The notes under the pieces are model-generated. The model saw nothing but the letters and a program-made list of their open reading frames with translations, made no database searches and was not told the origin of the DNA. Both the position numbers and the translations under genes were made by a program. Of a stretch of DNA of 64,000 nt, positions 1-64,000 are shown one piece after another (position 1 is the stretch's first letter; each line of letters starts with the position of its first letter). This DNA is from a bacterium (GTDB lineage Bacteria > Patescibacteriota > UBA1384 > CAILIB01): contig JBAXRQ010000001.1 of assembly GCA_037131105.1 (NCBI GenBank), forward strand, positions 386,039 to 450,038, read 5' to 3'.

Positions 1-1
1 T

Positions 2-601
2 GTACACCGAGGAGAGAATTGGGAAATAAAAAGCTTAGGGGAGATAGCCACCATTGAATATGGATATACGGAAAAGGCTAGAAGCAGTGGAGAGTATAGA
101 TTTGTAAGGATTACGGATACGGACGAGAACGGCTTGCTAAAAACCGAAAATAAAATGTATGTAAATTCCTTTGAGACAGTTGAAAGATTTCTTCTTAATA
201 GTGGAGACTTGTTAATGGCCAGGACAGGGGCCTCGGCAGGGAATGTACTTTTCTTTGAGGGCGATGAAAGAGCTGTGTTTGCCTCATACCTTATCAGGAT
301 AAAATTTAAAGGTGAAATACTTGCAAAGTTGTACTGGTATTTTTCAAGATCAAAACTATATTGGGATCAGGTTGAGCAATTATCGGCAGGATCAGCCCAA
401 CCGCAGTTTAATGGTGGCGCACTCAAACAGATAATGTTTCCTTATCCTCAGCCTCTTGCTGAGCAGTTAGTTATCATTGATAGGCTCGATACTCTTTCAA
501 TTTTGACGAGGAAACTCGAGACACTCTATCAACAGAAACTTGCTCTTCTCGAAGAACTCAAGCAGTCCATCCTTCACAAAGCCTTCTCCGGCGAGCTGTA
601 G
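2..601 (+). CDS. hsdS: Type I restriction-modification specificity subunit HsdS, 5'-truncated by the window edge
   Basis: The frame is open from nt 2 (..WEIKSLGEIATIEYGYTEKA..GEYRFVRITDTDENGLL..), which is a typical HsdS target-recognition domain. The C-terminal conserved coiled helix (LETLYQQKLALLEELKQSILHKAF) is present. HsdR lies immediately downstream. Confidence 0.8.
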   Translation, partial: VHRGENWEIKSLGEIATIEYGYTEKARSSGEYRFVRITDTDENGLLKTENKMYVNSFETVERFLLNSGDLLMARTGASAGNVLFFEGDERAVFASYLIRIKFKGEILAKLYWYFSRSKLYWDQVEQLSAGSAQPQFNGGALKQIMFPYPQPLAEQLVIIDRLDTLSILTRKLETLYQQKLALLEELKQSILHKAFSGEL

Positions 602-613
602 TACAATAATCCT

Positions 614-2929
614 ATGAGAAACGAATCCGAGACACGCGCCGAACTAATCGATCCCAAGCTTACAGCTGCTGGCTGGGGTGAGATTGAAGGCTCCCGGGTT
701 CTTCGTGAGTTCTACTTTACAGATGGCAAAATTCAGACAGGCGGGCTGCGTCTAAAGGCAGAAAAAGCCGACTACGTCCTGGTCTACAAAAACCAGAAGC
801 TGGCCATCATCGAAGCCAAGCAGGAAAGCCTGGCCGTAGGCGAAGGCGTTACCCAGGCCAAGGCCTATGCCGACAAGCTAAAGATCAACCAGACATATGC
901 CACCAACGGCAAGGAGATCTACGCCATCTCCATGAAGACTGGCGTTGAAGGTATTGTTGAAAAGTTCCCTACTCCTGAAGAACTCTGGAATCTTACCTTC
1001 TCCGACCACAACGAATGGAAGGAAAAGTTTGCCGCTGTACCCTTCGAAGACAAGGGTGGCACCCAGGCACCTCGCTTCTACCAGGAGATCGCCGTCAACC
1101 GCACCCTGAACGCCATTGCCGAGAACAAGCAGCGCATTCTCCTGACCCTGGCCACCGGTACGGGTAAGACCTTCATTTCCTATCAGATAGCTTGGAAGCT
1201 GTATCAGTCGAGATGGAACCTGGGTCGTGATGGTAGTCGAAGGCCACGGATTCTCTTTCTTGCTGATCGTAATATCTTAGCGAACCAAGCGTCAACTTCA
1301 TTTCCTGGATTTGAAGAAGATTCTATTGCCCGTATACGGCCTGCAGATATCAAGAAGAAAGGTGGTGTAATCACCAACGCAAGCATCTTCTTCACTATAT
1401 TCCAGACCTTCATGAGTGGGCCCAACGACACGCCCTACTTCGGCGACTATCCCAAGGATTTCTTCGACCTTATCATTATCGATGAGTGCCACCGGGGCGG
1501 TGCCCAGGACGAGTCCAGCTGGAGGGAGATACTTGAGTACTTCGAACCGGCCGTCCAGCTCGGCCTCACCGCCACTCCCAAGCGCAAAGACAACGTCGAC
1601 ACCTACCGCTACTTCGGCGAGCCGGTCTACGTTTACTCTCTCAAGGAAGGTATCAACGACGGCTTCCTGACCCCCTTCAAGGTCAAGCGGATTATGACCA
1701 CCTTGGACGACTACGTGTATACCTCCGATGATGAGGTCATTGAGGGCGACGTGCAGGAGGGTAAGCGCTACGAGGAGCCTGATTTCAACCGAATCATTGA
1801 GATCAAGGAGCGCGAGGCTAAGCGGGTGCGTATTCTGCTTGACGAGATCAATCAGAGCGAGAAGACCATAGTTTTCTGCGCCAACCAGCCTCATGCCGCC
1901 GCCGTGCGTGATCTCATCAACCAAATGAAGGAGAGCAGAGATCCTAATTACTGCGTACGGGTAACTGCTGATGACGGGGTACGAGGTGATCAGTTTCTGG
2001 ATGATTTTAAGGATACTGAGAAGACCATCCCTACTATTTTGACTAGCTCGCAGAAGCTTTCCACCGGTGTCGATGCCCGCAACATCCGCAACATCGTCCT
2101 GATGCGGACAGTGAATTCGATGATTGAGTTCAAGCAGATAGTCGGACGCGGGACGCGGCTCTTTGAAGGGAAGGAGTTCTTTACCATTCTGGATTTTGTC
2201 GACGCCTACAAGCTGTTCTCCGATCCTGAGTGGGACGGCGACCCTATCGAGGAAGTGGCCACTGGTGAAGAGAAGCCTGAGAAAACTTACGAGCCTCGGA
2301 ATCCAGTAGTACGTGAGCCAAAGGAGCCTTATGAGGCCAAGCCAAAGTTAAAGATCAAGCTGCGGGACGGCAAGGAGCGAGAGATCCAGCACATGGTCTC
2401 CACCTCGTTTTGGAGCGCCGACGGCAAGCCGGTCTCCGGCCAGGAGTTCATTGAAGGTATGTTTGGTGACCTGCCCCAATTTTTCAAGAGTGAGGAGGAG
2501 CTGCGCCGGATCTGGTCCGACCCGACTACACGTAAGAGACTATTGGAGAAGCTGGCTGAACACGGCTATGCCAAGGACCAGCTGACGAGCCTTCAGGAGC
2601 TAGTATCAGCCCAGAACAGTGATCTCTTTGACGTACTGGCCTATGTGGCCTTTGCCCTGAAGCCGATTACTCGCATAGCGCGGGTAACAGACTCCGTAGA
2701 TGCAATACTAAAGGGCTATGACGAAAAACAGGATGATTTCCTGCAATTCGTCTTGACCAAGTATGTTGAGAAGGGAGTTGAGGAGCTGGACGAGGAGAAG
2801 CTGCCGCAGCTGATTAATCTCAAGTACAGCACAGTTTCTGATGCGACACCCATCCTGGGTGATCCGGTAAAGATCAGGAGCATGTTCTTCGATATGCAAA
2901 AAGGGTTATATGGAAAAGTAAGGGCCTAG
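614..2929 (+). CDS. hsdR: Type I restriction enzyme R subunit HsdR (EcoEI-like, short form)
   Basis: N-terminal HSDR_N signature MRNESETRAELIDPKLTAAGWG. Helicase motif I LATGTGKT and motif II IIIDECHRG. An EcoEI_R_C-like C-terminal domain. Confidence 0.85.
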   Translation: MRNESETRAELIDPKLTAAGWGEIEGSRVLREFYFTDGKIQTGGLRLKAEKADYVLVYKNQKLAIIEAKQESLAVGEGVTQAKAYADKLKINQTYATNGKEIYAISMKTGVEGIVEKFPTPEELWNLTFSDHNEWKEKFAAVPFEDKGGTQAPRFYQEIAVNRTLNAIAENKQRILLTLATGTGKTFISYQIAWKLYQSRWNLGRDGSRRPRILFLADRNILANQASTSFPGFEEDSIARIRPADIKKKGGVITNASIFFTIFQTFMSGPNDTPYFGDYPKDFFDLIIIDECHRGGAQDESSWREILEYFEPAVQLGLTATPKRKDNVDTYRYFGEPVYVYSLKEGINDGFLTPFKVKRIMTTLDDYVYTSDDEVIEGDVQEGKRYEEPDFNRIIEIKEREAKRVRILLDEINQSEKTIVFCANQPHAAAVRDLINQMKESRDPNYCVRVTADDGVRGDQFLDDFKDTEKTIPTILTSSQKLSTGVDARNIRNIVLMRTVNSMIEFKQIVGRGTRLFEGKEFFTILDFVDAYKLFSDPEWDGDPIEEVATGEEKPEKTYEPRNPVVREPKEPYEAKPKLKIKLRDGKEREIQHMVSTSFWSADGKPVSGQEFIEGMFGDLPQFFKSEEELRRIWSDPTTRKRLLEKLAEHGYAKDQLTSLQELVSAQNSDLFDVLAYVAFALKPITRIARVTDSVDAILKGYDEKQDDFLQFVLTKYVEKGVEELDEEKLPQLINLKYSTVSDATPILGDPVKIRSMFFDMQKGLYGKVRA

Positions 2930-3061
2930 AATATCCGTGTGAATACCGGGGACAAACAATCTACCGCGAAATAGGCAGGAATCTTGGTCCTGAAGTGGTG
3001 GCTCGAGCCGTAACAATCTGTTCGGTAGTAGGGGATCCTCCCGTATGTTACGTATAGGGGG

Positions 3062-3613
3062 ATGTCTGCAAAAACGACTGCTTACGCGTTTATCGACAGC
3101 CAGAATCTCAACCTCGGTGTACGTTCCGCCGGATGGGTTATTGATTATCCAAAACTTCGCCTTTATCTAAAGAACAAGTTTGGTGTGAGTAAAGCATTCA
3201 TGTTCATTGGCTTTGTTGATGGCAACCAAGGACTGTACACCCGGCTGCAGGAGGCAGGTTTTATACTCGTCTTTAAGCCTACGGTTCGCTTTGTGGACCA
3301 TGGCAAGGAGACGCGCAAGGGCAATGTAGACGCCGAGCTGGTGCTCCATGCCGCTGCAATCGAATATCAGTACTATGACAAGGCGCTTATCATATCAGGA
3401 GACGGTGACTTTGCCTGTCTGGTCGAGTTCTTGGCTAGTCGAGGAAAGCTGTTGCATGTATGTACCCCGAATCAGCGTTACTCCAAGCTGCTTAAACCCT
3501 ACTCGCAGTATATTATCCGGATGGATAGCTTTAAGGAGTCTGTTTGCAAAACAAAAGACCGGCATCGGCGGTCGGTCGAAACCTTAGGCCTATCCGGTCA
3601 TGATGATAAGTAA
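3062..3613 (+). CDS. NYN-domain (LabA-like) predicted ribonuclease
   Basis: AFIDSQNLNLGVRSAGWVIDYPKLRLYL..., then FMFIGFVDGNQ and ISGDGDFACLVEFL, which match the NYN/PIN-like fold. An AGGGGG RBS precedes the start. Confidence 0.65.
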   Translation: MSAKTTAYAFIDSQNLNLGVRSAGWVIDYPKLRLYLKNKFGVSKAFMFIGFVDGNQGLYTRLQEAGFILVFKPTVRFVDHGKETRKGNVDAELVLHAAAIEYQYYDKALIISGDGDFACLVEFLASRGKLLHVCTPNQRYSKLLKPYSQYIIRMDSFKESVCKTKDRHRRSVETLGLSGHDDK

Positions 3614-3792
3614 AAAATATCATGAGAACATCGGTGCTGTCAAGCACAGGCATGCATTCATACCAATGTCTCCTCCCGTTTCCATGAGACTTGACGATGA
3701 CGGATATGCGCATAGACGCATTCTAGCAGGTTGCACCCCAGACCTTCCTTTTATCTGCCACTTCTGGTATAACCCCAGCATGGAGGTGCGCA

Positions 3793-4134
3793 ATGCGAGC
3801 ACCATTATTTGAAGGACCGCTGTCCCAGGAGGCCCTGGTGAGCGGAAAGCTGCCGGAAAACGTAGCCTTGCAGCTTCTGCTGGACTCACCGGTCCAACCC
3901 GGTGACAACCGCTACTATGTGGAATACCAGGTGGAGGGAACCTCGGTATTCATGTGTGTCTTCGATACCATGGAGGCCAATCGTCTGGTATGTCAGCAGG
4001 TGGTCGCCGCTGCCCTGCACTACTATCCTGACATTGGCATAAGCCACACTCTGGCAGAACGCTGGGCACGGTACGCCGAAGGCGGCATCCTTGACCTGGA
4101 TATCTGGAGCGGTGTGGGCTGCGTCGCAGCATAA
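3793..4134 (+). CDS. Hypothetical 113-aa protein directly upstream of the PafA/Dop-like gene
   Basis: A GGAGGTG RBS lies 4 nt upstream of the ATG. The gene is followed by an intrinsic terminator. I recognise no family. The C-terminus (..GVGCVAA) is not Pup-like (no GG[EQ]). Confidence 0.5.
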   Translation: MRAPLFEGPLSQEALVSGKLPENVALQLLLDSPVQPGDNRYYVEYQVEGTSVFMCVFDTMEANRLVCQQVVAAALHYYPDIGISHTLAERWARYAEGGILDLDIWSGVGCVAA

Positions 4135-4165
4135 ACAAATCATATGTGAGGGAAGCCCCTGACGC

Positions 4166-4196
4166 GCCGTCGACCTTCGGGTCGGCGGCCGTTTTC
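4166..4196 (+). terminator. Rho-independent terminator (GCCGTCGACC-ttcg-GGTCGGCGGC plus CGTTTTC)
   Basis: A 10-bp stem with one G-U wobble, a tetraloop and a T-run. A near-identical copy follows the next gene. Confidence 0.6.
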
Positions 4197-4212
4197 ATCT
4201 AAGCTACACTGA

Positions 4213-4240
4213 TTGACAATACCGCAGCCTCTGCTATTCT
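4213..4240 (+). promoter_or_regulatory. Sigma70-like promoter for the PafA/Dop-like gene (TTGACA-16-TATTCT)
   Basis: TTGACA at 4213-4218, a 16-nt spacer, TATTCT at 4235-4240. The leader then carries GGGGAGGTG before the ATG at 4290. Confidence 0.45.
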
Positions 4241-4289
4241 GCGGACAACTGCCTGCAAGGGCAGATTAACAAATCGGGGAGGTGGCGTC

Positions 4290-5642
4290 ATGGCTGCTGT
4301 GAATGGACCGCGTTGGAGCATATTTGCCCGTGCCTACGGTATGGAAACGGAATATGGTTTGACCTGTCAGATCAACCACAAGGACGGATCCATAGAGATG
4401 GGCGACTCCATTGTCGCCGCAAAAATGCTGCTGACTGACTACGATCATGTCAGTACCTTCGTGTCGACGGGCGGGCGGCTCTATCTCGACGGTGAGACCT
4501 GTACCCTCTGTCATGTTGAGTACGCAACTCCTGAGTGCCTGACACCGCTCAGCGTAGCCTTGTCCCACCATGCCGGTGACCGGATACTGCAGCGCATGGC
4601 TGCTGAAAGGAGACGGGGTAGGAATGAGATCCACGTCATCAGAAACAACAGGGACTATTGCGGCACCTCTTTTGGCTGCCATGAGAACTACCTGGTTTCT
4701 AGGAGCGTGCCTTTCGACCAGCTTGTCCGTAGCTTGGTTCCGTACCTTGTTACCGGTCCGCTGGTATTTGGGCCGGGAGACGTAGCCTTGGACCGTGACT
4801 ATACTCATGACCCACGGGCGAAGATTATGAATCTCATCTCGGAAGACAAGACCCTTTCGGGGGAGCGATGCATCGTCAACTCTCGTGATAAGTGTTATCT
4901 TTCTGAGCCCCTTGACACGCAGTTTAGGAGGCTGCACATTACCTGTAGGAGCGCCAATGTGTCCCAGGGCGCCACGTTCATGAAAGTCGCCACCCTCTCG
5001 ATACTGCTTACCATGATCGAGAACGGCTGGACCTTTAACGGACTGTATCCAATAGACCCTTTGGCCGCCATGAAAGAGTGCAATACCAAGATTGACGGGC
5101 GCGCGCTCGTGAAGCTGGCTGACGGAAGCACTATGACGGCTTGGAATATCCAATCGGTACTCCAGGAGTCGGCCCGACAGTTCTTGAGCGAGCAGGAGGG
5201 TAGGGGTGAGATTGTTCCTATGTGGGCGAAACGTGCCGTTCGGCGCTGGGGAGAGGCTCTGCGAGACATTCGCGATTACGATATCGACGAGTGGCCGGAG
5301 AGCTCATACTGGGTGGATTGGTGGGTAAAGCACCATGCTCTCAGGTCGTATCTCGAGGCGCTTCCCGACGCGACTGACGATGAGCTTCGCACTATGGAAC
5401 TGCGCTACCATCACCTCGACCCGCGGCAAAGCGTGGCAAAAGAGATGGTGGATGCTGGACTGATGGAGTATTTGTTTCAGGACCATCAGCTGGAGTCTGC
5501 CAGTCGAAATCCCTCACCGCATCCGCGGGCACAGGAGAGGGCCTATTGGTTGCAGCGACGCGCTACCGGCGACAGTGTATCGTGTGTGTCTTGGGAGAAT
5601 GTCCGTGTAAATGGCGAAAAGAAGGTGTTAAGGTTTTTTTGA
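4290..5642 (+). CDS. Pup-ligase/deamidase family protein (PafA/Dop homolog, glutamine-synthetase-like carboxylate-amine ligase)
   Basis: The signature N-terminus GMETEYGLTC matches PafA GIETEFGVTC. GGRLYLDGETCTLCHVEYATPEC matches PafA GARLYLDVGSHPEYATAEC. Its length of 450 aa is PafA-like. Confidence 0.75.
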   Translation: MAAVNGPRWSIFARAYGMETEYGLTCQINHKDGSIEMGDSIVAAKMLLTDYDHVSTFVSTGGRLYLDGETCTLCHVEYATPECLTPLSVALSHHAGDRILQRMAAERRRGRNEIHVIRNNRDYCGTSFGCHENYLVSRSVPFDQLVRSLVPYLVTGPLVFGPGDVALDRDYTHDPRAKIMNLISEDKTLSGERCIVNSRDKCYLSEPLDTQFRRLHITCRSANVSQGATFMKVATLSILLTMIENGWTFNGLYPIDPLAAMKECNTKIDGRALVKLADGSTMTAWNIQSVLQESARQFLSEQEGRGEIVPMWAKRAVRRWGEALRDIRDYDIDEWPESSYWVDWWVKHHALRSYLEALPDATDDELRTMELRYHHLDPRQSVAKEMVDAGLMEYLFQDHQLESASRNPSPHPRAQERAYWLQRRATGDSVSCVSWENVRVNGEKKVLRFF

Positions 5643-5666
5643 AAAGGGAAAAATATGAAATTATGG

Positions 5667-5700
5667 CGGCCGCTGACCTTCGGGTCGGCGGCCGTTTTCG
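5667..5700 (+). terminator. Rho-independent terminator, second copy of the same element
   Basis: GGCGGCCGCTGACC-ttcg-GGTCGGCGGCCG plus TTTTCG. It shares the 26-nt block CGACCTTCGGGTCGGCGGCCGTTTTC with 4171-4196. Confidence 0.6.
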
Positions 5701-5721
5701 TTTGCTTGAGCATATGTAAGC

Positions 5722-5758
5722 CCCCATAAAACCCAAAATCCCGCACATGTGTGCGGGA
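5722..5758 (-). terminator. Terminator for the minus-strand small membrane protein gene (perfect palindrome CCCGCACATGTGTGCGGG then a U-run)
   Basis: An 18-bp perfect palindrome at 5740-5757. On the minus strand it is followed by ATTTTGGGTTTTA. Confidence 0.5.
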
Positions 5759-5783
5759 CCAGGATGCGCCAGGTGAGTGATTC

Positions 5784-6044
5784 TCACTTTGGTATGAAGA
5801 CTGCTACGGCTAGAAGGAGCAGGAAGCCGATAGCTGCGTAGCCGGATAGCGTGGTCATGGCTTTCCAAAATCGATGTGCAGGGCAGGGAGTGACGGTGCT
5901 TTTGCGGAGTCCGACTTTGACTTCGGACCACACTACCACTTTTTTCAGTTCCCATTTTTCGCCCCAGACTGAGGTGATGAGAATGCCAGCCACAAAAAGC
6001 GCAAAGCATATCCCAAACAGACCGCCAAGTATATTTTGCATCGT
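5784..6044 (-). CDS. Small two-TM membrane protein (hypothetical)
   Basis: An internal ATG at 6044 is preceded by a strong AAAGGAGAG RBS. Two hydrophobic helices. The ORF-track start at 6107 lacks an RBS. Confidence 0.5.
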   Translation of the reverse strand, partial: TMQNILGGLFGICFALFVAGILITSVWGEKWELKKVVVWSEVKVGLRKSTVTPCPAHRFWKAMTTLSGYAAIGFLLLLAVAVFIPK

Positions 6045-6126
6045 GATCTCTCCTTTCGCTCGGCCACTGCCGAAATGCGATACCCGACTATACCTCAAAA
6101 CGCCCACAATGTCAATGGGCTAACCC

Positions 6127-6561
6127 CTAGGAAAGCGCCTCCACCGCCTTCTCGATCCTCCTTTTTCTTGTCTCCTCAGCCTTTGCCTCGTTTATGGACC
6201 GCACCCATTCCTTCTTATGCGAAGGGGCCAGCTTTTCAAACTTTTCCATACCCTTCTCGCCCAGCGCCGCTTTCAAATCCTCGGGCACCTCTACGGTTCG
6301 CGGTGCGAGGTCCAGCTCCAAGGTAAGCTCTACATCCTGTCCTGCCTCAACTCCGGCAGCCTCACGATGCTCCTTGCTGAGTGATAACAAGAAGTCTTCG
6401 CCGTAGACGCCTACTGTATTTTGGTAGGTATAGCCGTTCACGGTAACCTTTACCGGCGGACGCTTCATGTCGCTGAGCGTGGCGATGATCTCGGCAGGGA
6501 TCTTGAATCCGGTGACGCCGGGACGGGCTTCGCGGACGGTGGTAGTGAAGGTGACGCTCAT
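6127..6561 (-). CDS. DUF1905 plus YdeI/OmdA-domain protein (bacteriocin-protection family)
   Basis: ..KVTVNGYTYQNTVGV.. is a DUF1905 beta-barrel motif. The C-terminal ..SHKKEWVRSINEAKAEETRKRRIEKAVEAL.. is an OmdA-type motif. Confidence 0.6.
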   Translation of the reverse strand: MSVTFTTTVREARPGVTGFKIPAEIIATLSDMKRPPVKVTVNGYTYQNTVGVYGEDFLLSLSKEHREAAGVEAGQDVELTLELDLAPRTVEVPEDLKAALGEKGMEKFEKLAPSHKKEWVRSINEAKAEETRKRRIEKAVEALS

Positions 6562-6740
6562 GCCTTCAAGCTAAGGCCAGCTTCCTTGAGGGCCTGGCGC
6601 AGGGCCTTGATGCTGCCGGGCCCAAATCCGTGTAGACGATTAAGCTCTGCCTCAGTGCGTGCGGCTACGTCTTCGAGTGTCTTGATGCCGGCGCCGGCCA
6701 GGGCACGCTGGGCGGGAGCTGCAAGTGTGGGCAGATTCAT
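6558..6740 (-). CDS. Small helix-hairpin-helix-like protein (hypothetical)
   Basis: A 60-aa ORF whose stop overlaps the downstream gene by ATGA. It carries an HhH-like GIKTLEDVAARTEAELNRLHGFGPGSIKAL. There is no RBS, so it may be spurious. Confidence 0.35.
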   Translation of the reverse strand: MNLPTLAAPAQRALAGAGIKTLEDVAARTEAELNRLHGFGPGSIKALRQALKEAGLSLKA

Positions 6741-6887
6741 GGGAGTTGTTTATGGGTATAGTGATACCACGGATATCGTAGCGTATCCGCCTCGTGCCCA
6801 CAAATTGTCTACACCTCACCTAGAGCCCTAAACGTAACCGAGACGCAGCGGGGATGCTGCGTCTCGTGCTGACGGGTGCGTCCTCTT

Positions 6888-7265
6888 CTATTGATGAGGA
6901 CAGGTCCTAGGGGCTCTTTCTTCCAGACCTATAAGGTTCTCCACCGTCCCATCCGGGTTGGTGACCTCGTATGCGACAAGGTACTTACCGTAGCGCTGCT
7001 TTTGGATGCGCAATATCCAGTTGAGGGCCTTTCGATTGCGGGCTTGCACACAGAATGCCAGGGGCCATTCTGATGATTCTTCTCTGACCTCCCCTGGTGG
7101 GGTGGAAAGAGTGACGTGAAGGGTGTAGCAGGTGCTAGCGTCGCGTAACCTGCCGAGCAGCGGCTCCCCATCCTCCTCGTAATAGGTGATGCCGCGCCTC
7201 TTTAGCCGCCATCCAGCGATAATATCAGCGCAGATAATCCAACGATATGCTATCCAGTTCCACAT
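6888..7265 (-). CDS. Hypothetical protein
   Basis: An internal ATG at 7265 (MWNWIAYRW...) is preceded by an AGGAGGA RBS. The longer ORF-track start lacks one. Confidence 0.45.
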   Translation of the reverse strand: MWNWIAYRWIICADIIAGWRLKRRGITYYEEDGEPLLGRLRDASTCYTLHVTLSTPPGEVREESSEWPLAFCVQARNRKALNWILRIQKQRYGKYLVAYEVTNPDGTVENLIGLEERAPRTCPHQ

Positions 7266-7382
7266 AGTTCCTCCTGAGATCTGGCATAGTGGCACCGTAC
7301 CGCGCACCGCATGATCAGTCAAGGCGCACTCTAGTGGAAGCTAAGGACATGGGGGTGCTATACTGAAGGTACCAACTCACGA

Positions 7383-8279
7383 ATGCTCCCCGTGAAACGC
7401 TATACCCGCATCATCACTGTCCTGCTGCTGGTCCTGGGCTTCGTCCTGGTCCTGGCGGCTATCACCCGGGGGGACAACTTCCAGATCCTCAATCCAAAGG
7501 GGACGGTTGCGGCCCAGCAGATGCATCTGATGGTAGTGGTCACCCTGCTGATGCTGGTGGTCGTGGTGCCTGTCTTCGTGCTGACCTTTGGCATAGTCTG
7601 GAAGTACCGAGATGACAATCCCACTGCCAAGTATGCACCCAAATGGGATCATAACCTACTGCTGGAGTCGGTCTGGTGGGGGCTGCCCCTGCTGGTCATC
7701 GTCATCATAGGAGTACTGGCCTGGAGAAGCAGCCACGATCTGGATCCGTATAAGTCACTGAACTCTAGTGTGAAGCCGGTAACGGTGGAGGTAGTCGCCC
7801 TGCAGTGGAAGTGGCTCTTCATCTATCCCGACCAGGGTGTGGCTTCGGTAAACTACGTCCAGTTCCCCAAGGGGACGCCGGTGAACTTCTATATTACCGC
7901 GGACGCTCCCATGAACTCCTTCTGGATACCCCAGCTCGGCGGCCAGGTCTACGCCATGCCGGGTATGGCCACCCAGCTGCATCTGATGGCAGACAATGCC
8001 GGGGACTTTGCCGGCTCTTCAGCCAACCTGAGTGGTACAGGATTCGCCTCTATGAAGTTTACCGCCCACGCCAGTACCCAGGAAGACTTTGATGCCTGGG
8101 TGGCCTCGGCTAAGCTCTCAGGCCAGACTCTGGATTCGGTACAGTACGCGACGCTGGCTAGGCCGAGCGAGGGTACGCCGGTGCAGCAGTATGCGCTAGG
8201 GGAAGACAATCTCTTCCATGCTGCTATGATGAAGTTCATGAGTCCTTCCGCCATTACTTCCTATACGAACGTGCAATGA
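7383..8279 (+). CDS. cyoA: Cytochrome bo3-type quinol oxidase subunit II
   Basis: An N-terminal TM pair and a cupredoxin domain with [27 protein letters not shown]. There are no CuA ligands, so this is the quinol-oxidase type. Confidence 0.8.
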
Positions 8280-10246
8280 GCCTCCTCGGACGCCTTACTT
8301 TGGCCGCTTTCCAGCACAACCTCATCACTATGGGGGGTGTGGCTACCATGATCGGCGGGGTGATCGCCGTCGTGGTCATTATTACCTACTTCCATCGCTG
8401 GACCTGGCTCTGGACCGAGTGGCTGACCACTACCGACCATAAGAAGATAGGGGTGATGTACCTGGTGGTGGCCTTTGTCATGCTGCTGCGAGGAATAGGG
8501 GATGCCGTCATGCTCAGGGCCCAGCAGGTACTGGTAGGGTCGGGCCAAGGTTTTCTCTCAGCCGACCAGTTCCAGCAGGTCTTCTCAGCCCATGGCACCA
8601 TCATGATCTTCTTCGTAGCCATGGGACTGATGTTCGGCCTTTTGAACCTGATAGTGCCCCTGCAGATCGGCTCCCGCGACGTGGCTTTTCCCTTCCTGAA
8701 CTCCATGAGCTTCTGGCTCTATGTAGCAGGTGTCATACTTATTAATCTCTCGCTGATAGTGGGGGATTTTGCCGCAACAGGCTGGCTGGCCTACCCTCCC
8801 TTATCCGAGCTGGCCTATAGTCCGGGGGTGGGAGTAGATTATTGGATATGGAGCCTGCAGATAGCCGGTATCGGCAGCTTGGTCTCCGGCATCAACTTCC
8901 TGGTCACCATCCTGAAGGAGCGCTGCGAAGGCATGACCCTTATGAACATGCCGATATTCATCTGGTCAGTGCTTGGAAGCATGGCTCTGGTCATTACTGC
9001 TTTCCCTATTCTTACCGTGACCCTGACTCTCTTGGCCTTGGACCGTACCCTTGGCATGCACTTCTTTACAGCCGGGGGCGGGGGGAGTGCCATGATGTAC
9101 ATCAACCTGATCTGGGCCTGGGGACATCCTGAGGTATATATCCTGATACTGCCTGCCTTCGGGATATTTTCTGAGATAGTCGCGACCTTTTCCAAGAAGC
9201 GACTCTTCGGCTACGCCTCTATGGTCTGGGCCATCATCGCCATCACCTTCCTGTCCTTTACGGTCTGGCTGCACCACTTCTTCACCATGGGAGGCGGAGC
9301 TGACGTCAATGCCTTCTTCGGCATCATGACCGCCGTCATCGCCGTGCCTACCGGGGTAAAGGTCTTCAACTGGCTATTTACCATGTACCGTGGGCGCATC
9401 TCGCTGACTACCCCTATGTATTGGTTCCTGGGCTTTGTGGTGACCTTTACCATAGGCGGAATGACCGGGGTACTGATGGCGGTGCCACCTATAGACTTCC
9501 AGGTGCACAACAGTCTCTTCTTAGTGGCGCACTTCCATAATATGATTATCGGCGGGGTAGTCTTCGGGTATTTCTGTGGCTTTACCTACTGGTTCCCTAA
9601 GTTTACCGGGTTCAAGCTGAATGAGCGCCTGGGAAGGTACGCCTTCTGGTGCTGGCTGGTAGGCTTCCTGCTGGCCTTCGTTCCTCTGTATATCCTGGGG
9701 ATCATGGGCGCTACGAGGCGTCTGGACAGCTACGACCCTTCGATGGGTTGGCAGAGCCTGTTCATAGTGGCGGGGGTTGGGGTGCTGGTGATCTTAGCAG
9801 GAGTAGGCTTCCAAGTGCTGCAGATCGCCGTGAGTATCTACTTGCGCAAGCAGAACCTGGATACTACTGGGGATCCCTGGGACGGGCGCACCTTGGAGTG
9901 GTCCACTAGCTCGCCGCCGCCGTTCTATAACTTTGCAGTGCTGCCTAACGTCGATGAGCGCGATCCGTTCTGGGAAGCCAAGCAGGCCGGAACTGCGCAT
10001 GAAAAGCCTGTTTATGAGGATATCCATATGCCCAAGAATACCGCTATAGGCATATATATAGCCGCTGCCTTTTTCTGCATCTCCTTTGGCATGGTCTGGC
10101 ATATGTTCTGGCTGTCAGTACTGGCTTTGCTGGCGGTCATCCTGCTTGTCATACTTCGTATGTCAGATGATGATACCGGTATGATCATCCCGGCAGCAGA
10201 AGTGGAAAGGATAGAGTCTGCCCGAATCCATAAGACCCAGTCATGA
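8276..10246 (+). CDS. cyoB: Quinol oxidase subunit I (heme-copper oxidase catalytic subunit)
   Basis: A 12+ TM protein with [24 protein letters not shown] and [17 protein letters not shown]. Its start overlaps the cyoA stop (ATGA). Confidence 0.9.
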
Positions 10247-10830
10247 GCGAGCACACCCTTCTACGTCAGGAGCATTCGGACTCCACCGCCGTCTTTGGCT
10301 TCTGGGTCTACCTGATGACTGACTGCGTGCTGTTCGCGGCTCTGTTTGCCGTCTACGCGGTGCTGCGGACCGGTACCTTCGGTGGGCCGGGCGGGTCTGA
10401 GATCTTCAACCTGCCCAACATCCTGGTAGAGACCTTCCTGCTGCTCACCAGTAGCTATACCTGCGGACTGGCCATGCTGGCTGCCCATAAGGGGCGTCGA
10501 AACGAGGTGGTGGCCTGGTTCGGCGCTACCTTCGTCCTCGGATTTTCCTTTCTAGCGCTTGAGCTTTCCGAGTTCCACCAGCTTCTTCTGGACGGAAACG
10601 GTCCTGACCGCAGCGCGTTCCTGTCGTCCTACTTCACCTTGGTCGGTACCCATGGTCTCCACATAACCATCGGTCTACTCTGGATGCTGGTGCTGATGTC
10701 CCAGGTGCTTAAGCGGGGACTGAAGCCTATGACCTTGAACCGTCTGGCCTTACTCAGCCTCTTCTGGCATTTCCTTGACCTGATCTGGATCTTCATATTT
10801 ACCATCGTTTACCTGATGGGAGCCAAATGA
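10243..10830 (+). CDS. cyoC: Quinol oxidase subunit III
   Basis: A five-TM COX3-family protein. Its start overlaps the cyoB stop (ATGA). Confidence 0.8.
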
Positions 10831-11192
10831 GCATACCCAAGCACCATCTTCCTGCCGAAGGGAACCTGGCCTCGTATACTGCGGGTTTCCTGCTTTCGGT
10901 GATACTTTCCGGGGCCGCCTATCTGGCGGTGGAGCAGGGGCTGGTAGCCGGCACTCAGCTGATAGTGATGTTGGTAGCCTTTGCCATTCTCCAGCTCATG
11001 GTGCAGCTGGTCTTCTTTCTGCACCTGGACACCGTCTCCTCGCGCTGGAAACTGCTCGTCTTCTTGTTTATGGCTATGGTAGTGGCTATTCTGGTAGGAG
11101 GAAGTATCTGGATCATGAATAATCTCAACTACAATATGTCTCCTGCCGCCACCAACTCCTTCATCATCCATGACGAGGGGGTTACCAAGTGA
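10827..11192 (+). CDS. cyoD: Quinol oxidase subunit IV
   Basis: A small three-TM protein in the operon position. Its start overlaps the cyoC stop (ATGA). Confidence 0.7.
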   Translation: MSIPKHHLPAEGNLASYTAGFLLSVILSGAAYLAVEQGLVAGTQLIVMLVAFAILQLMVQLVFFLHLDTVSSRWKLLVFLFMAMVVAILVGGSIWIMNNLNYNMSPAATNSFIIHDEGVTK

Positions 11193-12058
11193 ATCTCAAA
11201 GGAACTCTGAAGGCCTATTACGTCCTGGCCAAACCCGGTATCATCTACGGAAACCTCATTACCGCTTTGGCCGGTTTCTTTTTGGCTTCAGACGGGCATA
11301 TCCAGTTCGGAGTGCTACTGGCAATGGCGGTAGGTACATCTTTGGTGATGGGCTCGGGCTGCGTGTTCAATAACTATATGGACCGGCGCATCGACGCCCT
11401 GATGGCCCGAACCAAGCAGCGGGCCCTGGTGACCAAGACTATCTCAAAGGGGGCGGCGCTTACCTATGGGACGGTGCTGGGCTTTCTGGGAGCTGCCATC
11501 CTGGCCTACTGGACCAATCCGCTTGCCGCATCAGTAGCGGTGGCCGGCTGGATACTTTATGTGCTGGTATACGGCATCGCCAAGCGGCGCACCGTGCACG
11601 GGACTCTGATCGGCAGCATCTCAGGAGCGGTGCCTCCGGTGATCGGATACGTGGCGGTTAGCAACCGTCTGGATCTGGCCGCCTTTTTGCTCTTCCTGAT
11701 GCTGGTGTTCTGGCAGATGCCCCATTTCTACGGCATCGCCATGTACCGGCTGCATGACTACGCTGAAGCTAAGATCCCGGTACTCCCGGTAGTAAAGGGT
11801 ATGCGGGCAGCCAAAGTACAGAGCCTGGTCTATATTATTCTCTTTGGCCTCGCCGCCGCCTCGCCGACTATCTACGGCTACACCGGCTATATCTACCTGG
11901 CGGTGATGGCGGTGCTTTCACTGGCCTGGCTGCGGGTGGCCCTTACCGACTTCAATGGGAAGTTCGATGCGGTCTGGGGTCGCAAGGTGTTCAGATTCTC
12001 GCTGGTGCTTATTACCGCTCTGAGTGTTATGATCTCTATAGGCGGGATACTGCCGTAG
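11189..12058 (+). CDS. cyoE: Protoheme IX farnesyltransferase (heme O synthase)
   Basis: A UbiA-family protein with NNYMDRRIDALMARTKQRAL. It starts at a GTG that overlaps the cyoD stop. Confidence 0.85.
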   Translation: MNLKGTLKAYYVLAKPGIIYGNLITALAGFFLASDGHIQFGVLLAMAVGTSLVMGSGCVFNNYMDRRIDALMARTKQRALVTKTISKGAALTYGTVLGFLGAAILAYWTNPLAASVAVAGWILYVLVYGIAKRRTVHGTLIGSISGAVPPVIGYVAVSNRLDLAAFLLFLMLVFWQMPHFYGIAMYRLHDYAEAKIPVLPVVKGMRAAKVQSLVYIILFGLAAASPTIYGYTGYIYLAVMAVLSLAWLRVALTDFNGKFDAVWGRKVFRFSLVLITALSVMISIGGILP

Positions 12059-12076
12059 CAATTCGTAACAATTCAT

Positions 12077-12334
12077 ATGCCGATACTTCTGCACGTACTG
12101 ATTGCCTTGGCCAGCGTCGCTTATACTACGTATCTGTTCTTCTTCCCAACCCAGAAGGGGCTGCAGCTGGCCCAGGCTTTGGTGGGTCTTACCCTGATTT
12201 CCGGGACCTATCTCGTCATAATCATGCCCGCCCATATGGTGCAGAGCTGCCTTACCGGCCTTGCCTACATAGGATTCGTAGCGGTCGGCTTAGTACTTGC
12301 CAAACATCGTCTTGTAGAGCAAAACACAAATTAG
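12077..12334 (+). CDS. Small two-TM membrane protein (hypothetical), last gene of the cyo operon
   Basis: An 85-aa hydrophobic ORF 19 nt after cyoE. Confidence 0.4.
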   Translation: MPILLHVLIALASVAYTTYLFFFPTQKGLQLAQALVGLTLISGTYLVIIMPAHMVQSCLTGLAYIGFVAVGLVLAKHRLVEQNTN

Positions 12335-12357
12335 TAGCTCCAGAAGCCAATAAGGTA

Positions 12358-12386
12358 TTGACATTGGCGCGCTTTTCTGGTTAAAT
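12358..12386 (+). promoter_or_regulatory. Near-consensus sigma70 promoter (TTGACA-17-TTAAAT)
   Basis: TTGACA at 12358-12363, a 17-nt spacer, TTAAAT at 12381-12386. A roughly 70-nt structured leader with AGGAGTAAGAG precedes the ATG at 12463. Confidence 0.55.
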
Positions 12387-12462
12387 GCTCTCGATAGATT
12401 GTGACCTAAGGAAACGCACGCACCGAGAGGTGCGGCCATTTCCCGGTCAAGAGGAGTAAGAG

Positions 12463-13047
12463 ATGAAGAGCTGGAAAATGGGCGCATTCGCGCTCGGTAT
12501 TGGCCTTACGGCCGTGAGTATGTTTCTGACACCGACAGCGCGCGCGGCCGACGACGTCTCCACCAATGCGGTGGCTGCGACGATGACTACGCCGCCGCCA
12601 TTGCCGCCGGTGATCCAGGCGTTCCTCGGGACAACGGTCAGCCCGGAGCCCAACAAAAGCATGGGGGTGCCGGTCGCCTCCGGCGACACAACCGCCAAGT
12701 TCCCGCTCATGTTTAAACTGCGCCTGGGCGGCTCCGACTTTGCCGCATCGCAATACGTTGTTTATGCCCAGCTCATGGCTGCGGTCAAAAACAGTGCCGG
12801 TGCGATCACAGGCTGGACACCGGTCCCCGGCGCCAGGATCACGGCTTCCAACGTGCCGGCAGCGCCCGGCATGGTGAGCACCTGGAAACAAGCCTACGCC
12901 AATGCTTGGAATGCTCCGGACAACACCTACAAATGGACGTTGACCGTCATCTGCGGCGTTGCGCTCGCTCCGATCGACTCCGGATGGATGGTCAAGACAA
13001 CGGTGCCTCCGGCACCGACGTCCGCTACCATTCCACAGGTCGGCTAA
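12463..13047 (+). CDS. Secreted protein of unknown function (signal peptide, Pro-rich N-terminus)
   Basis: MKSWKMGAFALGIGLTAVSMFLTPTARA|ADD is a signal peptide. The gene has a good promoter and RBS upstream and a terminator downstream. I recognise no family. Confidence 0.6.
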   Translation: MKSWKMGAFALGIGLTAVSMFLTPTARAADDVSTNAVAATMTTPPPLPPVIQAFLGTTVSPEPNKSMGVPVASGDTTAKFPLMFKLRLGGSDFAASQYVVYAQLMAAVKNSAGAITGWTPVPGARITASNVPAAPGMVSTWKQAYANAWNAPDNTYKWTLTVICGVALAPIDSGWMVKTTVPPAPTSATIPQVG

Positions 13048-13072
13048 AATGTGCAAGGGCGAAAGTCCCAAC

Positions 13073-13104
13073 GGGCGCGCGGATCTGATCCGCGCGCCTT
13101 TTGC
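13073..13104 (+). terminator. Rho-independent terminator (GGCGCGCGGATC..GATCCGCGCGCC then TTTTGC)
   Basis: An 11-12-bp GC stem followed by a T-run, directly after the secreted-protein gene. Confidence 0.55.
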
Positions 13105-13156
13105 ATTTCTGCCGATACAAAGCGAAAGCGCCGACCCTCCTCCTGGGGGTCGGCGC
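13105..13156 (-). terminator. Terminator for the minus-strand egtD-like gene (AGCGCCGACCC/GGGTCGGCGCT hairpin)
   Basis: An 11-bp perfect stem at 13126-13156. On the minus strand it is followed by GCUUUCGCUUUGUAUC. Confidence 0.45.
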
Positions 13157-13173
13157 TTGCAAATTCATGGAGA

Positions 13174-14127
13174 TCAGTCCTTGATGGCAACTACGAGGCT
13201 GCACAGATTCTCTGGATCCGAGAAGCTTTTGACAGTCACCAACTGGTGCCGGCAGAGCAAGGCCCGGAAATCCGGTTCGTACCACTTTTTTGAGCGTGAG
13301 ATGGTGATAGGCTCGTTCTTGTCGATCTCGACAGCTATATCCAGATCGTTGATCCGGACGGTATGGCGCCTACGGCTTACCATATCCATATGCACGGTTC
13401 CCTCATCGTCTATCCAGGGACGGTAGTCGAAGTTCTCGCGACGGAAGCTGCCACCGTACTGCTCGTTCACCTGCTGCAAAGCATTCCAGATGAAGGCAGC
13501 TGTGATGCCCCCGGGATCATTGTAGGCGGCCAGGATGCGCGGATCGCCGGGACTCCGGCTGTGGTATCCCACCAACATGGCGTCACCGATTTTCAGTAAG
13601 GATGCCATGTAGGCCACGTTTTGGACTGGGTCACCGTTCCCGACGCTTCCACCCAAATCAAGGTGGACACGATACTGGCGGTTGTTGAGTCGAAGTGCGG
13701 CCAGGGCTTCCATTCCACAGCCCTCGATGAGCCTAAAGCCATTGGTTCCGCCGATAGGATAGGGAGGATGCTGACGGAAGGCAGCCAGGGAATCGGCGGA
13801 GAAGTCGGCTCCGACGTAATCGATAGGCAGTCCCTTGGCTGCCAAAGCCTCCAATACGTAGCGTGTCTTTCCTCCGGTGCAGCAGCCAAGCTCGGTGACG
13901 AGCAGGCTGGTGCAGTTAAAGAGCTGGGACTCCTCTACGACCCTGGCTGCCAATGCGGGAGAATGCGTCTTCAGGATTTTCAATTCGGCTCTGCCCTGGT
14001 AGTAGGCGTCCATCGCGGCAATCTGTGGAAACAGGTTGTCTCCATGGTATGACAAGCCAGAAGGCAGCCACTTGCCGGTTGGTTGGCCAAGGCCGGTACG
14101 TATCTGCTGGGCAAAACTATGTAACAT
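13174..14127 (-). CDS. egtD: L-histidine N-alpha-methyltransferase-like (EgtD family, SAM-dependent)
   Basis: LVTELGCCTGGKTRYVLEAL matches EgtD LVELGSGTSEKTRMLLDAM. LDLGGSVGNGDP matches FLGSTIGNLTP. GGITAAFIWNALQQVN matches AGVTAAFNRNVLAVVN. A GAAGGAAAG RBS precedes the start. Confidence 0.65.
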   Translation of the reverse strand: MLHSFAQQIRTGLGQPTGKWLPSGLSYHGDNLFPQIAAMDAYYQGRAELKILKTHSPALAARVVEESQLFNCTSLLVTELGCCTGGKTRYVLEALAAKGLPIDYVGADFSADSLAAFRQHPPYPIGGTNGFRLIEGCGMEALAALRLNNRQYRVHLDLGGSVGNGDPVQNVAYMASLLKIGDAMLVGYHSRSPGDPRILAAYNDPGGITAAFIWNALQQVNEQYGGSFRRENFDYRPWIDDEGTVHMDMVSRRRHTVRINDLDIAVEIDKNEPITISRSKKWYEPDFRALLCRHQLVTVKSFSDPENLCSLVVAIKD

Positions 14128-14167
14128 GATCTTTCCTTCAAACTGTTCGCTTCAGCGGTAGGCGTCA

Positions 14168-14196
14168 GCGTGGTGGCATAGTAGCTGAAAACAGCC
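14168..14196 (-). promoter_or_regulatory. Candidate promoter for the egtD-like gene (TAGACA-17-TACTAT on the minus strand)
   Basis: Read on the minus strand: TAGACA, 17 nt, TACTAT, about 35 nt upstream of the ATG. Confidence 0.3.
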
Positions 14197-14840
14197 ATAT
14201 TGTCTAGGGCTTTCCCCTTATTCGACGGGACTTTGCATTGTTTGCTATACAAGAGCGTAGAGGAGTGACGTATGCGATGCTCCTGCTGCGCTCGGGACTG
14301 TAACCGGCGCCTAGTCACCTTGTCCATGTTTGAAGGGAGGTGTACCTATTGTTGAAGGAAATGACCTGCGTTGCAGGTGTTTGCGGCAAATAAAGTGGTT
14401 TATGTATGCTCGGGATTTTGATGCCGAGCTATAGCAGCTCAGCGTGGGCGGCCGCCTACTATGAGCAGCGCAACTTCCGCCACTTCGGCTGACCGTGCCG
14501 AACGGCAGCGCCTGGCAAGCGCGATGTGTAGCCGCATAGGCGCATTACGCAGGATTATCCTGCAGCCGCCTGAGTAACCCAGGACCACGATTCGGCGCAC
14601 TTCGTAGTCTGCGCCCGTTCGCCCTACTCCGGGACCCAGACATCCCGCGTGTGTCCCTAGTCCGATCAGTGCCCACCTTTCACCACGGAGGCCTGAACAG
14701 GAAAACTGAAAAGGAGTCCCATTTGACTAAGCGTTTTGTCGTCATCACCCTCTGATCCTTTCGCCTCGTACAAACTAGGATCAGCAGTATCCCTCCAGAT
14801 ACCAGCACCGCACCGGGTTTCCCGGTGCGGTGATTGCTTT

Positions 14841-15731
14841 TTATACAGCTACTTTTGCGCAGTTCTCCGAGCAATAGGCGGTCTCATTCTTGGGAGAGCA
14901 GTCACGGCAGCTAATGAAGTGCAGATGACAGTTCAAGTTGGCGCAGTTTACGTAGCGCTCTGAAGGCGTACCACAGAGGTGGCAGCGGCCTACGGTCACG
15001 TACTCGGGTGCTTTGTCGTCGCCGACACCCATTACTATCCGTCCGTCAAACACATAGAGCTTGCCGTGGAAGCGGCTGTTCGGGTATTTTTCCATGTACG
15101 ACACGATGCCTCCGTCAAGCTGGTAGACATCGGTGAAGCCGTTCTTGAGCAGATAGCCTGAGGCTTTCTCGCAGCGTACGCCGCCGGTGCAGACGGTGAC
15201 CACGGTCTTTTCACGCAGGTGCTCTACATGGGGAAGGACTTCTGGGAGATTGCGGAAGTTTGAAAGGGGAGGCAGTACTGAACCTTCGAAGTGGCCGACG
15301 GCATGCTCGTAGTCGTTACGCATGTCTACAATATGAAACTCGCGGCCCTCATTGAACCAGGACTGCAGGTCGTCCGGGGAGAGGTGGGTGGCAGTGGTCT
15401 CTACCGGATTTACATCGTGCTCGCCCAGATGTCCGCTGACGATCTCAGGGCGCAGCTTCACCGAGAGCTTGGGGAAGGCCTCACCGGTTCCCTCGCTCTT
15501 CTTCCAATGAATGTCGACAAAGCGGGGGTCGGCACTGGTTTCCTTTATATACGCCTCGGTGTTCTCAAGAGTGCCCTCGACGGTGCCATTCAGTCCCTCG
15601 TGGCCGATGAGGATGCGCCCGCGCAGCCTCAAGGACTGGCAGAGCTCTTTCTGAGCTTGTACCAAGGCCGCCGGGTCGTCGATCCTGACGTATTTATAGT
15701 AGAGAAGAATCTGGTGGTCCATAGGCTGCAT
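14841..15731 (-). CDS. trhO: Rhodanese-domain tRNA uridine(34) hydroxylase (TrhO/YceA, UPF0176)
   Basis: LLYYKY, GRILIGHEGLNGT, FHIVDMRNDYEHAVGHFEG, CTGGVRCEKASGYLLKNGF, and a C-terminal Cys-rich CHLCGTPSERYVNCANLNCHLHFISCRDCS. Confidence 0.8.
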   Translation of the reverse strand: MQPMDHQILLYYKYVRIDDPAALVQAQKELCQSLRLRGRILIGHEGLNGTVEGTLENTEAYIKETSADPRFVDIHWKKSEGTGEAFPKLSVKLRPEIVSGHLGEHDVNPVETTATHLSPDDLQSWFNEGREFHIVDMRNDYEHAVGHFEGSVLPPLSNFRNLPEVLPHVEHLREKTVVTVCTGGVRCEKASGYLLKNGFTDVYQLDGGIVSYMEKYPNSRFHGKLYVFDGRIVMGVGDDKAPEYVTVGRCHLCGTPSERYVNCANLNCHLHFISCRDCSPKNETAYCSENCAKVAV

Positions 15732-15741
15732 AGTAGCAGAT

Positions 15742-16284
15742 TTAGGAGGCTTCGGCCAGGTCGCGCAGGGCAGAGACCGTCTTCCAGTTGCGAGTGGTGG
15801 CCGTTTGCTTGAGCTTCCGCTCGAAGAAGCCGTTATTCAGCTTGGTGCGCCCATAACCGCCGGGACAGTAAAGATAGATAGTCTTGCCCACGGCCTGCCA
15901 TTCGTCTTCTCCGCCTATATGCCTGTCGATGTCGGCAAGTAGAGCGGGATCGGGAGCAGCCTCTAGAAAGGTGGCGTAGAGCGCGTTGGTATCGATGTCT
16001 TCGCGACTGAGAAAGGGGTTGGCCAGGGCAGCGGACCTAAGCTCCTCGGCGGTAAGCACCAGTACGGGGAGGTCGAGCTTCCGGTCGGCAAGCAAGATAT
16101 CGTGGACGGCCTTTGAAGTATCCATAGAGGACAGGTCTGATGTGAAGACCGCATTGCCGCTCTGGAGGTAGGTCCTTACCTCTGTAAAGCCGGCCTTCGT
16201 AAGGGAGGCTGCGAAGTCAGGCATGGAGAGACGGTTGTGGGAGCCGAGGTTGATGCCTCGCAGCAGGCAGATGTAGGTGGTCAT
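15742..16284 (-). CDS. DUF1697-domain protein
   Basis: MTTYICLLRGINLGSHNRLSMPDFAASLTKAGFTEVRTYLQSGNAVF matches the DUF1697 signature (YIaLLRGINVGG..TYIqSGN). Confidence 0.7.
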   Translation of the reverse strand: MTTYICLLRGINLGSHNRLSMPDFAASLTKAGFTEVRTYLQSGNAVFTSDLSSMDTSKAVHDILLADRKLDLPVLVLTAEELRSAALANPFLSREDIDTNALYATFLEAAPDPALLADIDRHIGGEDEWQAVGKTIYLYCPGGYGRTKLNNGFFERKLKQTATTRNWKTVSALRDLAEAS

Positions 16285-16353
16285 AGGGCTAGTGTAGCAA
16301 ATTTTCAGCTCCTACCGTGTTCTGATATAACTAAGAAGGAGGTGAAAAGAGAT

Positions 16354-16803
16354 ATGAATGCACTGAAGGCAGAAGAGGGATGTAGGTGGGTTGTCATCAT
16401 AATCGGTGACGGGAGGGAGCCGTATTGCCTATGGAGAGTATGCATAGATCCTAGTGGAGCGACGACGTACGAAGCCCTACCCTGCGCTATACAGCCCGAC
16501 ACAAAGCCCCACCCTGATCATCCCGGGATGAAGCTTCTAATGCCCTATATAGGGAAAGATGGGTCTGCTCAGCCAAGTCCCTTCGGGAATGAGGAGCGAA
16601 GCGCCGTCGCCGCGATAGCCGCAACGCTCGCACGTATCGCCGTTTATCGACCGGACCTGCAGGTTACGAAATGGCTTGCAGCATGTATGCATGCCAGCAG
16701 AGTATCTGATACTCAGCTAAGGATTGCTGACAGATGGCCGTTGATGGCGCTTGCGAAGAGGTGGCCTGTCAACGGGGATCCGGGATATTTGCCCTACAAC
16801 TGA
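16354..16803 (+). CDS. Hypothetical protein
   Basis: An internal ATG at 16354 follows an AAGGAGGTG RBS. The longer ORF-track form overlaps the convergent DUF1697 gene. Confidence 0.45.
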   Translation: MNALKAEEGCRWVVIIIGDGREPYCLWRVCIDPSGATTYEALPCAIQPDTKPHPDHPGMKLLMPYIGKDGSAQPSPFGNEERSAVAAIAATLARIAVYRPDLQVTKWLAACMHASRVSDTQLRIADRWPLMALAKRWPVNGDPGYLPYN

Positions 16804-16892
16804 GAGCGACAAAGGACTCTCTTATTTGCGGACCCGGCGGCTGCTACACCGCCGGATTTCCTTTTGTCCTCACCCCGCCTCTTGCATCCCCG

Positions 16893-16901
16893 TGGTATAA
16901 T
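16893..16901 (+). promoter_or_regulatory. Extended -10 promoter (TGgTATAAT) positioned for leaderless transcription of the PcsB-like gene
   Basis: TATAAT at 16896-16901 with TG at 16893-16894. The ATG at 16908 sits exactly 7 nt downstream. There is no SD sequence. Confidence 0.45.
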
Positions 16902-16907
16902 GACGGC

Positions 16908-18140
16908 ATGACTGTGATCGCTTCCTTACAGCACCGCGCCCGCAAGATTCTGACCTCCGTCAGCCTCTTCACGTTATTGCTGGTCACCCTTCCCGGCTCT
17001 CCGGTACAGGCTGATTCGATCACCGATCTCAAGAAGCAACAGGAGGCACTCCAGCAGCAGGCCGCCCAGGCCACTGCCCAAGCCCAGGCTCAGCAAAGTC
17101 TGGCCGAGCGGGCCGCCGCCAGCGTCGTCCAGGTCACGGGCCAGATCACCAATATCAGCGCCAACCTTCAAAGCACCCAGAAGCAGATCGGCAGTGTGCA
17201 GCAGCAGATCGCCGACAAGGATCAGCAGATTGCAGCCCTCCAAGCCGCCCTCCAGTCCACCAAGGACCAGCAGAACGCCCTGGTGAGGGAGCTCTATATC
17301 ATGACCCAGAGCCACCCTGACAGCCTCGATCTTTTTTCCAGCGAGTCGGTCTCGATCAAGCAGCAGCGCCAGATCCAGCTGAATGCCCTAGAGAAGGCGG
17401 CATCTCTTGTATATGACCGTACCCAGCAGTCGGCTGCCGAGGTGACGTCGGCCCGTAATGATCTGCAGCGTCAGAACGAGGGTCTTGCTTCTCTGAAGAC
17501 ACAGCAGCAGAACCAGAAGTCGGTATTGGCCGACGTCCAGGCCACCCAGCAGGCCCTGCATGACAATGCCACCGTGGCAGAGCAGAAGCTTGAGGCAAAG
17601 GCCGCCGCGGCCAAGGCCCAGGCCGCCCAGATCGCCGCCCGTATCCAGGTACTATCAGCTACCAGCAACTGGGGTAACCAGATAGTATCCTCAAACGACG
17701 GCAGCTGGTATTACTCCCAGACCGGCGATTATACCCTCATGGGAGGCGGCCCTTATACCGTCAGCGAGGTGGGCTGTCTGATCACCTCCATTGCTATGGT
17801 CTCCACCTATTATGGCCACCATATCAGTCCTGATTACATTGCCCGTAACGGGTCGTTCAGTGATGGCTATCTGGTGGGACTACCATCCGGACTTGGCATC
17901 ACCCTGCATGCCAGCCGCCATATCGACTGGAGCGTGGTAAACAACGAGATCTCCAACAACCGTCCGGTGATCATCAGTATCTATCTGCCATCAGTGGGCG
18001 CAGTAAACTCAGACGGATCCTCGCACTTCATAGTCATCAAGGGTGTCTCAAACGGCAAGTACCTCATGCATGACCCTATCGGCGCCGGCCGCAGCTACAA
18101 TCTCAACCAAGTACGTTCCATGATCCTCGTGAACGGCTAG
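16908..18140 (+). CDS. Secreted coiled-coil protein with a C-terminal C39-like (papain-fold) cysteine peptidase domain, a PcsB-like putative cell-wall hydrolase
   Basis: Signal peptide MTVIASLQHRARKILTSVSLFTLLLVTLPGSPVQA. About 250 aa of Q/A-rich coiled coil. A C-terminal catalytic Cys (GCLITSIAM) and His (SHFIVIKG). Confidence 0.6.
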   Translation: MTVIASLQHRARKILTSVSLFTLLLVTLPGSPVQADSITDLKKQQEALQQQAAQATAQAQAQQSLAERAAASVVQVTGQITNISANLQSTQKQIGSVQQQIADKDQQIAALQAALQSTKDQQNALVRELYIMTQSHPDSLDLFSSESVSIKQQRQIQLNALEKAASLVYDRTQQSAAEVTSARNDLQRQNEGLASLKTQQQNQKSVLADVQATQQALHDNATVAEQKLEAKAAAAKAQAAQIAARIQVLSATSNWGNQIVSSNDGSWYYSQTGDYTLMGGGPYTVSEVGCLITSIAMVSTYYGHHISPDYIARNGSFSDGYLVGLPSGLGITLHASRHIDWSVVNNEISNNRPVIISIYLPSVGAVNSDGSSHFIVIKGVSNGKYLMHDPIGAGRSYNLNQVRSMILVNG

Positions 18141-18217
18141 CGCCGGTAAAGATCTTGAAACATCGGCGAGTTCATTGTATAAGGAATCAAGCGACAGTCG
18201 TTTGAAAAGGAGCGGTA

Positions 18218-18706
18218 ATGGCCAGAAATAAGAGCGAAAGTTACAAGTTCCGTCCGACGGGCGGTAGACGTGAGTTTGGTCCCGGGCACTTCACCCACTT
18301 CATTAGCCTTGACATTCCACTGGATGGGTCGGACCAAAGTCCTATCGAGCAGGTTACTTCGATCATAGAGGCTTGTTTGGCTGCCCTGGAAGAAGGGGAC
18401 TGGCCATATTATATGCCTTCGGAGCCATCGCTGCAGGCCCAGTTAAAGGGTGCCGATAGCCTCGGCATGAAGGTGGGGCAGTGGTATCGGCAGTTGGAAA
18501 AGGGTTCCTGCTATCCTCGAGTGTGTGTAGGGGCTCAAAGCCTCTCCCTGGCGGGGACCTCGCAGCAGGGCTATGTGGCAGCCAGGCTGAAGGTGGCAGT
18601 CTTTACTAACTTGAGGTGTATCAGCGAACAAAAGACGCATACTACTCTCGCTGAAAGAACGGGAAAAAAGCTTCAACGTAAGTATCGGGAGCTGTTCGCA
18701 CGGTAA
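18218..18706 (+). CDS. Hypothetical protein
   Basis: An AAGGAGCGG RBS and a strong terminator downstream. Confidence 0.5.
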   Translation: MARNKSESYKFRPTGGRREFGPGHFTHFISLDIPLDGSDQSPIEQVTSIIEACLAALEEGDWPYYMPSEPSLQAQLKGADSLGMKVGQWYRQLEKGSCYPRVCVGAQSLSLAGTSQQGYVAARLKVAVFTNLRCISEQKTHTTLAERTGKKLQRKYRELFAR

Positions 18707-18721
18707 TCCCAAGCCTATAAG

Positions 18722-18755
18722 GGCGGATGTCTCACAGAGATGTCCGCCTTTTTCA
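18722..18755 (+). terminator. Rho-independent terminator (GGCGGATGTCTC-acag-GAGATGTCCGCC then TTTTTC)
   Basis: A 12-bp stem with two G-U pairs, a tetraloop and a T5 run. Confidence 0.6.
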
Positions 18756-19016
18756 TTATCCTTTGCGCCAGTGTAGTGAAAGGCGCTGCTTATCTTTGCG
18801 GTTCAGACTCTTGATGACATATTCCCGTTGCTGTGCTTCTGATCGGTTAGTACAGATTTCTGAGTAGGTAAGCCGTACTGGCTGCCTTGACCGCGTGTAG
18901 CGGGCGCCGCGCTTGCCACCGTTGTGCTCCCGGACCCTTCGCTCAAGGTCGGTGGTGACGCCACAGTAATACGTTCCGTCGGCACAGAGGAGTAGGTAGG
19001 TGAAGTAGGGTTTCAT
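18756..19016 (-). CDS. GIY-YIG nuclease family protein (YhbQ/UPF0213-like)
   Basis: MKPYFTYLLLCADGTYYCGVTTDLERRVREHNGGKRGARYTRSRQPVRLTYSE. The GIY..YIG, R and E core is conserved. I placed the start at the internal ATG. Confidence 0.7.
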   Translation of the reverse strand: MKPYFTYLLLCADGTYYCGVTTDLERRVREHNGGKRGARYTRSRQPVRLTYSEICTNRSEAQQREYVIKSLNRKDKQRLSLHWRKG

Positions 19017-19084
19017 GGCCTTTTCAGTGTAGCGCAGACCCCGGGAGCCTTGTCTATATCTTTCAGGAGTGGTACTCTGTTCTA

Positions 19085-20860
19085 ATGACAAAACCCACCT
19101 CCCCCAAAAAGCAAAAGTCGGTAAGTATCTGGTATCTGACCCGCTTCATGCGGCCGTATCTTGGTCTTATCATTCTCACCCTTGTCTTCCTGTTAGCTGA
19201 TACGGTGGCCGCAGGTCTGCAGCCGTTCTGGCTTAAAAAGCTCATCGACTTGATTAGTAAGGGCACTACTCTGCAGGCAGTGAGCGGGATCCTGATCACG
19301 TACTTTGCTTTCAAGGGCGTGTCGGCTGTCTTTGAGGTGCTGCGCGACGTGGTGTTTGCCCCGGCTGAGATGGGCATCGCCCGTAGTGTCTCTGACCAAC
19401 TGTTCACCCAACTGGTTACCTTGCCAGTAGGCTATCACCATGAGCAGCGCCTGGGAGCCACTTCCCGCAAGATTACCCGAGGGGGACGAGCCATCAGCTT
19501 TATCCTGGACTTTTTGGTCATCAACATCCTGCCGACCATCTTCCAGCTGCTGTTTGTCACGGCCCTACTGTTCAAGTTGTATGCGCCTGTGTATGCTATC
19601 GTCACGTTTATTACTATCGTCGGCTATACGGTCTTCACCATCTGGGCCACTGAGAAGCGCCAGAAGTTCAGGGTGGCTGCCAATGAGGCTGATGACGAAG
19701 TATCTTCCATAGAGGTAGATACCCTGAGCAATATCGATACGGTAAAATACTTCAACAACGAGCGGCAGCAGAACGCCCTCTATCAGCCAGCCATCCAGAA
19801 CCGCTACCGGCTTTCAGTGGCCTCAAACCAGCTCTTTGCGGTTATTTCCGGCGTGCAGGGACTTATTCTTCTGGCCGGCCTCAGTCTCATTCTGTATCTC
19901 GGGGTACGCCAGAACATCCAGGGAGAGATGACCATCGGTGACTTGGTGTTGCTTACCACTTATGTCGCCCAGCTGTCGGCACCTATTGGAGTGCTTGGGT
20001 TCATCTATCGTCAGATCAAGGACGGTCTGGCTGACCTGGACGGCATGGCTCGTATCATGCAGGAGGAGATCACTATTATTGAGCCCGAGCATCCAACTTC
20101 CATTGAGAAGCCTGTAGGCCGGATAGAGTTTAAGGACGTGCATTTTAGCTATCCCAGCGGACGCGAGGTACTGAAGGGTATCTCACTTACCGTGGAGCCG
20201 GGCCAGAAAGTGGCATTTGTCGGCCCTTCAGGCGTAGGCAAGTCCACCATCGTCAAGCTGCTGTTTAGGCTCTACGAGACTACCGGCGGCCAGATCCTAG
20301 TGGACGGGGTGCCGCTTGAGGAGCTCTCCAAGGATAGTCGTCGTGACATCTTTGCCATCGTACCTCAGGAACCCGTACTGTTTAATGCGAGTATCGCAGA
20401 GAACATCAGGTTCGGTAAGCCAGACGCGACCATGGCAGAAGTGGAGGCAGCCGCCAAGCTCGCCAATGCCCATTCCTTTATAAGCCACTTCGATAAGGGA
20501 TACGAGACCATAGTGGGCGAGCGGGGAGTCAAGCTGTCTGGTGGTGAGAAGCAGCGGGTGGCCATTGCCCGCTCAGTAGTTCGTGACCCGAAGGTGTTGG
20601 TCTTTGACGAGGCCACGTCCGCTTTGGACACCCATAGTGAGCAGATCATCCAGCAGTCGCTTGATCGCGTCGCCGAAGGCCGGACCACCCTTGCTGTAGC
20701 CCACCGCCTCTCAACTATCGCCGATGCCGACGTCATCTTTGTACTGAAAGAAGGAAAAATCGTGGAGCAGGGTACCCACGAACAGCTACTGGCCAAGAAG
20801 GGACTGTTCAGTCAGCTCTGGCAGTTACAGATCCAGCAACGCGAAGAAGGCGACGAGTAA
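19085..20860 (+). CDS. ABC exporter, fused permease-ATPase (MsbA/ABCB-type)
   Basis: Six TM helices, then Walker A GPSGVGKST, the signature LSGGEKQRVAIAR, and Walker B VLVFDEATSALD. Confidence 0.85.
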   Translation: MTKPTSPKKQKSVSIWYLTRFMRPYLGLIILTLVFLLADTVAAGLQPFWLKKLIDLISKGTTLQAVSGILITYFAFKGVSAVFEVLRDVVFAPAEMGIARSVSDQLFTQLVTLPVGYHHEQRLGATSRKITRGGRAISFILDFLVINILPTIFQLLFVTALLFKLYAPVYAIVTFITIVGYTVFTIWATEKRQKFRVAANEADDEVSSIEVDTLSNIDTVKYFNNERQQNALYQPAIQNRYRLSVASNQLFAVISGVQGLILLAGLSLILYLGVRQNIQGEMTIGDLVLLTTYVAQLSAPIGVLGFIYRQIKDGLADLDGMARIMQEEITIIEPEHPTSIEKPVGRIEFKDVHFSYPSGREVLKGISLTVEPGQKVAFVGPSGVGKSTIVKLLFRLYETTGGQILVDGVPLEELSKDSRRDIFAIVPQEPVLFNASIAENIRFGKPDATMAEVEAAAKLANAHSFISHFDKGYETIVGERGVKLSGGEKQRVAIARSVVRDPKVLVFDEATSALDTHSEQIIQQSLDRVAEGRTTLAVAHRLSTIADADVIFVLKEGKIVEQGTHEQLLAKKGLFSQLWQLQIQQREEGDE

Positions 20861-20921
20861 TTGACAGGTAGGAAGACTCACCCCATACTGGGGGTAGTCA
20901 ATCGGGTAACCTACGTCCGCA

Positions 20922-22358
20922 ATGAAGGCGACCATACCGCATCTTTCCACTACGTGGTTTCGCATCACGCTGGGCGTGATGGTCTTTCTCCTTCTGGCCA
21001 TTGGGGCGATGCTGGCCGTACGAGGACGTCATGCCGCGGTTGCAGACGGCTTCCCTTCCAATGACCTGCTAGTAGCTTCAGCCCAGGACCAGGCTGGCCA
21101 AGGATATCTGCGCATAAGTGCTAGCCGGGATCAGGAAAGTCGGATCGCCACCGGGCACCTCACCCTTATGGACGTCACAGGCTCTCTTCTTAGTGACCAG
21201 CCTTACCAGGCGACCGTCATGCAGCTAAACGCGCCAGATTCGGATACTGCCAGCCTCCTGGCGATCAACAGCGCCGATACGAGACAGGTACTAAGCTGTG
21301 AATTCAAGAGAGAGGCTACCGGCCTCAACTTGGTACGTTTACTGAGTGGGAGCGTTGGGTATACGGTCATGTGTCAGGCTCCCGCGACACCAGGCGCCCA
21401 AGAGGTCAGTTTTACTACCCATCTGGATACGTCAACTGATTCCGTCCATCTTCCTGACGTAGACCAACTCTCGGTAAGGGTGGATGCTACCCATCAGGGT
21501 CAGCTTGCACCCATTAGTTCGCAGATTACTATTGATGCATCGGGTGCCCAAGGAGGCGATAGTTATATCTACCAGGTTGACTGTGGTAATCGTGGCCCCG
21601 TTACTCCTTCAAACCCCATTACCCGAATAACTAAGAATACGAGCCTTTGTTCGTACTCGCTCCCTGGTATCTACCAGGTTCACGTGGTGGTGCGGGCCGG
21701 TGACAAGGTGGGTGAGGCGATACTACCGGTTACGGCCAAGGGTCTCTCTGTAAAGCTTACGCCAGACCAGATCAATGCTGTGGCGACAGAGACCCCCTTT
21801 GTTCCGGTGGTAAAGGTTGAGGTTCAGGGTGGGACTGCTTCGGGTGACTATTCATATGATGTCTACTGTAATTATGCTGGTGCCACCCAAGGCAAGTCGG
21901 TGCCGGTTACCGGCCAGGGGTCGTCGTTTACCTACTCTTCATGCAGCTATACCCAACCTGGAGTTAACAGGCTGAATATTGTGGCCCATCAGGGTGGGGC
22001 CCAGGGATCCTCCTTAGTAGACTTCTTCCTTGCTTCACCCGAGGCCCAGCTTAAGGCCGATCTGAAGGTTGAGAACGTGACCGGTAGTGCACCATTTTCA
22101 CCCAAGGGCACAGTAACGGTTAGCGGCACCGCTAGTGGCATTACAACGTATCAGGTCTTTTGCGACTGGGACGGTACTGCGGTTACTGCCGCCCATCCCG
22201 ATGCCGTGCAGAGCCTTGCTACTGACGCCAAGAGCGGGCAGGGAAGCCAGAGCTTCCAGGCCTGTGCATATACCAAGCCAGGAATCTATGCTATGCGAAT
22301 AGTGATGCAGCGGGGAAAGAGCCTGGCCCAGTCGGTGGCTAGCATTACCGTTCGATAA
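20922..22358 (+). CDS. Membrane-anchored surface protein with three Ig/PKD-like repeats (hypothetical)
   Basis: One N-terminal TM helix. Three roughly 90-aa repeats each contain Y(Q/D)V(D/Y/F)C....(S/A)Y(S/T).PG(I/V)... The protein ends directly after the ABC exporter. Confidence 0.5.
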   Translation: MKATIPHLSTTWFRITLGVMVFLLLAIGAMLAVRGRHAAVADGFPSNDLLVASAQDQAGQGYLRISASRDQESRIATGHLTLMDVTGSLLSDQPYQATVMQLNAPDSDTASLLAINSADTRQVLSCEFKREATGLNLVRLLSGSVGYTVMCQAPATPGAQEVSFTTHLDTSTDSVHLPDVDQLSVRVDATHQGQLAPISSQITIDASGAQGGDSYIYQVDCGNRGPVTPSNPITRITKNTSLCSYSLPGIYQVHVVVRAGDKVGEAILPVTAKGLSVKLTPDQINAVATETPFVPVVKVEVQGGTASGDYSYDVYCNYAGATQGKSVPVTGQGSSFTYSSCSYTQPGVNRLNIVAHQGGAQGSSLVDFFLASPEAQLKADLKVENVTGSAPFSPKGTVTVSGTASGITTYQVFCDWDGTAVTAAHPDAVQSLATDAKSGQGSQSFQACAYTKPGIYAMRIVMQRGKSLAQSVASITVR

Positions 22359-22549
22359 CCTAACGGTTTATCAGCTGGGAAATGAGGGCGGCGATGATGG
22401 CGCCCCCTACTAGAATGGCAACGACGACGGCGCAACCACAAGAGAAGCAGCCTCCTCCGACCGGTCCTCCGGTCCTGCCGATATACTTAGGGTGCCGGTA
22501 CCAGTCGGCAAATTTCTTTTCTTTCTGGTCGGTGGTCGGGTCCATGGCC

Positions 22550-23710
22550 TTAGCGATTTGGGCTGTTAAGGTTTACTCCGAACTCTGTCTCAGCGGTATT
22601 GTAGAAGGTATCCTTGTCGGGCATTACTGCTTGGGGAGGTAATTGTTCTGAGCGCGTACGTACGGAGGCGCCAACCTTCTTTACAGCTGTGCCGATAGCG
22701 AGAAACTCGATGAGGCCGCTTCCTAGGGAATACACATAGGTTTTGATCCCTATGACGTCGTCGGCCCCCAGGGCCTCTGCCTCTTGCTGGATCTTGCCAA
22801 TGGACTCCTCCCTGGCATCATAGATGAGGGTAGTAAGCTCGTTGATTTCACCCTTGGCCAGTCCCTTGATGACCGAGGTGACGCTGCCGACGAAGCCAAG
22901 CGAATAGACAGAGGTGCCGAGTACCAACTTGTACGGTACGTACCCCATGCTGGTGATATTCCAGAGCTCCTGGCAGGTGAGGTCGCTGGTTACTACGTTG
23001 TCGACGTCGCCTACGGCGGCTTCGGCATTGCCGTACTCAATGAACTGGCAGTTTGAGGCGGTTCCTAGCATCAGCATTTCTTGCACCCCAACTCCTTGGA
23101 AGGGCAGGATGGTGGTTTCGATGCCTACCACGCAGTTTGCTCCTATGGACTGGGCCTCACGGACTATGCGTTCCAGGGCCAAGTTACGAGTAGCGTTGAA
23201 GATGTCGGTGTACTCGCGAATCTCGCCGCGGGCCACGGTGCGCAGGCCTCCCATGAAGCCTTGGGCTAGGCCTACTGAATAGGCAACGTTTCCGAAGACG
23301 AACTTCTTGGGGGTGTAGCCGGCGTCCATTTGGCAATAGAGCTCCTGGCCGTTGGAAGACGTGGTGAAGGGCTCATGCTGGCCCTCGTTAGGTGAATGCA
23401 GGCTGGAGGCGATAGAAAGGAACTCGATGTTGCCGGGGTGGACCACTAGTTCACTGGTAACTCCGGTTGCCCCCAGCGCTCCGCGCTCGTTTACCTCTTT
23501 GAGTAGTCGCTTATAGGAGAGGCGCCGACCTTCGTTGATGATGTCGGTGTAGTCGTGAATCTCACCTCCGATCATACCTTTGAACCCGGAGCGGATGCCG
23601 CCGAGTATTCCTAGTGAGAAGACGCTATTGCCAATGATAAGGTCGCCGGGCTGCAGTCCGATTTTGGCCAGGCAGTAGAGCTCGTTGCCAGAAAGTCCAG
23701 TGTAGACCAT
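22550..23710 (-). CDS. Triple tandem YbjQ/DUF74 (UPF0145, putative heavy-metal-binding) domain protein
   Basis: Three consecutive roughly 120-aa modules, each with G(N/L)xLYC..., GNxV(F/Y)S(L/V)G and GE(I)..YTD(I) motifs typical of YbjQ. Confidence 0.6.
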   Translation of the reverse strand: MVYTGLSGNELYCLAKIGLQPGDLIIGNSVFSLGILGGIRSGFKGMIGGEIHDYTDIINEGRRLSYKRLLKEVNERGALGATGVTSELVVHPGNIEFLSIASSLHSPNEGQHEPFTTSSNGQELYCQMDAGYTPKKFVFGNVAYSVGLAQGFMGGLRTVARGEIREYTDIFNATRNLALERIVREAQSIGANCVVGIETTILPFQGVGVQEMLMLGTASNCQFIEYGNAEAAVGDVDNVVTSDLTCQELWNITSMGYVPYKLVLGTSVYSLGFVGSVTSVIKGLAKGEINELTTLIYDAREESIGKIQQEAEALGADDVIGIKTYVYSLGSGLIEFLAIGTAVKKVGASVRTRSEQLPPQAVMPDKDTFYNTAETEFGVNLNSPNR

Positions 23711-23789
23711 AGGGAAGATTACAAACGTGAAGCTACCTAAGCTGTACCATCCCTAGTATACTAATGCTGAATGATTTCTAACAAATCCC

Positions 23790-24185
23790 ATGAGCGACAC
23801 CATCCAGAAAACCGAGGAAGAGTGGAAGCAGGAACTAGGAGCTGAGAAATATCGGGTGCTCCGGGAGAAGGGGACTGAGCCGGCTTTTGATAATGAATAC
23901 TGGGACAATCACGAGGACGGGACCTATCTCTGCGGTGCCTGTGGCCTGGAGCTTTTCGGTTCGGAGGCCAAGTATGACTCAGGTACCGGCTGGCCGAGCT
24001 TTTCCAAGCCGATGGATCCTGAGCTAGTGGCTGTGGAAGGTGATACGTCCCACGGCATGGTACGGGACGAGGTGGTGTGCAGCCGCTGTGGGTCGCACCT
24101 GGGGCATGTGTTTCCGGACGGACCAGCGGAGACGGGGGAGCGGTATTGTATGAACTCTGCCGCATTGCAGTTTAAACATAAATAG
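23790..24185 (+). CDS. msrB: Peptide-methionine (R)-S-oxide reductase
   Basis: The zinc CxxC pair CGACG...CSRCGSHLGHVF and GTGWPSF. Confidence 0.9.
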   Translation: MSDTIQKTEEEWKQELGAEKYRVLREKGTEPAFDNEYWDNHEDGTYLCGACGLELFGSEAKYDSGTGWPSFSKPMDPELVAVEGDTSHGMVRDEVVCSRCGSHLGHVFPDGPAETGERYCMNSAALQFKHK

Positions 24186-24194
24186 AACTCAAAT

Positions 24195-24728
24195 ATGACC
24201 GAAAGCATAGTGCTGGGAGGAGGTTGCTTCTGGTGCGTGGAAGCCTTCCTTTCCGAGTTACGGGGGGTGTCAGAGGTACTGTCCGGCTATGCCGGTGGCA
24301 CGGTGCCAGATCCTACATACGAGCAGGTATGTAGCGGCCAGACCGGCCATGCCGAGGTGGTAAGGGTTGAGTTTGATCCCAAAGTCATTAGCTTGCATGA
24401 TTTGCTAACCGTCTTCTTTACTCTTCACGATCCGACAACCCTGAACCGCCAGGGCAATGACTCGGGTACTCAGTATCGCTCAGTAGTATTCTATGTAAGT
24501 AACGCCCAAAAGGAAGAAGCTCAGAGAGTAATGCAGGAGATCGCTGATCGTGGTGTGTGGGAGGATCCCCTAGTAACCACACTGGAACCTCTGGGTGAGT
24601 TCTACGAAGCCGAGAGCTATCACCAGGATTATTACAACCGACAGCCTAACCAGGGCTATTGCCAGGTAATCATAGCGCCAAAAGTGGCCAAGCTACGTAA
24701 GGAGTTCGCTGACAAGCTGAAGGCCTAG
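24195..24728 (+). CDS. msrA: Peptide-methionine (S)-S-oxide reductase
   Basis: GGGCFWCVEA active-site motif and HDPTTLNRQGND. Confidence 0.9.
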   Translation: MTESIVLGGGCFWCVEAFLSELRGVSEVLSGYAGGTVPDPTYEQVCSGQTGHAEVVRVEFDPKVISLHDLLTVFFTLHDPTTLNRQGNDSGTQYRSVVFYVSNAQKEEAQRVMQEIADRGVWEDPLVTTLEPLGEFYEAESYHQDYYNRQPNQGYCQVIIAPKVAKLRKEFADKLKA

Positions 24729-25300
24729 AGCTTGAGCTTGGCCAGGCGCTTTGCCTCTGGCCGACGCAGGAATATGAACAGCAAGCTGCCTCCCAGCGAG
24801 ATAAACATGGCGATGCCCGCCATGATGGTCAGATCGTTCTCGCGATTCTCAACCTCACGCAACGAGCGGGCGGCAATGACATAGCCCGGACGTTCGCCAC
24901 CGAAGTGCCGAATGACAGCGGCAAGGCGTACGCCGCCTTCGGGCTGCCAGGTAATTCGGTTCTCTGAAGTACCTGTAGCCACTACTAGGCTGTCGTGTGG
25001 CGGCACGGGAGTTTTGCCTGAAAGGGTACCTGATCCTGAGATGACGGTGCCGGCCAGATCAGTGACCACCACAAAAGGCGCCAGGCTTGTGGATGGGTCA
25101 ACTGTCTCCTTGGGGATGACGGTTGACGGGCTAGTACCTTTTTCTATTGAAGTAGCAGCGTCTTCGGCCAGCTGAATCTGAGGATCATTGGCACTTTGCC
25201 GCATCTCCTGCTGGATGCCTATATATGCGAAGCTAATTCCTATAAGGCTGCAGAGGGCGAATGGCAGCCAGGCGGTGAGAATAGTAATGAAGCGGGGCAT
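24725..25300 (-). CDS. Membrane protein (N- and C-terminal TM helices), hypothetical
   Basis: Hydrophobic termini. The stop overlaps msrA convergently. Confidence 0.4.
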   Translation of the reverse strand: MPRFITILTAWLPFALCSLIGISFAYIGIQQEMRQSANDPQIQLAEDAATSIEKGTSPSTVIPKETVDPSTSLAPFVVVTDLAGTVISGSGTLSGKTPVPPHDSLVVATGTSENRITWQPEGGVRLAAVIRHFGGERPGYVIAARSLREVENRENDLTIMAGIAMFISLGGSLLFIFLRRPEAKRLAKLKL

Positions 25301-25472
25301 GGGTGGGTGCTTACTTCTAGGCTTGATAAGGCCATGATAGCATGGGTATGACTGCTTGTCTGGTATCTGTCATGCGCTCGTCTCCGCAAGCTACCAGTCA
25401 ATTCTCAGAATAGTGCCGTACGATAGTGACAAGAATCACACGGACGCATCAATATCTAAATGCAGGGCGTAT

Positions 25473-26039
25473 ATGAAAAAGGCAGTTGTATCAATAGGAT
25501 TCCTTCTTGTCTTCGCACTATACGCCGCAGCGCTGCGTCATCAGCAGGGGGAGGTATCCGCCGCCACCTTGGTTCCGCCGACCGGCCTGACCGTTGCCAC
25601 GACGACGGCTACTCCTACACCATCCCCTTCACCAAGTCCGACTCCCGCTACTACGACCACTGGCATCCCCTCGATACTCGCACCGAGCCCTACCGCTACT
25701 CCGATCCACACACCGACCCATACTCCAACCCACACTCCGACCCCCACGCCAGCCGGTAAGTATAAGGACGGTTCGTACACGGGAAGCAGTGAGGATGCGT
25801 ATTACGGTACGGTCCAGGTTAAGGCCATAGTCAGCGGTGGCAAGATCTCCGACGTGCAGTTTCTGAACTATCCCCAGGACCGCAGCACTTCCCGCATGAT
25901 CAATGGCCAGGCCACCCCCTGGCTCACCCAGGAAGCAGTGAAAGCCCAAAGCGCTAGCGTCAGCGTGGTCTCCGGGGCCACTCTTACCAGCGAGGCCTTC
26001 GTGCGCTCGCTTACCACTGCTCTTCAGCAAGCCTCCTGA
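25473..26039 (+). CDS. Secreted FMN-binding domain protein (flavinylation substrate, NqrC/RnfG/PplA-like)
   Basis: A signal/anchor (MKKAVVSIGFLLVFALYAAA) and a Pro/Thr-rich linker. An FMN_bind domain with the SGAT(L)TS flavinylation motif (VVSGATLTSEAF). Confidence 0.7.
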   Translation: MKKAVVSIGFLLVFALYAAALRHQQGEVSAATLVPPTGLTVATTTATPTPSPSPSPTPATTTTGIPSILAPSPTATPIHTPTHTPTHTPTPTPAGKYKDGSYTGSSEDAYYGTVQVKAIVSGGKISDVQFLNYPQDRSTSRMINGQATPWLTQEAVKAQSASVSVVSGATLTSEAFVRSLTTALQQAS

Positions 26040-26040
26040 T

Positions 26041-26781
26041 ATGAAAGAGACCAGGCTTATCATGGGAATGCCGGTCACCCTTGACCTGGTGGACGGGTCA
26101 GCTAACGATCTCGAGGCTGCCTTTGCCCGCTTCGTAGAGGTTGATGAGGCCTTCAGTACCTATAAGCCACAGAGTGAGATCGAGCGGGCCAAGCGGGGAG
26201 ATATTTTGCCTCCAGATTATTCGGATGAACTCCGTCAGATCCTAGAGCTTGCCGAACAGACGAAACGGGAAAGCGATGGCTATTTCGACATCGGTCCCTT
26301 TGAACACTGCGACCCCTCGGGCATTGTCAAGGGCTGGGCCGTACGGGGAGTGGCCAATCTCTTGAAGGAACGGGGAGTCCGCTCCTTCTATGTAGAGGCG
26401 GGCGGCGACATCCAGCTGGCCGGCTCAGGACCGGCTCCCATTGGCTGGACGGTGGGCATACGCAATCCTTTCAACGACCAGGAGATCGTAAAGTCCCTCA
26501 GTCTGACCGACAAGGGTGTGGCCACTTCTGGTACCTACGCGCGGGGCGAGCATATCTACAATCCCAAGACGGGAACGCCGGTGACGGAGATAGTCGGCCT
26601 CACTATCATCGGTCCTGACATTTATGAGGCGGATAGGTTTGCTACGGCTGCTTTTGCCATGGGCAAGGCGGGTATTTCGTTTATTGAGCATCGGCCCGGC
26701 CTTGAGGGGTATATGATTGATACTGAAGGAATGGCAACCTATACCAGCGGTTTCAACCAGTATGTAACGCCAGAGCAATGA
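26041..26781 (+). CDS. apbE: FAD:protein FMN transferase (ApbE family)
   Basis: GIVKGWAVRG matches the ApbE G(x)AKGxAVD motif. It lies 2 nt after the FMN-binding protein gene. At 246 aa it is shorter than typical. Confidence 0.65.
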   Translation: MKETRLIMGMPVTLDLVDGSANDLEAAFARFVEVDEAFSTYKPQSEIERAKRGDILPPDYSDELRQILELAEQTKRESDGYFDIGPFEHCDPSGIVKGWAVRGVANLLKERGVRSFYVEAGGDIQLAGSGPAPIGWTVGIRNPFNDQEIVKSLSLTDKGVATSGTYARGEHIYNPKTGTPVTEIVGLTIIGPDIYEADRFATAAFAMGKAGISFIEHRPGLEGYMIDTEGMATYTSGFNQYVTPEQ

Positions 26782-28295
26782 ACTACCTCGACGACCTCTT
26801 GAACTGGGTGACCATGTATCGTCTCGTGCTGTATTACCTACTTGCCTTGCTGGCGGCTGCCTTTATGCTCTGTCTGTTTGGGGTGCTCCCGTACAGCCCG
26901 TGGACACTGCTGGGATCCATAGTCTGGGTGACGGCGGTAGCCTGGGTGGCCAACTATCTTCTGGCCCGCTATTTCCACGTGGTGGCCAATGTCGAGTCAG
27001 TATATATCACCGCACTTATCCTGGCCCTTATCATTACTCCCCAGGCGACCACTGAGAATTTCCTCTTCCTGGGCTGGGCAGCTGCTCTGGCCATGGCCTC
27101 GAAGTATGTTCTTAGTATTCATAGAAAGCATCTCTTCAACCCTGTCGCCGTAGCAGTGGCGATAACTGCCTTCGGTAGCCAGCAGTCGGCCAGCTGGTGG
27201 GTGGGGACGTCCTCGCTGCTGCCTATTGTGGTCATCGGGGGGATCCTGATAGTGAGGAAGGTCCATCGGGCAGACCTGGCACTGAGCTTTCTGGGGGCAT
27301 CTCTTCTCACGACTGCACTGTTTGGAGTTGTCGGAGGTGCTACTGTGCCGGTGCTCTTGAAGCACCTGCTTACGGATTCGTCACTCTTCTTTTTTGCCTG
27401 CATCATGCTTACCGAGCCGCTTACCACGCCGCCTACCCGCTGGCTGCAGGTGGTCTATGGGGCCTTGGTCGGGTTCCTTTTCGCGCCCCAGGTACATGTG
27501 GCTTCGTTTTACTTTACGCCTGAGCTGGCTCTGCTGGCCGGCAATGTCTTCTCATATGTGGTAAGTCCTAAGTTTCGGCTGCTGCTGACCTTGGAGCGAG
27601 TCGAGAAGATAGGTGATAATTTGTATGATTTTGTATTCAGGCCTGACCGTAAGCTGCGGTTTCAACCTGGACAATACCTGGAATGGACCCTAGGGGTACC
27701 AAAGCCCGATGACCGAGGAAATCGGCGTTACTTTACCATTGCCTCATCGCCTACCGAGGATACGGTGCGCATGGGGGTGAAGTTTTATGAGCCGGCCAGT
27801 AGGTTCAAGTCGGTGCTAGGGACCATGAAGCCCGGCGATACCATGATAGCTTCCCAGCTTTCTGGTGACTTTACTCTGCCTTCCGATCCTAGTCAAAAGC
27901 TCGCCCTGATTGCCGGAGGTATTGGTATTACGCCATTTCGTAGCATGATCAAAAACTTGGTGGATAGTAACCAGTCCCGAGATCTGAAGCTTATATACTC
28001 TAATCGCCATGCCGAGGACGTGGCCTATACCGAGGTGTTCAACGAGGCACAGAAGAAGCTTGGTATCCCGACCGTATATGCTCTGACTGACATAGAGAAG
28101 GTACCTGCCGGCTGGCCGGGACACGTGGGGGCGGTAAACGAGGAGCTTATTCGCCAGGAGCTGCCGGACTTCAAGGAGCGCATGTTCTACCTTTCGGGGC
28201 CTCATGCCATGGTGGTCACGTTCGAGGGTCTACTGAAGGGCATGGGCGTACCGCCACGTCAGATACGGTGTGACTATTTCCCAGGATTTGCATAA
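26778..28295 (+). CDS. Membrane flavoreductase: multi-TM (ferric-reductase/NOX-like) domain fused to an FNR-type FAD/NAD(P)H-binding domain
   Basis: About 230 aa of TM helices with several His. Then RRYFTIASSP (RxYS FAD motif) and GGIGITPFRSM (NAD(P)H GxGxxP). Its start overlaps the apbE stop. Confidence 0.65.
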   Translation: MNYLDDLLNWVTMYRLVLYYLLALLAAAFMLCLFGVLPYSPWTLLGSIVWVTAVAWVANYLLARYFHVVANVESVYITALILALIITPQATTENFLFLGWAAALAMASKYVLSIHRKHLFNPVAVAVAITAFGSQQSASWWVGTSSLLPIVVIGGILIVRKVHRADLALSFLGASLLTTALFGVVGGATVPVLLKHLLTDSSLFFFACIMLTEPLTTPPTRWLQVVYGALVGFLFAPQVHVASFYFTPELALLAGNVFSYVVSPKFRLLLTLERVEKIGDNLYDFVFRPDRKLRFQPGQYLEWTLGVPKPDDRGNRRYFTIASSPTEDTVRMGVKFYEPASRFKSVLGTMKPGDTMIASQLSGDFTLPSDPSQKLALIAGGIGITPFRSMIKNLVDSNQSRDLKLIYSNRHAEDVAYTEVFNEAQKKLGIPTVYALTDIEKVPAGWPGHVGAVNEELIRQELPDFKERMFYLSGPHAMVVTFEGLLKGMGVPPRQIRCDYFPGFA

Positions 28296-28451
28296 GCGAT
28301 AAGGTGCGGGTGCTGAAGAGAAGCCTGACGGTCTCCTTGGAGCATAGTGCTTTAGTCGAGACGGTGGATTCACAGATGGAAGTGGCCAAGCTACAGGCGG
28401 CCATAGGTAAAAAGCAGTGACAAATCAGGGATTTTACCCTATGGTGATCCT

Positions 28452-29132
28452 ATGACCTACGAAGAAATCATTACCGAGCTCAAGGCTGAGGCCAACCCTG
28501 CCAATGTGGAGGGTATGGCACGTTTTGGCATAGCTACGAAAGATACCCTAGGGATCTCTATTCCTTTTGTTTGGGCTCTAGCTAAGCGCATTGGCAAGAA
28601 CCATGACATTGCCGAGCGGCTCTGGCAGTCAGGCATCCACGAGGCTCGCATACTGGCTACTATTGCTGATAAAGCCGAATGGGTTACTCCCGAGCAGATG
28701 GAAAGCTGGGTAAAGGACTTTGACTCCTGGGATGTGTGCGACCAGGCATGCGGAAATCTCTTTTCCTGGACGCCGTTCGCCCATAGCAAGGCAGCCGAAT
28801 GGGCGGTGCGTGAGGAAGAGTTTGTCAGGCGTGCCGGCTTTGCTCTCATGGCAGCTCTCGCCGTACACGACAAGGACTCCAAGGACGCCGCCTTTCAGAA
28901 GTTTCTTCCTCTCATAAGCGAATTCTCAACCGATGACCGTAACTTTGTAAAGAAAGCGGTAAACTGGGCCTTGCGCCAGATCGGCAAGCGCAACAAATTC
29001 CTGCTGAACGAGGCTATCAAGGTGGCCGAGCGCCTCGCCGAAAGCAAGGACGCAGCGGCGCGCTGGATAGGCAAGGACGCAGCGCGCGAGCTGTTGGCGC
29101 GAAAAACGAAATTAGAGAATACCGTCGACTAG
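28452..29132 (+). CDS. DNA alkylation repair enzyme (AlkC/AlkD HEAT-like repeat glycosylase family)
   Basis: ..NPANVEGMARFGI....LWQSGIHEARILAT..SWDVCDQ.. is typical of the AlkD family. Length 226 aa. Confidence 0.7.
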   Translation: MTYEEIITELKAEANPANVEGMARFGIATKDTLGISIPFVWALAKRIGKNHDIAERLWQSGIHEARILATIADKAEWVTPEQMESWVKDFDSWDVCDQACGNLFSWTPFAHSKAAEWAVREEEFVRRAGFALMAALAVHDKDSKDAAFQKFLPLISEFSTDDRNFVKKAVNWALRQIGKRNKFLLNEAIKVAERLAESKDAAARWIGKDAARELLARKTKLENTVD

Positions 29133-29284
29133 GGGTCATGGTATCTGGCTATGGGAGCTAAACTGATTGACAGTTTCCTTCTTTTAGGCTACTGTTGTAC
29201 CACTAGTGCAAGGACCTATTCAATCACCAACAAAAAGCAATATGGCTACTTCATTCTTTTTTCACGAGGAAGCGGAGGATCCCT

Positions 29285-30043
29285 ATGATGCGGGTCATTC
29301 TACCCAGCATCACGACGGCCGGCTCAGCTAAGCATACCTGGAGGGAGTCCCTCAAGGAGCGCACCCGTCTGGAGATAGGGGAGATCGCCCTGTTCCTGAC
29401 CGGTCTTGAGGAGCCAGAGCGGGTAGAGCTGTATGGCCTGCTTGAGACAGAGGCATTATATTTCCCTTTGCAAATCCCTTTTGTACACGCCCGCTCAGAT
29501 ATGTCTGCCTCGGAGTATGACTATCTGATCCGTACCTTTGGTACTCGGCGCTTTAATCTACATCCCGTAAGGGAAGTCCCTTTGCAGAGCCCATTGCCTC
29601 CCCGTCTGCGCAAACTTATTTACATCGAGAATACCACCGGTCTGCGCGAGTCTGATCTGCGCGGCTTTGCCGGAGTCTGTCTTGATGTTTCCCATCTCGA
29701 AGATTACAAGATGTGCGGTGAAGTGGAGACCTTTGCTGACGTGGCCATCATTGCCAAGCAGCACGGTGTCGGTGTTTCCCATGTCAGTGCGGTCAGTCGT
29801 CAGCCGTACCAGTTCAAAGATGGTAGCCTGAGCTATGCGCCTCATCGAGCCTGCTCATTGCAGGAGCTAGATTATCTTAAAAAGTATCCGCGCCGCTTTT
29901 TTGGGGAGATTATGGCTATTGAGCTGAACAACAGCCTGTTCGAGCAGCTGCAAATCAAGGAATATATACAAAACAGTATCCTGAAGACACAGACCCGCGT
30001 CCGCGGTGTCCAGGTGCTTTCAATGCTACCGGAGCTAGGCTAA
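29285..30043 (+). CDS. Divergent xylose-isomerase-like TIM-barrel protein, possibly an endonuclease IV-like AP endonuclease
   Basis: FAGVCLDVSHLEDY resembles Nfo GVCLDTCHAFAAGY. A second His-rich stretch reads VGVSHVSAVSRQ. The match is weak. Confidence 0.35.
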   Translation: MMRVILPSITTAGSAKHTWRESLKERTRLEIGEIALFLTGLEEPERVELYGLLETEALYFPLQIPFVHARSDMSASEYDYLIRTFGTRRFNLHPVREVPLQSPLPPRLRKLIYIENTTGLRESDLRGFAGVCLDVSHLEDYKMCGEVETFADVAIIAKQHGVGVSHVSAVSRQPYQFKDGSLSYAPHRACSLQELDYLKKYPRRFFGEIMAIELNNSLFEQLQIKEYIQNSILKTQTRVRGVQVLSMLPELG

Positions 30044-30054
30044 GTACATGCAAG

Positions 30055-30423
30055 TTAAAGTGGAACGGCGGGCTGGGTTATCCCAGTCCGCTTATTGTAT
30101 TCCCGATACCTACCGCAAACCTGATGATGAAAAAGGTGGCGGTAATGACGATGACTCCGATCACTACGTAGGATCATGGCCCTGGCTTGTTTGGTGCGAC
30201 CAGCATCGCCGCCTGAGGTGATGTAATAGATGCCACCGAGTATGAGGTAGATGACTGCAAAGACCCCGCAGATAAGTAAGAATGGTCTGATGAGCTCATC
30301 CCCGACATGGGGAAGCACGGCTGCAATATCTGCCGGCAGGCTGAAGTGGTTTGAGCCGACTATGGGCAGCTGGTAGGGGAGCGGTGAGACTGAGGGGGAG
30401 GGTGAAATGATCATTAGGGTCAC
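30055..30423 (-). pseudogene. T4SS/TrbC-VirB2-like pilin gene with an apparent +1 frameshift
   Basis: Frame A reads ..ICGVFAVIYLILGGIYYITSGGDAGRTKQARAMI and then turns non-hydrophobic. The +1 frame continues SYVVIGVIVITATFFIIRFAVGIGNTISGLG*, which is the expected C-terminal TM helix of this pilin family. Confidence 0.45.
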
Positions 30424-30462
30424 TCTAGCAGCTGCTTCCGGTTATAGCTATGATCTGGACCC

Positions 30463-30492
30463 TTGACACAAATGTAAAGTATACTTTACAAT
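30463..30492 (+). promoter_or_regulatory. clpC promoter (TTGACA-18-TACAAT) with an embedded 16-bp perfect palindrome operator GTAAAGTATACTTTAC (30474-30489)
   Basis: TTGACA at 30463-30468 and TACAAT at 30487-30492. A perfect inverted repeat overlaps the spacer and the -10 region. Confidence 0.5.
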
Positions 30493-30530
30493 ACAAAACG
30501 AACATATAAAACGTAAAATAATCTTGTCAT

Positions 30531-32903
30531 ATGGCACTTATCTGCGATGTCTGTAAGGTTCGACCGGCTGATGCCCGCGTTGCCTTCCGCTCCGAGACCG
30601 GCATGCGGGTAGTCGATGTGTGCCGTCAGGATTATCATCTGCTGCAGGAGCAGTCTCCTTACGTGAATTTGCCTACTCTAGAAGAAATGGCAAAGGCTGA
30701 CCAAGGCCAGGATGTGCGCGAGCGCTTCTCTGAGGCCTCCCAGGAGGTGCTGGGTGAGGCTGCCAAACAGGCTGCCCAGGCTGGCAGCCGTCGTGTCACC
30801 GCTGAGCATCTGCTCATGGCGCTTACCACTGACGAACTAGCTGAGAACCTGTTGAAAGAACGAGGCATCAAGACCGAGGATGTCCGGGGATTTATCGAGG
30901 CGAACCTGGTGAAGGCGCAGGAGGTGAGCGGCCCTATCGACATGTCGGTGCCGGTGCAGAAGCTGCTCGGCCAGGCAGATGTCATCAGTCGGGAGATGGG
31001 CCAGGACTACGTGGGTCCCGAGCATATGCTCGTGGCCCTTCTGGGCGCCGAAGGCACGGCTGGTGACCTGCTGCGCCGTTACGGATTGAAGCCTGAGTCG
31101 CTGCGCCAGCAGATACTGAAGCGGGTAGATACCGACGTTGCCGAAAGTGCATCAGGTACTCCTACGCTTGACCAATACTCACGTGATCTTACCGCCCTGG
31201 CTGAAGAGGCCAAGCTGGATCCGGTGATCGGTCGGGCAACCGAGATTGAGACGGCAGTTGAGATACTCTCCCGTCGTACCAAGAACAATCCGGTGCTCAT
31301 TGGTGAGCCGGGTGTGGGTAAGACAGCCATCGTCGAGGGCATAGCCCAGAAGATAGTGGCCGACGAGGTGCCCGATACCCTGAAGGGCAAGCGCCTAGTG
31401 GAGCTGAATCTGAATTCGATGATTTCCGGCTCCCGCTACCGGGGTGATTTCGAGGAACGCATGAAAAAGGTGCTCGAGGAGATCGTCTCCCATAAGGACG
31501 AGCTGCTGGTCTTTGTCGACGAGCTGCATACGGTGGTGGGGACGGGAAGCGCCGAGGGCGGCTTGGACGCTGCAAACGTCCTGAAGCCGTCTCTGGCACG
31601 CGGAGACCTGCACCTGATCGGTGCTACAACCCTCAAAGAGTACAAGAAGCACATCGAGAAGGACTCTGCCTTGGAGCGTCGCTTTCAGCCGGTGCTGGTG
31701 GGTGAGCCAAGCCTAGCTGAGGCGACCGCCATCATCCAGGGGCTGAAGCCCCGTTACGAGGAGTTTCACAAGATCACTATCAGCAATGCGGCGGTGGAAG
31801 GCGCCGTCCAGCTGTCTGACAGGTATATCAATGACCGGTTCCTGCCCGACAAGGCCATCGATCTGATGGACCAGGCTGCTGCCCGGGTGCATATTGCTGG
31901 CAAGAAGAAGGAAGTGGTCTTCCAGGATATCGCCCAGATAGTTTCCAAGCTGACCGGCGTGCCAGTGACCGAGCTTGACGCCGAGGAGAGGGAGAGCTTA
32001 CTGAACCTGGAGGAGAAGCTGCACGGCCGGGTAATCGGGCAGGACCAGGCGGTAGATGCTGTGGCACGGGCAGTCCGAATCGCGAGGGCAGGCTTGGCTC
32101 GAAAGAACGCCCCTATCGCCAGCTTCCTGTTTCTGGGGCCCACCGGCGTCGGTAAGACCGAGCTGGCCAAGGCACTGGCTGCATCAGTCTTTGGATCGGA
32201 AGGAGCGATTACTCGCATCGACATGTCAGAGTATATGGAGCGCCACGCCGTGGCCCGGCTGATCGGCTCGCCTCCCGGCTATGTCGGTCACGAGGAGGGC
32301 GGTCAGCTTACCGAGTCCGTACGTCGCAAGCCCTACCAGGTCATCTTGTTGGATGAGATTGAGAAGGCTCATCCCGAGGTATTCAATATATTGCTGCAGC
32401 TGCTGGATGACGGCCGTCTGACCGACGGCCAGGGTAAGACGGTGGACTTCAGTAATGTAATAGTGATAGCCACCAGCAACATCGGCTCGGAGCTACATAA
32501 CCGTTCTGCCACTATCGGCTTTGAACGAGAGGAGCCGGAGGAGGCCAAGGCAAGTGACTCGCTGCGCCAGTATTTCCGTCCCGAACTAGTGAACCGTTTA
32601 GATGAGATTATCACATTCCATTCGCTGAATCAGGAGCAGATTAATCAGATAGTGGGGCTGCAGCTGGCTGGGCTTTCCGAGCGGCTGGTCGAGCAGGGGA
32701 TTACTCCTAGCTGGGACAAGAGCCTGGTAAGATATTTGGCGGAAGCCGGTTTCAATCCTGAATACGGTGCCCGTGAACTACGTCGCCTAATCAAACGCGA
32801 GGTGGAGCCAGTACTGGCTAATGTTCTGCTGGAAAGCAAGCCGAAGAAGGCCCGAAAACTTAAGGTGGCTTACAAACAGGGCAAGGTGACGGTAGGAAAG
32901 TAA
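30531..32903 (+). CDS. clpC: ATP-dependent Clp protease ATP-binding subunit ClpC-like (two AAA+ modules, ClpP-docking IGF loop)
   Basis: Walker A GEPGVGKT and GPTGVGKT. Clp_N repeats. A short linker with no long ClpB M-domain. An IGF loop SATIGFERE. An extra roughly 45-aa N-terminal Cys-containing extension. Confidence 0.8.
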   Translation: MALICDVCKVRPADARVAFRSETGMRVVDVCRQDYHLLQEQSPYVNLPTLEEMAKADQGQDVRERFSEASQEVLGEAAKQAAQAGSRRVTAEHLLMALTTDELAENLLKERGIKTEDVRGFIEANLVKAQEVSGPIDMSVPVQKLLGQADVISREMGQDYVGPEHMLVALLGAEGTAGDLLRRYGLKPESLRQQILKRVDTDVAESASGTPTLDQYSRDLTALAEEAKLDPVIGRATEIETAVEILSRRTKNNPVLIGEPGVGKTAIVEGIAQKIVADEVPDTLKGKRLVELNLNSMISGSRYRGDFEERMKKVLEEIVSHKDELLVFVDELHTVVGTGSAEGGLDAANVLKPSLARGDLHLIGATTLKEYKKHIEKDSALERRFQPVLVGEPSLAEATAIIQGLKPRYEEFHKITISNAAVEGAVQLSDRYINDRFLPDKAIDLMDQAAARVHIAGKKKEVVFQDIAQIVSKLTGVPVTELDAEERESLLNLEEKLHGRVIGQDQAVDAVARAVRIARAGLARKNAPIASFLFLGPTGVGKTELAKALAASVFGSEGAITRIDMSEYMERHAVARLIGSPPGYVGHEEGGQLTESVRRKPYQVILLDEIEKAHPEVFNILLQLLDDGRLTDGQGKTVDFSNVIVIATSNIGSELHNRSATIGFEREEPEEAKASDSLRQYFRPELVNRLDEIITFHSLNQEQINQIVGLQLAGLSERLVEQGITPSWDKSLVRYLAEAGFNPEYGARELRRLIKREVEPVLANVLLESKPKKARKLKVAYKQGKVTVGK

Positions 32904-32920
32904 ACTAGTATAGTGGCGGT

Positions 32921-33256
32921 ATGACCCCCGAAACCATACTTTCCACTACCCTCGGACATATCTCTGGCCTCAAGTCCCGCTCCATGTTTGGAGGCTACGG
33001 ACTGTATAAGGATGGGATTATCGTAGGCATGATAGTCGACGGGATACTCTACTTCAAAGTAGGTGACACGAACCGGACGGATTACGAAGAGCTGGGTGCC
33101 AAGCCGTTTACCTATATGCACAAGGACAAGGGGCCGGTTGCCATGTCTTACTGGGAGGTGCCGGGAAGCGTCCAGGCCGATCCCAAGCTTGTAGAAGTCT
33201 GGCTGGAGAAGTCGTTTGCCATAAGTCTGGCTAAGAAAAAGCTGGTTGCAAAATAG
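32921..33256 (+). CDS. TfoX/Sxy N-terminal domain protein
   Basis: SMFGGYGLYKDGIIVGMIVDGILYFKVGD is the TfoX_N signature. Confidence 0.65.
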   Translation: MTPETILSTTLGHISGLKSRSMFGGYGLYKDGIIVGMIVDGILYFKVGDTNRTDYEELGAKPFTYMHKDKGPVAMSYWEVPGSVQADPKLVEVWLEKSFAISLAKKKLVAK

Positions 33257-33332
33257 GGTCTGATCTGGTATCTTGCCCTAAAACCCTGCACTGCAAAGAT
33301 ACATGTCTTTACGGGCAAGGGAGGAGGCTAAT

Positions 33333-33647
33333 ATGGATAGCACAAAAATAGGGCCACTTGCCCGGGAGTTGGCGTTAATACTCCAGGGTGCAGGAACCAG
33401 TAAGGAGAGAATAAGGCTTCGAAATGAAGCGCTTTCACTCCACTTTCACGCCAGAGTGACCAATTGGGATGACGACAACATCAGCTATGCTGAACCCCCG
33501 GACGGCGTAGAAAACGACAACCTTGCAGCTCACAAGTGGTTTTCAGGAATCTACGGAGCCGCCATTCAAGCAGTCGGCTCCCTTGAGGCTGAGACTGAAG
33601 CTATTGAGGCATATCTTACTCGGCCACCCCAATTGTCCGCGGCTTAG
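33333..33647 (+). CDS. Hypothetical protein
   Basis: An internal ATG is preceded by a GGGAGGAGG RBS. Confidence 0.4.
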   Translation: MDSTKIGPLARELALILQGAGTSKERIRLRNEALSLHFHARVTNWDDDNISYAEPPDGVENDNLAAHKWFSGIYGAAIQAVGSLEAETEAIEAYLTRPPQLSAA

Positions 33648-33776
33648 ATGCCGCCTATTTCCGACTGATCGCCACCCTCACTTCAACAATCGAAGTAGGG
33701 GTGGCGATTTTGCAATGAGTTGAGCTCGTCTTCCGACTCTGATAGTCTGGAGAGGTCATATCAGCTAGCCATTTCT

Positions 33777-34703
33777 ATGCTCAAGGTATTTGGTCACCTC
33801 AACCCAGACACTGACTCCACCTGCTCTGCCATTGCCTATGCCTGGTTTCTAAATGAACAGGCTATGGAGGCCACTCCTTACCTATTGGGTGCTCCCGGCA
33901 AGGAGGCCCTATTCGTGCTGGATCGTTTCAAGCAGTCCCAGCCGGAGATTCTGTCCTCGGTAGGCGAGGGGGATGAGATAGTCATCGTCGATACCAATAA
34001 CCCTGAGGAGTTGCTGGATCTCAGTAAGGCTACCCTGCGAGGGCTGGTGGATCACCACAAGCTGGTCGGAGGCCTTTCTACCTCTGAGCCTGTCGAGATC
34101 ACTATGCGCACCGTCGGCTGTACCGCTACGGTCATCTGGATGCTGATGCAGGAGAAGGGTGTTGAGAAGATCCCGGCTGAGATCGCCGGCCTGATGCTTT
34201 CAGCTATTCTTTCTGACTCCCTGAAGTTCACCAGCCCTACCACTACCGAGACTGACAAAAAGGCCGCCGAGTGGCTGACCGCACAGGCAGGTGTGGATGT
34301 GGACGAGCTGGCCGCCGGCATGTTTGACGCCAAGTCAGATCTCTCGGGTATGTCACCTAAGGACCTGCTGCTTTCGGATAGCAAGGTATTTGATATGGCA
34401 GGCAAGAAGGTGCGCATTTCCAGTCTGGAGACTACCAAGCCCGCCAATGCCCTGGCGATGCGCACGGAACTGGTCGAAGCTATGCAGGCGTTGAAGACCG
34501 AGCAGGGACTGGACGGCGCCTTCTTCTTTATCGTTGATATATTGAGCAGCTCAGCTGAACTGCTGCTGCCTTCCGAGTTTGAGATCTCCGTTGCCGAAAA
34601 GGGCTTTGATAAGACGGCCACCGAGGGACTGATTGAGCTGCCTGGCGTGGTGTCCCGTAAGAAGCAGATGGTTCCTGCTATTGAGAAGGGCCTGGCCTCA
34701 TAA
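33777..34703 (+). CDS. ppaC: Manganese-dependent inorganic pyrophosphatase, family II (DHH-DHHA2)
   Basis: MLKVFGHLNPDTDSTCSAIAYAWF at the N-terminus, the DHH motif LVDHHK, and a DHHA2 C-terminus. I placed the start at the internal ATG that matches the family N-terminus. Confidence 0.8.
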   Translation: MLKVFGHLNPDTDSTCSAIAYAWFLNEQAMEATPYLLGAPGKEALFVLDRFKQSQPEILSSVGEGDEIVIVDTNNPEELLDLSKATLRGLVDHHKLVGGLSTSEPVEITMRTVGCTATVIWMLMQEKGVEKIPAEIAGLMLSAILSDSLKFTSPTTTETDKKAAEWLTAQAGVDVDELAAGMFDAKSDLSGMSPKDLLLSDSKVFDMAGKKVRISSLETTKPANALAMRTELVEAMQALKTEQGLDGAFFFIVDILSSSAELLLPSEFEISVAEKGFDKTATEGLIELPGVVSRKKQMVPAIEKGLAS

Positions 34704-34783
34704 AACGCCAAAGATGGTGTCACGAGAATAATCAAGAATCCTCCCCGCCAGTACGTGGCTAAGAGAGGATTCAGTGATGCGAC

Positions 34784-34972
34784 TTATACGAGCTTGATCT
34801 TACCCTTCTGGCTAGCCCAATGGGCCAGGGGGTAGGCAAGGATGATGAAGCCAGTCCCGACCAGGAAGAAGACTGTATAGGGGTCGACTCCGCTTGTGTA
34901 GTAACTGACCCCGGCTCCACTTGCGAAGCCGACCAATCCCTGGGGAAAACCCTTCTTATTTACTGTTACCAT
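34784..34972 (-). CDS. Small membrane protein (hypothetical)
   Basis: A 62-aa ORF with one or two hydrophobic segments. Weak support. Confidence 0.25.
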   Translation of the reverse strand: MVTVNKKGFPQGLVGFASGAGVSYYTSGVDPYTVFFLVGTGFIILAYPLAHWASQKGKIKLV

Positions 34973-35053
34973 TTAATCTTTCTCCTTGCCACTGCGTATC
35001 TCGCTTATCGTGGCGGGGAAGATTCTATCATGAAACGGGCAAATTGTCAAGGG

Positions 35054-35512
35054 CTAGAGCTGGGTCATCTCAATAATCCGCTTGAAGTGAGCCTTGGATA
35101 CCGGCTGAACCGAGAACCTGCTTCCCTGTTTGATAAGCATCATTCCCTCCAGCTGAGGATCGGCCTTGGCAGCCTTCAGCGTGACGGGATTTTTAAACTT
35201 CTCCACAAAGGCCAGATCAACCAAGGCCCAGATGGGATTCTCAGGAGTGGCCTTGGGATCGTAGTGGTGGTCAGCGGCGTCCAGGGCACTGGCGTCAGGA
35301 TATGACTCGCTGGCCACTTCGGCAACCCCGACCACTGCCATTGGGTTGGTACTGGAATGATAAAAGAGCACCTGGTCGCCGACCTTCATCTGGTCGCGCA
35401 TGTAGTTTCTGGCCTGGTAATTGCGCACACCGTCCCAAGCCGTCTTCTTATCTCGGGCCAGGTCGTCGATGGAGTAGGAGTTCGGTTCGGACTTTACCAG
35501 CCAGTAGCTCAT
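35054..35512 (-). CDS. EVE (PUA-like) domain protein
   Basis: MSYWLVKSEPNSYSIDDL...VLFYHSS...AVVGVAEV is the canonical EVE-domain start. Confidence 0.75.
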   Translation of the reverse strand: MSYWLVKSEPNSYSIDDLARDKKTAWDGVRNYQARNYMRDQMKVGDQVLFYHSSTNPMAVVGVAEVASESYPDASALDAADHHYDPKATPENPIWALVDLAFVEKFKNPVTLKAAKADPQLEGMMLIKQGSRFSVQPVSKAHFKRIIEMTQL

Positions 35513-35750
35513 GATGGTGCAGTTAGGACTTTAGGTTTGCGCTGACTGAAGATTACCCAGGCTGTAGCGACTTCACCCGTTCCGGTTAATGGTAGCAGAT
35601 TGATCTTCAGGGAGCCAAGAAAACGCCGACAAGGCCGTAGTGGGTTAGCCAGGAAATGAGGAGAGCATCCAGATCGTTGGCAGTACGGAAGTATGGACGC
35701 ATACTAAGGCATCACTGGCTTCTCGTCTCCTGCGCCTATACACTATACCT

Positions 35751-36506
35751 ATGCACATAGATCTTACCCCGCTGACCTTTGTCCTTTTCTTGCTAGGTCT
35801 TTTGACTGGCATGTACTCGGCGGTAGTTGGAGGAGGTGCCATCCTGTTGGTGCCGGTATTTTCTCTGATGGGGACACCTCTGGCAGTCGCCATCGCTACC
35901 ATGCGTCTGGGGGCGGTCTTCCAGCAGCTGGTGGCTACGGCTGCCTTCTGGAAAGAGGGTAAGATAGCCTGGAAGCCGGCTGCCTGGATTACGGCGATCT
36001 GTGTACCGGGAGCCTATCTGGGTGCGCGGCTAGCGGTGCATCTGGATCCCCACATGCTTTCCTATGTGGTGGCTGTCCTGATGTTCATACTTCTGGGTGT
36101 GGTGCTCTGCTTTGACCGGGGTCGTCTTAGAAAGCGTCCTGCTATCCGGTATGCTTGGCCCATCCTGATAGTCTTTGCCTTGGTATTGGGGTTCTACGGC
36201 GGCTTCTATGGAGCTGGATTCAGTACCCTCCTGATGCTCGCGTTCATATATATTGGCGGCTTTGGCATCCTGGAGAGCTCCGCTAACGCCAGTCTAGCGG
36301 CCTTTGTCATGTCTGCAGTGGCTTCCGTAGTCTTTGTGGGAGCGGGTGACGTGGACTGGCAGTTGTTTCTGCCGGTGACGGCTGGTGGTGTCATTGGGGC
36401 CTGGCTGGGAGTTGAGTCAGCGGTGAAATTCGGGGGCAAGTGGGTGCACGCCCTGTTGCTTATCGTCTTGGCAGGCTCGATAGTCCGTCTGATTTTGTTC
36501 CCCTGA
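35751..36506 (+). CDS. TauE/SafE (DUF81) family anion exporter
   Basis: Two roughly 120-aa four-TM halves with Gly-rich motifs (GMYSAVVGGGAILLVP). Confidence 0.65.
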   Translation: MHIDLTPLTFVLFLLGLLTGMYSAVVGGGAILLVPVFSLMGTPLAVAIATMRLGAVFQQLVATAAFWKEGKIAWKPAAWITAICVPGAYLGARLAVHLDPHMLSYVVAVLMFILLGVVLCFDRGRLRKRPAIRYAWPILIVFALVLGFYGGFYGAGFSTLLMLAFIYIGGFGILESSANASLAAFVMSAVASVVFVGAGDVDWQLFLPVTAGGVIGAWLGVESAVKFGGKWVHALLLIVLAGSIVRLILFP

Positions 36507-37434
36507 CGAGGTATGCGTAGAATACGATGCCGGTGACACCTGCAATGACAGGAACCATAACGAGCGGTAGGGACACCGTCCCGGTCAGGTAGGCTGCGGT
36601 CAGGTAGGCGCCGGTAGCCATATTGAGCGCCAGAAAGACCTTCCAGCCGGCGTTGGCGGTAGGGGAGGTCTCATCGGTGATTCCGTGGAACCGCACGGTA
36701 TTTGCCAGATAAAGGAGACATAGAAGCGCTGCGCCATAGCCCAGAGTCACTGGATAGGCGAGCGCGATCAGGAGGGCAGCTATCAGATAAAGAGTTGTGC
36801 TGAACCATACGGTAGCCTTGGCCCCAATCACCGTACCGATCGAGCCGATATCGGCCTCGCGGTCGAAAGGGATGTCCTGTACTGAGCCGAAGGCGTGACT
36901 GGCCAGCCCCCAGAGAAAGTAGGCGGCCAGGGCGGCGCCATATGTCGAGAGGCTTTGCCCGGAGACCAGGACACCGTAGGCCAAGGGAGTCCAGAAATGC
37001 AGACTGGAGTTGGTGGAGTCGAGGAAGGGAATGACCTTGAAGCGAAGCGGCGGCACGCTGTAGCTTACTACGGCGAAGGCGGAGGCAAGCAGCATGAGAC
37101 GGGCCGGCCAGCCGCCTTGACTGAGTAGGATGAAGAGAAATGGCAGGCAGCAGATCAGAACCGCTATCCAGAGAGGCCGAAAGGCAGCCTTGTCCAGCCG
37201 GGCGCCTTCCACAGAGGCCTTGCGGGGATTCTTTTGGTCCGACTCATAGTCGAAGATGTCGTTAAGCCCGTACATGGCCAGGTTGTAAGGGAAGAGAAAG
37301 AAGAGGACCCCTACCCAGAACACCCAGGTGAGTGGTAATCCTGCAACCAGCCAGGCCGCCGCAAAGGGAAAGGCGGTGTTTACCCAGGAAAAGGGTCTTG
37401 AAGCCAGGAAGGGACCTTTAAGCAGCGCGTTCAT
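36460..37434 (-). CDS. UbiA-family prenyltransferase, candidate lycopene elongase (CrtEb/Lye-like)
   Basis: The NDIFDYESD Asp-rich motif and 8-9 TM helices. It is the last gene of the crtYe-crtYf operon. Confidence 0.55.
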   Translation of the reverse strand: MNALLKGPFLASRPFSWVNTAFPFAAAWLVAGLPLTWVFWVGVLFFLFPYNLAMYGLNDIFDYESDQKNPRKASVEGARLDKAAFRPLWIAVLICCLPFLFILLSQGGWPARLMLLASAFAVVSYSVPPLRFKVIPFLDSTNSSLHFWTPLAYGVLVSGQSLSTYGAALAAYFLWGLASHAFGSVQDIPFDREADIGSIGTVIGAKATVWFSTTLYLIAALLIALAYPVTLGYGAALLCLLYLANTVRFHGITDETSPTANAGWKVFLALNMATGAYLTAAYLTGTVSLPLVMVPVIAGVTGIVFYAYLVRGTKSDGLSSLPRR

Positions 37435-37720
37435 AGAACCTGATTATGGATCTAGTAAGGATGACTGCCACAAAGACGTAGGCGAAGTCCTCTATCGGTA
37501 TGGTGCCAAGATGAAGGCCGCTGATGCGGGAGGCGTCATAGCGGACGATGGGCAGGGCAGTAAGTAGCATGTCGGCCACTAGGGTCATTACTACCAGGGG
37601 AAGCAAGGTGCGCCAGGTCCTGGGCTCGCGGATCACTCCCGTTCTCAGGATTACCAGGTCAACTACGGCTGCAAGGAGCAGTATGCCGAGGGCAAAGAGA
37701 GGGTAAGTGAGGTGGCTCAT
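37418..37720 (-). CDS. Lycopene cyclase domain protein (heterodimeric carotenoid cyclase subunit, CrtYf/CrtYd-like)
   Basis: A 100-aa, three-TM protein in the carotenoid cluster. Its start overlaps the upstream gene stop (ATGA). Confidence 0.55.
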   Translation of the reverse strand: MSHLTYPLFALGILLLAAVVDLVILRTGVIREPRTWRTLLPLVVMTLVADMLLTALPIVRYDASRISGLHLGTIPIEDFAYVFVAVILTRSIIRFYERAA

Positions 37721-38016
37721 CGGCGGTAGCCTGACAGGATGGCGAGATAGGATATCAACGTAAGAAGGAAGAGCTCCTCAAGGGGAAGATCGGGAGGCAG
37801 GAGGTAGAGGCCGCTCAGGTAGGCGGGATTGGCGCTGAATATTCCGAGCCAGATTCCTACTAGATCTCCGATGAGCAGGGTGGCAACGCAGCCCGCTAGT
37901 GCTATCTGTACGGATCGCTTAGCAATAAGCCGACGGGAACGCAGGTCAAGAAGGGTCAGGCCGCCTAAGGAAATGACCAGGACGAGCAGGTATCCGAAAT
38001 GCTGAAGCTGGTTCAT
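37717..38016 (-). CDS. Lycopene cyclase domain protein (second cyclase subunit, CrtYe/CrtYc-like)
   Basis: The 99-aa C-terminal part of the 242-aa ORF, starting MNQLQHFGYLLVLVISLGG... The longer form would overlap crtI by about 400 nt on the opposite strand. Confidence 0.5.
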   Translation of the reverse strand: MNQLQHFGYLLVLVISLGGLTLLDLRSRRLIAKRSVQIALAGCVATLLIGDLVGIWLGIFSANPAYLSGLYLLPPDLPLEELFLLTLISYLAILSGYRR

Positions 38017-38046
38017 GAAGCGTTTTATTGCTAAGCTAAGGATAAC

Positions 38047-39522
38047 ATGAAAATAGCAGTCATCGGAGCAGGTATCGGCGGACTGGCCACAGCGGCGCTT
38101 CTTGCTAAGGACGGCCACGACGTCGAGATCATAGAAAAGAATGAGGCGCCCGGCGGCAGGGCGGCTGTTTTTGAGGAGTCCGGCTTTCGCTTTGACATGG
38201 GCCCTTCCTGGTACCTGATGCCCGATGTCTTTGAGAACTTTTTCGCTGAGTTCGGCGTATCGGCCCAGGAGGTCCTTAAGCTGATGCGGCTGGATCCCTC
38301 GCACCGGTTCTTCTTTGAGGGGGACAAGGCACCCATAGACATTCCGGACAGCCTCGAGGGTGTAGCGGACGTCATTGAAGGGTTGGAGCCTGGCAGCCGT
38401 CAGCGCTTTCTTGACTACATGGTGGCTACCGGCAGGCAGTATCACTTAATCACCGATCATTTTCTGAACAGGCGCTATCGGGGGCCTCTCGACCTGATTA
38501 GCACTAAGGCGCTGGCCGCCCTCCGTACCTTGCCTCTGCTGGGATCTGTCGACACCTACGTGCGCCGTCGCTTTAAGACCGACAAGGTACGGAAGCTCCT
38601 GGAGTACTCGCTGGTGTTTTTGGGAACCTCGCCCTATCAGGCTCCGGGAATGTACTCGATGATGGCCCACGTCGACTATGCGCAGGGCGTGTACTATCCG
38701 GAGAAGGGCATCGGATCGTTGGTGGACGCCATGCTTGCCCTGGGGGAGGAGCGGGGGGTCAGGCTGCGCCTCAACGCTCCTGTTGCCAGCCTTGAGTGTG
38801 AGGCCGGCGTGGTGAAGGCGGTGGTCCTTGAGAGCGGTGAGCGCCTAGAATACGACTTGGTGATCTCCAACGCTGACATACACCATACCGAGACGGTGCT
38901 ACTGCCAGCCGAGGCCCGCAGCTATTCTGAGGAGTATTGGAAGAGCCGCACCCTGGCTCCTTCCGGACTGCTGATCTATCTGGGTATCAAGGGGAGAGTG
39001 CCTCAGCTTTCCCATCACAACTTATACATTGCCAAGGACTGGGACCGGCATTTTGACAGTATCTTTAAGGACCCAGCCTGGCCTGAAAACCCCAGCTTCT
39101 ACGTCTGCATGCCGAGCGCTACCGATCCTACCGTGGCACCTGAAGGAGATGAGAATCTCTTCGTCTTCCTTCCTCTGGCCTCCAAGCCAGAACTGTTCCA
39201 GGATAAGGAAGCCCTGGCTGACATACTTATTAAGCAAATCGCCGAGGTCTGCGACATACCTGATCTCAGCGAGCGCGTAGCTTACCGGAGGGTCTTTGGG
39301 CCGAGTGATTTTGTGGAGCGCTACCATAGTCTGGGCGGCAGCGCCCTTGGTCTAGCTCATACCCTTTCTCAGACCGCCTTTCTGCGTCCCTCCCAGCGTA
39401 GTCGCCGGATTTCCAACCTGTATTACGTGGGGGCAGGGGTTCATCCCGGCATCGGTATGCCGGTAAGCGTAATCAGCGCCCAGATTCTTCGAGACAGCTT
39501 AAGAAAGGAGTACCGTGCTTAG
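38047..39522 (+). CDS. crtI: Phytoene desaturase (FAD-dependent)
   Basis: A Rossmann N-terminus MKIAVIGAGIGGLATAALLAKDGHDVEIIEKNEAPGGRA. Its 491-aa length and cluster context fit CrtI. Confidence 0.8.
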   Translation: MKIAVIGAGIGGLATAALLAKDGHDVEIIEKNEAPGGRAAVFEESGFRFDMGPSWYLMPDVFENFFAEFGVSAQEVLKLMRLDPSHRFFFEGDKAPIDIPDSLEGVADVIEGLEPGSRQRFLDYMVATGRQYHLITDHFLNRRYRGPLDLISTKALAALRTLPLLGSVDTYVRRRFKTDKVRKLLEYSLVFLGTSPYQAPGMYSMMAHVDYAQGVYYPEKGIGSLVDAMLALGEERGVRLRLNAPVASLECEAGVVKAVVLESGERLEYDLVISNADIHHTETVLLPAEARSYSEEYWKSRTLAPSGLLIYLGIKGRVPQLSHHNLYIAKDWDRHFDSIFKDPAWPENPSFYVCMPSATDPTVAPEGDENLFVFLPLASKPELFQDKEALADILIKQIAEVCDIPDLSERVAYRRVFGPSDFVERYHSLGGSALGLAHTLSQTAFLRPSQRSRRISNLYYVGAGVHPGIGMPVSVISAQILRDSLRKEYRA

Positions 39523-40564
39523 CAGGTCTGAATTCAGAGAGTTGGTTGACCGGGAGATATCCCGGCAGTATGACCTGCAGCTGGGACAAGCTCCGTCGGG
39601 AGCGGATTCCTATACCAGGCTTCTTGTTGACCTAAAGGAGTTCATATTGAAAGGGGGGAAACGTAATCGTCCTTACCTTCTTTACCTTGGCTATGTAGGC
39701 TGGGGAGGCGCTGACGTCGATTCGCTGGTGCCGATAGCGGCATGCCTAGAGATCATGCACAACTTCCTGCTTATCCACGACGATATTATCGACAGGGACC
39801 TGATCAGGTACGGTGGTCCCAATATAGAGGGACAGTACCGTGAGCGTTTCGCCGGCAAGGAACGCGGCGAGAAGTTTGCCCAGGACGTGGCGCTGCTTGC
39901 TGGGGATATCGCCCACTTGGTGGCTATCGACGCGCTCGTCACCTCAGCCTTTACTGCCGATCAGAAGGTGATGGCATTGAGACTGGTGACGGAAAAGATC
40001 TTGGAGACCTCGGCCGGGCAGATTATTGATGTGCTCCCGTATGACGAAGGCGTTGAGACAGTAGAAGGAACTGACATCACCGGCATGTATGCTCTGAAGA
40101 CTGGTGGCTATAGTTTTGTCTTGCCACTCCTCCTGGGTGCAACTCTTGCGGGTGTGGAAAGGTCTGAGGAAGTACTGGCCTTTGCCACTCCCCTAGGTAT
40201 TGCTTTTCAGATAGGCGACGACCTTATCGGTACGTTTGGCTCTACCAGTTCCAGCGGGAAGCCGGTTGATGGCGACATCCGGGAGGGCAAGCAGACGGTA
40301 CTCTACAGCATGGCCAAGGAGCGTATGGTAGGAGAGGATGCAGATCTCCTTTCAATGCTGTATGGCAAGCGAACGGCCAGTGCAGAGGAAATCGCCCTGC
40401 TGGCCACCCGTATGGAGGCCTGCGGCGTCAGATCAGAGGGCGAGGCACTTCGTGACAGGTATCTGGACCAGGCGAAAGTCAAGCTTTCGGCGCTTGGCCT
40501 GACCGAGGAAGCTGAGAAGACCCTGGAAGTCCTGGCAGAGACCATCCGTAGTAGGGTGTCATGA
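39515..40564 (+). CDS. crtE: Polyprenyl (geranylgeranyl) diphosphate synthase
   Basis: The first Asp-rich motif LIHDDIIDRD and the second motif QIGDDLIGTFG. Confidence 0.8.
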   Translation: MLSRSEFRELVDREISRQYDLQLGQAPSGADSYTRLLVDLKEFILKGGKRNRPYLLYLGYVGWGGADVDSLVPIAACLEIMHNFLLIHDDIIDRDLIRYGGPNIEGQYRERFAGKERGEKFAQDVALLAGDIAHLVAIDALVTSAFTADQKVMALRLVTEKILETSAGQIIDVLPYDEGVETVEGTDITGMYALKTGGYSFVLPLLLGATLAGVERSEEVLAFATPLGIAFQIGDDLIGTFGSTSSSGKPVDGDIREGKQTVLYSMAKERMVGEDADLLSMLYGKRTASAEEIALLATRMEACGVRSEGEALRDRYLDQAKVKLSALGLTEEAEKTLEVLAETIRSRVS

Positions 40565-41391
40565 CCTCCCAGGAACGCTATCTGCAGGCGTCATTTGATC
40601 AGGCCAGACAGCTGACCCAAAGCTTCAGCACCTCCTTTGGCTGGTCCATTACGTTAATCGACAAGGAGCTGCGTCCGGCCATCTATGCCATATACGGCAT
40701 GGTCAGGTTGGCCGACGAGATTGTAGATACCCATTTCCCGGACGAAGAGCCGGAAGCCGAGTTGAAGCGCTTCGAGGCCGAACTGTGGCGCGCCATTGAG
40801 AAGAAGTATAGCCGGGATCCCATCCTGCATGCCTTCCAGCACGTCTATCACGCCTATTCCCTGCGGCGCGAGACAGTGGAGTGGTTCATCTCCAGTATGG
40901 CCATGGACCTGGAGCCCGTTGTATATGATGAGAAGCTGTACCGCCAGTATATCCGGGGTTCTGCCGAGGCGGTCGGCCTGATGTGCCTCTCGGTATTCGG
41001 CAGGGGGAACCAGGATTTCTATACCAAGAATGAAAAGGGGGCCCAGGCGCTGGGCTCTGCCTTTCAAAAAGTGAACTTTCTGCGCGATATGGGTGATGAC
41101 TTCCATGAGAGGGGCCGCACTTATTTCCCAGGTGTCAAGCCAGGAGGGCTGACCGTCCTGCAAAAACGGGCCATAGAAGACGACGTAGAGACTGAGTATG
41201 CCGCCGCCCGATCCTACGTACGGGCGCTGCCACCCGAGGCCAGACGGGGAGTGGCCTTGGCCCTTGCCTATTACGAGGAGCTGTTAGATGAAATTCGGCC
41301 GCTAAGTCCGGAGGAGCTGATGCGAAAGCGGGTCAGTGTGCCGAATGGTCGCAAGCTGGCTCTCTACCTCCGTGCCAGGATGCTGGGCTGA
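40561..41391 (+). CDS. crtB: Phytoene synthase
   Basis: Squalene/phytoene synthase fold motifs (YAIYGMVRLADEIVD, ..NFLRDMGDD..). Confidence 0.8.
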   Translation: MTSQERYLQASFDQARQLTQSFSTSFGWSITLIDKELRPAIYAIYGMVRLADEIVDTHFPDEEPEAELKRFEAELWRAIEKKYSRDPILHAFQHVYHAYSLRRETVEWFISSMAMDLEPVVYDEKLYRQYIRGSAEAVGLMCLSVFGRGNQDFYTKNEKGAQALGSAFQKVNFLRDMGDDFHERGRTYFPGVKPGGLTVLQKRAIEDDVETEYAAARSYVRALPPEARRGVALALAYYEELLDEIRPLSPEELMRKRVSVPNGRKLALYLRARMLG

Positions 41392-41404
41392 AAAGGTCGG
41401 CTAC

Positions 41405-41433
41405 TGGACAAAATCCGTATCTTATGCTATAGT
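41405..41433 (+). promoter_or_regulatory. Promoter for the DEAD-box helicase (TGGACA-17-TGcTATAGT extended -10) with a roughly 90-nt 5' UTR
   Basis: TGGACA at 41405-41410 and TATAGT at 41428-41433, preceded by TG. Confidence 0.4.
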
Positions 41434-41522
41434 CAGAACATTATATCAGGCTCATTTCTGAGCCGATGCTCCGTTCTCATGCGTCATTGTCATAATGATC
41501 CTCGGGAGTGGATCATTAATTC

Positions 41523-42770
41523 GTGACGTATCTCATGGAATCAACCCCTACGCCGTTAAACGGCTTTGCTGGGCTGGGCCTTAGCCCAGTCATTATGACT
41601 GCTCTCGAGAAGCAGAATTTTGTTACGCCTACTCCTATCCAGGCCCAGGCCATCCCTATCGCCGTTACCGGCAAGGATGTCATCGGTATCGCTCAGACCG
41701 GTACCGGTAAGACCTTGGCCTTCTCCCTGCCTATCCTGCAGCGTCTTTCTGCTGAACAGGGTAATGCCCTTATCCTTTTGCCTACCCGCGAGCTCGCTCT
41801 GCAGGTACAGGAGAATATCCGCAAGATCTCGCCCTTTGTCGGCCAGCCGCTTCGCAGCTGCGTCCTGATTGGAGGCGCTTCAATCTACGGACAGATCCAG
41901 GAGCTGCGCCGTCATCCTCGCATTATCATCGCTACTCCCGGCCGCCTTATCGACCACCTTACCCAGGGCAATATTAAGCTTGACCAGGTCAAGGTGTTGG
42001 TACTGGACGAGGCAGACCGCATGCTGGACATGGGCTTCGCCCCCCAGCTGCGCCGTATCATGGAGACCGTGCCTAAGGAGCGTCAGACCTTGTTCTTTTC
42101 GGCTACCATGCCTTCGGAGATCCTCAGCCTGGTCAACACCTACCTGAATAACCCCGCCCGCGTCGAAGTAGCTCCCGCCGGTACCAGCGCTGAGCTGGTC
42201 GAGCAGGAACTCTGCTACGCCAGCCAGATGGGCAAGCTTACCATTCTTGAGACCCTGCTTGCCGAGTACAAGGGGACCATCCTGGTCTTCTCGCGTACCA
42301 AGCATGGCGCTACCAAGATCATGAGGAAGGTAGAGGCTATGGGTCACAAGGCAGCCGAGATCCACTCTAACAAGTCACTCAGCCAGCGCCGCCAGGCCCT
42401 GGACGGCTTCAAGTCTGGCCGTTACCGCGTCCTTATCGCTACTGACATTGCCGCCCGTGGTATCGACGTGACCGGCATCGAGCTGGTGATCAACTTCGAC
42501 CTGCCTGACGCTCCTGAGGACTACATCCACCGTATCGGACGTACCGGACGGGCTGGACGCGAGGGCAAGGCCATCTCATTGGCTACTCCTGACCAGCAGA
42601 ACGACGTGCGACGCATCGAGCGTTTGGTGGGCAAGCCCCTTAAGATCTCCCATCTTTCTGAGCTGCGCCCCGCCCAGCCTTCTCGCGACGCCTACCACCC
42701 AAAGCCTACCCACTCTTCGCATCGTCCAGGCCAGAAACGCCGTCCTCACTTCCGTTCGTTCAACGTTTAA
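41523..42770 (+). CDS. DEAD-box ATP-dependent RNA helicase (RhlE/CshA-like)
   Basis: The Q-motif, AQTGTGKT, VLDEADRM (DEAD), SAT, and HRIGRTGRAG. A basic C-terminal tail. Confidence 0.85.
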   Translation: MTYLMESTPTPLNGFAGLGLSPVIMTALEKQNFVTPTPIQAQAIPIAVTGKDVIGIAQTGTGKTLAFSLPILQRLSAEQGNALILLPTRELALQVQENIRKISPFVGQPLRSCVLIGGASIYGQIQELRRHPRIIIATPGRLIDHLTQGNIKLDQVKVLVLDEADRMLDMGFAPQLRRIMETVPKERQTLFFSATMPSEILSLVNTYLNNPARVEVAPAGTSAELVEQELCYASQMGKLTILETLLAEYKGTILVFSRTKHGATKIMRKVEAMGHKAAEIHSNKSLSQRRQALDGFKSGRYRVLIATDIAARGIDVTGIELVINFDLPDAPEDYIHRIGRTGRAGREGKAISLATPDQQNDVRRIERLVGKPLKISHLSELRPAQPSRDAYHPKPTHSSHRPGQKRRPHFRSFNV

Positions 42771-42831
42771 GTACTCACTGCTGTAAGCCAGTTCACTGGA
42801 CAGCCTGTGTGAGATAGGTTTGAATAAGGGT

Positions 42832-42957
42832 ATGACTGAAGACCTACTGATCGTCGTTACCCTCACTTTTCTTGGCACCGTGCTTGGCTTAGTCGGCACC
42901 CTTTTGTACAAGGGTGCCGTCTTTTTTGTCGAATATTTTTTTCGGGGACGACTGTAG
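42832..42957 (+). CDS. Small hydrophobic peptide (41 aa), hypothetical
   Basis: MTEDLLIVVTLTFLGTVLGLVGTLLYKGAVFFVEYFFRGRL. Its stop TAG overlaps the ATG of the next gene (TAGATG). It is below the ORF-track length cutoff. Confidence 0.25.
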   Translation: MTEDLLIVVTLTFLGTVLGLVGTLLYKGAVFFVEYFFRGRL

Positions 42958-43704
42958 ATGGACGCCCCTATTGTCCTTACCTGTGGGGAGGCGTGCGCGA
43001 CTATACTTCCAGACCGTGGCGCCACGGTAACACGCTGGATGGTAAAGGGGAAGGATATCTTCTATCCGGAGACGCTTTCACCTGTTTGCGGGCAGTTGCG
43101 GCGTCGCGGGGGAATGCCACTTCTATTCCCCCAGGCAGGGGAGGGAAAGGGTGAACTAGTTAACCATGGCTTTGCTCGGTCTTTGCCCTGGCAGGAGCGT
43201 GAGGTATGTGCTGACAGGGCGTCATTTACCTTAGCCGATACCGAGGCTACCCGCGCTGCCTACCCGTTTTCCTTTGGGCTACAAGCTGATATCCACCTGT
43301 TTGAGGACGCCTTGGAATATGTCCTTACCGTTAAGAATACCGGCAAGGTGCCCTTGCCCACGGCGCCAGGACTCCATCCTTATCTCAAGATTACCAACCG
43401 AAATAAGGGTCGTATTGAGACCGATATCCCTGGATTTTCAGCTGGCTCATTCACCGGTCCTCACACCCTCTTTTTCCCCTGGCAGAAACAAGCCGAGATT
43501 CGCATGCCTGATGGAGGAGGCGTCCAAATCGCGGCTGACAAGAGTTTTAAAAGGCTGTCAGTATGGACTGAACCTGGGAATGACTTCATATGCTTTGAAC
43601 CGTGGCGTGGTGAGGTAGGGGCACTGCAAGATCCTAAGCAAGTACTGATGGTCGCTCCTTCTAAATCCTTACAGCTACGGCTGCGTCTCCAGAATCTGGT
43701 ATAG
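42958..43704 (+). CDS. Aldose 1-epimerase family protein (mutarotase-like)
   Basis: GMPLLFPQAG plus conserved His and Glu positions of the galactose-mutarotase-like fold. Confidence 0.55.
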   Translation: MDAPIVLTCGEACATILPDRGATVTRWMVKGKDIFYPETLSPVCGQLRRRGGMPLLFPQAGEGKGELVNHGFARSLPWQEREVCADRASFTLADTEATRAAYPFSFGLQADIHLFEDALEYVLTVKNTGKVPLPTAPGLHPYLKITNRNKGRIETDIPGFSAGSFTGPHTLFFPWQKQAEIRMPDGGGVQIAADKSFKRLSVWTEPGNDFICFEPWRGEVGALQDPKQVLMVAPSKSLQLRLRLQNLV

Positions 43705-43711
43705 TACGGCT

Positions 43712-44560
43712 ATGATATTCTCTCGATATGAGCTCCCGGTGGTATCTGGTCATGGCCGTGGCCGTCTCCTAGGATATCCCACCTTCAATCTGGTCATTCC
43801 GGAAGGTTTTGAGCTGCCCTTCGGGATATATGCCGCTTGGGCCTGGATAGGTGACGTCCGGTACGGCGCCGCTATGCATTATGGGCCTATTCCGGTATTT
43901 GATGATCCGAAGCCCAGCCTCGAGCTGTTTTTGCTTGATTACAAGGATGACGATAGTATCGTCGATATACTAGGGGTGGAACCGGTGAGGTATCTACGTG
44001 AGATCCGCCCGTTTGCTTCGCCTGAGAATCTGGCCGAAGCCATTGGTAACGACGTGCTAGTAACTAGAGAATATCTAGCTGACCGGCAGCTACTAGACTA
44101 TCTTGCTGACGAGGCGAGTTCATACCCTCGATTCGAGGACGGCCGCATTGACTATACGGATACTCCTTCAGCCGCTGGTGTGGGCATATTCCTTGAGCAT
44201 GACGGAAAGCTACTGTTAGTAAAAAGAAGTGAAAAGGTAGGTAGCTATAAGGGGCGTTGGCATGTAGTCTCTGGATATCTTGATGAGCCGGTCAGTCTGC
44301 GAGAGAAAGCTGAAGAGGAACTTCGGGAGGAACTTTCACTTACCTTGCCTAGCACTCTTGAGTGGCTTTTTGGTCCAGGGTTTAGGAGTCAGGACGGGCA
44401 TCTGCTGTTGTTTTCGTGTTTGATCCGACTTAAGAGTGTTCCTGAGATAACTCTTGATTGGGAGAATACTGAGTATAGCTGGGTGGATATCACTGAGATT
44501 GTCAGGTTTGACCCGGTGCCCAGCTGCCTTCAAGAATGGGCTCATCTACTTGCATTATGA
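43712..44560 (+). CDS. Riboflavin kinase domain fused to a NUDIX hydrolase domain
   Basis: N-terminus GRGRLLGYPTFNL..GIYAAW..LELFLLDY matches the RibF kinase module. C-terminus GYLDEPVSLREKAEEELREELSL matches the Nudix box. Confidence 0.6.
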   Translation: MIFSRYELPVVSGHGRGRLLGYPTFNLVIPEGFELPFGIYAAWAWIGDVRYGAAMHYGPIPVFDDPKPSLELFLLDYKDDDSIVDILGVEPVRYLREIRPFASPENLAEAIGNDVLVTREYLADRQLLDYLADEASSYPRFEDGRIDYTDTPSAAGVGIFLEHDGKLLLVKRSEKVGSYKGRWHVVSGYLDEPVSLREKAEEELREELSLTLPSTLEWLFGPGFRSQDGHLLLFSCLIRLKSVPEITLDWENTEYSWVDITEIVRFDPVPSCLQEWAHLLAL

Positions 44561-45084
44561 ATATACTGCCGTACCATCTTCCTGAGGTGTTATATCTTCC
44601 CTATGACGACCAGCTTCCGCGAGTAGCTGAAATGCTCGAAATGGCCATTAAAGCTGCCCTTCCTGATCTTGAAGTAGATCATATTGGCAGTACCTCGATA
44701 CCAGGTATGCCAGGAAAGAATAGTCTGAACTTGGTAGTACTCTGCTCTCGCGATCGATTTCCAGCAGTTTTGAAACTACTTGAAGATCTTGGTTTTCAGA
44801 ATCATCCCTTTAAACATGAGCCGGCAGATCGCCCCTTAAAAGTGGGTAGTATCGAGCATGGTGGAAAGCTCTACGGCATCCATGTGCATGTGCTTGAGAA
44901 GGACTCAGATAATCATCGTAATTCACTGTTTTTTCGTGACTACTTGCGCTCGCATCCTGATGAGGCTAAACAGTATGCTGAATTGAAGCGTAGCTTAGTC
45001 GGGAGAAAGATGTCGTCTGAGGAATACAACGCAGCTAAGCAGCCGTTTATTCTGGAGATCCTAGTCAAGCGGGACCTGAACTGA
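44557..45084 (+). CDS. GrpB (UPF0157) nucleotidyltransferase-fold protein
   Basis: HIGSTSIPGMPGKNSLNLVV is the GrpB signature. The ATG at 44557 overlaps the upstream stop (ATGA). Confidence 0.6.
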   Translation: MNILPYHLPEVLYLPYDDQLPRVAEMLEMAIKAALPDLEVDHIGSTSIPGMPGKNSLNLVVLCSRDRFPAVLKLLEDLGFQNHPFKHEPADRPLKVGSIEHGGKLYGIHVHVLEKDSDNHRNSLFFRDYLRSHPDEAKQYAELKRSLVGRKMSSEEYNAAKQPFILEILVKRDLN

Positions 45085-45114
45085 TAGATTGGAGCTGCCC
45101 CTAAATCCCATACT

Positions 45115-46116
45115 ATGCAGACCCATCAGGCCGAAGCCATCGTGTTTTGCCGCTACCAGGATAGCTTTCGTTATCTTATTCTGAAACGTCGTCCGGAAGA
45201 CGGCGGATTTTGGCAGCCGGTGACTGGCGGAGTGGAGGAGGGTGAATCGGTGCTTGAGGCTGCCCTTCGAGAGGTGAGAGAAGAAACCGGCCTTACTCCT
45301 CTCGGTGAAGCCATTGATCTTGCTTATTCGTTTGAGTTCACCAACAGCAAGGACGAGACCCTTATTGAACAGGTCTACGCCGTTGAGGTCTCAGCTACCG
45401 AGTCGGTAGTACTTAGTCATGAGCATACCGAGTATGCTTGGCTGCCGTATGGTGCGGCTTTGGAGCGGATGAAGTGGGAGAATAACCGACAGGGTCTGCG
45501 GATCTTGCACGCTCGGCTCATTGGCCTACCGGCTGAGCGGCCCAGTACCATGCCCGAAAAAGCCGAGAGGGTATTTGAAGGCGACATCTTCGATGTCTAC
45601 CAGTGGCCCCAGGAGCTGTATGACGGTAGCAGCAAGACCTTCGAGAAGCTTCGGAGGCCGGATACCGCAGTAGTGATACCTATTACTGCAGACGGTCAGA
45701 TACTTATCCTGAATGAGGAGCAGCCGGGCAAGGCCGCAGCCCTCCAGTTTCCAGGGGGAAGGATTGAGGAGGGGGAGTCTCCCTTACAGGGAGTGGAACG
45801 TGAACTTCTCGAGGAGACTGGTTACTCTGTGGGCGATCTTACCCTTCTGACCACTGCCCAGCCCGTTTCAAAGATCGACTGGAACGTATATCTGTTCTTG
45901 GCCCGGGGCTGCACAAAGACGGGAGAGTTGTCTCTTGACCCAGGTGAGCGGATTGAGGTTAATACGGTGTCCTTCGATGATGTAGTCGATATGGTGAAGT
46001 CCGACACACTTCGTGATCCCGAAGTTATCACCATTGTCTTGAGAGCGTTACTTGATCCCTCTCTCTTAGCAGCGTTACGTGAAACCTGGCTGGCTCCAAT
46101 CTCTAATCCCTCCTGA
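45115..46116 (+). CDS. Tandem NUDIX hydrolase (two Nudix domains)
   Basis: Two Nudix boxes: GGVEEGESVLEAALREVREETGL and GGRIEEGESPLQGVERELLEETGY. Confidence 0.7.
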   Translation: MQTHQAEAIVFCRYQDSFRYLILKRRPEDGGFWQPVTGGVEEGESVLEAALREVREETGLTPLGEAIDLAYSFEFTNSKDETLIEQVYAVEVSATESVVLSHEHTEYAWLPYGAALERMKWENNRQGLRILHARLIGLPAERPSTMPEKAERVFEGDIFDVYQWPQELYDGSSKTFEKLRRPDTAVVIPITADGQILILNEEQPGKAAALQFPGGRIEEGESPLQGVERELLEETGYSVGDLTLLTTAQPVSKIDWNVYLFLARGCTKTGELSLDPGERIEVNTVSFDDVVDMVKSDTLRDPEVITIVLRALLDPSLLAALRETWLAPISNPS

Positions 46117-47447
46117 TGACTATTCCCTCTAATCTGATGGTAAGTATCTCCGGTATCCGTGGTACGGTGCCCGAACCGCTAACCGCTGAAGTGGCCTATG
46201 CCTTTGCCTGGGCCTATGCGGCCATTCTTCCTGAAGGCCCGGTCGTGGTTAGTCGTGATTCGCGTCCTTCCGGTCCTGAGCTGAAAGGAGCCGTTATACG
46301 GGCATTGCAGACCCAAGGTCGTGAGGTGCTGGACGCCGATCTGATCCCGCTTCCTACCACTCAGCTTGCTGTAGAAAAGACTCATGCCGCCGGAGCTATT
46401 GATGTGACAGCCAGCCATAACCCGGCTGAGTATAACGGCCTCAAGTTTTTGAACAATAACGGCATCTTCATCGACCAGGCCACCCTTGATAAGCTGCTGG
46501 AGCAGGTGCGAGCTTTTTCTGACCACGACGGCCACAAGGACGGTGTCACTACCGATATCCACGAACAGGCGATGGGCTGGCACGTTGAACTACTGAAGGA
46601 TAAGGTGTTGCCGGGAAAACGGCTGATGGTGGCGGTGGACGCGGTAAACGGGGCAGGCTCAATTATTATTCCCCGTCTGCTCAGCCAGATGGATTGTGAC
46701 CTGCTACCCATCGCGGTGGATCCTACCCAGCCATTTCCCCATGTACCCGAACCTTTGCCAGCCAACCTGGTCTGGACCCAAGAGCAGCTGAAGGGCAAAC
46801 AGTTTGATCTGTGTCTGGTAGTAGATCCTGACGCTGACCGCCTGGTGGTCATCGACGAAAACGGCAGGCTCATCCCAGAAGAAGCCACTATACCGCTAGT
46901 AGCCCAGGAACTGATGTTGCAAGGTCGCAAGGGGCCCATTGTCATCAATATGTCCACCAGCCGTATGACTGAGGACGTAGCCGCCCAGTACGGGTCAACC
47001 GTAGAGCGCTCAAAGGTAGGTGAGGTGAACGTGGTGACCCGCATGCAGGAAGTGAACGCCATCTATGGTGGTGAGGGCGGCGGAGGCGTCATTGATCCTG
47101 AGATCCACTATGGCCGGGATAGTCTGGTAGGTCTTACTTATGTAGTAAGCCTGATCCGCCGCACCGGTAAGCCGCTCAGCCAGCTGGTAGACGAGCTGCC
47201 GCACTACGAGATGTTAAAGACTAAGTTGCCAGTCCCTACGGGAATCAGTCTGAATGAGATCTATGACAAGGTACAGGCCAAGTACCCTGACGCCAAGGCC
47301 AATCGTCTCGACGGACTCCGACTGGACTGGGCTGACCGCTGGGTGCATTTGCGTCCTTCAAATACTGAGCCAATTTTCAGAATCATTGCCGAGGCACCTA
47401 CGAGGGAGGAAGTGGAGAAGCTTGCCTCAGCCGGCATCCTTTTGTAA
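46116..47447 (+). CDS. Phosphohexomutase (phosphoglucosamine mutase / phosphomannomutase family)
   Basis: Active-site Ser loop DVTASHNPAEYNGLKF, Mg loop DPDADRLVV, and a sugar-binding loop. Confidence 0.75.
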   Translation: MTIPSNLMVSISGIRGTVPEPLTAEVAYAFAWAYAAILPEGPVVVSRDSRPSGPELKGAVIRALQTQGREVLDADLIPLPTTQLAVEKTHAAGAIDVTASHNPAEYNGLKFLNNNGIFIDQATLDKLLEQVRAFSDHDGHKDGVTTDIHEQAMGWHVELLKDKVLPGKRLMVAVDAVNGAGSIIIPRLLSQMDCDLLPIAVDPTQPFPHVPEPLPANLVWTQEQLKGKQFDLCLVVDPDADRLVVIDENGRLIPEEATIPLVAQELMLQGRKGPIVINMSTSRMTEDVAAQYGSTVERSKVGEVNVVTRMQEVNAIYGGEGGGGVIDPEIHYGRDSLVGLTYVVSLIRRTGKPLSQLVDELPHYEMLKTKLPVPTGISLNEIYDKVQAKYPDAKANRLDGLRLDWADRWVHLRPSNTEPIFRIIAEAPTREEVEKLASAGILL

Positions 47448-47489
47448 GCTATAGGACTTGCACGAGCCAATTTTTGGGATAGAGTAAAA

Positions 47490-47879
47490 GTGCATACCAA
47501 ATCATATCCCATGCGTACCTACTTCGGATTCTCGTGGATCGGCCTCATCTTTGTGTTTGCGGTGCTCGGAGGACTAGCTGCCGTCGCCTATCACAACAAG
47601 GGTTTGCTTGGCAATGACGGTACGGTAGTAATCGTTTCTCCCGCCTCAACACCGACTCCTACACCTATGGCGACTGTCATCCCAGCTCCACCTACCTTTG
47701 CGGGAGGGATAGCTGATGCTACCCCTGGTCCTATCGTAGCTGGTGCCTTGCCCAAAAGCGGCCCCGAGGATGGACTCGGAGCCGTGCTACTGCTTTCGGG
47801 TGCTGGGATTGCTCCGAGCTATTATTACTATCTTCGCAGGCGACTAAGGAAGGCTAGTAACCAGATTGATATTTACTAG
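47490..47879 (+). CDS. Small surface protein with a Pro/Thr linker and a C-terminal sortase-like sorting signal (LPKSG + TM + RRRLRK)
   Basis: An N-terminal TM/signal, a PTPTP linker, then ALPKSGPEDGLGAVLLLSGAGIAPSYYYYLRRRLRK. Confidence 0.45.
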   Translation: MHTKSYPMRTYFGFSWIGLIFVFAVLGGLAAVAYHNKGLLGNDGTVVIVSPASTPTPTPMATVIPAPPTFAGGIADATPGPIVAGALPKSGPEDGLGAVLLLSGAGIAPSYYYYLRRRLRKASNQIDIY

Positions 47880-47889
47880 GGGCTATCTT

Positions 47890-48906
47890 CTAGTCCCAAC
47901 TCAGGTTTCCGGCGGTCTGGTACTCGGTAACCCGGGTCTCAAAGAAGTTCTTTTCCTTTTTCAGATCGATCACCTCACTCATCCACGGGAAGGGATTTGG
48001 TACGTCGTACACCTTGGGCAGACGGATTCTCTCAAGACGACGGTCAGCCACGTACTGTACGTACTGCTTGATGTTGGCACCGTTCAGGCCTAGTATTCCG
48101 TTTGGCAGGCAGTCGTCCACGTAGCGCTCCTCGAGCTCCACTGCCTTCTTGATATTTTTGACGCAAGCCTTCTGGAACTCAGCGGTCCAGATCTCGGGGT
48201 TCTCATCAATGAGGGTGTTCACCAGGTCTGATCCGAAGGCCAGGTGAACTGACTCATCCCGTAGGATGTACTGGAACTGCTCGGAAACACCGATCATCTT
48301 GTTCTGACGGGCAAACGACAGCATCATCACGAAGCCGGCGTAGAAGAAAATGCCTTCCATGATCACATAGTAGCCTACAAGGTCATTTACATAGCGCTGG
48401 ATATTCAGGGTACTGTCGGGCTTGAAGCTGTCGTCAAGAATAGACTTTGTAATAGTGACGACAAAGTCGTCCTTGTCCTTAATACTGGGAATGGTCTGGT
48501 ACATGTTGTAGACCTCGTCAGGGTCCAGCCCTAAGGAATCGCAGCAATAGATGAAGGTGTCGGTGTGGACGGCCTCTTCGTAGGCCTGGCGCAGCAGGTA
48601 CTGGCGGCATTCGGGATTGGTAAGGTGCTTGTATACCGACAGAACGATGTTGTTTGCCGTAAGTGACTCGGCAGTGGAGAAGAAGCCCATATTGTACATG
48701 ATCAGCCGCCGCTCATCGTCGGTCAGACCTCCAGGACGCTTCCACAGCTCGATGTCGTTCTGCATAGCTACTTCTTCGGGCGTCCAGTTATTGGCGACGC
48801 CGTTTTTGTAGTGCTTGCGAGCCCAGTGATAGCGCATCGGCAAGATCTTGTTAGGATCGGTACCAGATGAGTTAATGAGGCCTTTTTTAGCAGTGGATTT
48901 TGTCAT
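47890..48906 (-). CDS. nrdB: Ribonucleoside-diphosphate reductase small (beta) subunit
   Basis: A ferritin-like di-iron protein with EEAVHTDTF.. and ..FFSTAESL.. Confidence 0.85.
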   Translation of the reverse strand: MTKSTAKKGLINSSGTDPNKILPMRYHWARKHYKNGVANNWTPEEVAMQNDIELWKRPGGLTDDERRLIMYNMGFFSTAESLTANNIVLSVYKHLTNPECRQYLLRQAYEEAVHTDTFIYCCDSLGLDPDEVYNMYQTIPSIKDKDDFVVTITKSILDDSFKPDSTLNIQRYVNDLVGYYVIMEGIFFYAGFVMMLSFARQNKMIGVSEQFQYILRDESVHLAFGSDLVNTLIDENPEIWTAEFQKACVKNIKKAVELEERYVDDCLPNGILGLNGANIKQYVQYVADRRLERIRLPKVYDVPNPFPWMSEVIDLKKEKNFFETRVTEYQTAGNLSWD

Positions 48907-51641
48907 AGGGCAGCAGCTACGGATATCTCAGTGATCTCAAGTTCGGAAGTAGCATTGGCTTTGCTCAGGTCGAGGGTACTCTTCTCTACGGAGCTGGCCG
49001 CTAGGCTGCGGAGGTAGTAGGTAGTCTTCAGTCCAAGATGCCAAGCATGCATGTAGACGTCTGAAAGAGCTTTACCGGAGCTGCCGCTGAAGAAGATGTT
49101 TAGTGACTGACTCTGGTCGATCCACTTACCGCGGTAGGCGGCGATCTTGATCAGCCAGGCGGGATTGATCTCAAATACCGTCTTGTACTTGGCGCGCAGG
49201 CGTGGCGGGATGATGGTCAGGTCCTGGATGCCGCCATCTGTGCGCTTCAGCTCCTCGAGCATAGTCTGGTTCCAGAGTCCCAGGCGCTTCAGATCTTCTA
49301 CCAGGTACTGGTTCACTACGGTAAACTCACCGCTCATGTTCGACTTGACGAAGAGGTTCTGGTAGATGGGCTCGATGCAAGGGAAGGTACCGCTGATATT
49401 TCCAAGGTTGGAAGTAGGGGCGATAGCCATCATGTTCGAGTTGCGCAGTCCGTGTTTCTTCACTGACTCCCGGACCGGCTTCCAGTCCAGCTTGGAGGAA
49501 CGGGCGACGCCGATAGGTATGCCCCGCTCGGACTCAAGCAGGTCAAGCGTGTCGATGGGGAACATGCCGCGGTCCCACTTAGATCCCTTAAAGCTCTCGT
49601 AGGCGCCTTTCTCCTTGGCTAGAACTGAGGAAGCTAGGATGGCGTAGTAGGAGACGATCTCCATACTCTCATCAGCAAACTTTACTGCTTTCTCAGAGTC
49701 AAAGTCGATATCCAGCAGGTACAGTGCATCCTGGAAGCCTACCACGCCGAGGCCTACCGGACGGTGGCGCATGTTAGCGTTCTTGGTCTCCTCGGTCAGA
49801 TACAAGTTCAGGTCGATGACGTTGTCTAGCATGCGCATAGCGGTGGTGACCGTCTCCTTGACCATTGCTTTGTCGAACTTTCCGTTCACAATATGGCGGG
49901 CAAAGTTGATGGACCCGAGGTTGCAGACAGCCGTCTCGTCAGCCGAGTTGTTGAGGGTGATCTCGGTGCAAAGGTTTGAGTTATGTACGACGCCGACGTG
50001 GTCCTGAGGTGAGCGTAGGTTGCAGGCGTCCTTGAAGGTGATCCAAGGGTGGCCGGTCTCAAATAGCATGGAGATCATTTTTCTCCAGAGATCTTTGGCC
50101 TCCATGGTTTTGAAGAGCTTGATCTTACCCTGAGCAACCTTTTTCTCGTACTCAACATACTTTCTCTCGAACTCCTTCCCGTAGATGTGGTGCAGCTCAG
50201 GAGTCTCCTCAGGTGAGAAAAGGGTCCACTTGCCGCCAGCGATGACCCGCTTCATGAAGAGGTCGGGAATCCAGTTGGCGGTGTTCATGTCATGGGTGCG
50301 GCGACGGTCGTCACCGGTGTTCTTGCGGAGGTCGAGAAAGTCCTCGATGTCGTAGTGCCAGGTCTCAAGATAAACACAGGCAGCGCCGCGACGCTTTCCT
50401 GAGCGGTTGATGGCCACGGTCACGTCGTTAGCAATCTTCAGGAACGGAACCACTCCCTGTGAGCCTACGTTGGTAGTCTTGATCAGGGCGCCGGTACCAC
50501 GGATGTTGGTCCAGTCAGTGCCGATACCTCCCGAGTACTTGGCTAGCTGGGCGTTGTCACCGTAGACCTTAAAGATATTTGAAAGATCGTCCTGGACGGT
50601 GTTCAGGAAACAGGAGGACAGCTGGGGATAGGTGGTGCCAGACTGGAAAAGGGTTGGTGTGGATGGTAAGTAACGAAGGGTGGAGAGGGTGTCGTAGAAC
50701 TCCTTGGCGTACTTTGTCTTGTTCTCGCCTTCGCCAAGCGCCATGCCCATGCATACGCGCATCCAGAAGGTCTGAGCCGTTTCTACTTTGTGCTCGCCTC
50801 CCTCTTCGCGGAGGAAGTATCGATCATAGAGAACGAGTATGCCCAGATATTCAAAGAGTTCGTCACGCTCGGGTTTCAGGTAGTCGGCTAGGTCGTCGAG
50901 ATCGAACTCGAGCATAGCGGGGTCAAGACGCTTGCTGGCGACTCCGTTATTGATCGTATTGATGAACGATTGGCGATACTTCTTCTCATAATCCTTGGCG
51001 GTGGACCTGATGCCGATGACCTCCTGGGCGATGGTGTCCAGGGCTAGACGGGCAGTGATCTTGGAATAGGCGGGGTCCAACTCGATCATCGAACGGGTGG
51101 TGAGTACGAGGGCACGGTTTAGGTCTTCCCAGCCCATGCCGTCGAACAGGTTGCCCTCACACATCTTGACCAGCTCATTGACGCTTGCGACGTCCTCATG
51201 TCCCTCTATGGCCCACTGGAAGAGTTGACGTAGTCTCTTGCGGTCAAGCGGCTGCTTCTTGCCTTCGGGATCGATGTAATGAATCTGGGATAGCTCCGCC
51301 TTCTCATGGGCAGCAGTATCGGCAGCCTTCTTCTGGCGTTTTTCGGCATCTCGCAGCTTGGCGCGCTCGGCACGATAGAGAATGTAACCCTTGGCAATCT
51401 CAAAGAGACCGTACTCCATCAGAGTGCGCTCAACCAGGTCCTGGACGGCTTCTACTGTAGGAATACTGTCCTGGAAGCCAAGCTCTATGTGACGGAGGGC
51501 ATGGTCGGCGATAACGTCAAAGGGACGAAGGTCTATGCCGGGGTTGACGGCGAGCGCCGCCTTTTCCATAGCTGTCTGGATCTTGTCACGCTCGAAGTCA
51601 ACAACGGTGCCATCTCGCTTTTTAATGCGCATGATCTCCAT
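48903..51641 (-). CDS. nrdA: Ribonucleoside-diphosphate reductase large (alpha) subunit, class I with an ATP-cone
   Basis: I placed the start at MEIMRIKKRDGTVVDF (ATP-cone) because an AGGAGG RBS lies 5 nt upstream. The ORF-track start is a TTG 27 nt further upstream. The catalytic Cys/Asn/Glu region and a C-terminal CxxC tail are present. Confidence 0.85.
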   Translation of the reverse strand: MEIMRIKKRDGTVVDFERDKIQTAMEKAALAVNPGIDLRPFDVIADHALRHIELGFQDSIPTVEAVQDLVERTLMEYGLFEIAKGYILYRAERAKLRDAEKRQKKAADTAAHEKAELSQIHYIDPEGKKQPLDRKRLRQLFQWAIEGHEDVASVNELVKMCEGNLFDGMGWEDLNRALVLTTRSMIELDPAYSKITARLALDTIAQEVIGIRSTAKDYEKKYRQSFINTINNGVASKRLDPAMLEFDLDDLADYLKPERDELFEYLGILVLYDRYFLREEGGEHKVETAQTFWMRVCMGMALGEGENKTKYAKEFYDTLSTLRYLPSTPTLFQSGTTYPQLSSCFLNTVQDDLSNIFKVYGDNAQLAKYSGGIGTDWTNIRGTGALIKTTNVGSQGVVPFLKIANDVTVAINRSGKRRGAACVYLETWHYDIEDFLDLRKNTGDDRRRTHDMNTANWIPDLFMKRVIAGGKWTLFSPEETPELHHIYGKEFERKYVEYEKKVAQGKIKLFKTMEAKDLWRKMISMLFETGHPWITFKDACNLRSPQDHVGVVHNSNLCTEITLNNSADETAVCNLGSINFARHIVNGKFDKAMVKETVTTAMRMLDNVIDLNLYLTEETKNANMRHRPVGLGVVGFQDALYLLDIDFDSEKAVKFADESMEIVSYYAILASSVLAKEKGAYESFKGSKWDRGMFPIDTLDLLESERGIPIGVARSSKLDWKPVRESVKKHGLRNSNMMAIAPTSNLGNISGTFPCIEPIYQNLFVKSNMSGEFTVVNQYLVEDLKRLGLWNQTMLEELKRTDGGIQDLTIIPPRLRAKYKTVFEINPAWLIKIAAYRGKWIDQSQSLNIFFSGSSGKALSDVYMHAWHLGLKTTYYLRSLAASSVEKSTLDLSKANATSELEITEISVAAAL

Positions 51642-51871
51642 ACCCGCCTCCTGTAGTCGGTTAAGCAAGGGCTTGTGCGGTGTATTCCTGTCTCAAGTGG
51701 ACCTTTGACGGAGGTCGGGGCTTGAACGTACATACGAGGCGCAGGTCCTCAGTGGTTGGTAAGTTGGCCAGGCCTTTCGGCCCGAAGTGGGAAAAAACGC
51801 GGCCCAAGTGGGAGGCCGGTAGAACTAGCGTACCAATGGACCGAAGCGATGGTCAAGCCTTTTGCAAACGA

Positions 51872-52489
51872 TTAGCGTCCTGCCTCGAAGGAATCAAACA
51901 TGAAGTGGTTTCCGTGGCTGACTATAGTGCTAAGAGAGCAGTTGTCCGGCCATAAAAAATCTTCAGGGGGATTGCTTACGATACGATGTACCGCAGTCCA
52001 GATTACGCCTGAATGCGTGGCTACCAATACCTGCTTCCCGGGGTGGTGCTCATGGACGCTAGACAGGAAATTCCGGATACGGCCTTCGAGCTCCTCAATG
52101 GTCTCAGCGCCAGTGATACGAAACTCACCAGTATAGGCACTCTTGGGAAACTCATAGCCGGGATGGGTAGGAAGTAAGTCCGCAGGTGACTTTCCTTCCC
52201 AGGAACCAAGGTCACGCTCGATGAGACGGTCATCCAGGTGGACTTTGAGGCCGAGTTGTTCTACGAGGGGGCGGACGGTTAGCTGACAACGAGTAAGAGG
52301 AGAAGAGTACACAGCTGCGATAGGGTGCTTGAGCAGAGAACGGGTCAGGCGCTCGATTTGAGCACCGGCGGTAGGCGAAAGTGGTACCTCCATGCTGCCG
52401 GTGTGTCGTTGCTCCTTGTTCCAGGTGGTTTGAGCGTGACGTACCAACAGAAATACGGTAGGATCGATAGTAGTGGGGGTGGAGTCCAT
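51872..52489 (-). CDS. Histidine phosphatase family protein (phosphoglycerate-mutase-like)
   Basis: LVRHAQTTWN RHG motif and a conserved downstream His. Confidence 0.65.
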   Translation of the reverse strand: MDSTPTTIDPTVFLLVRHAQTTWNKEQRHTGSMEVPLSPTAGAQIERLTRSLLKHPIAAVYSSPLTRCQLTVRPLVEQLGLKVHLDDRLIERDLGSWEGKSPADLLPTHPGYEFPKSAYTGEFRITGAETIEELEGRIRNFLSSVHEHHPGKQVLVATHSGVIWTAVHRIVSNPPEDFLWPDNCSLSTIVSHGNHFMFDSFEAGR

Positions 52490-52545
52490 AGCTGAATGCT
52501 ATCACGAACCCTTTGCGGTAGTCACTGATCATTGTCATCTCAGTC

Positions 52546-53172
52546 ATGCGCAAGTTTTTCCGAAAGATACTCTGGACGCTCGTATTTCTGCTGGTCATTA
52601 CCGGCGGAGCTTATTTCCTTGTTCGTCAGAAAGTTGATGAGACGGCAGCAGGGCATATCTATGCGACTACTGGTTCACTTCCTACCGGTAGGATCGGTTT
52701 GGTGCTCGGTGCCCAGGTGTTTCCTGATGCAGTACCCAGCAAGGCGCTGGCCTATAGGCTGCAGACGGCAGTCGATCTTTATAAGAAGGGCAAGATTACC
52801 GGACTACTTATGAGCGGCGACGGACGCAGTAAGTACTACAATGAGGTCGCCACCATGAAGAGTTACGCCCTGGACGCGGGAGTCCCGGCTACGGCCATCC
52901 TTACCGATAACGATGGCCTGAGGACCTACAGTAGCTGTTACCGGGCAAAAAGTGAATTCGGCCTGGCCAGGCTTACCGTCATCACCCAGCCCGAGCACTT
53001 ACTGCGTACCGTCTACACCTGTCGCAGTCTAGGAATCGACGCAGTGGGCTTTGCCTCACCCGACATTGGGGGTAGTATTCTCGACCGTAATTACGCCTAC
53101 TATTATTTACGTGAGAAAGCCGCCCTGGTGCTGGCGTGGTTGGATGTCGAGGTCATTCATCCCGCTCCCTGA
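52546..53172 (+). CDS. SanA/YdcF (DUF218) family membrane-anchored protein
   Basis: An N-terminal TM and a DUF218 core (..GLLMSGDG..). Confidence 0.6.
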   Translation: MRKFFRKILWTLVFLLVITGGAYFLVRQKVDETAAGHIYATTGSLPTGRIGLVLGAQVFPDAVPSKALAYRLQTAVDLYKKGKITGLLMSGDGRSKYYNEVATMKSYALDAGVPATAILTDNDGLRTYSSCYRAKSEFGLARLTVITQPEHLLRTVYTCRSLGIDAVGFASPDIGGSILDRNYAYYYLREKAALVLAWLDVEVIHPAP

Positions 53173-54347
53173 TGCCTCGAAACCCTGTGGTGCAATCCGC
53201 TTTGGAGATAGCTGCCCGTGACTTGCGCTGGTGCTACCGTGAGCGTGGCATTATGACCGGCAGCCGGCTGGTCTACTGGAGCTGGGACTCGTTCTTTGCC
53301 TCATTGGGGGCCGACTGCCTGGGAGATACGGGTACGGTGAAGCATAATCTCGAGCTCTATCTGGGTTTACAGGCAGAGAACGGATCGCTACCCAAGAATA
53401 TAGCTCATCCCTTATATTTTCTGAAATTCGTGGGGCTCCCCATTAAGGAAGACTCCCATAAGCAGCGGCCCAATTTCTCTAACGCCTATTTTACGGCGCC
53501 TAGCCTTACCCAGAACCCTACCTTTGTCATCGCCTTGCACGACTATGTGACGGTCAGCGGTGACCTTGCTTTCTTTAAAAAACATGCCGGGGCGGTGGAA
53601 GCAATCATGCGTTACCTGGCATCGAAGGAGAGTGAGTTCGGCCTTTTGAAGGAGGGAATCGGCGGGGGATGGGCAGAAAGCGTACTGAAGCGCGGCGCTA
53701 TCGCCTTCACTAATACTTGCTATGCCAGAAGCGCCTGGTGTTTGTCTGAGCTATACGGGATGTCTGGTGATACTGAGCGGTCCCAGCATTACTTACATGT
53801 CTTTGCGGTCCTAAAGGATGCCATAAACGACGTGCTATGGTCGGATGAGGACGGCGGTTATTATAGCGATTGGTATGGGCATCGCCGGCACCATCACTTT
53901 GCTACTGACGGTAATTTGCTAGCCATAGTTTGGGACATTGCCTCGAAGAAACAGGCCTCCTGTATAGAGAAGCGAATCGCTGAGCTTTCGCTTGAGGATG
54001 ATGTGCCGATCCGTCTGGCTTACAGCCGCTACAGCTTCTGGAGGGTATACATCTTTAACCGGCTGGGGGGCTTGAAGGACTATCACGTAGGTTTTTGCTG
54101 GAGCTGGCTGGGATGCGTGGACGTGCTGGCCCGACTCAAGATGGGTAAGAGGAAGGAGGCCGAAACGATACTGGCTAAGATCGCCGCCGTCATAGTCCGC
54201 GACGGTACCGTGCACGAGATATATGACAAAGGACGTCCGGTGCGCAACCCATTTTACAAGAGTGAACAACCATGGGCCTGGGGCGCCGGCCTCTTCGTAA
54301 AGGCGTGCTATGCCCTGGATTATGAACTAACCAACCACCATGCCTGA
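53172..54347 (+). CDS. Six-hairpin glycoside hydrolase (glycogen-debranching/GH63/GH100-like)
   Basis: WSWDSFFASLGA, GGGWAES, and an (alpha/alpha)6-like pattern. The ATG at 53172 overlaps the upstream stop. The family assignment is approximate. Confidence 0.45.
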   Translation: MPRNPVVQSALEIAARDLRWCYRERGIMTGSRLVYWSWDSFFASLGADCLGDTGTVKHNLELYLGLQAENGSLPKNIAHPLYFLKFVGLPIKEDSHKQRPNFSNAYFTAPSLTQNPTFVIALHDYVTVSGDLAFFKKHAGAVEAIMRYLASKESEFGLLKEGIGGGWAESVLKRGAIAFTNTCYARSAWCLSELYGMSGDTERSQHYLHVFAVLKDAINDVLWSDEDGGYYSDWYGHRRHHHFATDGNLLAIVWDIASKKQASCIEKRIAELSLEDDVPIRLAYSRYSFWRVYIFNRLGGLKDYHVGFCWSWLGCVDVLARLKMGKRKEAETILAKIAAVIVRDGTVHEIYDKGRPVRNPFYKSEQPWAWGAGLFVKACYALDYELTNHHA

Positions 54348-55107
54348 GGCTACCCGACACGATATCAAGGAACTGTTTGAGCTGCGCGACCGCAGTATCC
54401 GCTACGAGCGCCGCCAATTTGTGATTGAGGGAAAGAAGCTGGTGGCTGAAGCCATTGCCTCAGGTCTGGCTATCCAGGATATCTTTGTCACTGAACTCTT
54501 TGCCTCCAAGGAGGCTGACTATCTAGCTGGCTTGAAAGGACTGCCGTTGCTAACCATCCCCCAAGAGGCAGGTGACCGACTGGCAGGAACCACTACCTTC
54601 CCAGGTATCCTGGCAGTGGTGAGTATGCCTGAGGTGACCACCAAAGCCGATGGCAGACTGCTGGCCGCCCTTGACGGGGTGAATGACCCGGGGAATCTCG
54701 GCACCATGATCCGTACTGCTGAGTGGTTCGGGGTGACTACGCTCATCCTTGGTCCGGGTACGGTGGATCCCTATAATGAGAAGGTGGTACGTTCTGCTAT
54801 GGGATCGCTCTTTCGCTCTCGCTTTGTCCAGACTGACAACCTTGCAAAGACACTGATCGAGCTGAAGGCGGAGGGCTACCGACTAGTAGCTGCCGAAATT
54901 TCCGGAGGAGGCGAGGAGGTGCTTACCGCTGATCCTACTTGTCTGCTGATGGGTAGCGAGTCACACGGCCTTTCACCTGATCTGAGTGCCCTGGCTGACG
55001 CGGTCTATACTATTCCTGGCGCTGGCACAACTGAATCGCTGAACGTCGCGGTAAGCTTCGGTATCATCCTCCATCAGTTAAGTCATACCTATGGCCGCAG
55101 CTCCTGA
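54340..55107 (+). CDS. SpoU/TrmH-family RNA 2'-O-methyltransferase
   Basis: GVNDPGNLGTMIRTAEWFGV and the C-terminal ESLNVAVS knot motifs. Confidence 0.75.
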   Translation: MPEATRHDIKELFELRDRSIRYERRQFVIEGKKLVAEAIASGLAIQDIFVTELFASKEADYLAGLKGLPLLTIPQEAGDRLAGTTTFPGILAVVSMPEVTTKADGRLLAALDGVNDPGNLGTMIRTAEWFGVTTLILGPGTVDPYNEKVVRSAMGSLFRSRFVQTDNLAKTLIELKAEGYRLVAAEISGGGEEVLTADPTCLLMGSESHGLSPDLSALADAVYTIPGAGTTESLNVAVSFGIILHQLSHTYGRSS

Positions 55108-55537
55108 TTCCATTAAGGTCCTTCGTCTCGATCCTGAGCTTCCCCTACCTGCTTATCAGTCTGAGGGAGCGGCAGCTTTTGACCTGCGTTCAAGGGAGTC
55201 AGTTGAAATAGCTCCTCGTACCCATGCCAAGGTGCCGCTTGGTGTCGCTATGCGTCTGCCTGAAGGGCACTTTGCCGTGCTTGCGGTGCGGAGCTCGTTG
55301 CATAAGCGGGGACTGATGGCTGCCAACGGGGTCGGCATAGTGGATCAGGACTACTGTGGTGACGAGGATGAATATACGGCGATCCTCTATAATTTCACTG
55401 ACGAACCGGCTAGGATTGATAAGGGCGAGCGTATCATGCAGGTGGTGCCTCTTGCCTTCGCCCAGCATTCGTTTGAAGAAGTAACGAGTCTGTCGGCCGC
55501 TTCCCGCGGCGGCTTCGGTACTACTGGCAACCAGTAA
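55091..55537 (+). CDS. dut: dUTP diphosphatase
   Basis: dUTPase motifs: AAFDLRS, VLAVRSSL, GVGIVDQDYCGD, and a C-terminal RGGFG. Confidence 0.85.
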   Translation: MAAAPDSIKVLRLDPELPLPAYQSEGAAAFDLRSRESVEIAPRTHAKVPLGVAMRLPEGHFAVLAVRSSLHKRGLMAANGVGIVDQDYCGDEDEYTAILYNFTDEPARIDKGERIMQVVPLAFAQHSFEEVTSLSAASRGGFGTTGNQ

Positions 55538-55546
55538 TCACTTAGC

Positions 55547-56752
55547 ATGTCATACACGCCTCCCCAGGAGATCCTGGAAAAATACGCCGATCTGCTCATA
55601 AACTTCGCTTTGGGCAACTGCAAAGGGATAAAGCCGGGAGACGTGGTCTGGATGCGGCTGCACGAGTCGGCCAAGCCGTTTTATGCGCCGCTTCGCAATG
55701 CCATCCTCAAGGCCGGAGGCCATCCTCTGATCCAGTATTATCCTGACGGGGTGGGTGCTGCTGAAGAGTATGATCTTTCCAGTCCCAAGCAGCTAGAGTT
55801 TGGCTTTGACAAGTACTACGGTGGCATCATTGAGCAGGTGGATCACATGGTCTATGTGATCTCTGAGGCCGACAAGTACGAGTTGCAGGATGTCGAGCCT
55901 TCCCGGATTATTACCAAAAACAACGCTCTGCGCTCATATATGAAGCAGCGCAACGCCAAGGAGTCAGCTGGTAAGTTTACCTGGACCATTGGCATGTACG
56001 GGACACCGGCTATGGCGGCTGATGTAGGCCTTTCTGAGGAGGAGTATTGGGGCCAGATCATCAAGGCCTGCTACCTCGATGCTGTCGACCCTAAGGTTGA
56101 GTGGAAGCGGGTAACCGAGGAGATCGAGCGGGTCCGTGAGGCTCTGAACGCTCTTTCTATCCAGAAACTGCATGTGGAGGGAGAGCATATCGACCTCTGG
56201 GTTGGTCTGGGTGCTAACCGACAGTGGCTGGGTGGCTCAGGTGCCAATATTCCCAGCTTCGAGCTGTTTGTATCCCCAGACTGGCGACAGACCAACGGCG
56301 AAATATTCTTCAACCAGCCTCTCTACCGGTATGGCAATAGCATCGAAGGCATCAAGCTTCGCTTCAAGGATGGCGTGGTGGTGGAGTCTAGTGCTACTAA
56401 GGGCGAGGCACTTCTGAAAGAATTGCTGGCTACTGAGAACGCTGACAAGATAGGCGAATACTCGCTAACCGATGGAAGTCTTTCCCGGATTACCCATCTC
56501 ATGGGAGAGACCCTGTACGATGAGAATATGGGCGGCACTGAAGGAAATACCCACTTGGCGGTAGGGAACGCTTACCAGAGCTCATACACTAGTGATCCGA
56601 GTACTGTTACCGACCAGCAGTGGAAGGACTGGGGCTACAACCAGTCACAGGAGCATACCGACATCATCTCAACCGAGAAGCGCACGGTCACGGCCATTCT
56701 TCCCGACGGCAGCGAAAAGATTATCTACAGCGACGGACATTTTACCCTCTAG
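55547..56752 (+). CDS. M29-family aminopeptidase (AmpS/PepS-like)
   Basis: A conserved M29 N-terminus (LEKYADLLINFALG..KPGDVV) and a C-terminal metal-ligand region. Confidence 0.65.
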   Translation: MSYTPPQEILEKYADLLINFALGNCKGIKPGDVVWMRLHESAKPFYAPLRNAILKAGGHPLIQYYPDGVGAAEEYDLSSPKQLEFGFDKYYGGIIEQVDHMVYVISEADKYELQDVEPSRIITKNNALRSYMKQRNAKESAGKFTWTIGMYGTPAMAADVGLSEEEYWGQIIKACYLDAVDPKVEWKRVTEEIERVREALNALSIQKLHVEGEHIDLWVGLGANRQWLGGSGANIPSFELFVSPDWRQTNGEIFFNQPLYRYGNSIEGIKLRFKDGVVVESSATKGEALLKELLATENADKIGEYSLTDGSLSRITHLMGETLYDENMGGTEGNTHLAVGNAYQSSYTSDPSTVTDQQWKDWGYNQSQEHTDIISTEKRTVTAILPDGSEKIIYSDGHFTL

Positions 56753-56787
56753 TGAGTCTTAAGACTCTCTATTGAGAGAGGTAAGGT

Positions 56788-57822
56788 CTAGGCTTCGCTC
56801 TGGCGTTGCCAGGAGCGGTATATGAGCTCAAGTCCGACGATACCGAGTGCGATCATGGTGGGGCCGAGTACTATGCCAATGGCGCCAAACTGGCTGACTC
56901 CTCCCAGTACTCCTAGCAGGATGAGGAAGGGGTGTAGGTGGGCACGCCGCTCTATGAGGACCGGGCCGACATAGTGGTCGAAGATGATGACCTGGGCCAA
57001 TGCCCAGCTGGCTATGCCGATGGCTGCCGTGGTATTGCCCTGGATGAGTTCAAAGAGTACTACCGGTACCCAGATAAGGGCTGATCCAATGCTTGGCACT
57101 AGGGAGGTTACTCCATAGAGTATGCCCAGCAGTACTGGGGTGGAAAGTCCGAAGACGTAGAATCCTAGACAGCTGGTAGCGGCTTGGATAAACAGCATTA
57201 CTACGTTGCCGAGTACCGTCGCTCGCACTACTTCGCGGGCCCGGTCGATGATGTGCTTGGTGTCCTTTTTGTCCAAGGGGCTGTATTTGAGAACTACGGC
57301 TTGGAACTCCTGCTGACTTTGCAGCATGTAGAAGGCGGTTACAATGGCGAGGAAAGCACTGATCAGTGTGGCTACTAGGCTGCCAACCAAAAGGGAAGCA
57401 TGTGCGCTTATCAGGTCTATAAGAGGGGAAGTATACTGGTGGAGATCGATGGCTCCTGAAAAACCGAGTCGGCCGGCGGTGTCATTTACCAGCTGGTTCA
57501 GACGGTCGAAAGAGTAGGTGTGGCTAGTCAGTAGGCTGTTTAAGGTGCTGGTTTCCCGAAGAACCGAGGCGGCGATGGCAGCCAAGGGCACGAGGGTGAT
57601 AGTCAGAGCCACCAGCACGGTGATAAGGGCGGCAAGTCCGGGAAGCCGCACTACTCTCAGGATGGCGCGGTAGAGAGGACGGCTTAAGGTGCTGATGATG
57701 ACGCCAGTGATGATCGGCAGGAGCATCGGCCCGAGCAGAAGGAAAATCCCGTAGGCTAGGACGCTGGCGATAGCCAGGTTGACGAGGGAGCGGATAAGGG
57801 TAGCCTGCTGCTGTTCAGCCAT
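56788..57822 (-). CDS. AI-2E family transporter (PerM/YdiK-like)
   Basis: A 7-8 TM topology with the conserved AI-2E family core. Confidence 0.65.
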   Translation of the reverse strand: MAEQQQATLIRSLVNLAIASVLAYGIFLLLGPMLLPIITGVIISTLSRPLYRAILRVVRLPGLAALITVLVALTITLVPLAAIAASVLRETSTLNSLLTSHTYSFDRLNQLVNDTAGRLGFSGAIDLHQYTSPLIDLISAHASLLVGSLVATLISAFLAIVTAFYMLQSQQEFQAVVLKYSPLDKKDTKHIIDRAREVVRATVLGNVVMLFIQAATSCLGFYVFGLSTPVLLGILYGVTSLVPSIGSALIWVPVVLFELIQGNTTAAIGIASWALAQVIIFDHYVGPVLIERRAHLHPFLILLGVLGGVSQFGAIGIVLGPTMIALGIVGLELIYRSWQRQSEA

Positions 57823-58435
57823 TGGTCTGACCTTTATTCTTTTTTCGCTTTTGGTTGCCTAGGTGGCCGAGGGTGGGAAGAAGGGAGGCGACGATGATCA
57901 GCCCAACTATGGGAAGAATGTAGTGGTCGATGTTTGGAACGGCTGAGCCAAGGGTGTAGCCAGCCAGGCTGATGCTAAACACCCAGAGTAGGCCGCCGAT
58001 GACGTTATAGAAAAGGAAGGTCTTATATGGCATCTCGGCGATGCCGGCGATGATAGGGGCAAAGCAGCGGACGAATGGCACGAACCTGGCAAGTACTATA
58101 GTCTTCTTGCCGTACTGCTCGTAGAACTCGTGGGCCTTCTCAAGGTTCTCCTTCTTGAAGAGATGTGAATTTGGCCGATTGAAGAGGGCGGGACCAAAAC
58201 GCCGACCGGTCGCGTAGCCCACTGAGTCTCCTAATATGGCGGCGGCACTGGCCACAACTAGAAGAAGGAGGATGTCCAGCCTACCCTGGGAGGCCAGTAG
58301 CCCTAGTGTAAAGAGGAAGCTGTCGCCGGGAAGGAAAAAACCGATGATGATGCCTGACTCCGCGAAAATAATGGCAAAGATAAGGACGAATCCGATGAGG
58401 TAGCCTGCCTGGAGAATGAGACTAGTGTATGACAT
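57815..58435 (-). CDS. DedA/SNARE-associated (TVP38) family membrane protein
   Basis: FLPGDSF..., G..R.FG. and LARFVPFVR motifs. Confidence 0.7.
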   Translation of the reverse strand: MSYTSLILQAGYLIGFVLIFAIIFAESGIIIGFFLPGDSFLFTLGLLASQGRLDILLLLVVASAAAILGDSVGYATGRRFGPALFNRPNSHLFKKENLEKAHEFYEQYGKKTIVLARFVPFVRCFAPIIAGIAEMPYKTFLFYNVIGGLLWVFSISLAGYTLGSAVPNIDHYILPIVGLIIVASLLPTLGHLGNQKRKKNKGQTNG

Positions 58436-58458
58436 GCCGTAAGTATAGCAGAGCCGTC

Positions 58459-59532
58459 CTACTCCTGGCGAGTGGCGGGAAGAAGTAATGCCTCGACCTC
58501 TGCTAATCCGTTGACTCGCATGAGGGAAGTGCGCAGCTCCTTGGCGCCTTCGAAGCCTTTGACATAGTCCAGAAGGTGTTTGCGCATTCTGACGAAGGCG
58601 GCGGGGGGAAAGGCCGCATCGAATAACCGGGCATGCTCCAGGGCGACCTGAAGTCGCTGAGTGAGGCTGGCGTTCTCGCCGGTGAATACCCAGGGATTTC
58701 CCTGGCTGGCCCTGCCTATTAGTACGCCGTCGACCCCGTATATCGATATCTTCTCATGGGCGTCGGCTAGACTGCTAATGTCACCGTTTCCCAGAATCAA
58801 GGTGGGGGTCTGACGTACTAAGGTGGCTGCCTTTCCTATGGATTCCCAGTCGGCATCGCCAGTGTAGAGCTGCTTCAGAGTGCGCCCATGCAGAGAAATG
58901 GCTGCCGGCTTCGACTCAAGTAGATGTGATATCCAGGTCTCTACCACTGGCTGGTGGTATCCCATGCGAGTCTTTACAGAGACAGGGCGGGCGGACGGAC
59001 GCTCATCAGCAATTCCTAGTCGGTGACGTCGGAGGTTGATTTCAGGTAAAAGGGATTCAGTAACCCCAGCTTCCTCTAGGGTGATTCCATCGGTCCAGGC
59101 CTTGGCGCCTGCTTTTGCGCGTTCAATGATGTGACTAGCCCGTTCAGGATCAAGGATGAGTGCGGCTCCAGCTCCGTGACTGGTCACGTTTTTAGCAGGA
59201 CAGCCCATGTTTATGTCGATGCCGTCGAAGCCCAGGGCAGAGGCAACTACTGCTGCCAGGAAGAAGGCCTCAGGATCGGCACCGAATAGCTGGGCGACTA
59301 CCGGCCTCTCAAGAGGATCGTAGAGGAAGTCATCCAGTAGACGGGTGGCGCCGGCCCGGATACCTTCTACTGAGGTGAATTCAGTGACGGTGAGAGCTGG
59401 ATGTCCGTAGCGGGCGGTAATCAGACGGTAAGGTGCGTCGGTGACGCCGTCCATGGGGGAGAGCCCGATGATGGGAAATTCTAGTTGACCCCAAAAGCCG
59501 CTGTCGGCACGGGGGAGAGGGGTTCTTGGCAC
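58459..59532 (-). CDS. tRNA-dihydrouridine synthase
   Basis: PMDGVTDAPYR, the TEF..EG. motif, and the FGFDGIDINMGCP active-site Cys. Confidence 0.8.
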   Translation of the reverse strand: MPRTPLPRADSGFWGQLEFPIIGLSPMDGVTDAPYRLITARYGHPALTVTEFTSVEGIRAGATRLLDDFLYDPLERPVVAQLFGADPEAFFLAAVVASALGFDGIDINMGCPAKNVTSHGAGAALILDPERASHIIERAKAGAKAWTDGITLEEAGVTESLLPEINLRRHRLGIADERPSARPVSVKTRMGYHQPVVETWISHLLESKPAAISLHGRTLKQLYTGDADWESIGKAATLVRQTPTLILGNGDISSLADAHEKISIYGVDGVLIGRASQGNPWVFTGENASLTQRLQVALEHARLFDAAFPPAAFVRMRKHLLDYVKGFEGAKELRTSLMRVNGLAEVEALLLPATRQE

Positions 59533-59584
59533 TGAAAAAAGTTGTTACAATAGGAATATCAATAGTAGCAGATAATTTCACCTG

Positions 59585-59878
59585 ATGCCTAAGTCTTCTC
59601 ACGTCGACAAGGACTTCACTGACTTCGAGAGTCCGCACGAAGCTAGTGTCGATCGACTGATAAAGGCGGTAGACCGGGCTTACCATCGCCCTTGGCTGAT
59701 GATGTGGCGCAGTTTTTTACAAGGCATGATGGCCGCAGTAGGCGCCATGTTCGGAACTGCCGTCGTGGCCGTCGGCCTTGTCTACCTGTTCCAAGCGTTG
59801 GGGGGCATCTCCCTTCTGAAGCCGTTTACCGACAGTATAGTCCAAAGTATTGACGCCCGTACCGGTGTCTCCAAATAG
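59585..59878 (+). CDS. Small membrane protein (hypothetical)
   Basis: A 97-aa ORF with one central TM helix. Confidence 0.35.
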   Translation: MPKSSHVDKDFTDFESPHEASVDRLIKAVDRAYHRPWLMMWRSFLQGMMAAVGAMFGTAVVAVGLVYLFQALGGISLLKPFTDSIVQSIDARTGVSK

Positions 59879-59902
59879 AATCTAATCCCTTAGGTTCTTG
59901 CC

Positions 59903-61378
59903 ATGTCCTCCCATCCCACCACTATTTTGCTTTTCGGAGCTACCGGCGACCTGTCTCAGCATAAGCTGTTTCCTGCCTTGGTTAGGTTAGCTGACGATGT
60001 ACGAACCGAGCCGGGCCTTAGCATCATTGCTGTCGGCCGTCGTCCTTATGAGCGCAGTGACTTTCAGGACCAGGTACGAGCCAGCCTAGTAGAGGCGGGT
60101 GACTTTGACGAGGCGACCTGGCCTGGTTTTGCTGAGAGGATACAGTATTACCGGATGGACTTTACCGATTCCGGTTCGTATGAGGGTCTAAGGGACTTTC
60201 TGCTTGCTCAAGAGGAGTCCAAGGGTACCTGCCAGCGGGTATTCTATCTAGCAGTATCGCCTGAAACCTATGCTACGGTTATAGACTCGCTGGCGGAAAG
60301 CCGACTACATACGGCCGGAGATCCTTGCTGGAGCCGCATAGTCATTGAAAAGCCCTTCGGTACCGACCAGGCCAGCGCGCAGGACCTGGACAGAAGGATC
60401 GCCGCCCATTTCACAGAAGACCAGGTCTACCGTATCGATCATTACCTGGGTAAGGAGACCGTGCAAAACCTCCTGGCCTTCAGGTTTGCTAACCGCATTA
60501 TGGAGCCAATGTGGTCAGGAAAGCACATTGACCATGTTCAGATCACCGTTGCCGAGGAGGACGGCATCCGGCAGCGGGGGGCTTACTATGACCAGGCCGG
60601 GGCCTTCAGGGACTTTGTACAGAACCATATTCTGCAGCTGCTTTCCTTTATTGCCGTCGAGGAGCCTTCTGAGTTCTCCTTCGCAGAGCTTTCCGACAGG
60701 AAACAGGAGGTACTTTCGCAGCTACGGATAGATCCCGAGCGCCTGGTTTTCGGTCAGTATGCGGGATATCTTGATGAGTCTAAGGTGTCGCCAGATAGCC
60801 AGACGGAGACCTTTGCCATGGCATGTTTCTTTATAGACAATGAGCGCTGGAAGGGAGTGCCGTTCTATGTACGTACCGGTAAGCGACTTGCTCGCAAGAT
60901 CACTGAGGTTTCCATCCAGTTTAAGCCGGTCGAGCGCCCTCTGTTCCAGAACGTTGATAGCAGCTATGATAGCAATCTACTGACCTTCCGCATCCAGCCT
61001 GACGAAGGTATCAGTCTACGTCTTGCCGCCAAGACTCCCCGCGAACGTATGCAGGTGGAATCAGTACGGATGGAGTTCTGTTATTCAGCCAGCTTTCCAG
61101 CCCGTCTTCCCGACGCCTACGAACTGGTGTTCCAGGACGTGTTGGAGGGGGAGCAGATTCACAGTCTTCGAGCCGACACGATTGAAGAGAGTTGGAGAAT
61201 AGTCGACCAGATTCTTGCCCGGAAGAACTCCCTGCCACTGCATACGTATGCGGCAGAAGGATGGGGGCCTGAAGAGGCCGACCGAATCATGGAGCGGGAC
61301 GGACGACGCTGGCTGGCCCATGAGAGCCAGGTTTGCAACGGAGTCACCGTAGAGTCGGGATACACAAGCAACAACTAA
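59903..61378 (+). CDS. zwf: Glucose-6-phosphate 1-dehydrogenase
   Basis: GATGDLSQHKL NADP motif, RIDHYLGKE active site, and EKPFGTD. Confidence 0.9.
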   Translation: MSSHPTTILLFGATGDLSQHKLFPALVRLADDVRTEPGLSIIAVGRRPYERSDFQDQVRASLVEAGDFDEATWPGFAERIQYYRMDFTDSGSYEGLRDFLLAQEESKGTCQRVFYLAVSPETYATVIDSLAESRLHTAGDPCWSRIVIEKPFGTDQASAQDLDRRIAAHFTEDQVYRIDHYLGKETVQNLLAFRFANRIMEPMWSGKHIDHVQITVAEEDGIRQRGAYYDQAGAFRDFVQNHILQLLSFIAVEEPSEFSFAELSDRKQEVLSQLRIDPERLVFGQYAGYLDESKVSPDSQTETFAMACFFIDNERWKGVPFYVRTGKRLARKITEVSIQFKPVERPLFQNVDSSYDSNLLTFRIQPDEGISLRLAAKTPRERMQVESVRMEFCYSASFPARLPDAYELVFQDVLEGEQIHSLRADTIEESWRIVDQILARKNSLPLHTYAAEGWGPEEADRIMERDGRRWLAHESQVCNGVTVESGYTSNN

Positions 61379-61388
61379 CGAATTACCT

Positions 61389-62306
61389 ATGGACGTAGCT
61401 ATAGTTGGTCTTGGTAGAATGGGTTCCGGCGTCGCGAAGCGCCTGTTGGACGGCGGCCACGCGGTAAGGGTCTATAACCGCACAGCCAGTAAGAGTGATG
61501 AGCTGGCCAAGCAGGGGGCAACTGCGCTATCCAGTCTTCAGGAACTAGTGAAGGCCCTGCCTGCCCCGCGTACTATATGGATGTACCTACCTTCCGGCGA
61601 GACTACCCGCGAGCATGCCGATGAGCTACTGGGTTATATGGAGAAGGGTGACGTCCTGATCGATGGTGGAAACAGTAACTTTCAGATGACTCTGTCACTC
61701 TCTGAGGCCGCTCTGAAGAAGGGGGTGACCCTTCTTGATGTCGGTACCAGTGGCGGCTTAGCCGGAAAAGATGAGGGCTACTGCCTGATGATTGGCGGTG
61801 ACAAGTCCTCAGTGGAGCGCCTGGCCTCCCTATGGGGATCGGTAGCTCAGAAGGAGGGCTACCAGTGGGTGGGACCTTCGGCCAGCGGTCATTATGTGAA
61901 GATGGTTCACAATGCCATCGAGTACGGCATGATGCAGGCGTATGCAGAGGGAATGGAATTGCTCGCATCTAGCCAGTTTGGCAAGGATCTTGATCTGGCC
62001 GCCGTTACCGAAGTATGGCAGCACGGCAGCATTATTAGATCGTATATAGGGCAGCTACTTAACGAGGCAATGGAAGAGGATAGCTCGCTTTCCACTATCG
62101 GCGCCCGGATCGATGATAATGGTGAGGGTCGCTGGAGTATTGAAGAAGGACTGCGACTCGGGGTCCCTACTCCCGTCATTACCGCCTCACTCTATGCTCG
62201 CTATCAGTCGCGTATTCAGAACAGCTATGCGTATCGGGTGGCCGCGGTGATCCGTCATAAGTTTGGTGGTCACGCTCTGGCTCCCGCTACAGAAACCACC
62301 CGATAA
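61389..62306 (+). CDS. gnd: 6-phosphogluconate dehydrogenase, decarboxylating (short YqeC/Gnd-like form)
   Basis: GLGRMGSGVAKRL Rossmann, and the MVHNAIEYGMMQAYAEG catalytic region. Confidence 0.8.
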   Translation: MDVAIVGLGRMGSGVAKRLLDGGHAVRVYNRTASKSDELAKQGATALSSLQELVKALPAPRTIWMYLPSGETTREHADELLGYMEKGDVLIDGGNSNFQMTLSLSEAALKKGVTLLDVGTSGGLAGKDEGYCLMIGGDKSSVERLASLWGSVAQKEGYQWVGPSASGHYVKMVHNAIEYGMMQAYAEGMELLASSQFGKDLDLAAVTEVWQHGSIIRSYIGQLLNEAMEEDSSLSTIGARIDDNGEGRWSIEEGLRLGVPTPVITASLYARYQSRIQNSYAYRVAAVIRHKFGGHALAPATETTR

Positions 62307-62315
62307 CTTATCACG

Positions 62316-63311
62316 ATGCTATCTTTTCTACGAACCAGCCGCATCGCCCTCGTCGGGGTTGCTCTCACGCTTTTGGGGTCTAGCCTGCTTATATCAGCCC
62401 CCGTTCTGGCTAGCCAGGCACGCCAAGTAGACGCTACCTATCGTATTGAGAAGGGTCAAACAGTCACTGGTAACCTGTATCTTAACGCCAGCGACGTAGT
62501 CATTGACGGAACCTTAAACGGTGACCTTGTTGCGGCTGCCAAGAGCATTACCATCAATGGTACGGTGACTGGAAGCCTTTTGGCTGCTTCACCTGATATT
62601 ACGGTGAACGGAACGGTTGAGGGGAGTGTGCGGACCCTTAGTCAGCATCTTATCCTGGCAGGAACCGTGGGGACCGATGTGACAGCAGTTTCCGACCGTC
62701 TGGAAGAGAGAAAGACGGCTGTCATCGGTGACAGCCTGTATTTTGTGGGTAATACAGTGCAGGCTGATGGTCAGATAAAGGGAGACAGGCGTACATTTCT
62801 CAGTAGTGACCTGCCAGCTCCTACCTTGGCCGAGGAGCTCTATGCCGCCGCGATGGCATTCTTGGGCCTGGCGCTGCTTGGGCTGGTGGTCTACTCGCTT
62901 GAGCCGCAGTCTGAGACCCGGGCCATTCATGACCGGTTGAAGGCTGACTTCTGGAAGAGTCTACTGGTGGGGGTGGGAGCTATTCTGCTTGGACCGATAG
63001 CCGTAGTACTGCTTTTGATCTCAAGTATCGGTCGACCTCTGGGAATACTCTTGCTAGCAGGTCTTGTTACCTTTTTGACACTGGGACTTGCTGATGCCGC
63101 CTTTTTCATCGGGAGGCTGGTCTTGTTCCGGGTGGCGGTATCACCTCGCTATGAGTCAGGAGTATTTCTCCTGGGCGCACTTCTGATTATTATCCTGTCT
63201 AACCTCGGCCTTGTGTTGGTGGCAAGCCTCATAATCGCTGCAGCTTTAGGAAACAGGCTACTTGGACTGGGTCTGAAATGGCAGCTGCCCTTAACGTCCC
63301 GCCGTGGATAA
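62316..63311 (+). CDS. Membrane protein with an extracytoplasmic bactofilin-like (DUF583 beta-helix) repeat domain
   Basis: A signal/anchor, then repeated (I/V)xGxVxG(D/S)L turns, then four C-terminal TM helices. Confidence 0.45.
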   Translation: MLSFLRTSRIALVGVALTLLGSSLLISAPVLASQARQVDATYRIEKGQTVTGNLYLNASDVVIDGTLNGDLVAAAKSITINGTVTGSLLAASPDITVNGTVEGSVRTLSQHLILAGTVGTDVTAVSDRLEERKTAVIGDSLYFVGNTVQADGQIKGDRRTFLSSDLPAPTLAEELYAAAMAFLGLALLGLVVYSLEPQSETRAIHDRLKADFWKSLLVGVGAILLGPIAVVLLLISSIGRPLGILLLAGLVTFLTLGLADAAFFIGRLVLFRVAVSPRYESGVFLLGALLIIILSNLGLVLVASLIIAAALGNRLLGLGLKWQLPLTSRRG

Positions 63312-63312
63312 T

Positions 63313-64000
63313 GTGGCGACAGAAACCCGTCAAAGACGTACCCTGGATCCCCAGCATCCTTTGAAGGGTGTGAGCTGGAATCTGCTCGTCTCATTGGTCA
63401 TTCTGGGTGCAGTGGTCGCCTACTATATAAAACACTATGGGGTGGGGACTCAGGTGATCACTACGTTTCTTTCGGTTCCACCCTATCTGGTAGTGGGGAT
63501 GCTTCTCACCCAGATCCTGTACGTTGTCATTCAGGGAGGGTTCTTCAGGAGTTTGTACCAGGCGCTAAGTCAGAGGCGCAGCCTCCTATTCTCCTCGTCA
63601 CTGTTTCTTAGCATGAACCTGGTAAATACGGTGGCGCCGGTGGTCGGTCTTTCGGGCTCATATTTCATGGTCAGCTTTGAGCGCCAACGGGGCATGAGTC
63701 GCTCTGTAAGTGTACTCATCAACTTCCTCTATTATCTCATCGACTACGTGGTCTTCTTACTGGTACTGGTGGTCGGGCTGTGGATGCTGCTCTTGTGGGG
63801 CAAGATAACCAGTACCATACTGATAACCTCGCTGGTTTTTACGGTGTTTGTGGCAGCCTTTGTCTGTGCGGGCCTTATCCTCCTCTCGCATCCTACTGCC
63901 CTGCGCAGGCTTCTGGGTTGGATTAGTCGAGTGGGAGGACGCTTCAGCTATCGAAAGCGCCCCATCTATGCGGGAGCCAAGGTTAGTCGCTTTGTTGAAA
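63313..64000 (+). CDS. Flippase-like / lysylphosphatidylglycerol-synthase TM-domain (UPF0104) protein, 3'-truncated by the window edge
   Basis: The frame is open from a GTG at 63313 to the window end and is not in the ORF track. Multiple TM helices (..LVSLVILGAVVAYYIKHYG.., ..LINFLYYLIDYVVFLLVLVVGLWMLLLWG..). Confidence 0.45.
   Translation, partial: MATETRQRRTLDPQHPLKGVSWNLLVSLVILGAVVAYYIKHYGVGTQVITTFLSVPPYLVVGMLLTQILYVVIQGGFFRSLYQALSQRRSLLFSSSLFLSMNLVNTVAPVVGLSGSYFMVSFERQRGMSRSVSVLINFLYYLIDYVVFLLVLVVGLWMLLLWGKITSTILITSLVFTVFVAAFVCAGLILLSHPTALRRLLGWISRVGGRFSYRKRPIYAGAKVSRFVE

What the first reader, a model, noticed from the sequence alone, without database searches (positions are those of the whole stretch)
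4290..5642. Stand-alone PafA/Dop-family (Pup-ligase-like) gene next to a type I RM system, with no Pup or proteasome partners
The 450-aa protein carries the diagnostic N-terminal G(I/M)ETE(F/Y)G and GxRLYLDxG..EYATPEC motifs of the Pup ligase/depupylase family. Nothing within about 8 kb encodes a Pup-like protein (C-terminal GG[EQ]), a proteasome, or Mpa/ARC. The gene has its own promoter, sits between duplicated terminators, and lies directly downstream of hsdS, hsdR and a NYN nuclease. That is a defense-island-like setting. It could be a ligase acting on a non-Pup substrate or tag, possibly within an undescribed conjugation or defense module.
Basis: partly seen in the sequence, partly recalled or inferred. 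Interest (0 to 1): 0.8.

Follow-up and report, generated by a model that had tools for sequence, protein, structure and literature searches.

The report
Solitary divergent PafA/Dop-like ligase gene
This is an intact gene for a very divergent relative of the bacterial protein-tagging enzymes PafA and Dop, from a rare lineage that always occurs alone without the usual tag or proteasome genes; its position beside restriction and Shedu defence genes looks accidental, so it is a modest curiosity, not a new defence system.

Summary
ORF 4290-5642 (+) encodes a full-length Pup_ligase-family protein (Pfam 290 bits). It has a promoter-like site and sits between two copies of a 31-nt terminator. It lies downstream of hsdS, hsdR and a NYN gene. 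No Pup, proteasome or Mpa gene occurs in the 64-kb window or the 5.7 kb upstream.

It is neither PafA nor Dop: it scores 242 and 216 bits against equivalog cut-offs of 551 and 492. Canonical relatives are about 30% identical. It groups with about ten rare proteins (30-43% identity) from Patescibacteria, Saccharibacteria and Abditibacteriaceae MAGs, in a third clade (NJ bootstrap 87%).

The AlphaFold model (pLDDT 93) matches Dop and PafA-Pup at TM 0.83-0.84, against 0.46 for GCS2. The ATP, phosphate and catalytic residues are kept, as are two residues that hold the Pup C-terminal tail. So it is probably an ATP-dependent amide ligase or amidase for an unlinked, unidentified tag.

The defence reading is not supported. 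Nine other clade loci share no neighbours, PADLOC gives no hit, and the gene's GC (0.55) matches the host rather than SduA, HsdS and NYN (0.39-0.48). The query also carries odd substitutions at near-invariant positions (E201K, D221S), so its activity is uncertain.

The parts
4213..4240 (+). sigma-70-like promoter candidate, TTGACA-16 nt-TATTCT with TG before the -10 element
   Evidence: 10 of 12 consensus matches. This is a consensus match only, not shown to be functional.
4276..4282 (+). Shine-Dalgarno-like GGGGAGG, 7 nt upstream of the ATG
   Evidence: Read directly from the sequence.
4290..5642 (+). 450-aa PafA/Dop-family (Pup_ligase, PF03136) protein of a divergent third clade. NCBI record MEI6477762.1, named 'proteasome accessory factor PafA2 family protein'.
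4166..4196 (+). Terminator-like hairpin with a T-run, copy 1 of the 31-nt direct repeat. It ends the upstream NYN-70aa-113aa unit.
5665..5699 (+). Terminator-like hairpin (14-bp stem, TTCG loop) with a T-run, copy 2 of the repeat. It ends the ligase unit.
134..4134 (+). Context only, not part of the unit. Tail of a type I RM (hsdS 134-601, hsdR 614-2929), then NYN (3062-3613) and two overlapping orphan ORFs (3600-3812, 3793-4134). hsdM and a Shedu SduA gene lie just upstream of the window (L081 2598-5125).
   Evidence: Low GC of SduA, HsdS and NYN.

Best explanation
The ORF is a chromosomally native, monocistronic gene. It encodes a member of a rare, deep-branching third clade of the PafA/Dop (Pup-ligase) family. 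The clade is found in Patescibacteria/Saccharibacteria-type, Abditibacteriaceae and other uncultured bacteria, and it always occurs as a solitary gene.

Shown: family membership, the complete two-domain PafA/Dop fold, retention of the nucleotide-, phosphate- and metal-binding residues and the catalytic Asp, and solitary organisation across the clade.

Inferred: the enzyme binds ATP and phosphorylates a gamma-carboxylate (or amide) of a C-terminal Glu/Gln-type residue held by R193 and the S127 pocket. It then forms, or hydrolyses as Dop does, an amide or isopeptide bond. The tag or substrate is encoded elsewhere in the genome and is not a recognisable Pup, and the reaction is not coupled to a proteasome. 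Whether the enzyme is a ligase or an amidase cannot be told from the sequence.

Its position beside the type I RM / Shedu / NYN island is coincidental.
For: Family and fold.
- Pfam Pup_ligase scores 290 bits over the full length.
- The AF2 model has pLDDT 93.4 and pTM 0.93.
- Foldseek matches Dop 4B0R and PafA-Pup 4BJR at E about 1e-32 and TM 0.83-0.84. GCS2/YbdK reaches only TM 0.46.

Separate clade.
- NCBIfam PafA scores 241.8 against a cut-off of 551.3, and Dop 215.8 against 492.3.
- Canonical homologues among 5.8 billion clusters are at most 34% identical.
- A full HMMER scan of 1.84 billion representatives finds about ten closer proteins: 43%, 40%, 39% and 36% identity at 246-328 bits, against roughly 180 bits or less for those outside the clade.
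- Named members come from Patescibacteria, Abditibacteriaceae and Saccharibacteria MAGs.
- In the NJ tree they form a clade apart from the PafA and Dop clades. Bootstrap support is 87% for the extended clade and 69% for the core.
- The features are mosaic: no Dop-loop, as in PafA, but Dop-like spacing after the catalytic Asp in clade members.

Active site kept. All 16 family-invariant columns are present: G17, E21, D67, E77, E82, D122, H131, G161, G163, R176, R193, R214, H216, K347, R413, W435. Mapped to published roles:
- D67 = Cglu PafA D64 / Mtb D57 / Dop D94, the catalytic Asp (PMC5952411, PMC8599861).
- R199 and H216 = Dop R227 and H241, which bind phosphate (PMC8599861).
- R413 and W435 = PafA R418 and W440, which contact adenine and ribose (PMC12053664).
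- R193 = PafA R201, the salt bridge to the Pup C-terminus (PMC8599861).
- S127 = Mtb S119, in the Pup C-tail pocket (PMC5952411).
- R138, R199 and R213 = PafA substrate site 2, R137/R207/R218 (PMC10465538).

Solitary organisation and no defence link.
- Nine other clade loci, seven with several kb of flank, have unrelated neighbours.
- All-versus-all BLASTP of +-7 kb flanks in ten loci finds no shared gene apart from BipA in two of them.
- By contrast, Nitrospira moscoviensis has a contiguous Mpa-Dop-PrcB-PrcA-PafA cluster.
- PADLOC gives no hit.
- The gene's GC is host-like, while SduA, HsdS and NYN are low in GC.
- A terminator lies before the gene, and it has its own promoter-like site and RBS.
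- The ORF is intact and identical in independent assemblies: ENA, Logan and NCBI.
Against: - No candidate tag was found. No Pup-like ORF occurs in about 70 kb here or in the fetched flanks of the nine other clade loci. The tag step is therefore inference only.
- The query departs from positions conserved in at least 90% of the family, where its own clade relatives mostly do not: N60T, P76V, E201K, H203Y (RDEPH becomes RDKCY), D221S (Asp in the other 59 aligned sequences) and D267K. It also has a 5-residue insertion (GETCT) directly after the catalytic D67. Activity or specificity may be altered or lost.
- PafA substrate site 1 (R32/R38) is not kept; the query has M37 and A44.
- The canonical invariants R156 and G220 are lost in the core of the clade. 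Their roles are unknown to me.
- The tree is a distance tree with moderate support, not a maximum-likelihood analysis.
- Only 7% of the 949-kb contig was visible, so a pup/proteasome locus elsewhere is not excluded.
Confidence: 0.5

Rival explanations
1. Routine pupylation. The gene is simply the PafA (or Dop) orthologue of an organism whose pup, dop and proteasome genes lie elsewhere on the chromosome.
For: The fold and catalytic residues are those of PafA/Dop. pafA is often unlinked from pup in Actinobacteria (own knowledge). Most of the 949-kb contig could not be inspected.
Against: The score is less than half of both equivalog cut-offs. The protein falls in a third clade with 87% NJ bootstrap. 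It is at most 34% identical to any canonical PafA or Dop among billions of proteins. None of ten clade loci shows a second paralogue, Pup, a proteasome or Mpa within +-7-10 kb, whereas the Nitrospira genes are clustered.
Confidence: 0.12
2. Carboxylate-amine ligase for a non-protein substrate. The clade has been re-purposed to ligate or hydrolyse a small molecule such as a gamma-glutamyl compound, and no longer uses a protein tag.
For: The family belongs to the GS/GCL carboxylate-amine ligase superfamily (PMC7947786). The genes are solitary with no partner. Clade-specific changes affect canonical invariants (R156, G220, the alpha-loop region) and PafA site 1 is lost. Mtb PafA can pupylate free lysine (PMC5952411).
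Against: The whole PafA/Dop architecture is retained, including the C-terminal domain and helical regions (TM 0.83-0.84 against 0.46 for GCS2). The residues that hold the Pup C-terminal tail (R193, S127) and the protein-substrate site-2 arginines are also retained.
Confidence: 0.17
3. Component of an anti-phage or conjugation module that acts together with the neighbouring type I RM, Shedu and NYN genes.
For: The gene lies immediately downstream of hsdM-sduA-hsdS-hsdR and NYN. Ubiquitin-like conjugation is used in some defence systems (own knowledge).
Against: The context is not conserved in any of the nine other clade loci. PADLOC gives no hit. A terminator and a separate promoter-like site isolate the gene. 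Its GC is host-like, unlike SduA, HsdS and NYN. No relatives occur in IMG/VR or BFVD.
Confidence: 0.05
4. Functionally decaying or catalytically inactive copy. In this particular genome the gene is a relic or a non-enzymatic binder.
For: There are query-only substitutions at near-invariant positions (D221S, E201K, N60T, P76V, H203Y) and an insertion next to the catalytic Asp. One JGI contig shows the gene broken by two 2-nt insertions.
Against: The 450-codon ORF is intact and identical in three independent assemblies. All 16 family-invariant residues are kept. The model is very confident. The gene has a good RBS and a promoter-like site. The JGI indels are homopolymer-length differences typical of sequencing error.
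Confidence: 0.12

Closest known systems
PafA, the Pup-protein ligase (TIGR03686; structures 4B0T, 4BJR)
   Same: Same Pfam family and two-domain fold (TM 0.84). Similar length, and no Dop-loop. GxExE, RLYxD, H.EY..PE, GCHENY, RRLH, the R..R C-terminal motif and the Trp are all present. The catalytic Asp, the Pup-tail Arg (R201) and the Ser pocket are kept, as are the site-2 arginines.
   Different: About 30% identity. The equivalog score is 242 bits against a cut-off of 551. It lies in a separate clade. The alpha-loop motif (H.WEG.SSA..RS) is absent. Site 1 (R32/R38) is not kept. The protein ends at the 'DPF' position, without the last C-terminal helix. No pup, pafBC or proteasome gene lies nearby.
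Dop, the depupylase/deamidase (TIGR03688; 4B0R, 7OXY)
   Same: Same fold (TM 0.83, best Foldseek E-value). The phosphate-binding residues R227 and H241 and the catalytic D94 have equivalents. Clade members have Dop-like spacing between the Asp and HPEY.
   Different: There is no roughly 40-residue Dop-loop. Dop-specific His95/96 is absent. The score is 216 bits against a cut-off of 492. The gene is not next to mpa, pup or prcBA, unlike the Nitrospira Dop.
Single-copy PafA/Dop homologues of Planctomycetes and sporadic homologues in other phyla (Hecht et al. 2020, PMC7947786)
   Same: These are also outside both the PafA and Dop clades, also about 30% identical to both, and of unknown function. 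They show that orphan third-type homologues are already known to exist.
   Different: Those proteins partly align with the Dop-loop. The present clade lacks it, comes from other lineages (Patescibacteria, Saccharibacteria, Abditibacteriaceae), and was not mentioned in any paper I could search. I did not test the direct relationship between the two groups.
UBact/Pup-proteasome clusters of Nitrospirae and candidate phyla (own knowledge; Nitrospira locus)
   Same: Non-actinobacterial PafA/Dop-family genes.
   Different: Those are canonical PafA and Dop orthologues in a contiguous Mpa-Dop-PrcB-PrcA-PafA cluster. The gene here is solitary and from a different clade.
GCS2/YbdK and other carboxylate-amine ligases
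   Same: The same superfamily, with the same ATP-dependent acyl-phosphate chemistry.
   Different: Only TM 0.46 and 9-10% identity. There is no Pfam hit to GCS2.

Membership tests
Pup_ligase family (Pfam PF03136, PafA/Dop) | Profile match above the gathering score over the whole domain | tested here: met
   290.3 bits against a cut-off of 25, covering profile positions 2-440 of 441.
Pup_ligase family (Pfam PF03136, PafA/Dop) | Two-domain PafA/Dop fold: a GS-like beta-sheet cradle plus a C-terminal domain | tested here: met
   AF2 pLDDT 93.4. Foldseek TM 0.83-0.84 to 4B0R and 4BJR.
Pup_ligase family (Pfam PF03136, PafA/Dop) | Conserved nucleotide, metal and phosphate ligands and the catalytic Asp | tested here: met
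   All 16 family-invariant columns are kept. However, the near-invariant E201, H203 and D221 are changed in the query.
PafA (Pup-protein ligase, TIGR03686 equivalog) | Score at or above the curated equivalog cut-off | tested here: not met
   241.8 bits against 551.3.
PafA (Pup-protein ligase, TIGR03686 equivalog) | Phylogenetic placement inside the PafA clade | tested here: not met
   The NJ tree places it in a separate clade with 87% bootstrap. This is a distance method only.
PafA (Pup-protein ligase, TIGR03686 equivalog) | A Pup substrate (C-terminal GGQ/GGE tag) encoded in the genome | tested here: inconclusive
   None found in the 64-kb window plus 5.7 kb upstream.
PafA (Pup-protein ligase, TIGR03686 equivalog) | Ligation of Pup to lysine | not testable with these tools
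   Requires biochemistry.
Dop (depupylase/deamidase, TIGR03688 equivalog) | Score at or above the curated equivalog cut-off | tested here: not met
   215.8 bits against 492.3.
Dop (depupylase/deamidase, TIGR03688 equivalog) | Dop-loop insertion of about 40 residues after beta1/alpha1 | tested here: not met
   The protein is 450 aa. The Dop alignments skip chain residues about 18-72, and no insertion appears in A1 or A2.
Dop (depupylase/deamidase, TIGR03688 equivalog) | Linkage to mpa/arc, pup and prcBA | tested here: not met
   Absent from the window. Present in the Nitrospira comparison locus.
Known anti-phage defence systems (PADLOC-DB 2.0) | Match to a defence-protein model | tested here: not met
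   No hit for the ligase or for the 70-, 113- and 85-aa neighbours. Only HsdM, HsdR, SduA and NYN hit.
Known anti-phage defence systems (PADLOC-DB 2.0) | Conserved co-localisation with defence genes in relatives | tested here: not met
   Nine other clade loci contain no defence genes and share no neighbour. The sample is small.
GCS2 / YbdK carboxylate-amine ligases | Profile or fold match better than to PafA/Dop | tested here: not met
   No Pfam GCS2 hit. TM 0.46 against 0.83-0.84 for PafA/Dop.

The most novel reading that the evidence does not exclude
The solitary third clade may be the enzyme of an unrecognised tagging system. It would conjugate, or remove, a non-Pup tag encoded elsewhere. 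Alternatively, in episymbiotic Patescibacteria, whose cultivated members live on Pup-bearing Actinobacteria, it might act on host-derived Pup or on host proteins. This would be a protein-modification pathway independent of the proteasome and of any known partner genes.
Probability: 0.12. Interest if true: 0.75.

Novelty: new variant of a known kind. Interest (0 to 1): 0.38.

Why it matters
Pupylation is regarded as an actinobacterial and Nitrospira trait, tied to pup, dop and usually a proteasome. This clade of PafA/Dop-fold enzymes keeps the catalytic machinery. It is always encoded alone, in ultra-small or poorly known bacteria. That suggests the fold has a second use that has not been studied: another tag, another substrate, or an ancestral-type activity. 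Working it out would inform how the Pup system evolved and what these reduced genomes use it for. It does not add a new defence system.

Tried and rejected
1. Metagenome scan with the clade alignment: the single pattern chosen gave no confirmed locus. A hand-made degenerate pattern for W[ILV]DWW[AV]K.[HN] recovered only the window's own JGI copy and two short clade loci.
2. The shorter form of that pattern, without the final [HN] position, run on IMG/VR gave 13 chance matches and no relative.
3. Word-indexed homologue searches missed nearly all clade members. Only the exhaustive HMMER scan found them.
4. Taxonomy of the host through its ClpC: the best hits are 60% identical and unnamed, so this was uninformative. 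The flavokinase is 50% identical to that of a Patescibacteria MAG, which is only a weak hint.
5. Pup search by phmmer with Mtb Pup, by GG[QE] or Q/E-ending ORFs, and by Pfam on neighbouring small ORFs: nothing. A single-sequence Pup query is weak, and I had no UBact profile. The UBact paper is not in the library.
6. The large unknown proteins downstream of the ligase in two relatives (1015 aa and 772 aa) are not homologous, E = 2.1.
7. An apparent hsdS length difference between two assemblies is only a gene-calling difference; the DNA is 100% identical.
8. The apparent frameshifts in JGI contig L099 are homopolymer-length differences, probably errors.
9. The AFDB Foldseek library was not available.
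10. Rfam: no RNA family in 1-13000.
11. I could not map the Pup-groove contacts residue by residue, because model coordinates are not returned and the contact lists are only in figures.
Full report
**1. Observation**

ORF 4290..5642 (+) is real: 450 codons, an ATG start, and GGGGAGG 7 nt upstream. The cited motifs are present, YGMETEYG at residues 16-23 and GGRLYLDGETCTLCHVEYATPEC at 61-83.

Pfam assigns the whole protein to Pup_ligase PF03136 (290.3 bits, E 3.6e-86, profile positions 2-440 of 441).

The upstream genes are as described: the C-terminal part of hsdS (134-601), an EcoAI-type hsdR (614-2929) and a NYN-domain gene (3062-3613). Two overlapping orphan ORFs of 70 and 113 aa follow.

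A 31-nt terminator-like direct repeat flanks the gene at 4166-4196 and 5669-5699. Its 25-nt exact core occurs only at these two places in 64 kb, with 0 expected. A TTGACA-16-TATTCT promoter-like site lies at 4213-4240.

No Pup, proteasome or Mpa/ARC gene exists in the window or in the 5.7 kb upstream. This rests on Pfam gene lists, phmmer with Mtb Pup on all six-frame segments, and a scan of Q/E-ending small ORFs.

**2. Source**

The exact protein is NCBI MEI6477762.1, 'MAG: proteasome accessory factor PafA2 family protein [bacterium]', on a 949-kb contig. It is also present in an ENA assembly and a Logan assembly that are 100% identical over the shared 18 kb.

The host is an unclassified, poorly sampled lineage. 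Its ClpC is only 60% identical to the nearest database protein. The window carries cyoABCD-cyoE, carotenoid genes, pentose-phosphate genes and class I RNR.

**3. What the protein is**

It is neither PafA nor Dop by curated criteria: TIGR03686 scores 241.8 bits (cut-off 551.3) and TIGR03688 scores 215.8 bits (cut-off 492.3).

Word-indexed searches of 5.8 billion clusters and of 185,579 species genomes return only canonical PafA and Dop at 27-34% identity. One roughly 29%-identical clade member (P0140) appears only in the profile search.

An exhaustive HMMER scan of 1.84 billion representatives finds 3,193 family members but only about ten closer ones. P0132 is 43% identical at 328 bits, P0133 40%, P0134 39%, P0135 36%, P0136 34%, and P0138-P0141 30-36%. 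Hits outside the clade score about 180 bits or less.

Where the members are named, they come from 'Patescibacteria group bacterium' MAGs (MBU6389297.1, MCC2631928.1) and an Abditibacteriaceae MAG (HEX8234973.1). A Candidatus Saccharibacteria MAG carries a further member (L001).

In an NJ tree of 94 sequences these proteins and the query form a clade apart from the Dop and PafA clades. Bootstrap support over 200 replicates is 87% for the extended clade and 69% for the core.

Clade signatures include HLTCRDANVS in place of HVIVGDANM, S-S-x-W-I-D-W-W-A-K, PS(S)HxRAxERA, and a C-terminus ending F-x-F with no final helix.

The features are mosaic. There is no Dop-loop, as in PafA. Clade members have Dop-like spacing between the catalytic Asp and HPEY. 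The alpha-loop resembles neither enzyme, judged against the discriminating positions tabulated in PMC7947786.

**4. Fold and active site**

With a 60-sequence alignment, AlphaFold2 gives pLDDT 93.4 and pTM 0.93. Foldseek finds Dop (4B0R) and the PafA-Pup complex (4BJR) at E about 1e-32 and TM 0.83-0.84. GCS2/YbdK reaches only TM 0.46. This rejects the alternative of a different ligase family.

All 16 family-invariant columns are present in the query. Mapped onto published roles:

| Query residue | Equivalent | Role | Source |
|---|---|---|---|
| D67 | Cglu PafA D64 / Mtb D57 / Dop D94 | catalytic Asp | PMC5952411, PMC8599861 |
| R199, H216 | Dop R227, H241 | bind phosphate | PMC8599861, |
| R63, Y65 | Dop R90, Y92 | hold the alpha-phosphate | PMC8599861, |
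| R413, W435 | PafA R418, W440 | contact adenine and ribose | PMC12053664, |
| R193 | PafA R201 | salt bridge to the Pup C-terminus | PMC8599861, |
| S127 | Mtb S119 | pocket for the Pup C-terminal tail | PMC5952411, |
| R138, R199, R213 | PafA R137, R207, R218 | substrate site 2 | PMC10465538, |

Site 1 (R32/R38) is not kept.

The query has peculiarities that its own clade relatives mostly lack:
- N60T, P76V, E201K and H203Y (RDEPH becomes RDKCY).
- D221S, where the other 59 aligned sequences have Asp.
- D267K.
- A GETCT insertion right after D67, which adds two Cys.

I could not assign roles to E201 or D221, so whether this particular enzyme is fully active is open.

**5. Context in relatives**

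| Locus | Source | Neighbours of the ligase |
|---|---|---|
| P0132 | unnamed metagenome | ClpP(-), 152 aa and 42 aa upstream; a 1015-aa unknown downstream |
| P0346 | Abditibacteriaceae | between a 3-keto-disaccharide hydrolase-like gene and a BsuPI-domain gene |
| P0134 | JGI contig | after a cupin gene |
| P0139 | unnamed metagenome | between a PBP-like gene and a sortase gene |
| P0136 | Patescibacteria | followed by a 772-aa unknown and an MFS gene |
| P0141 | Patescibacteria | followed by a 207-aa unknown and an M23 peptidase gene |
| L001 | Saccharibacteria | between an FtsA-like gene and a coiled-coil protein gene |

All-versus-all BLASTP of every stop-to-stop segment of at least 30 aa within +-7 kb in ten loci finds no shared gene. 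The only exception is BipA in two related loci. The two large downstream unknowns are unrelated.

For contrast, the Nitrospira moscoviensis Dop sits in a contiguous Mpa-Dop-PrcB-PrcA-PafA cluster. Solitary organisation is therefore a property of the clade, and the defence neighbourhood is a property of this genome only.

**6. The neighbouring island**

Upstream of the window the island reads ArsP, HsdM, a Shedu SduA gene (PADLOC 328 bits) inserted between hsdM and hsdS, then HsdS, HsdR and NYN.

| Gene(s) | GC |
|---|---|
| SduA | 0.39 |
| HsdS | 0.43 |
| NYN | 0.48 |
| 70-aa ORF | 0.47 |
| Ligase gene | 0.550 (GC3 0.64) |
| Window overall | 0.546 |
| Ten long host genes | 0.54-0.58 (GC3 0.57-0.71) |

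The ligase has no PADLOC match. It has no relatives in IMG/VR or BFVD. GenBank phages contain one record with a distant (29%) match, and that record has two PafA/Dop-like matches. The defence-module reading is therefore not supported.

**7. Most likely mechanism**

Shown: the protein is a PafA/Dop-fold enzyme with an intact ATP and phosphate site and the catalytic Asp.

Inferred by homology with the PafA/Dop/GS mechanism: ATP phosphorylates the side-chain carboxylate (or amide oxygen) of a terminal Glu/Gln-like residue held by R193 and the S127 pocket. An amine then attacks (ligase), or water does (amidase).

The retention of the tail-binding residues, the site-2 arginines and the whole helical and C-terminal architecture favours a peptide or protein tag over a small molecule, but only weakly. 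The tag is unidentified and unlinked.

I give 0.5 to this overall reading, 0.17 to a small-molecule substrate, 0.12 to routine pupylation with partners elsewhere, 0.12 to an inactive relic, and 0.05 to a defence role.

**8. Comparison with what is known, and novelty**

The family is known, and NCBI already names the protein 'PafA2 family'. Orphan homologues outside PafA and Dop have been reported for Planctomycetes and sporadically in other phyla (PMC7947786).

What appears undescribed is this specific clade: it lacks the Dop-loop, is always solitary, and occurs in Patescibacteria, Saccharibacteria and Abditibacteriaceae. No paper in the searchable library links pupylation with these groups.

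I rate it a new variant of a known kind, of moderate interest.

**9. Caveats**

- The phylogeny is distance-based.
- Only nine other clade loci were examined, seven of them with several kb of flank.
- 93% of the host contig was not visible.
- The Pup search used one sequence and simple patterns.
- The promoter and terminator calls are consensus matches only.

Noticed in passing
L081 2598-8640 (window -3113..2929): A Shedu nuclease gene (SduA, PADLOC 328 bits, GC 0.39) is inserted between hsdM and hsdS of an EcoAI-type type I RM operon. The hsdS start overlaps the sduA end. This is a compact RM+Shedu island with much lower GC than the host.
   Followed up: partly
window 3062-4134: NYN (183 aa), a 70-aa ORF and a 113-aa ORF overlap by 14 and 20 nt and end at a terminator, so they look like one operon. 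The two small proteins have no Pfam or PADLOC match and no homologues outside this organism. NYN has weak PADLOC hits (NYN/LabA-like, HEC-09).
   Followed up: partly
window 4166-4196 and 5669-5699: A 31-nt terminator hairpin is duplicated exactly around the 1.5-kb promoter+gene unit and occurs nowhere else in 64 kb. This could mark insertion of the ligase cassette at a pre-existing terminator, or a local duplication. The origin is unexplained.
   Followed up: partly
L099 (JGI Ga0194049_1002376), equivalent to window 4572 and 4877: A 99.8%-identical contig carries two 2-nt homopolymer-type insertions (CC to CCCC; a C in the window read as TTT) that split the ligase into fragments. These fragments are stored in protein databases as separate proteins (P0137, P0122), and one of them is the 90%-cluster representative. 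The insertions are probably sequencing or assembly errors.
   Followed up: yes
window 4488-4502 (residues 67-71) and Cys 71, 74, 83: There is a query-specific GETCT insertion after the catalytic Asp, giving C-x2-C plus the conserved PEC cysteine. Together with E201K and D221S, this gives the protein an active-site surrounding that is atypical even within its own clade.
   Followed up: partly
window 5784-6041 (-): A convergent 85-aa ORF with two predicted hydrophobic segments has its own strong promoter-like site (TTGACA-17-TATAGT at 6115-6087) and a terminator at 5760-5737. It has no family match.
   Followed up: no
window 7383-12058: A complete cyoABCD plus cyoE (heme O synthase) operon lies in an unclassified MAG whose largest contig is under 1 Mb. 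Carotenoid genes (crtI, polyprenyl synthase, phytoene synthase, lycopene cyclase, 36.4-41.4 kb) are in the same window. The nearest ClpC homologue is only 60% identical, so the lineage is deep and poorly sampled.
   Followed up: partly
window 16734-20860: A Peptidase_C39_2 protein (468 aa), a 162-aa unknown and an ABC exporter (591 aa) lie together. This looks like a bacteriocin or peptide export cluster.
   Followed up: no
GenBank MT835496.1 (Bacteriophage sp., human faeces, 159 kb) 42225-43361: This is the only phage-collection record with a PafA/Dop-like match (29% identity). It has two such places in the record, so it may be a mis-binned actinobacterial contig or a phage carrying pupylation genes.
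   Followed up: no
L116 17168-18979 and L124 2-1594: In two clade relatives a BipA/TypA GTPase gene (72% identical between them) lies within 1-6 kb of the ligase gene. This is probably residual synteny between related genomes. It is not seen in the window.
   Followed up: partly
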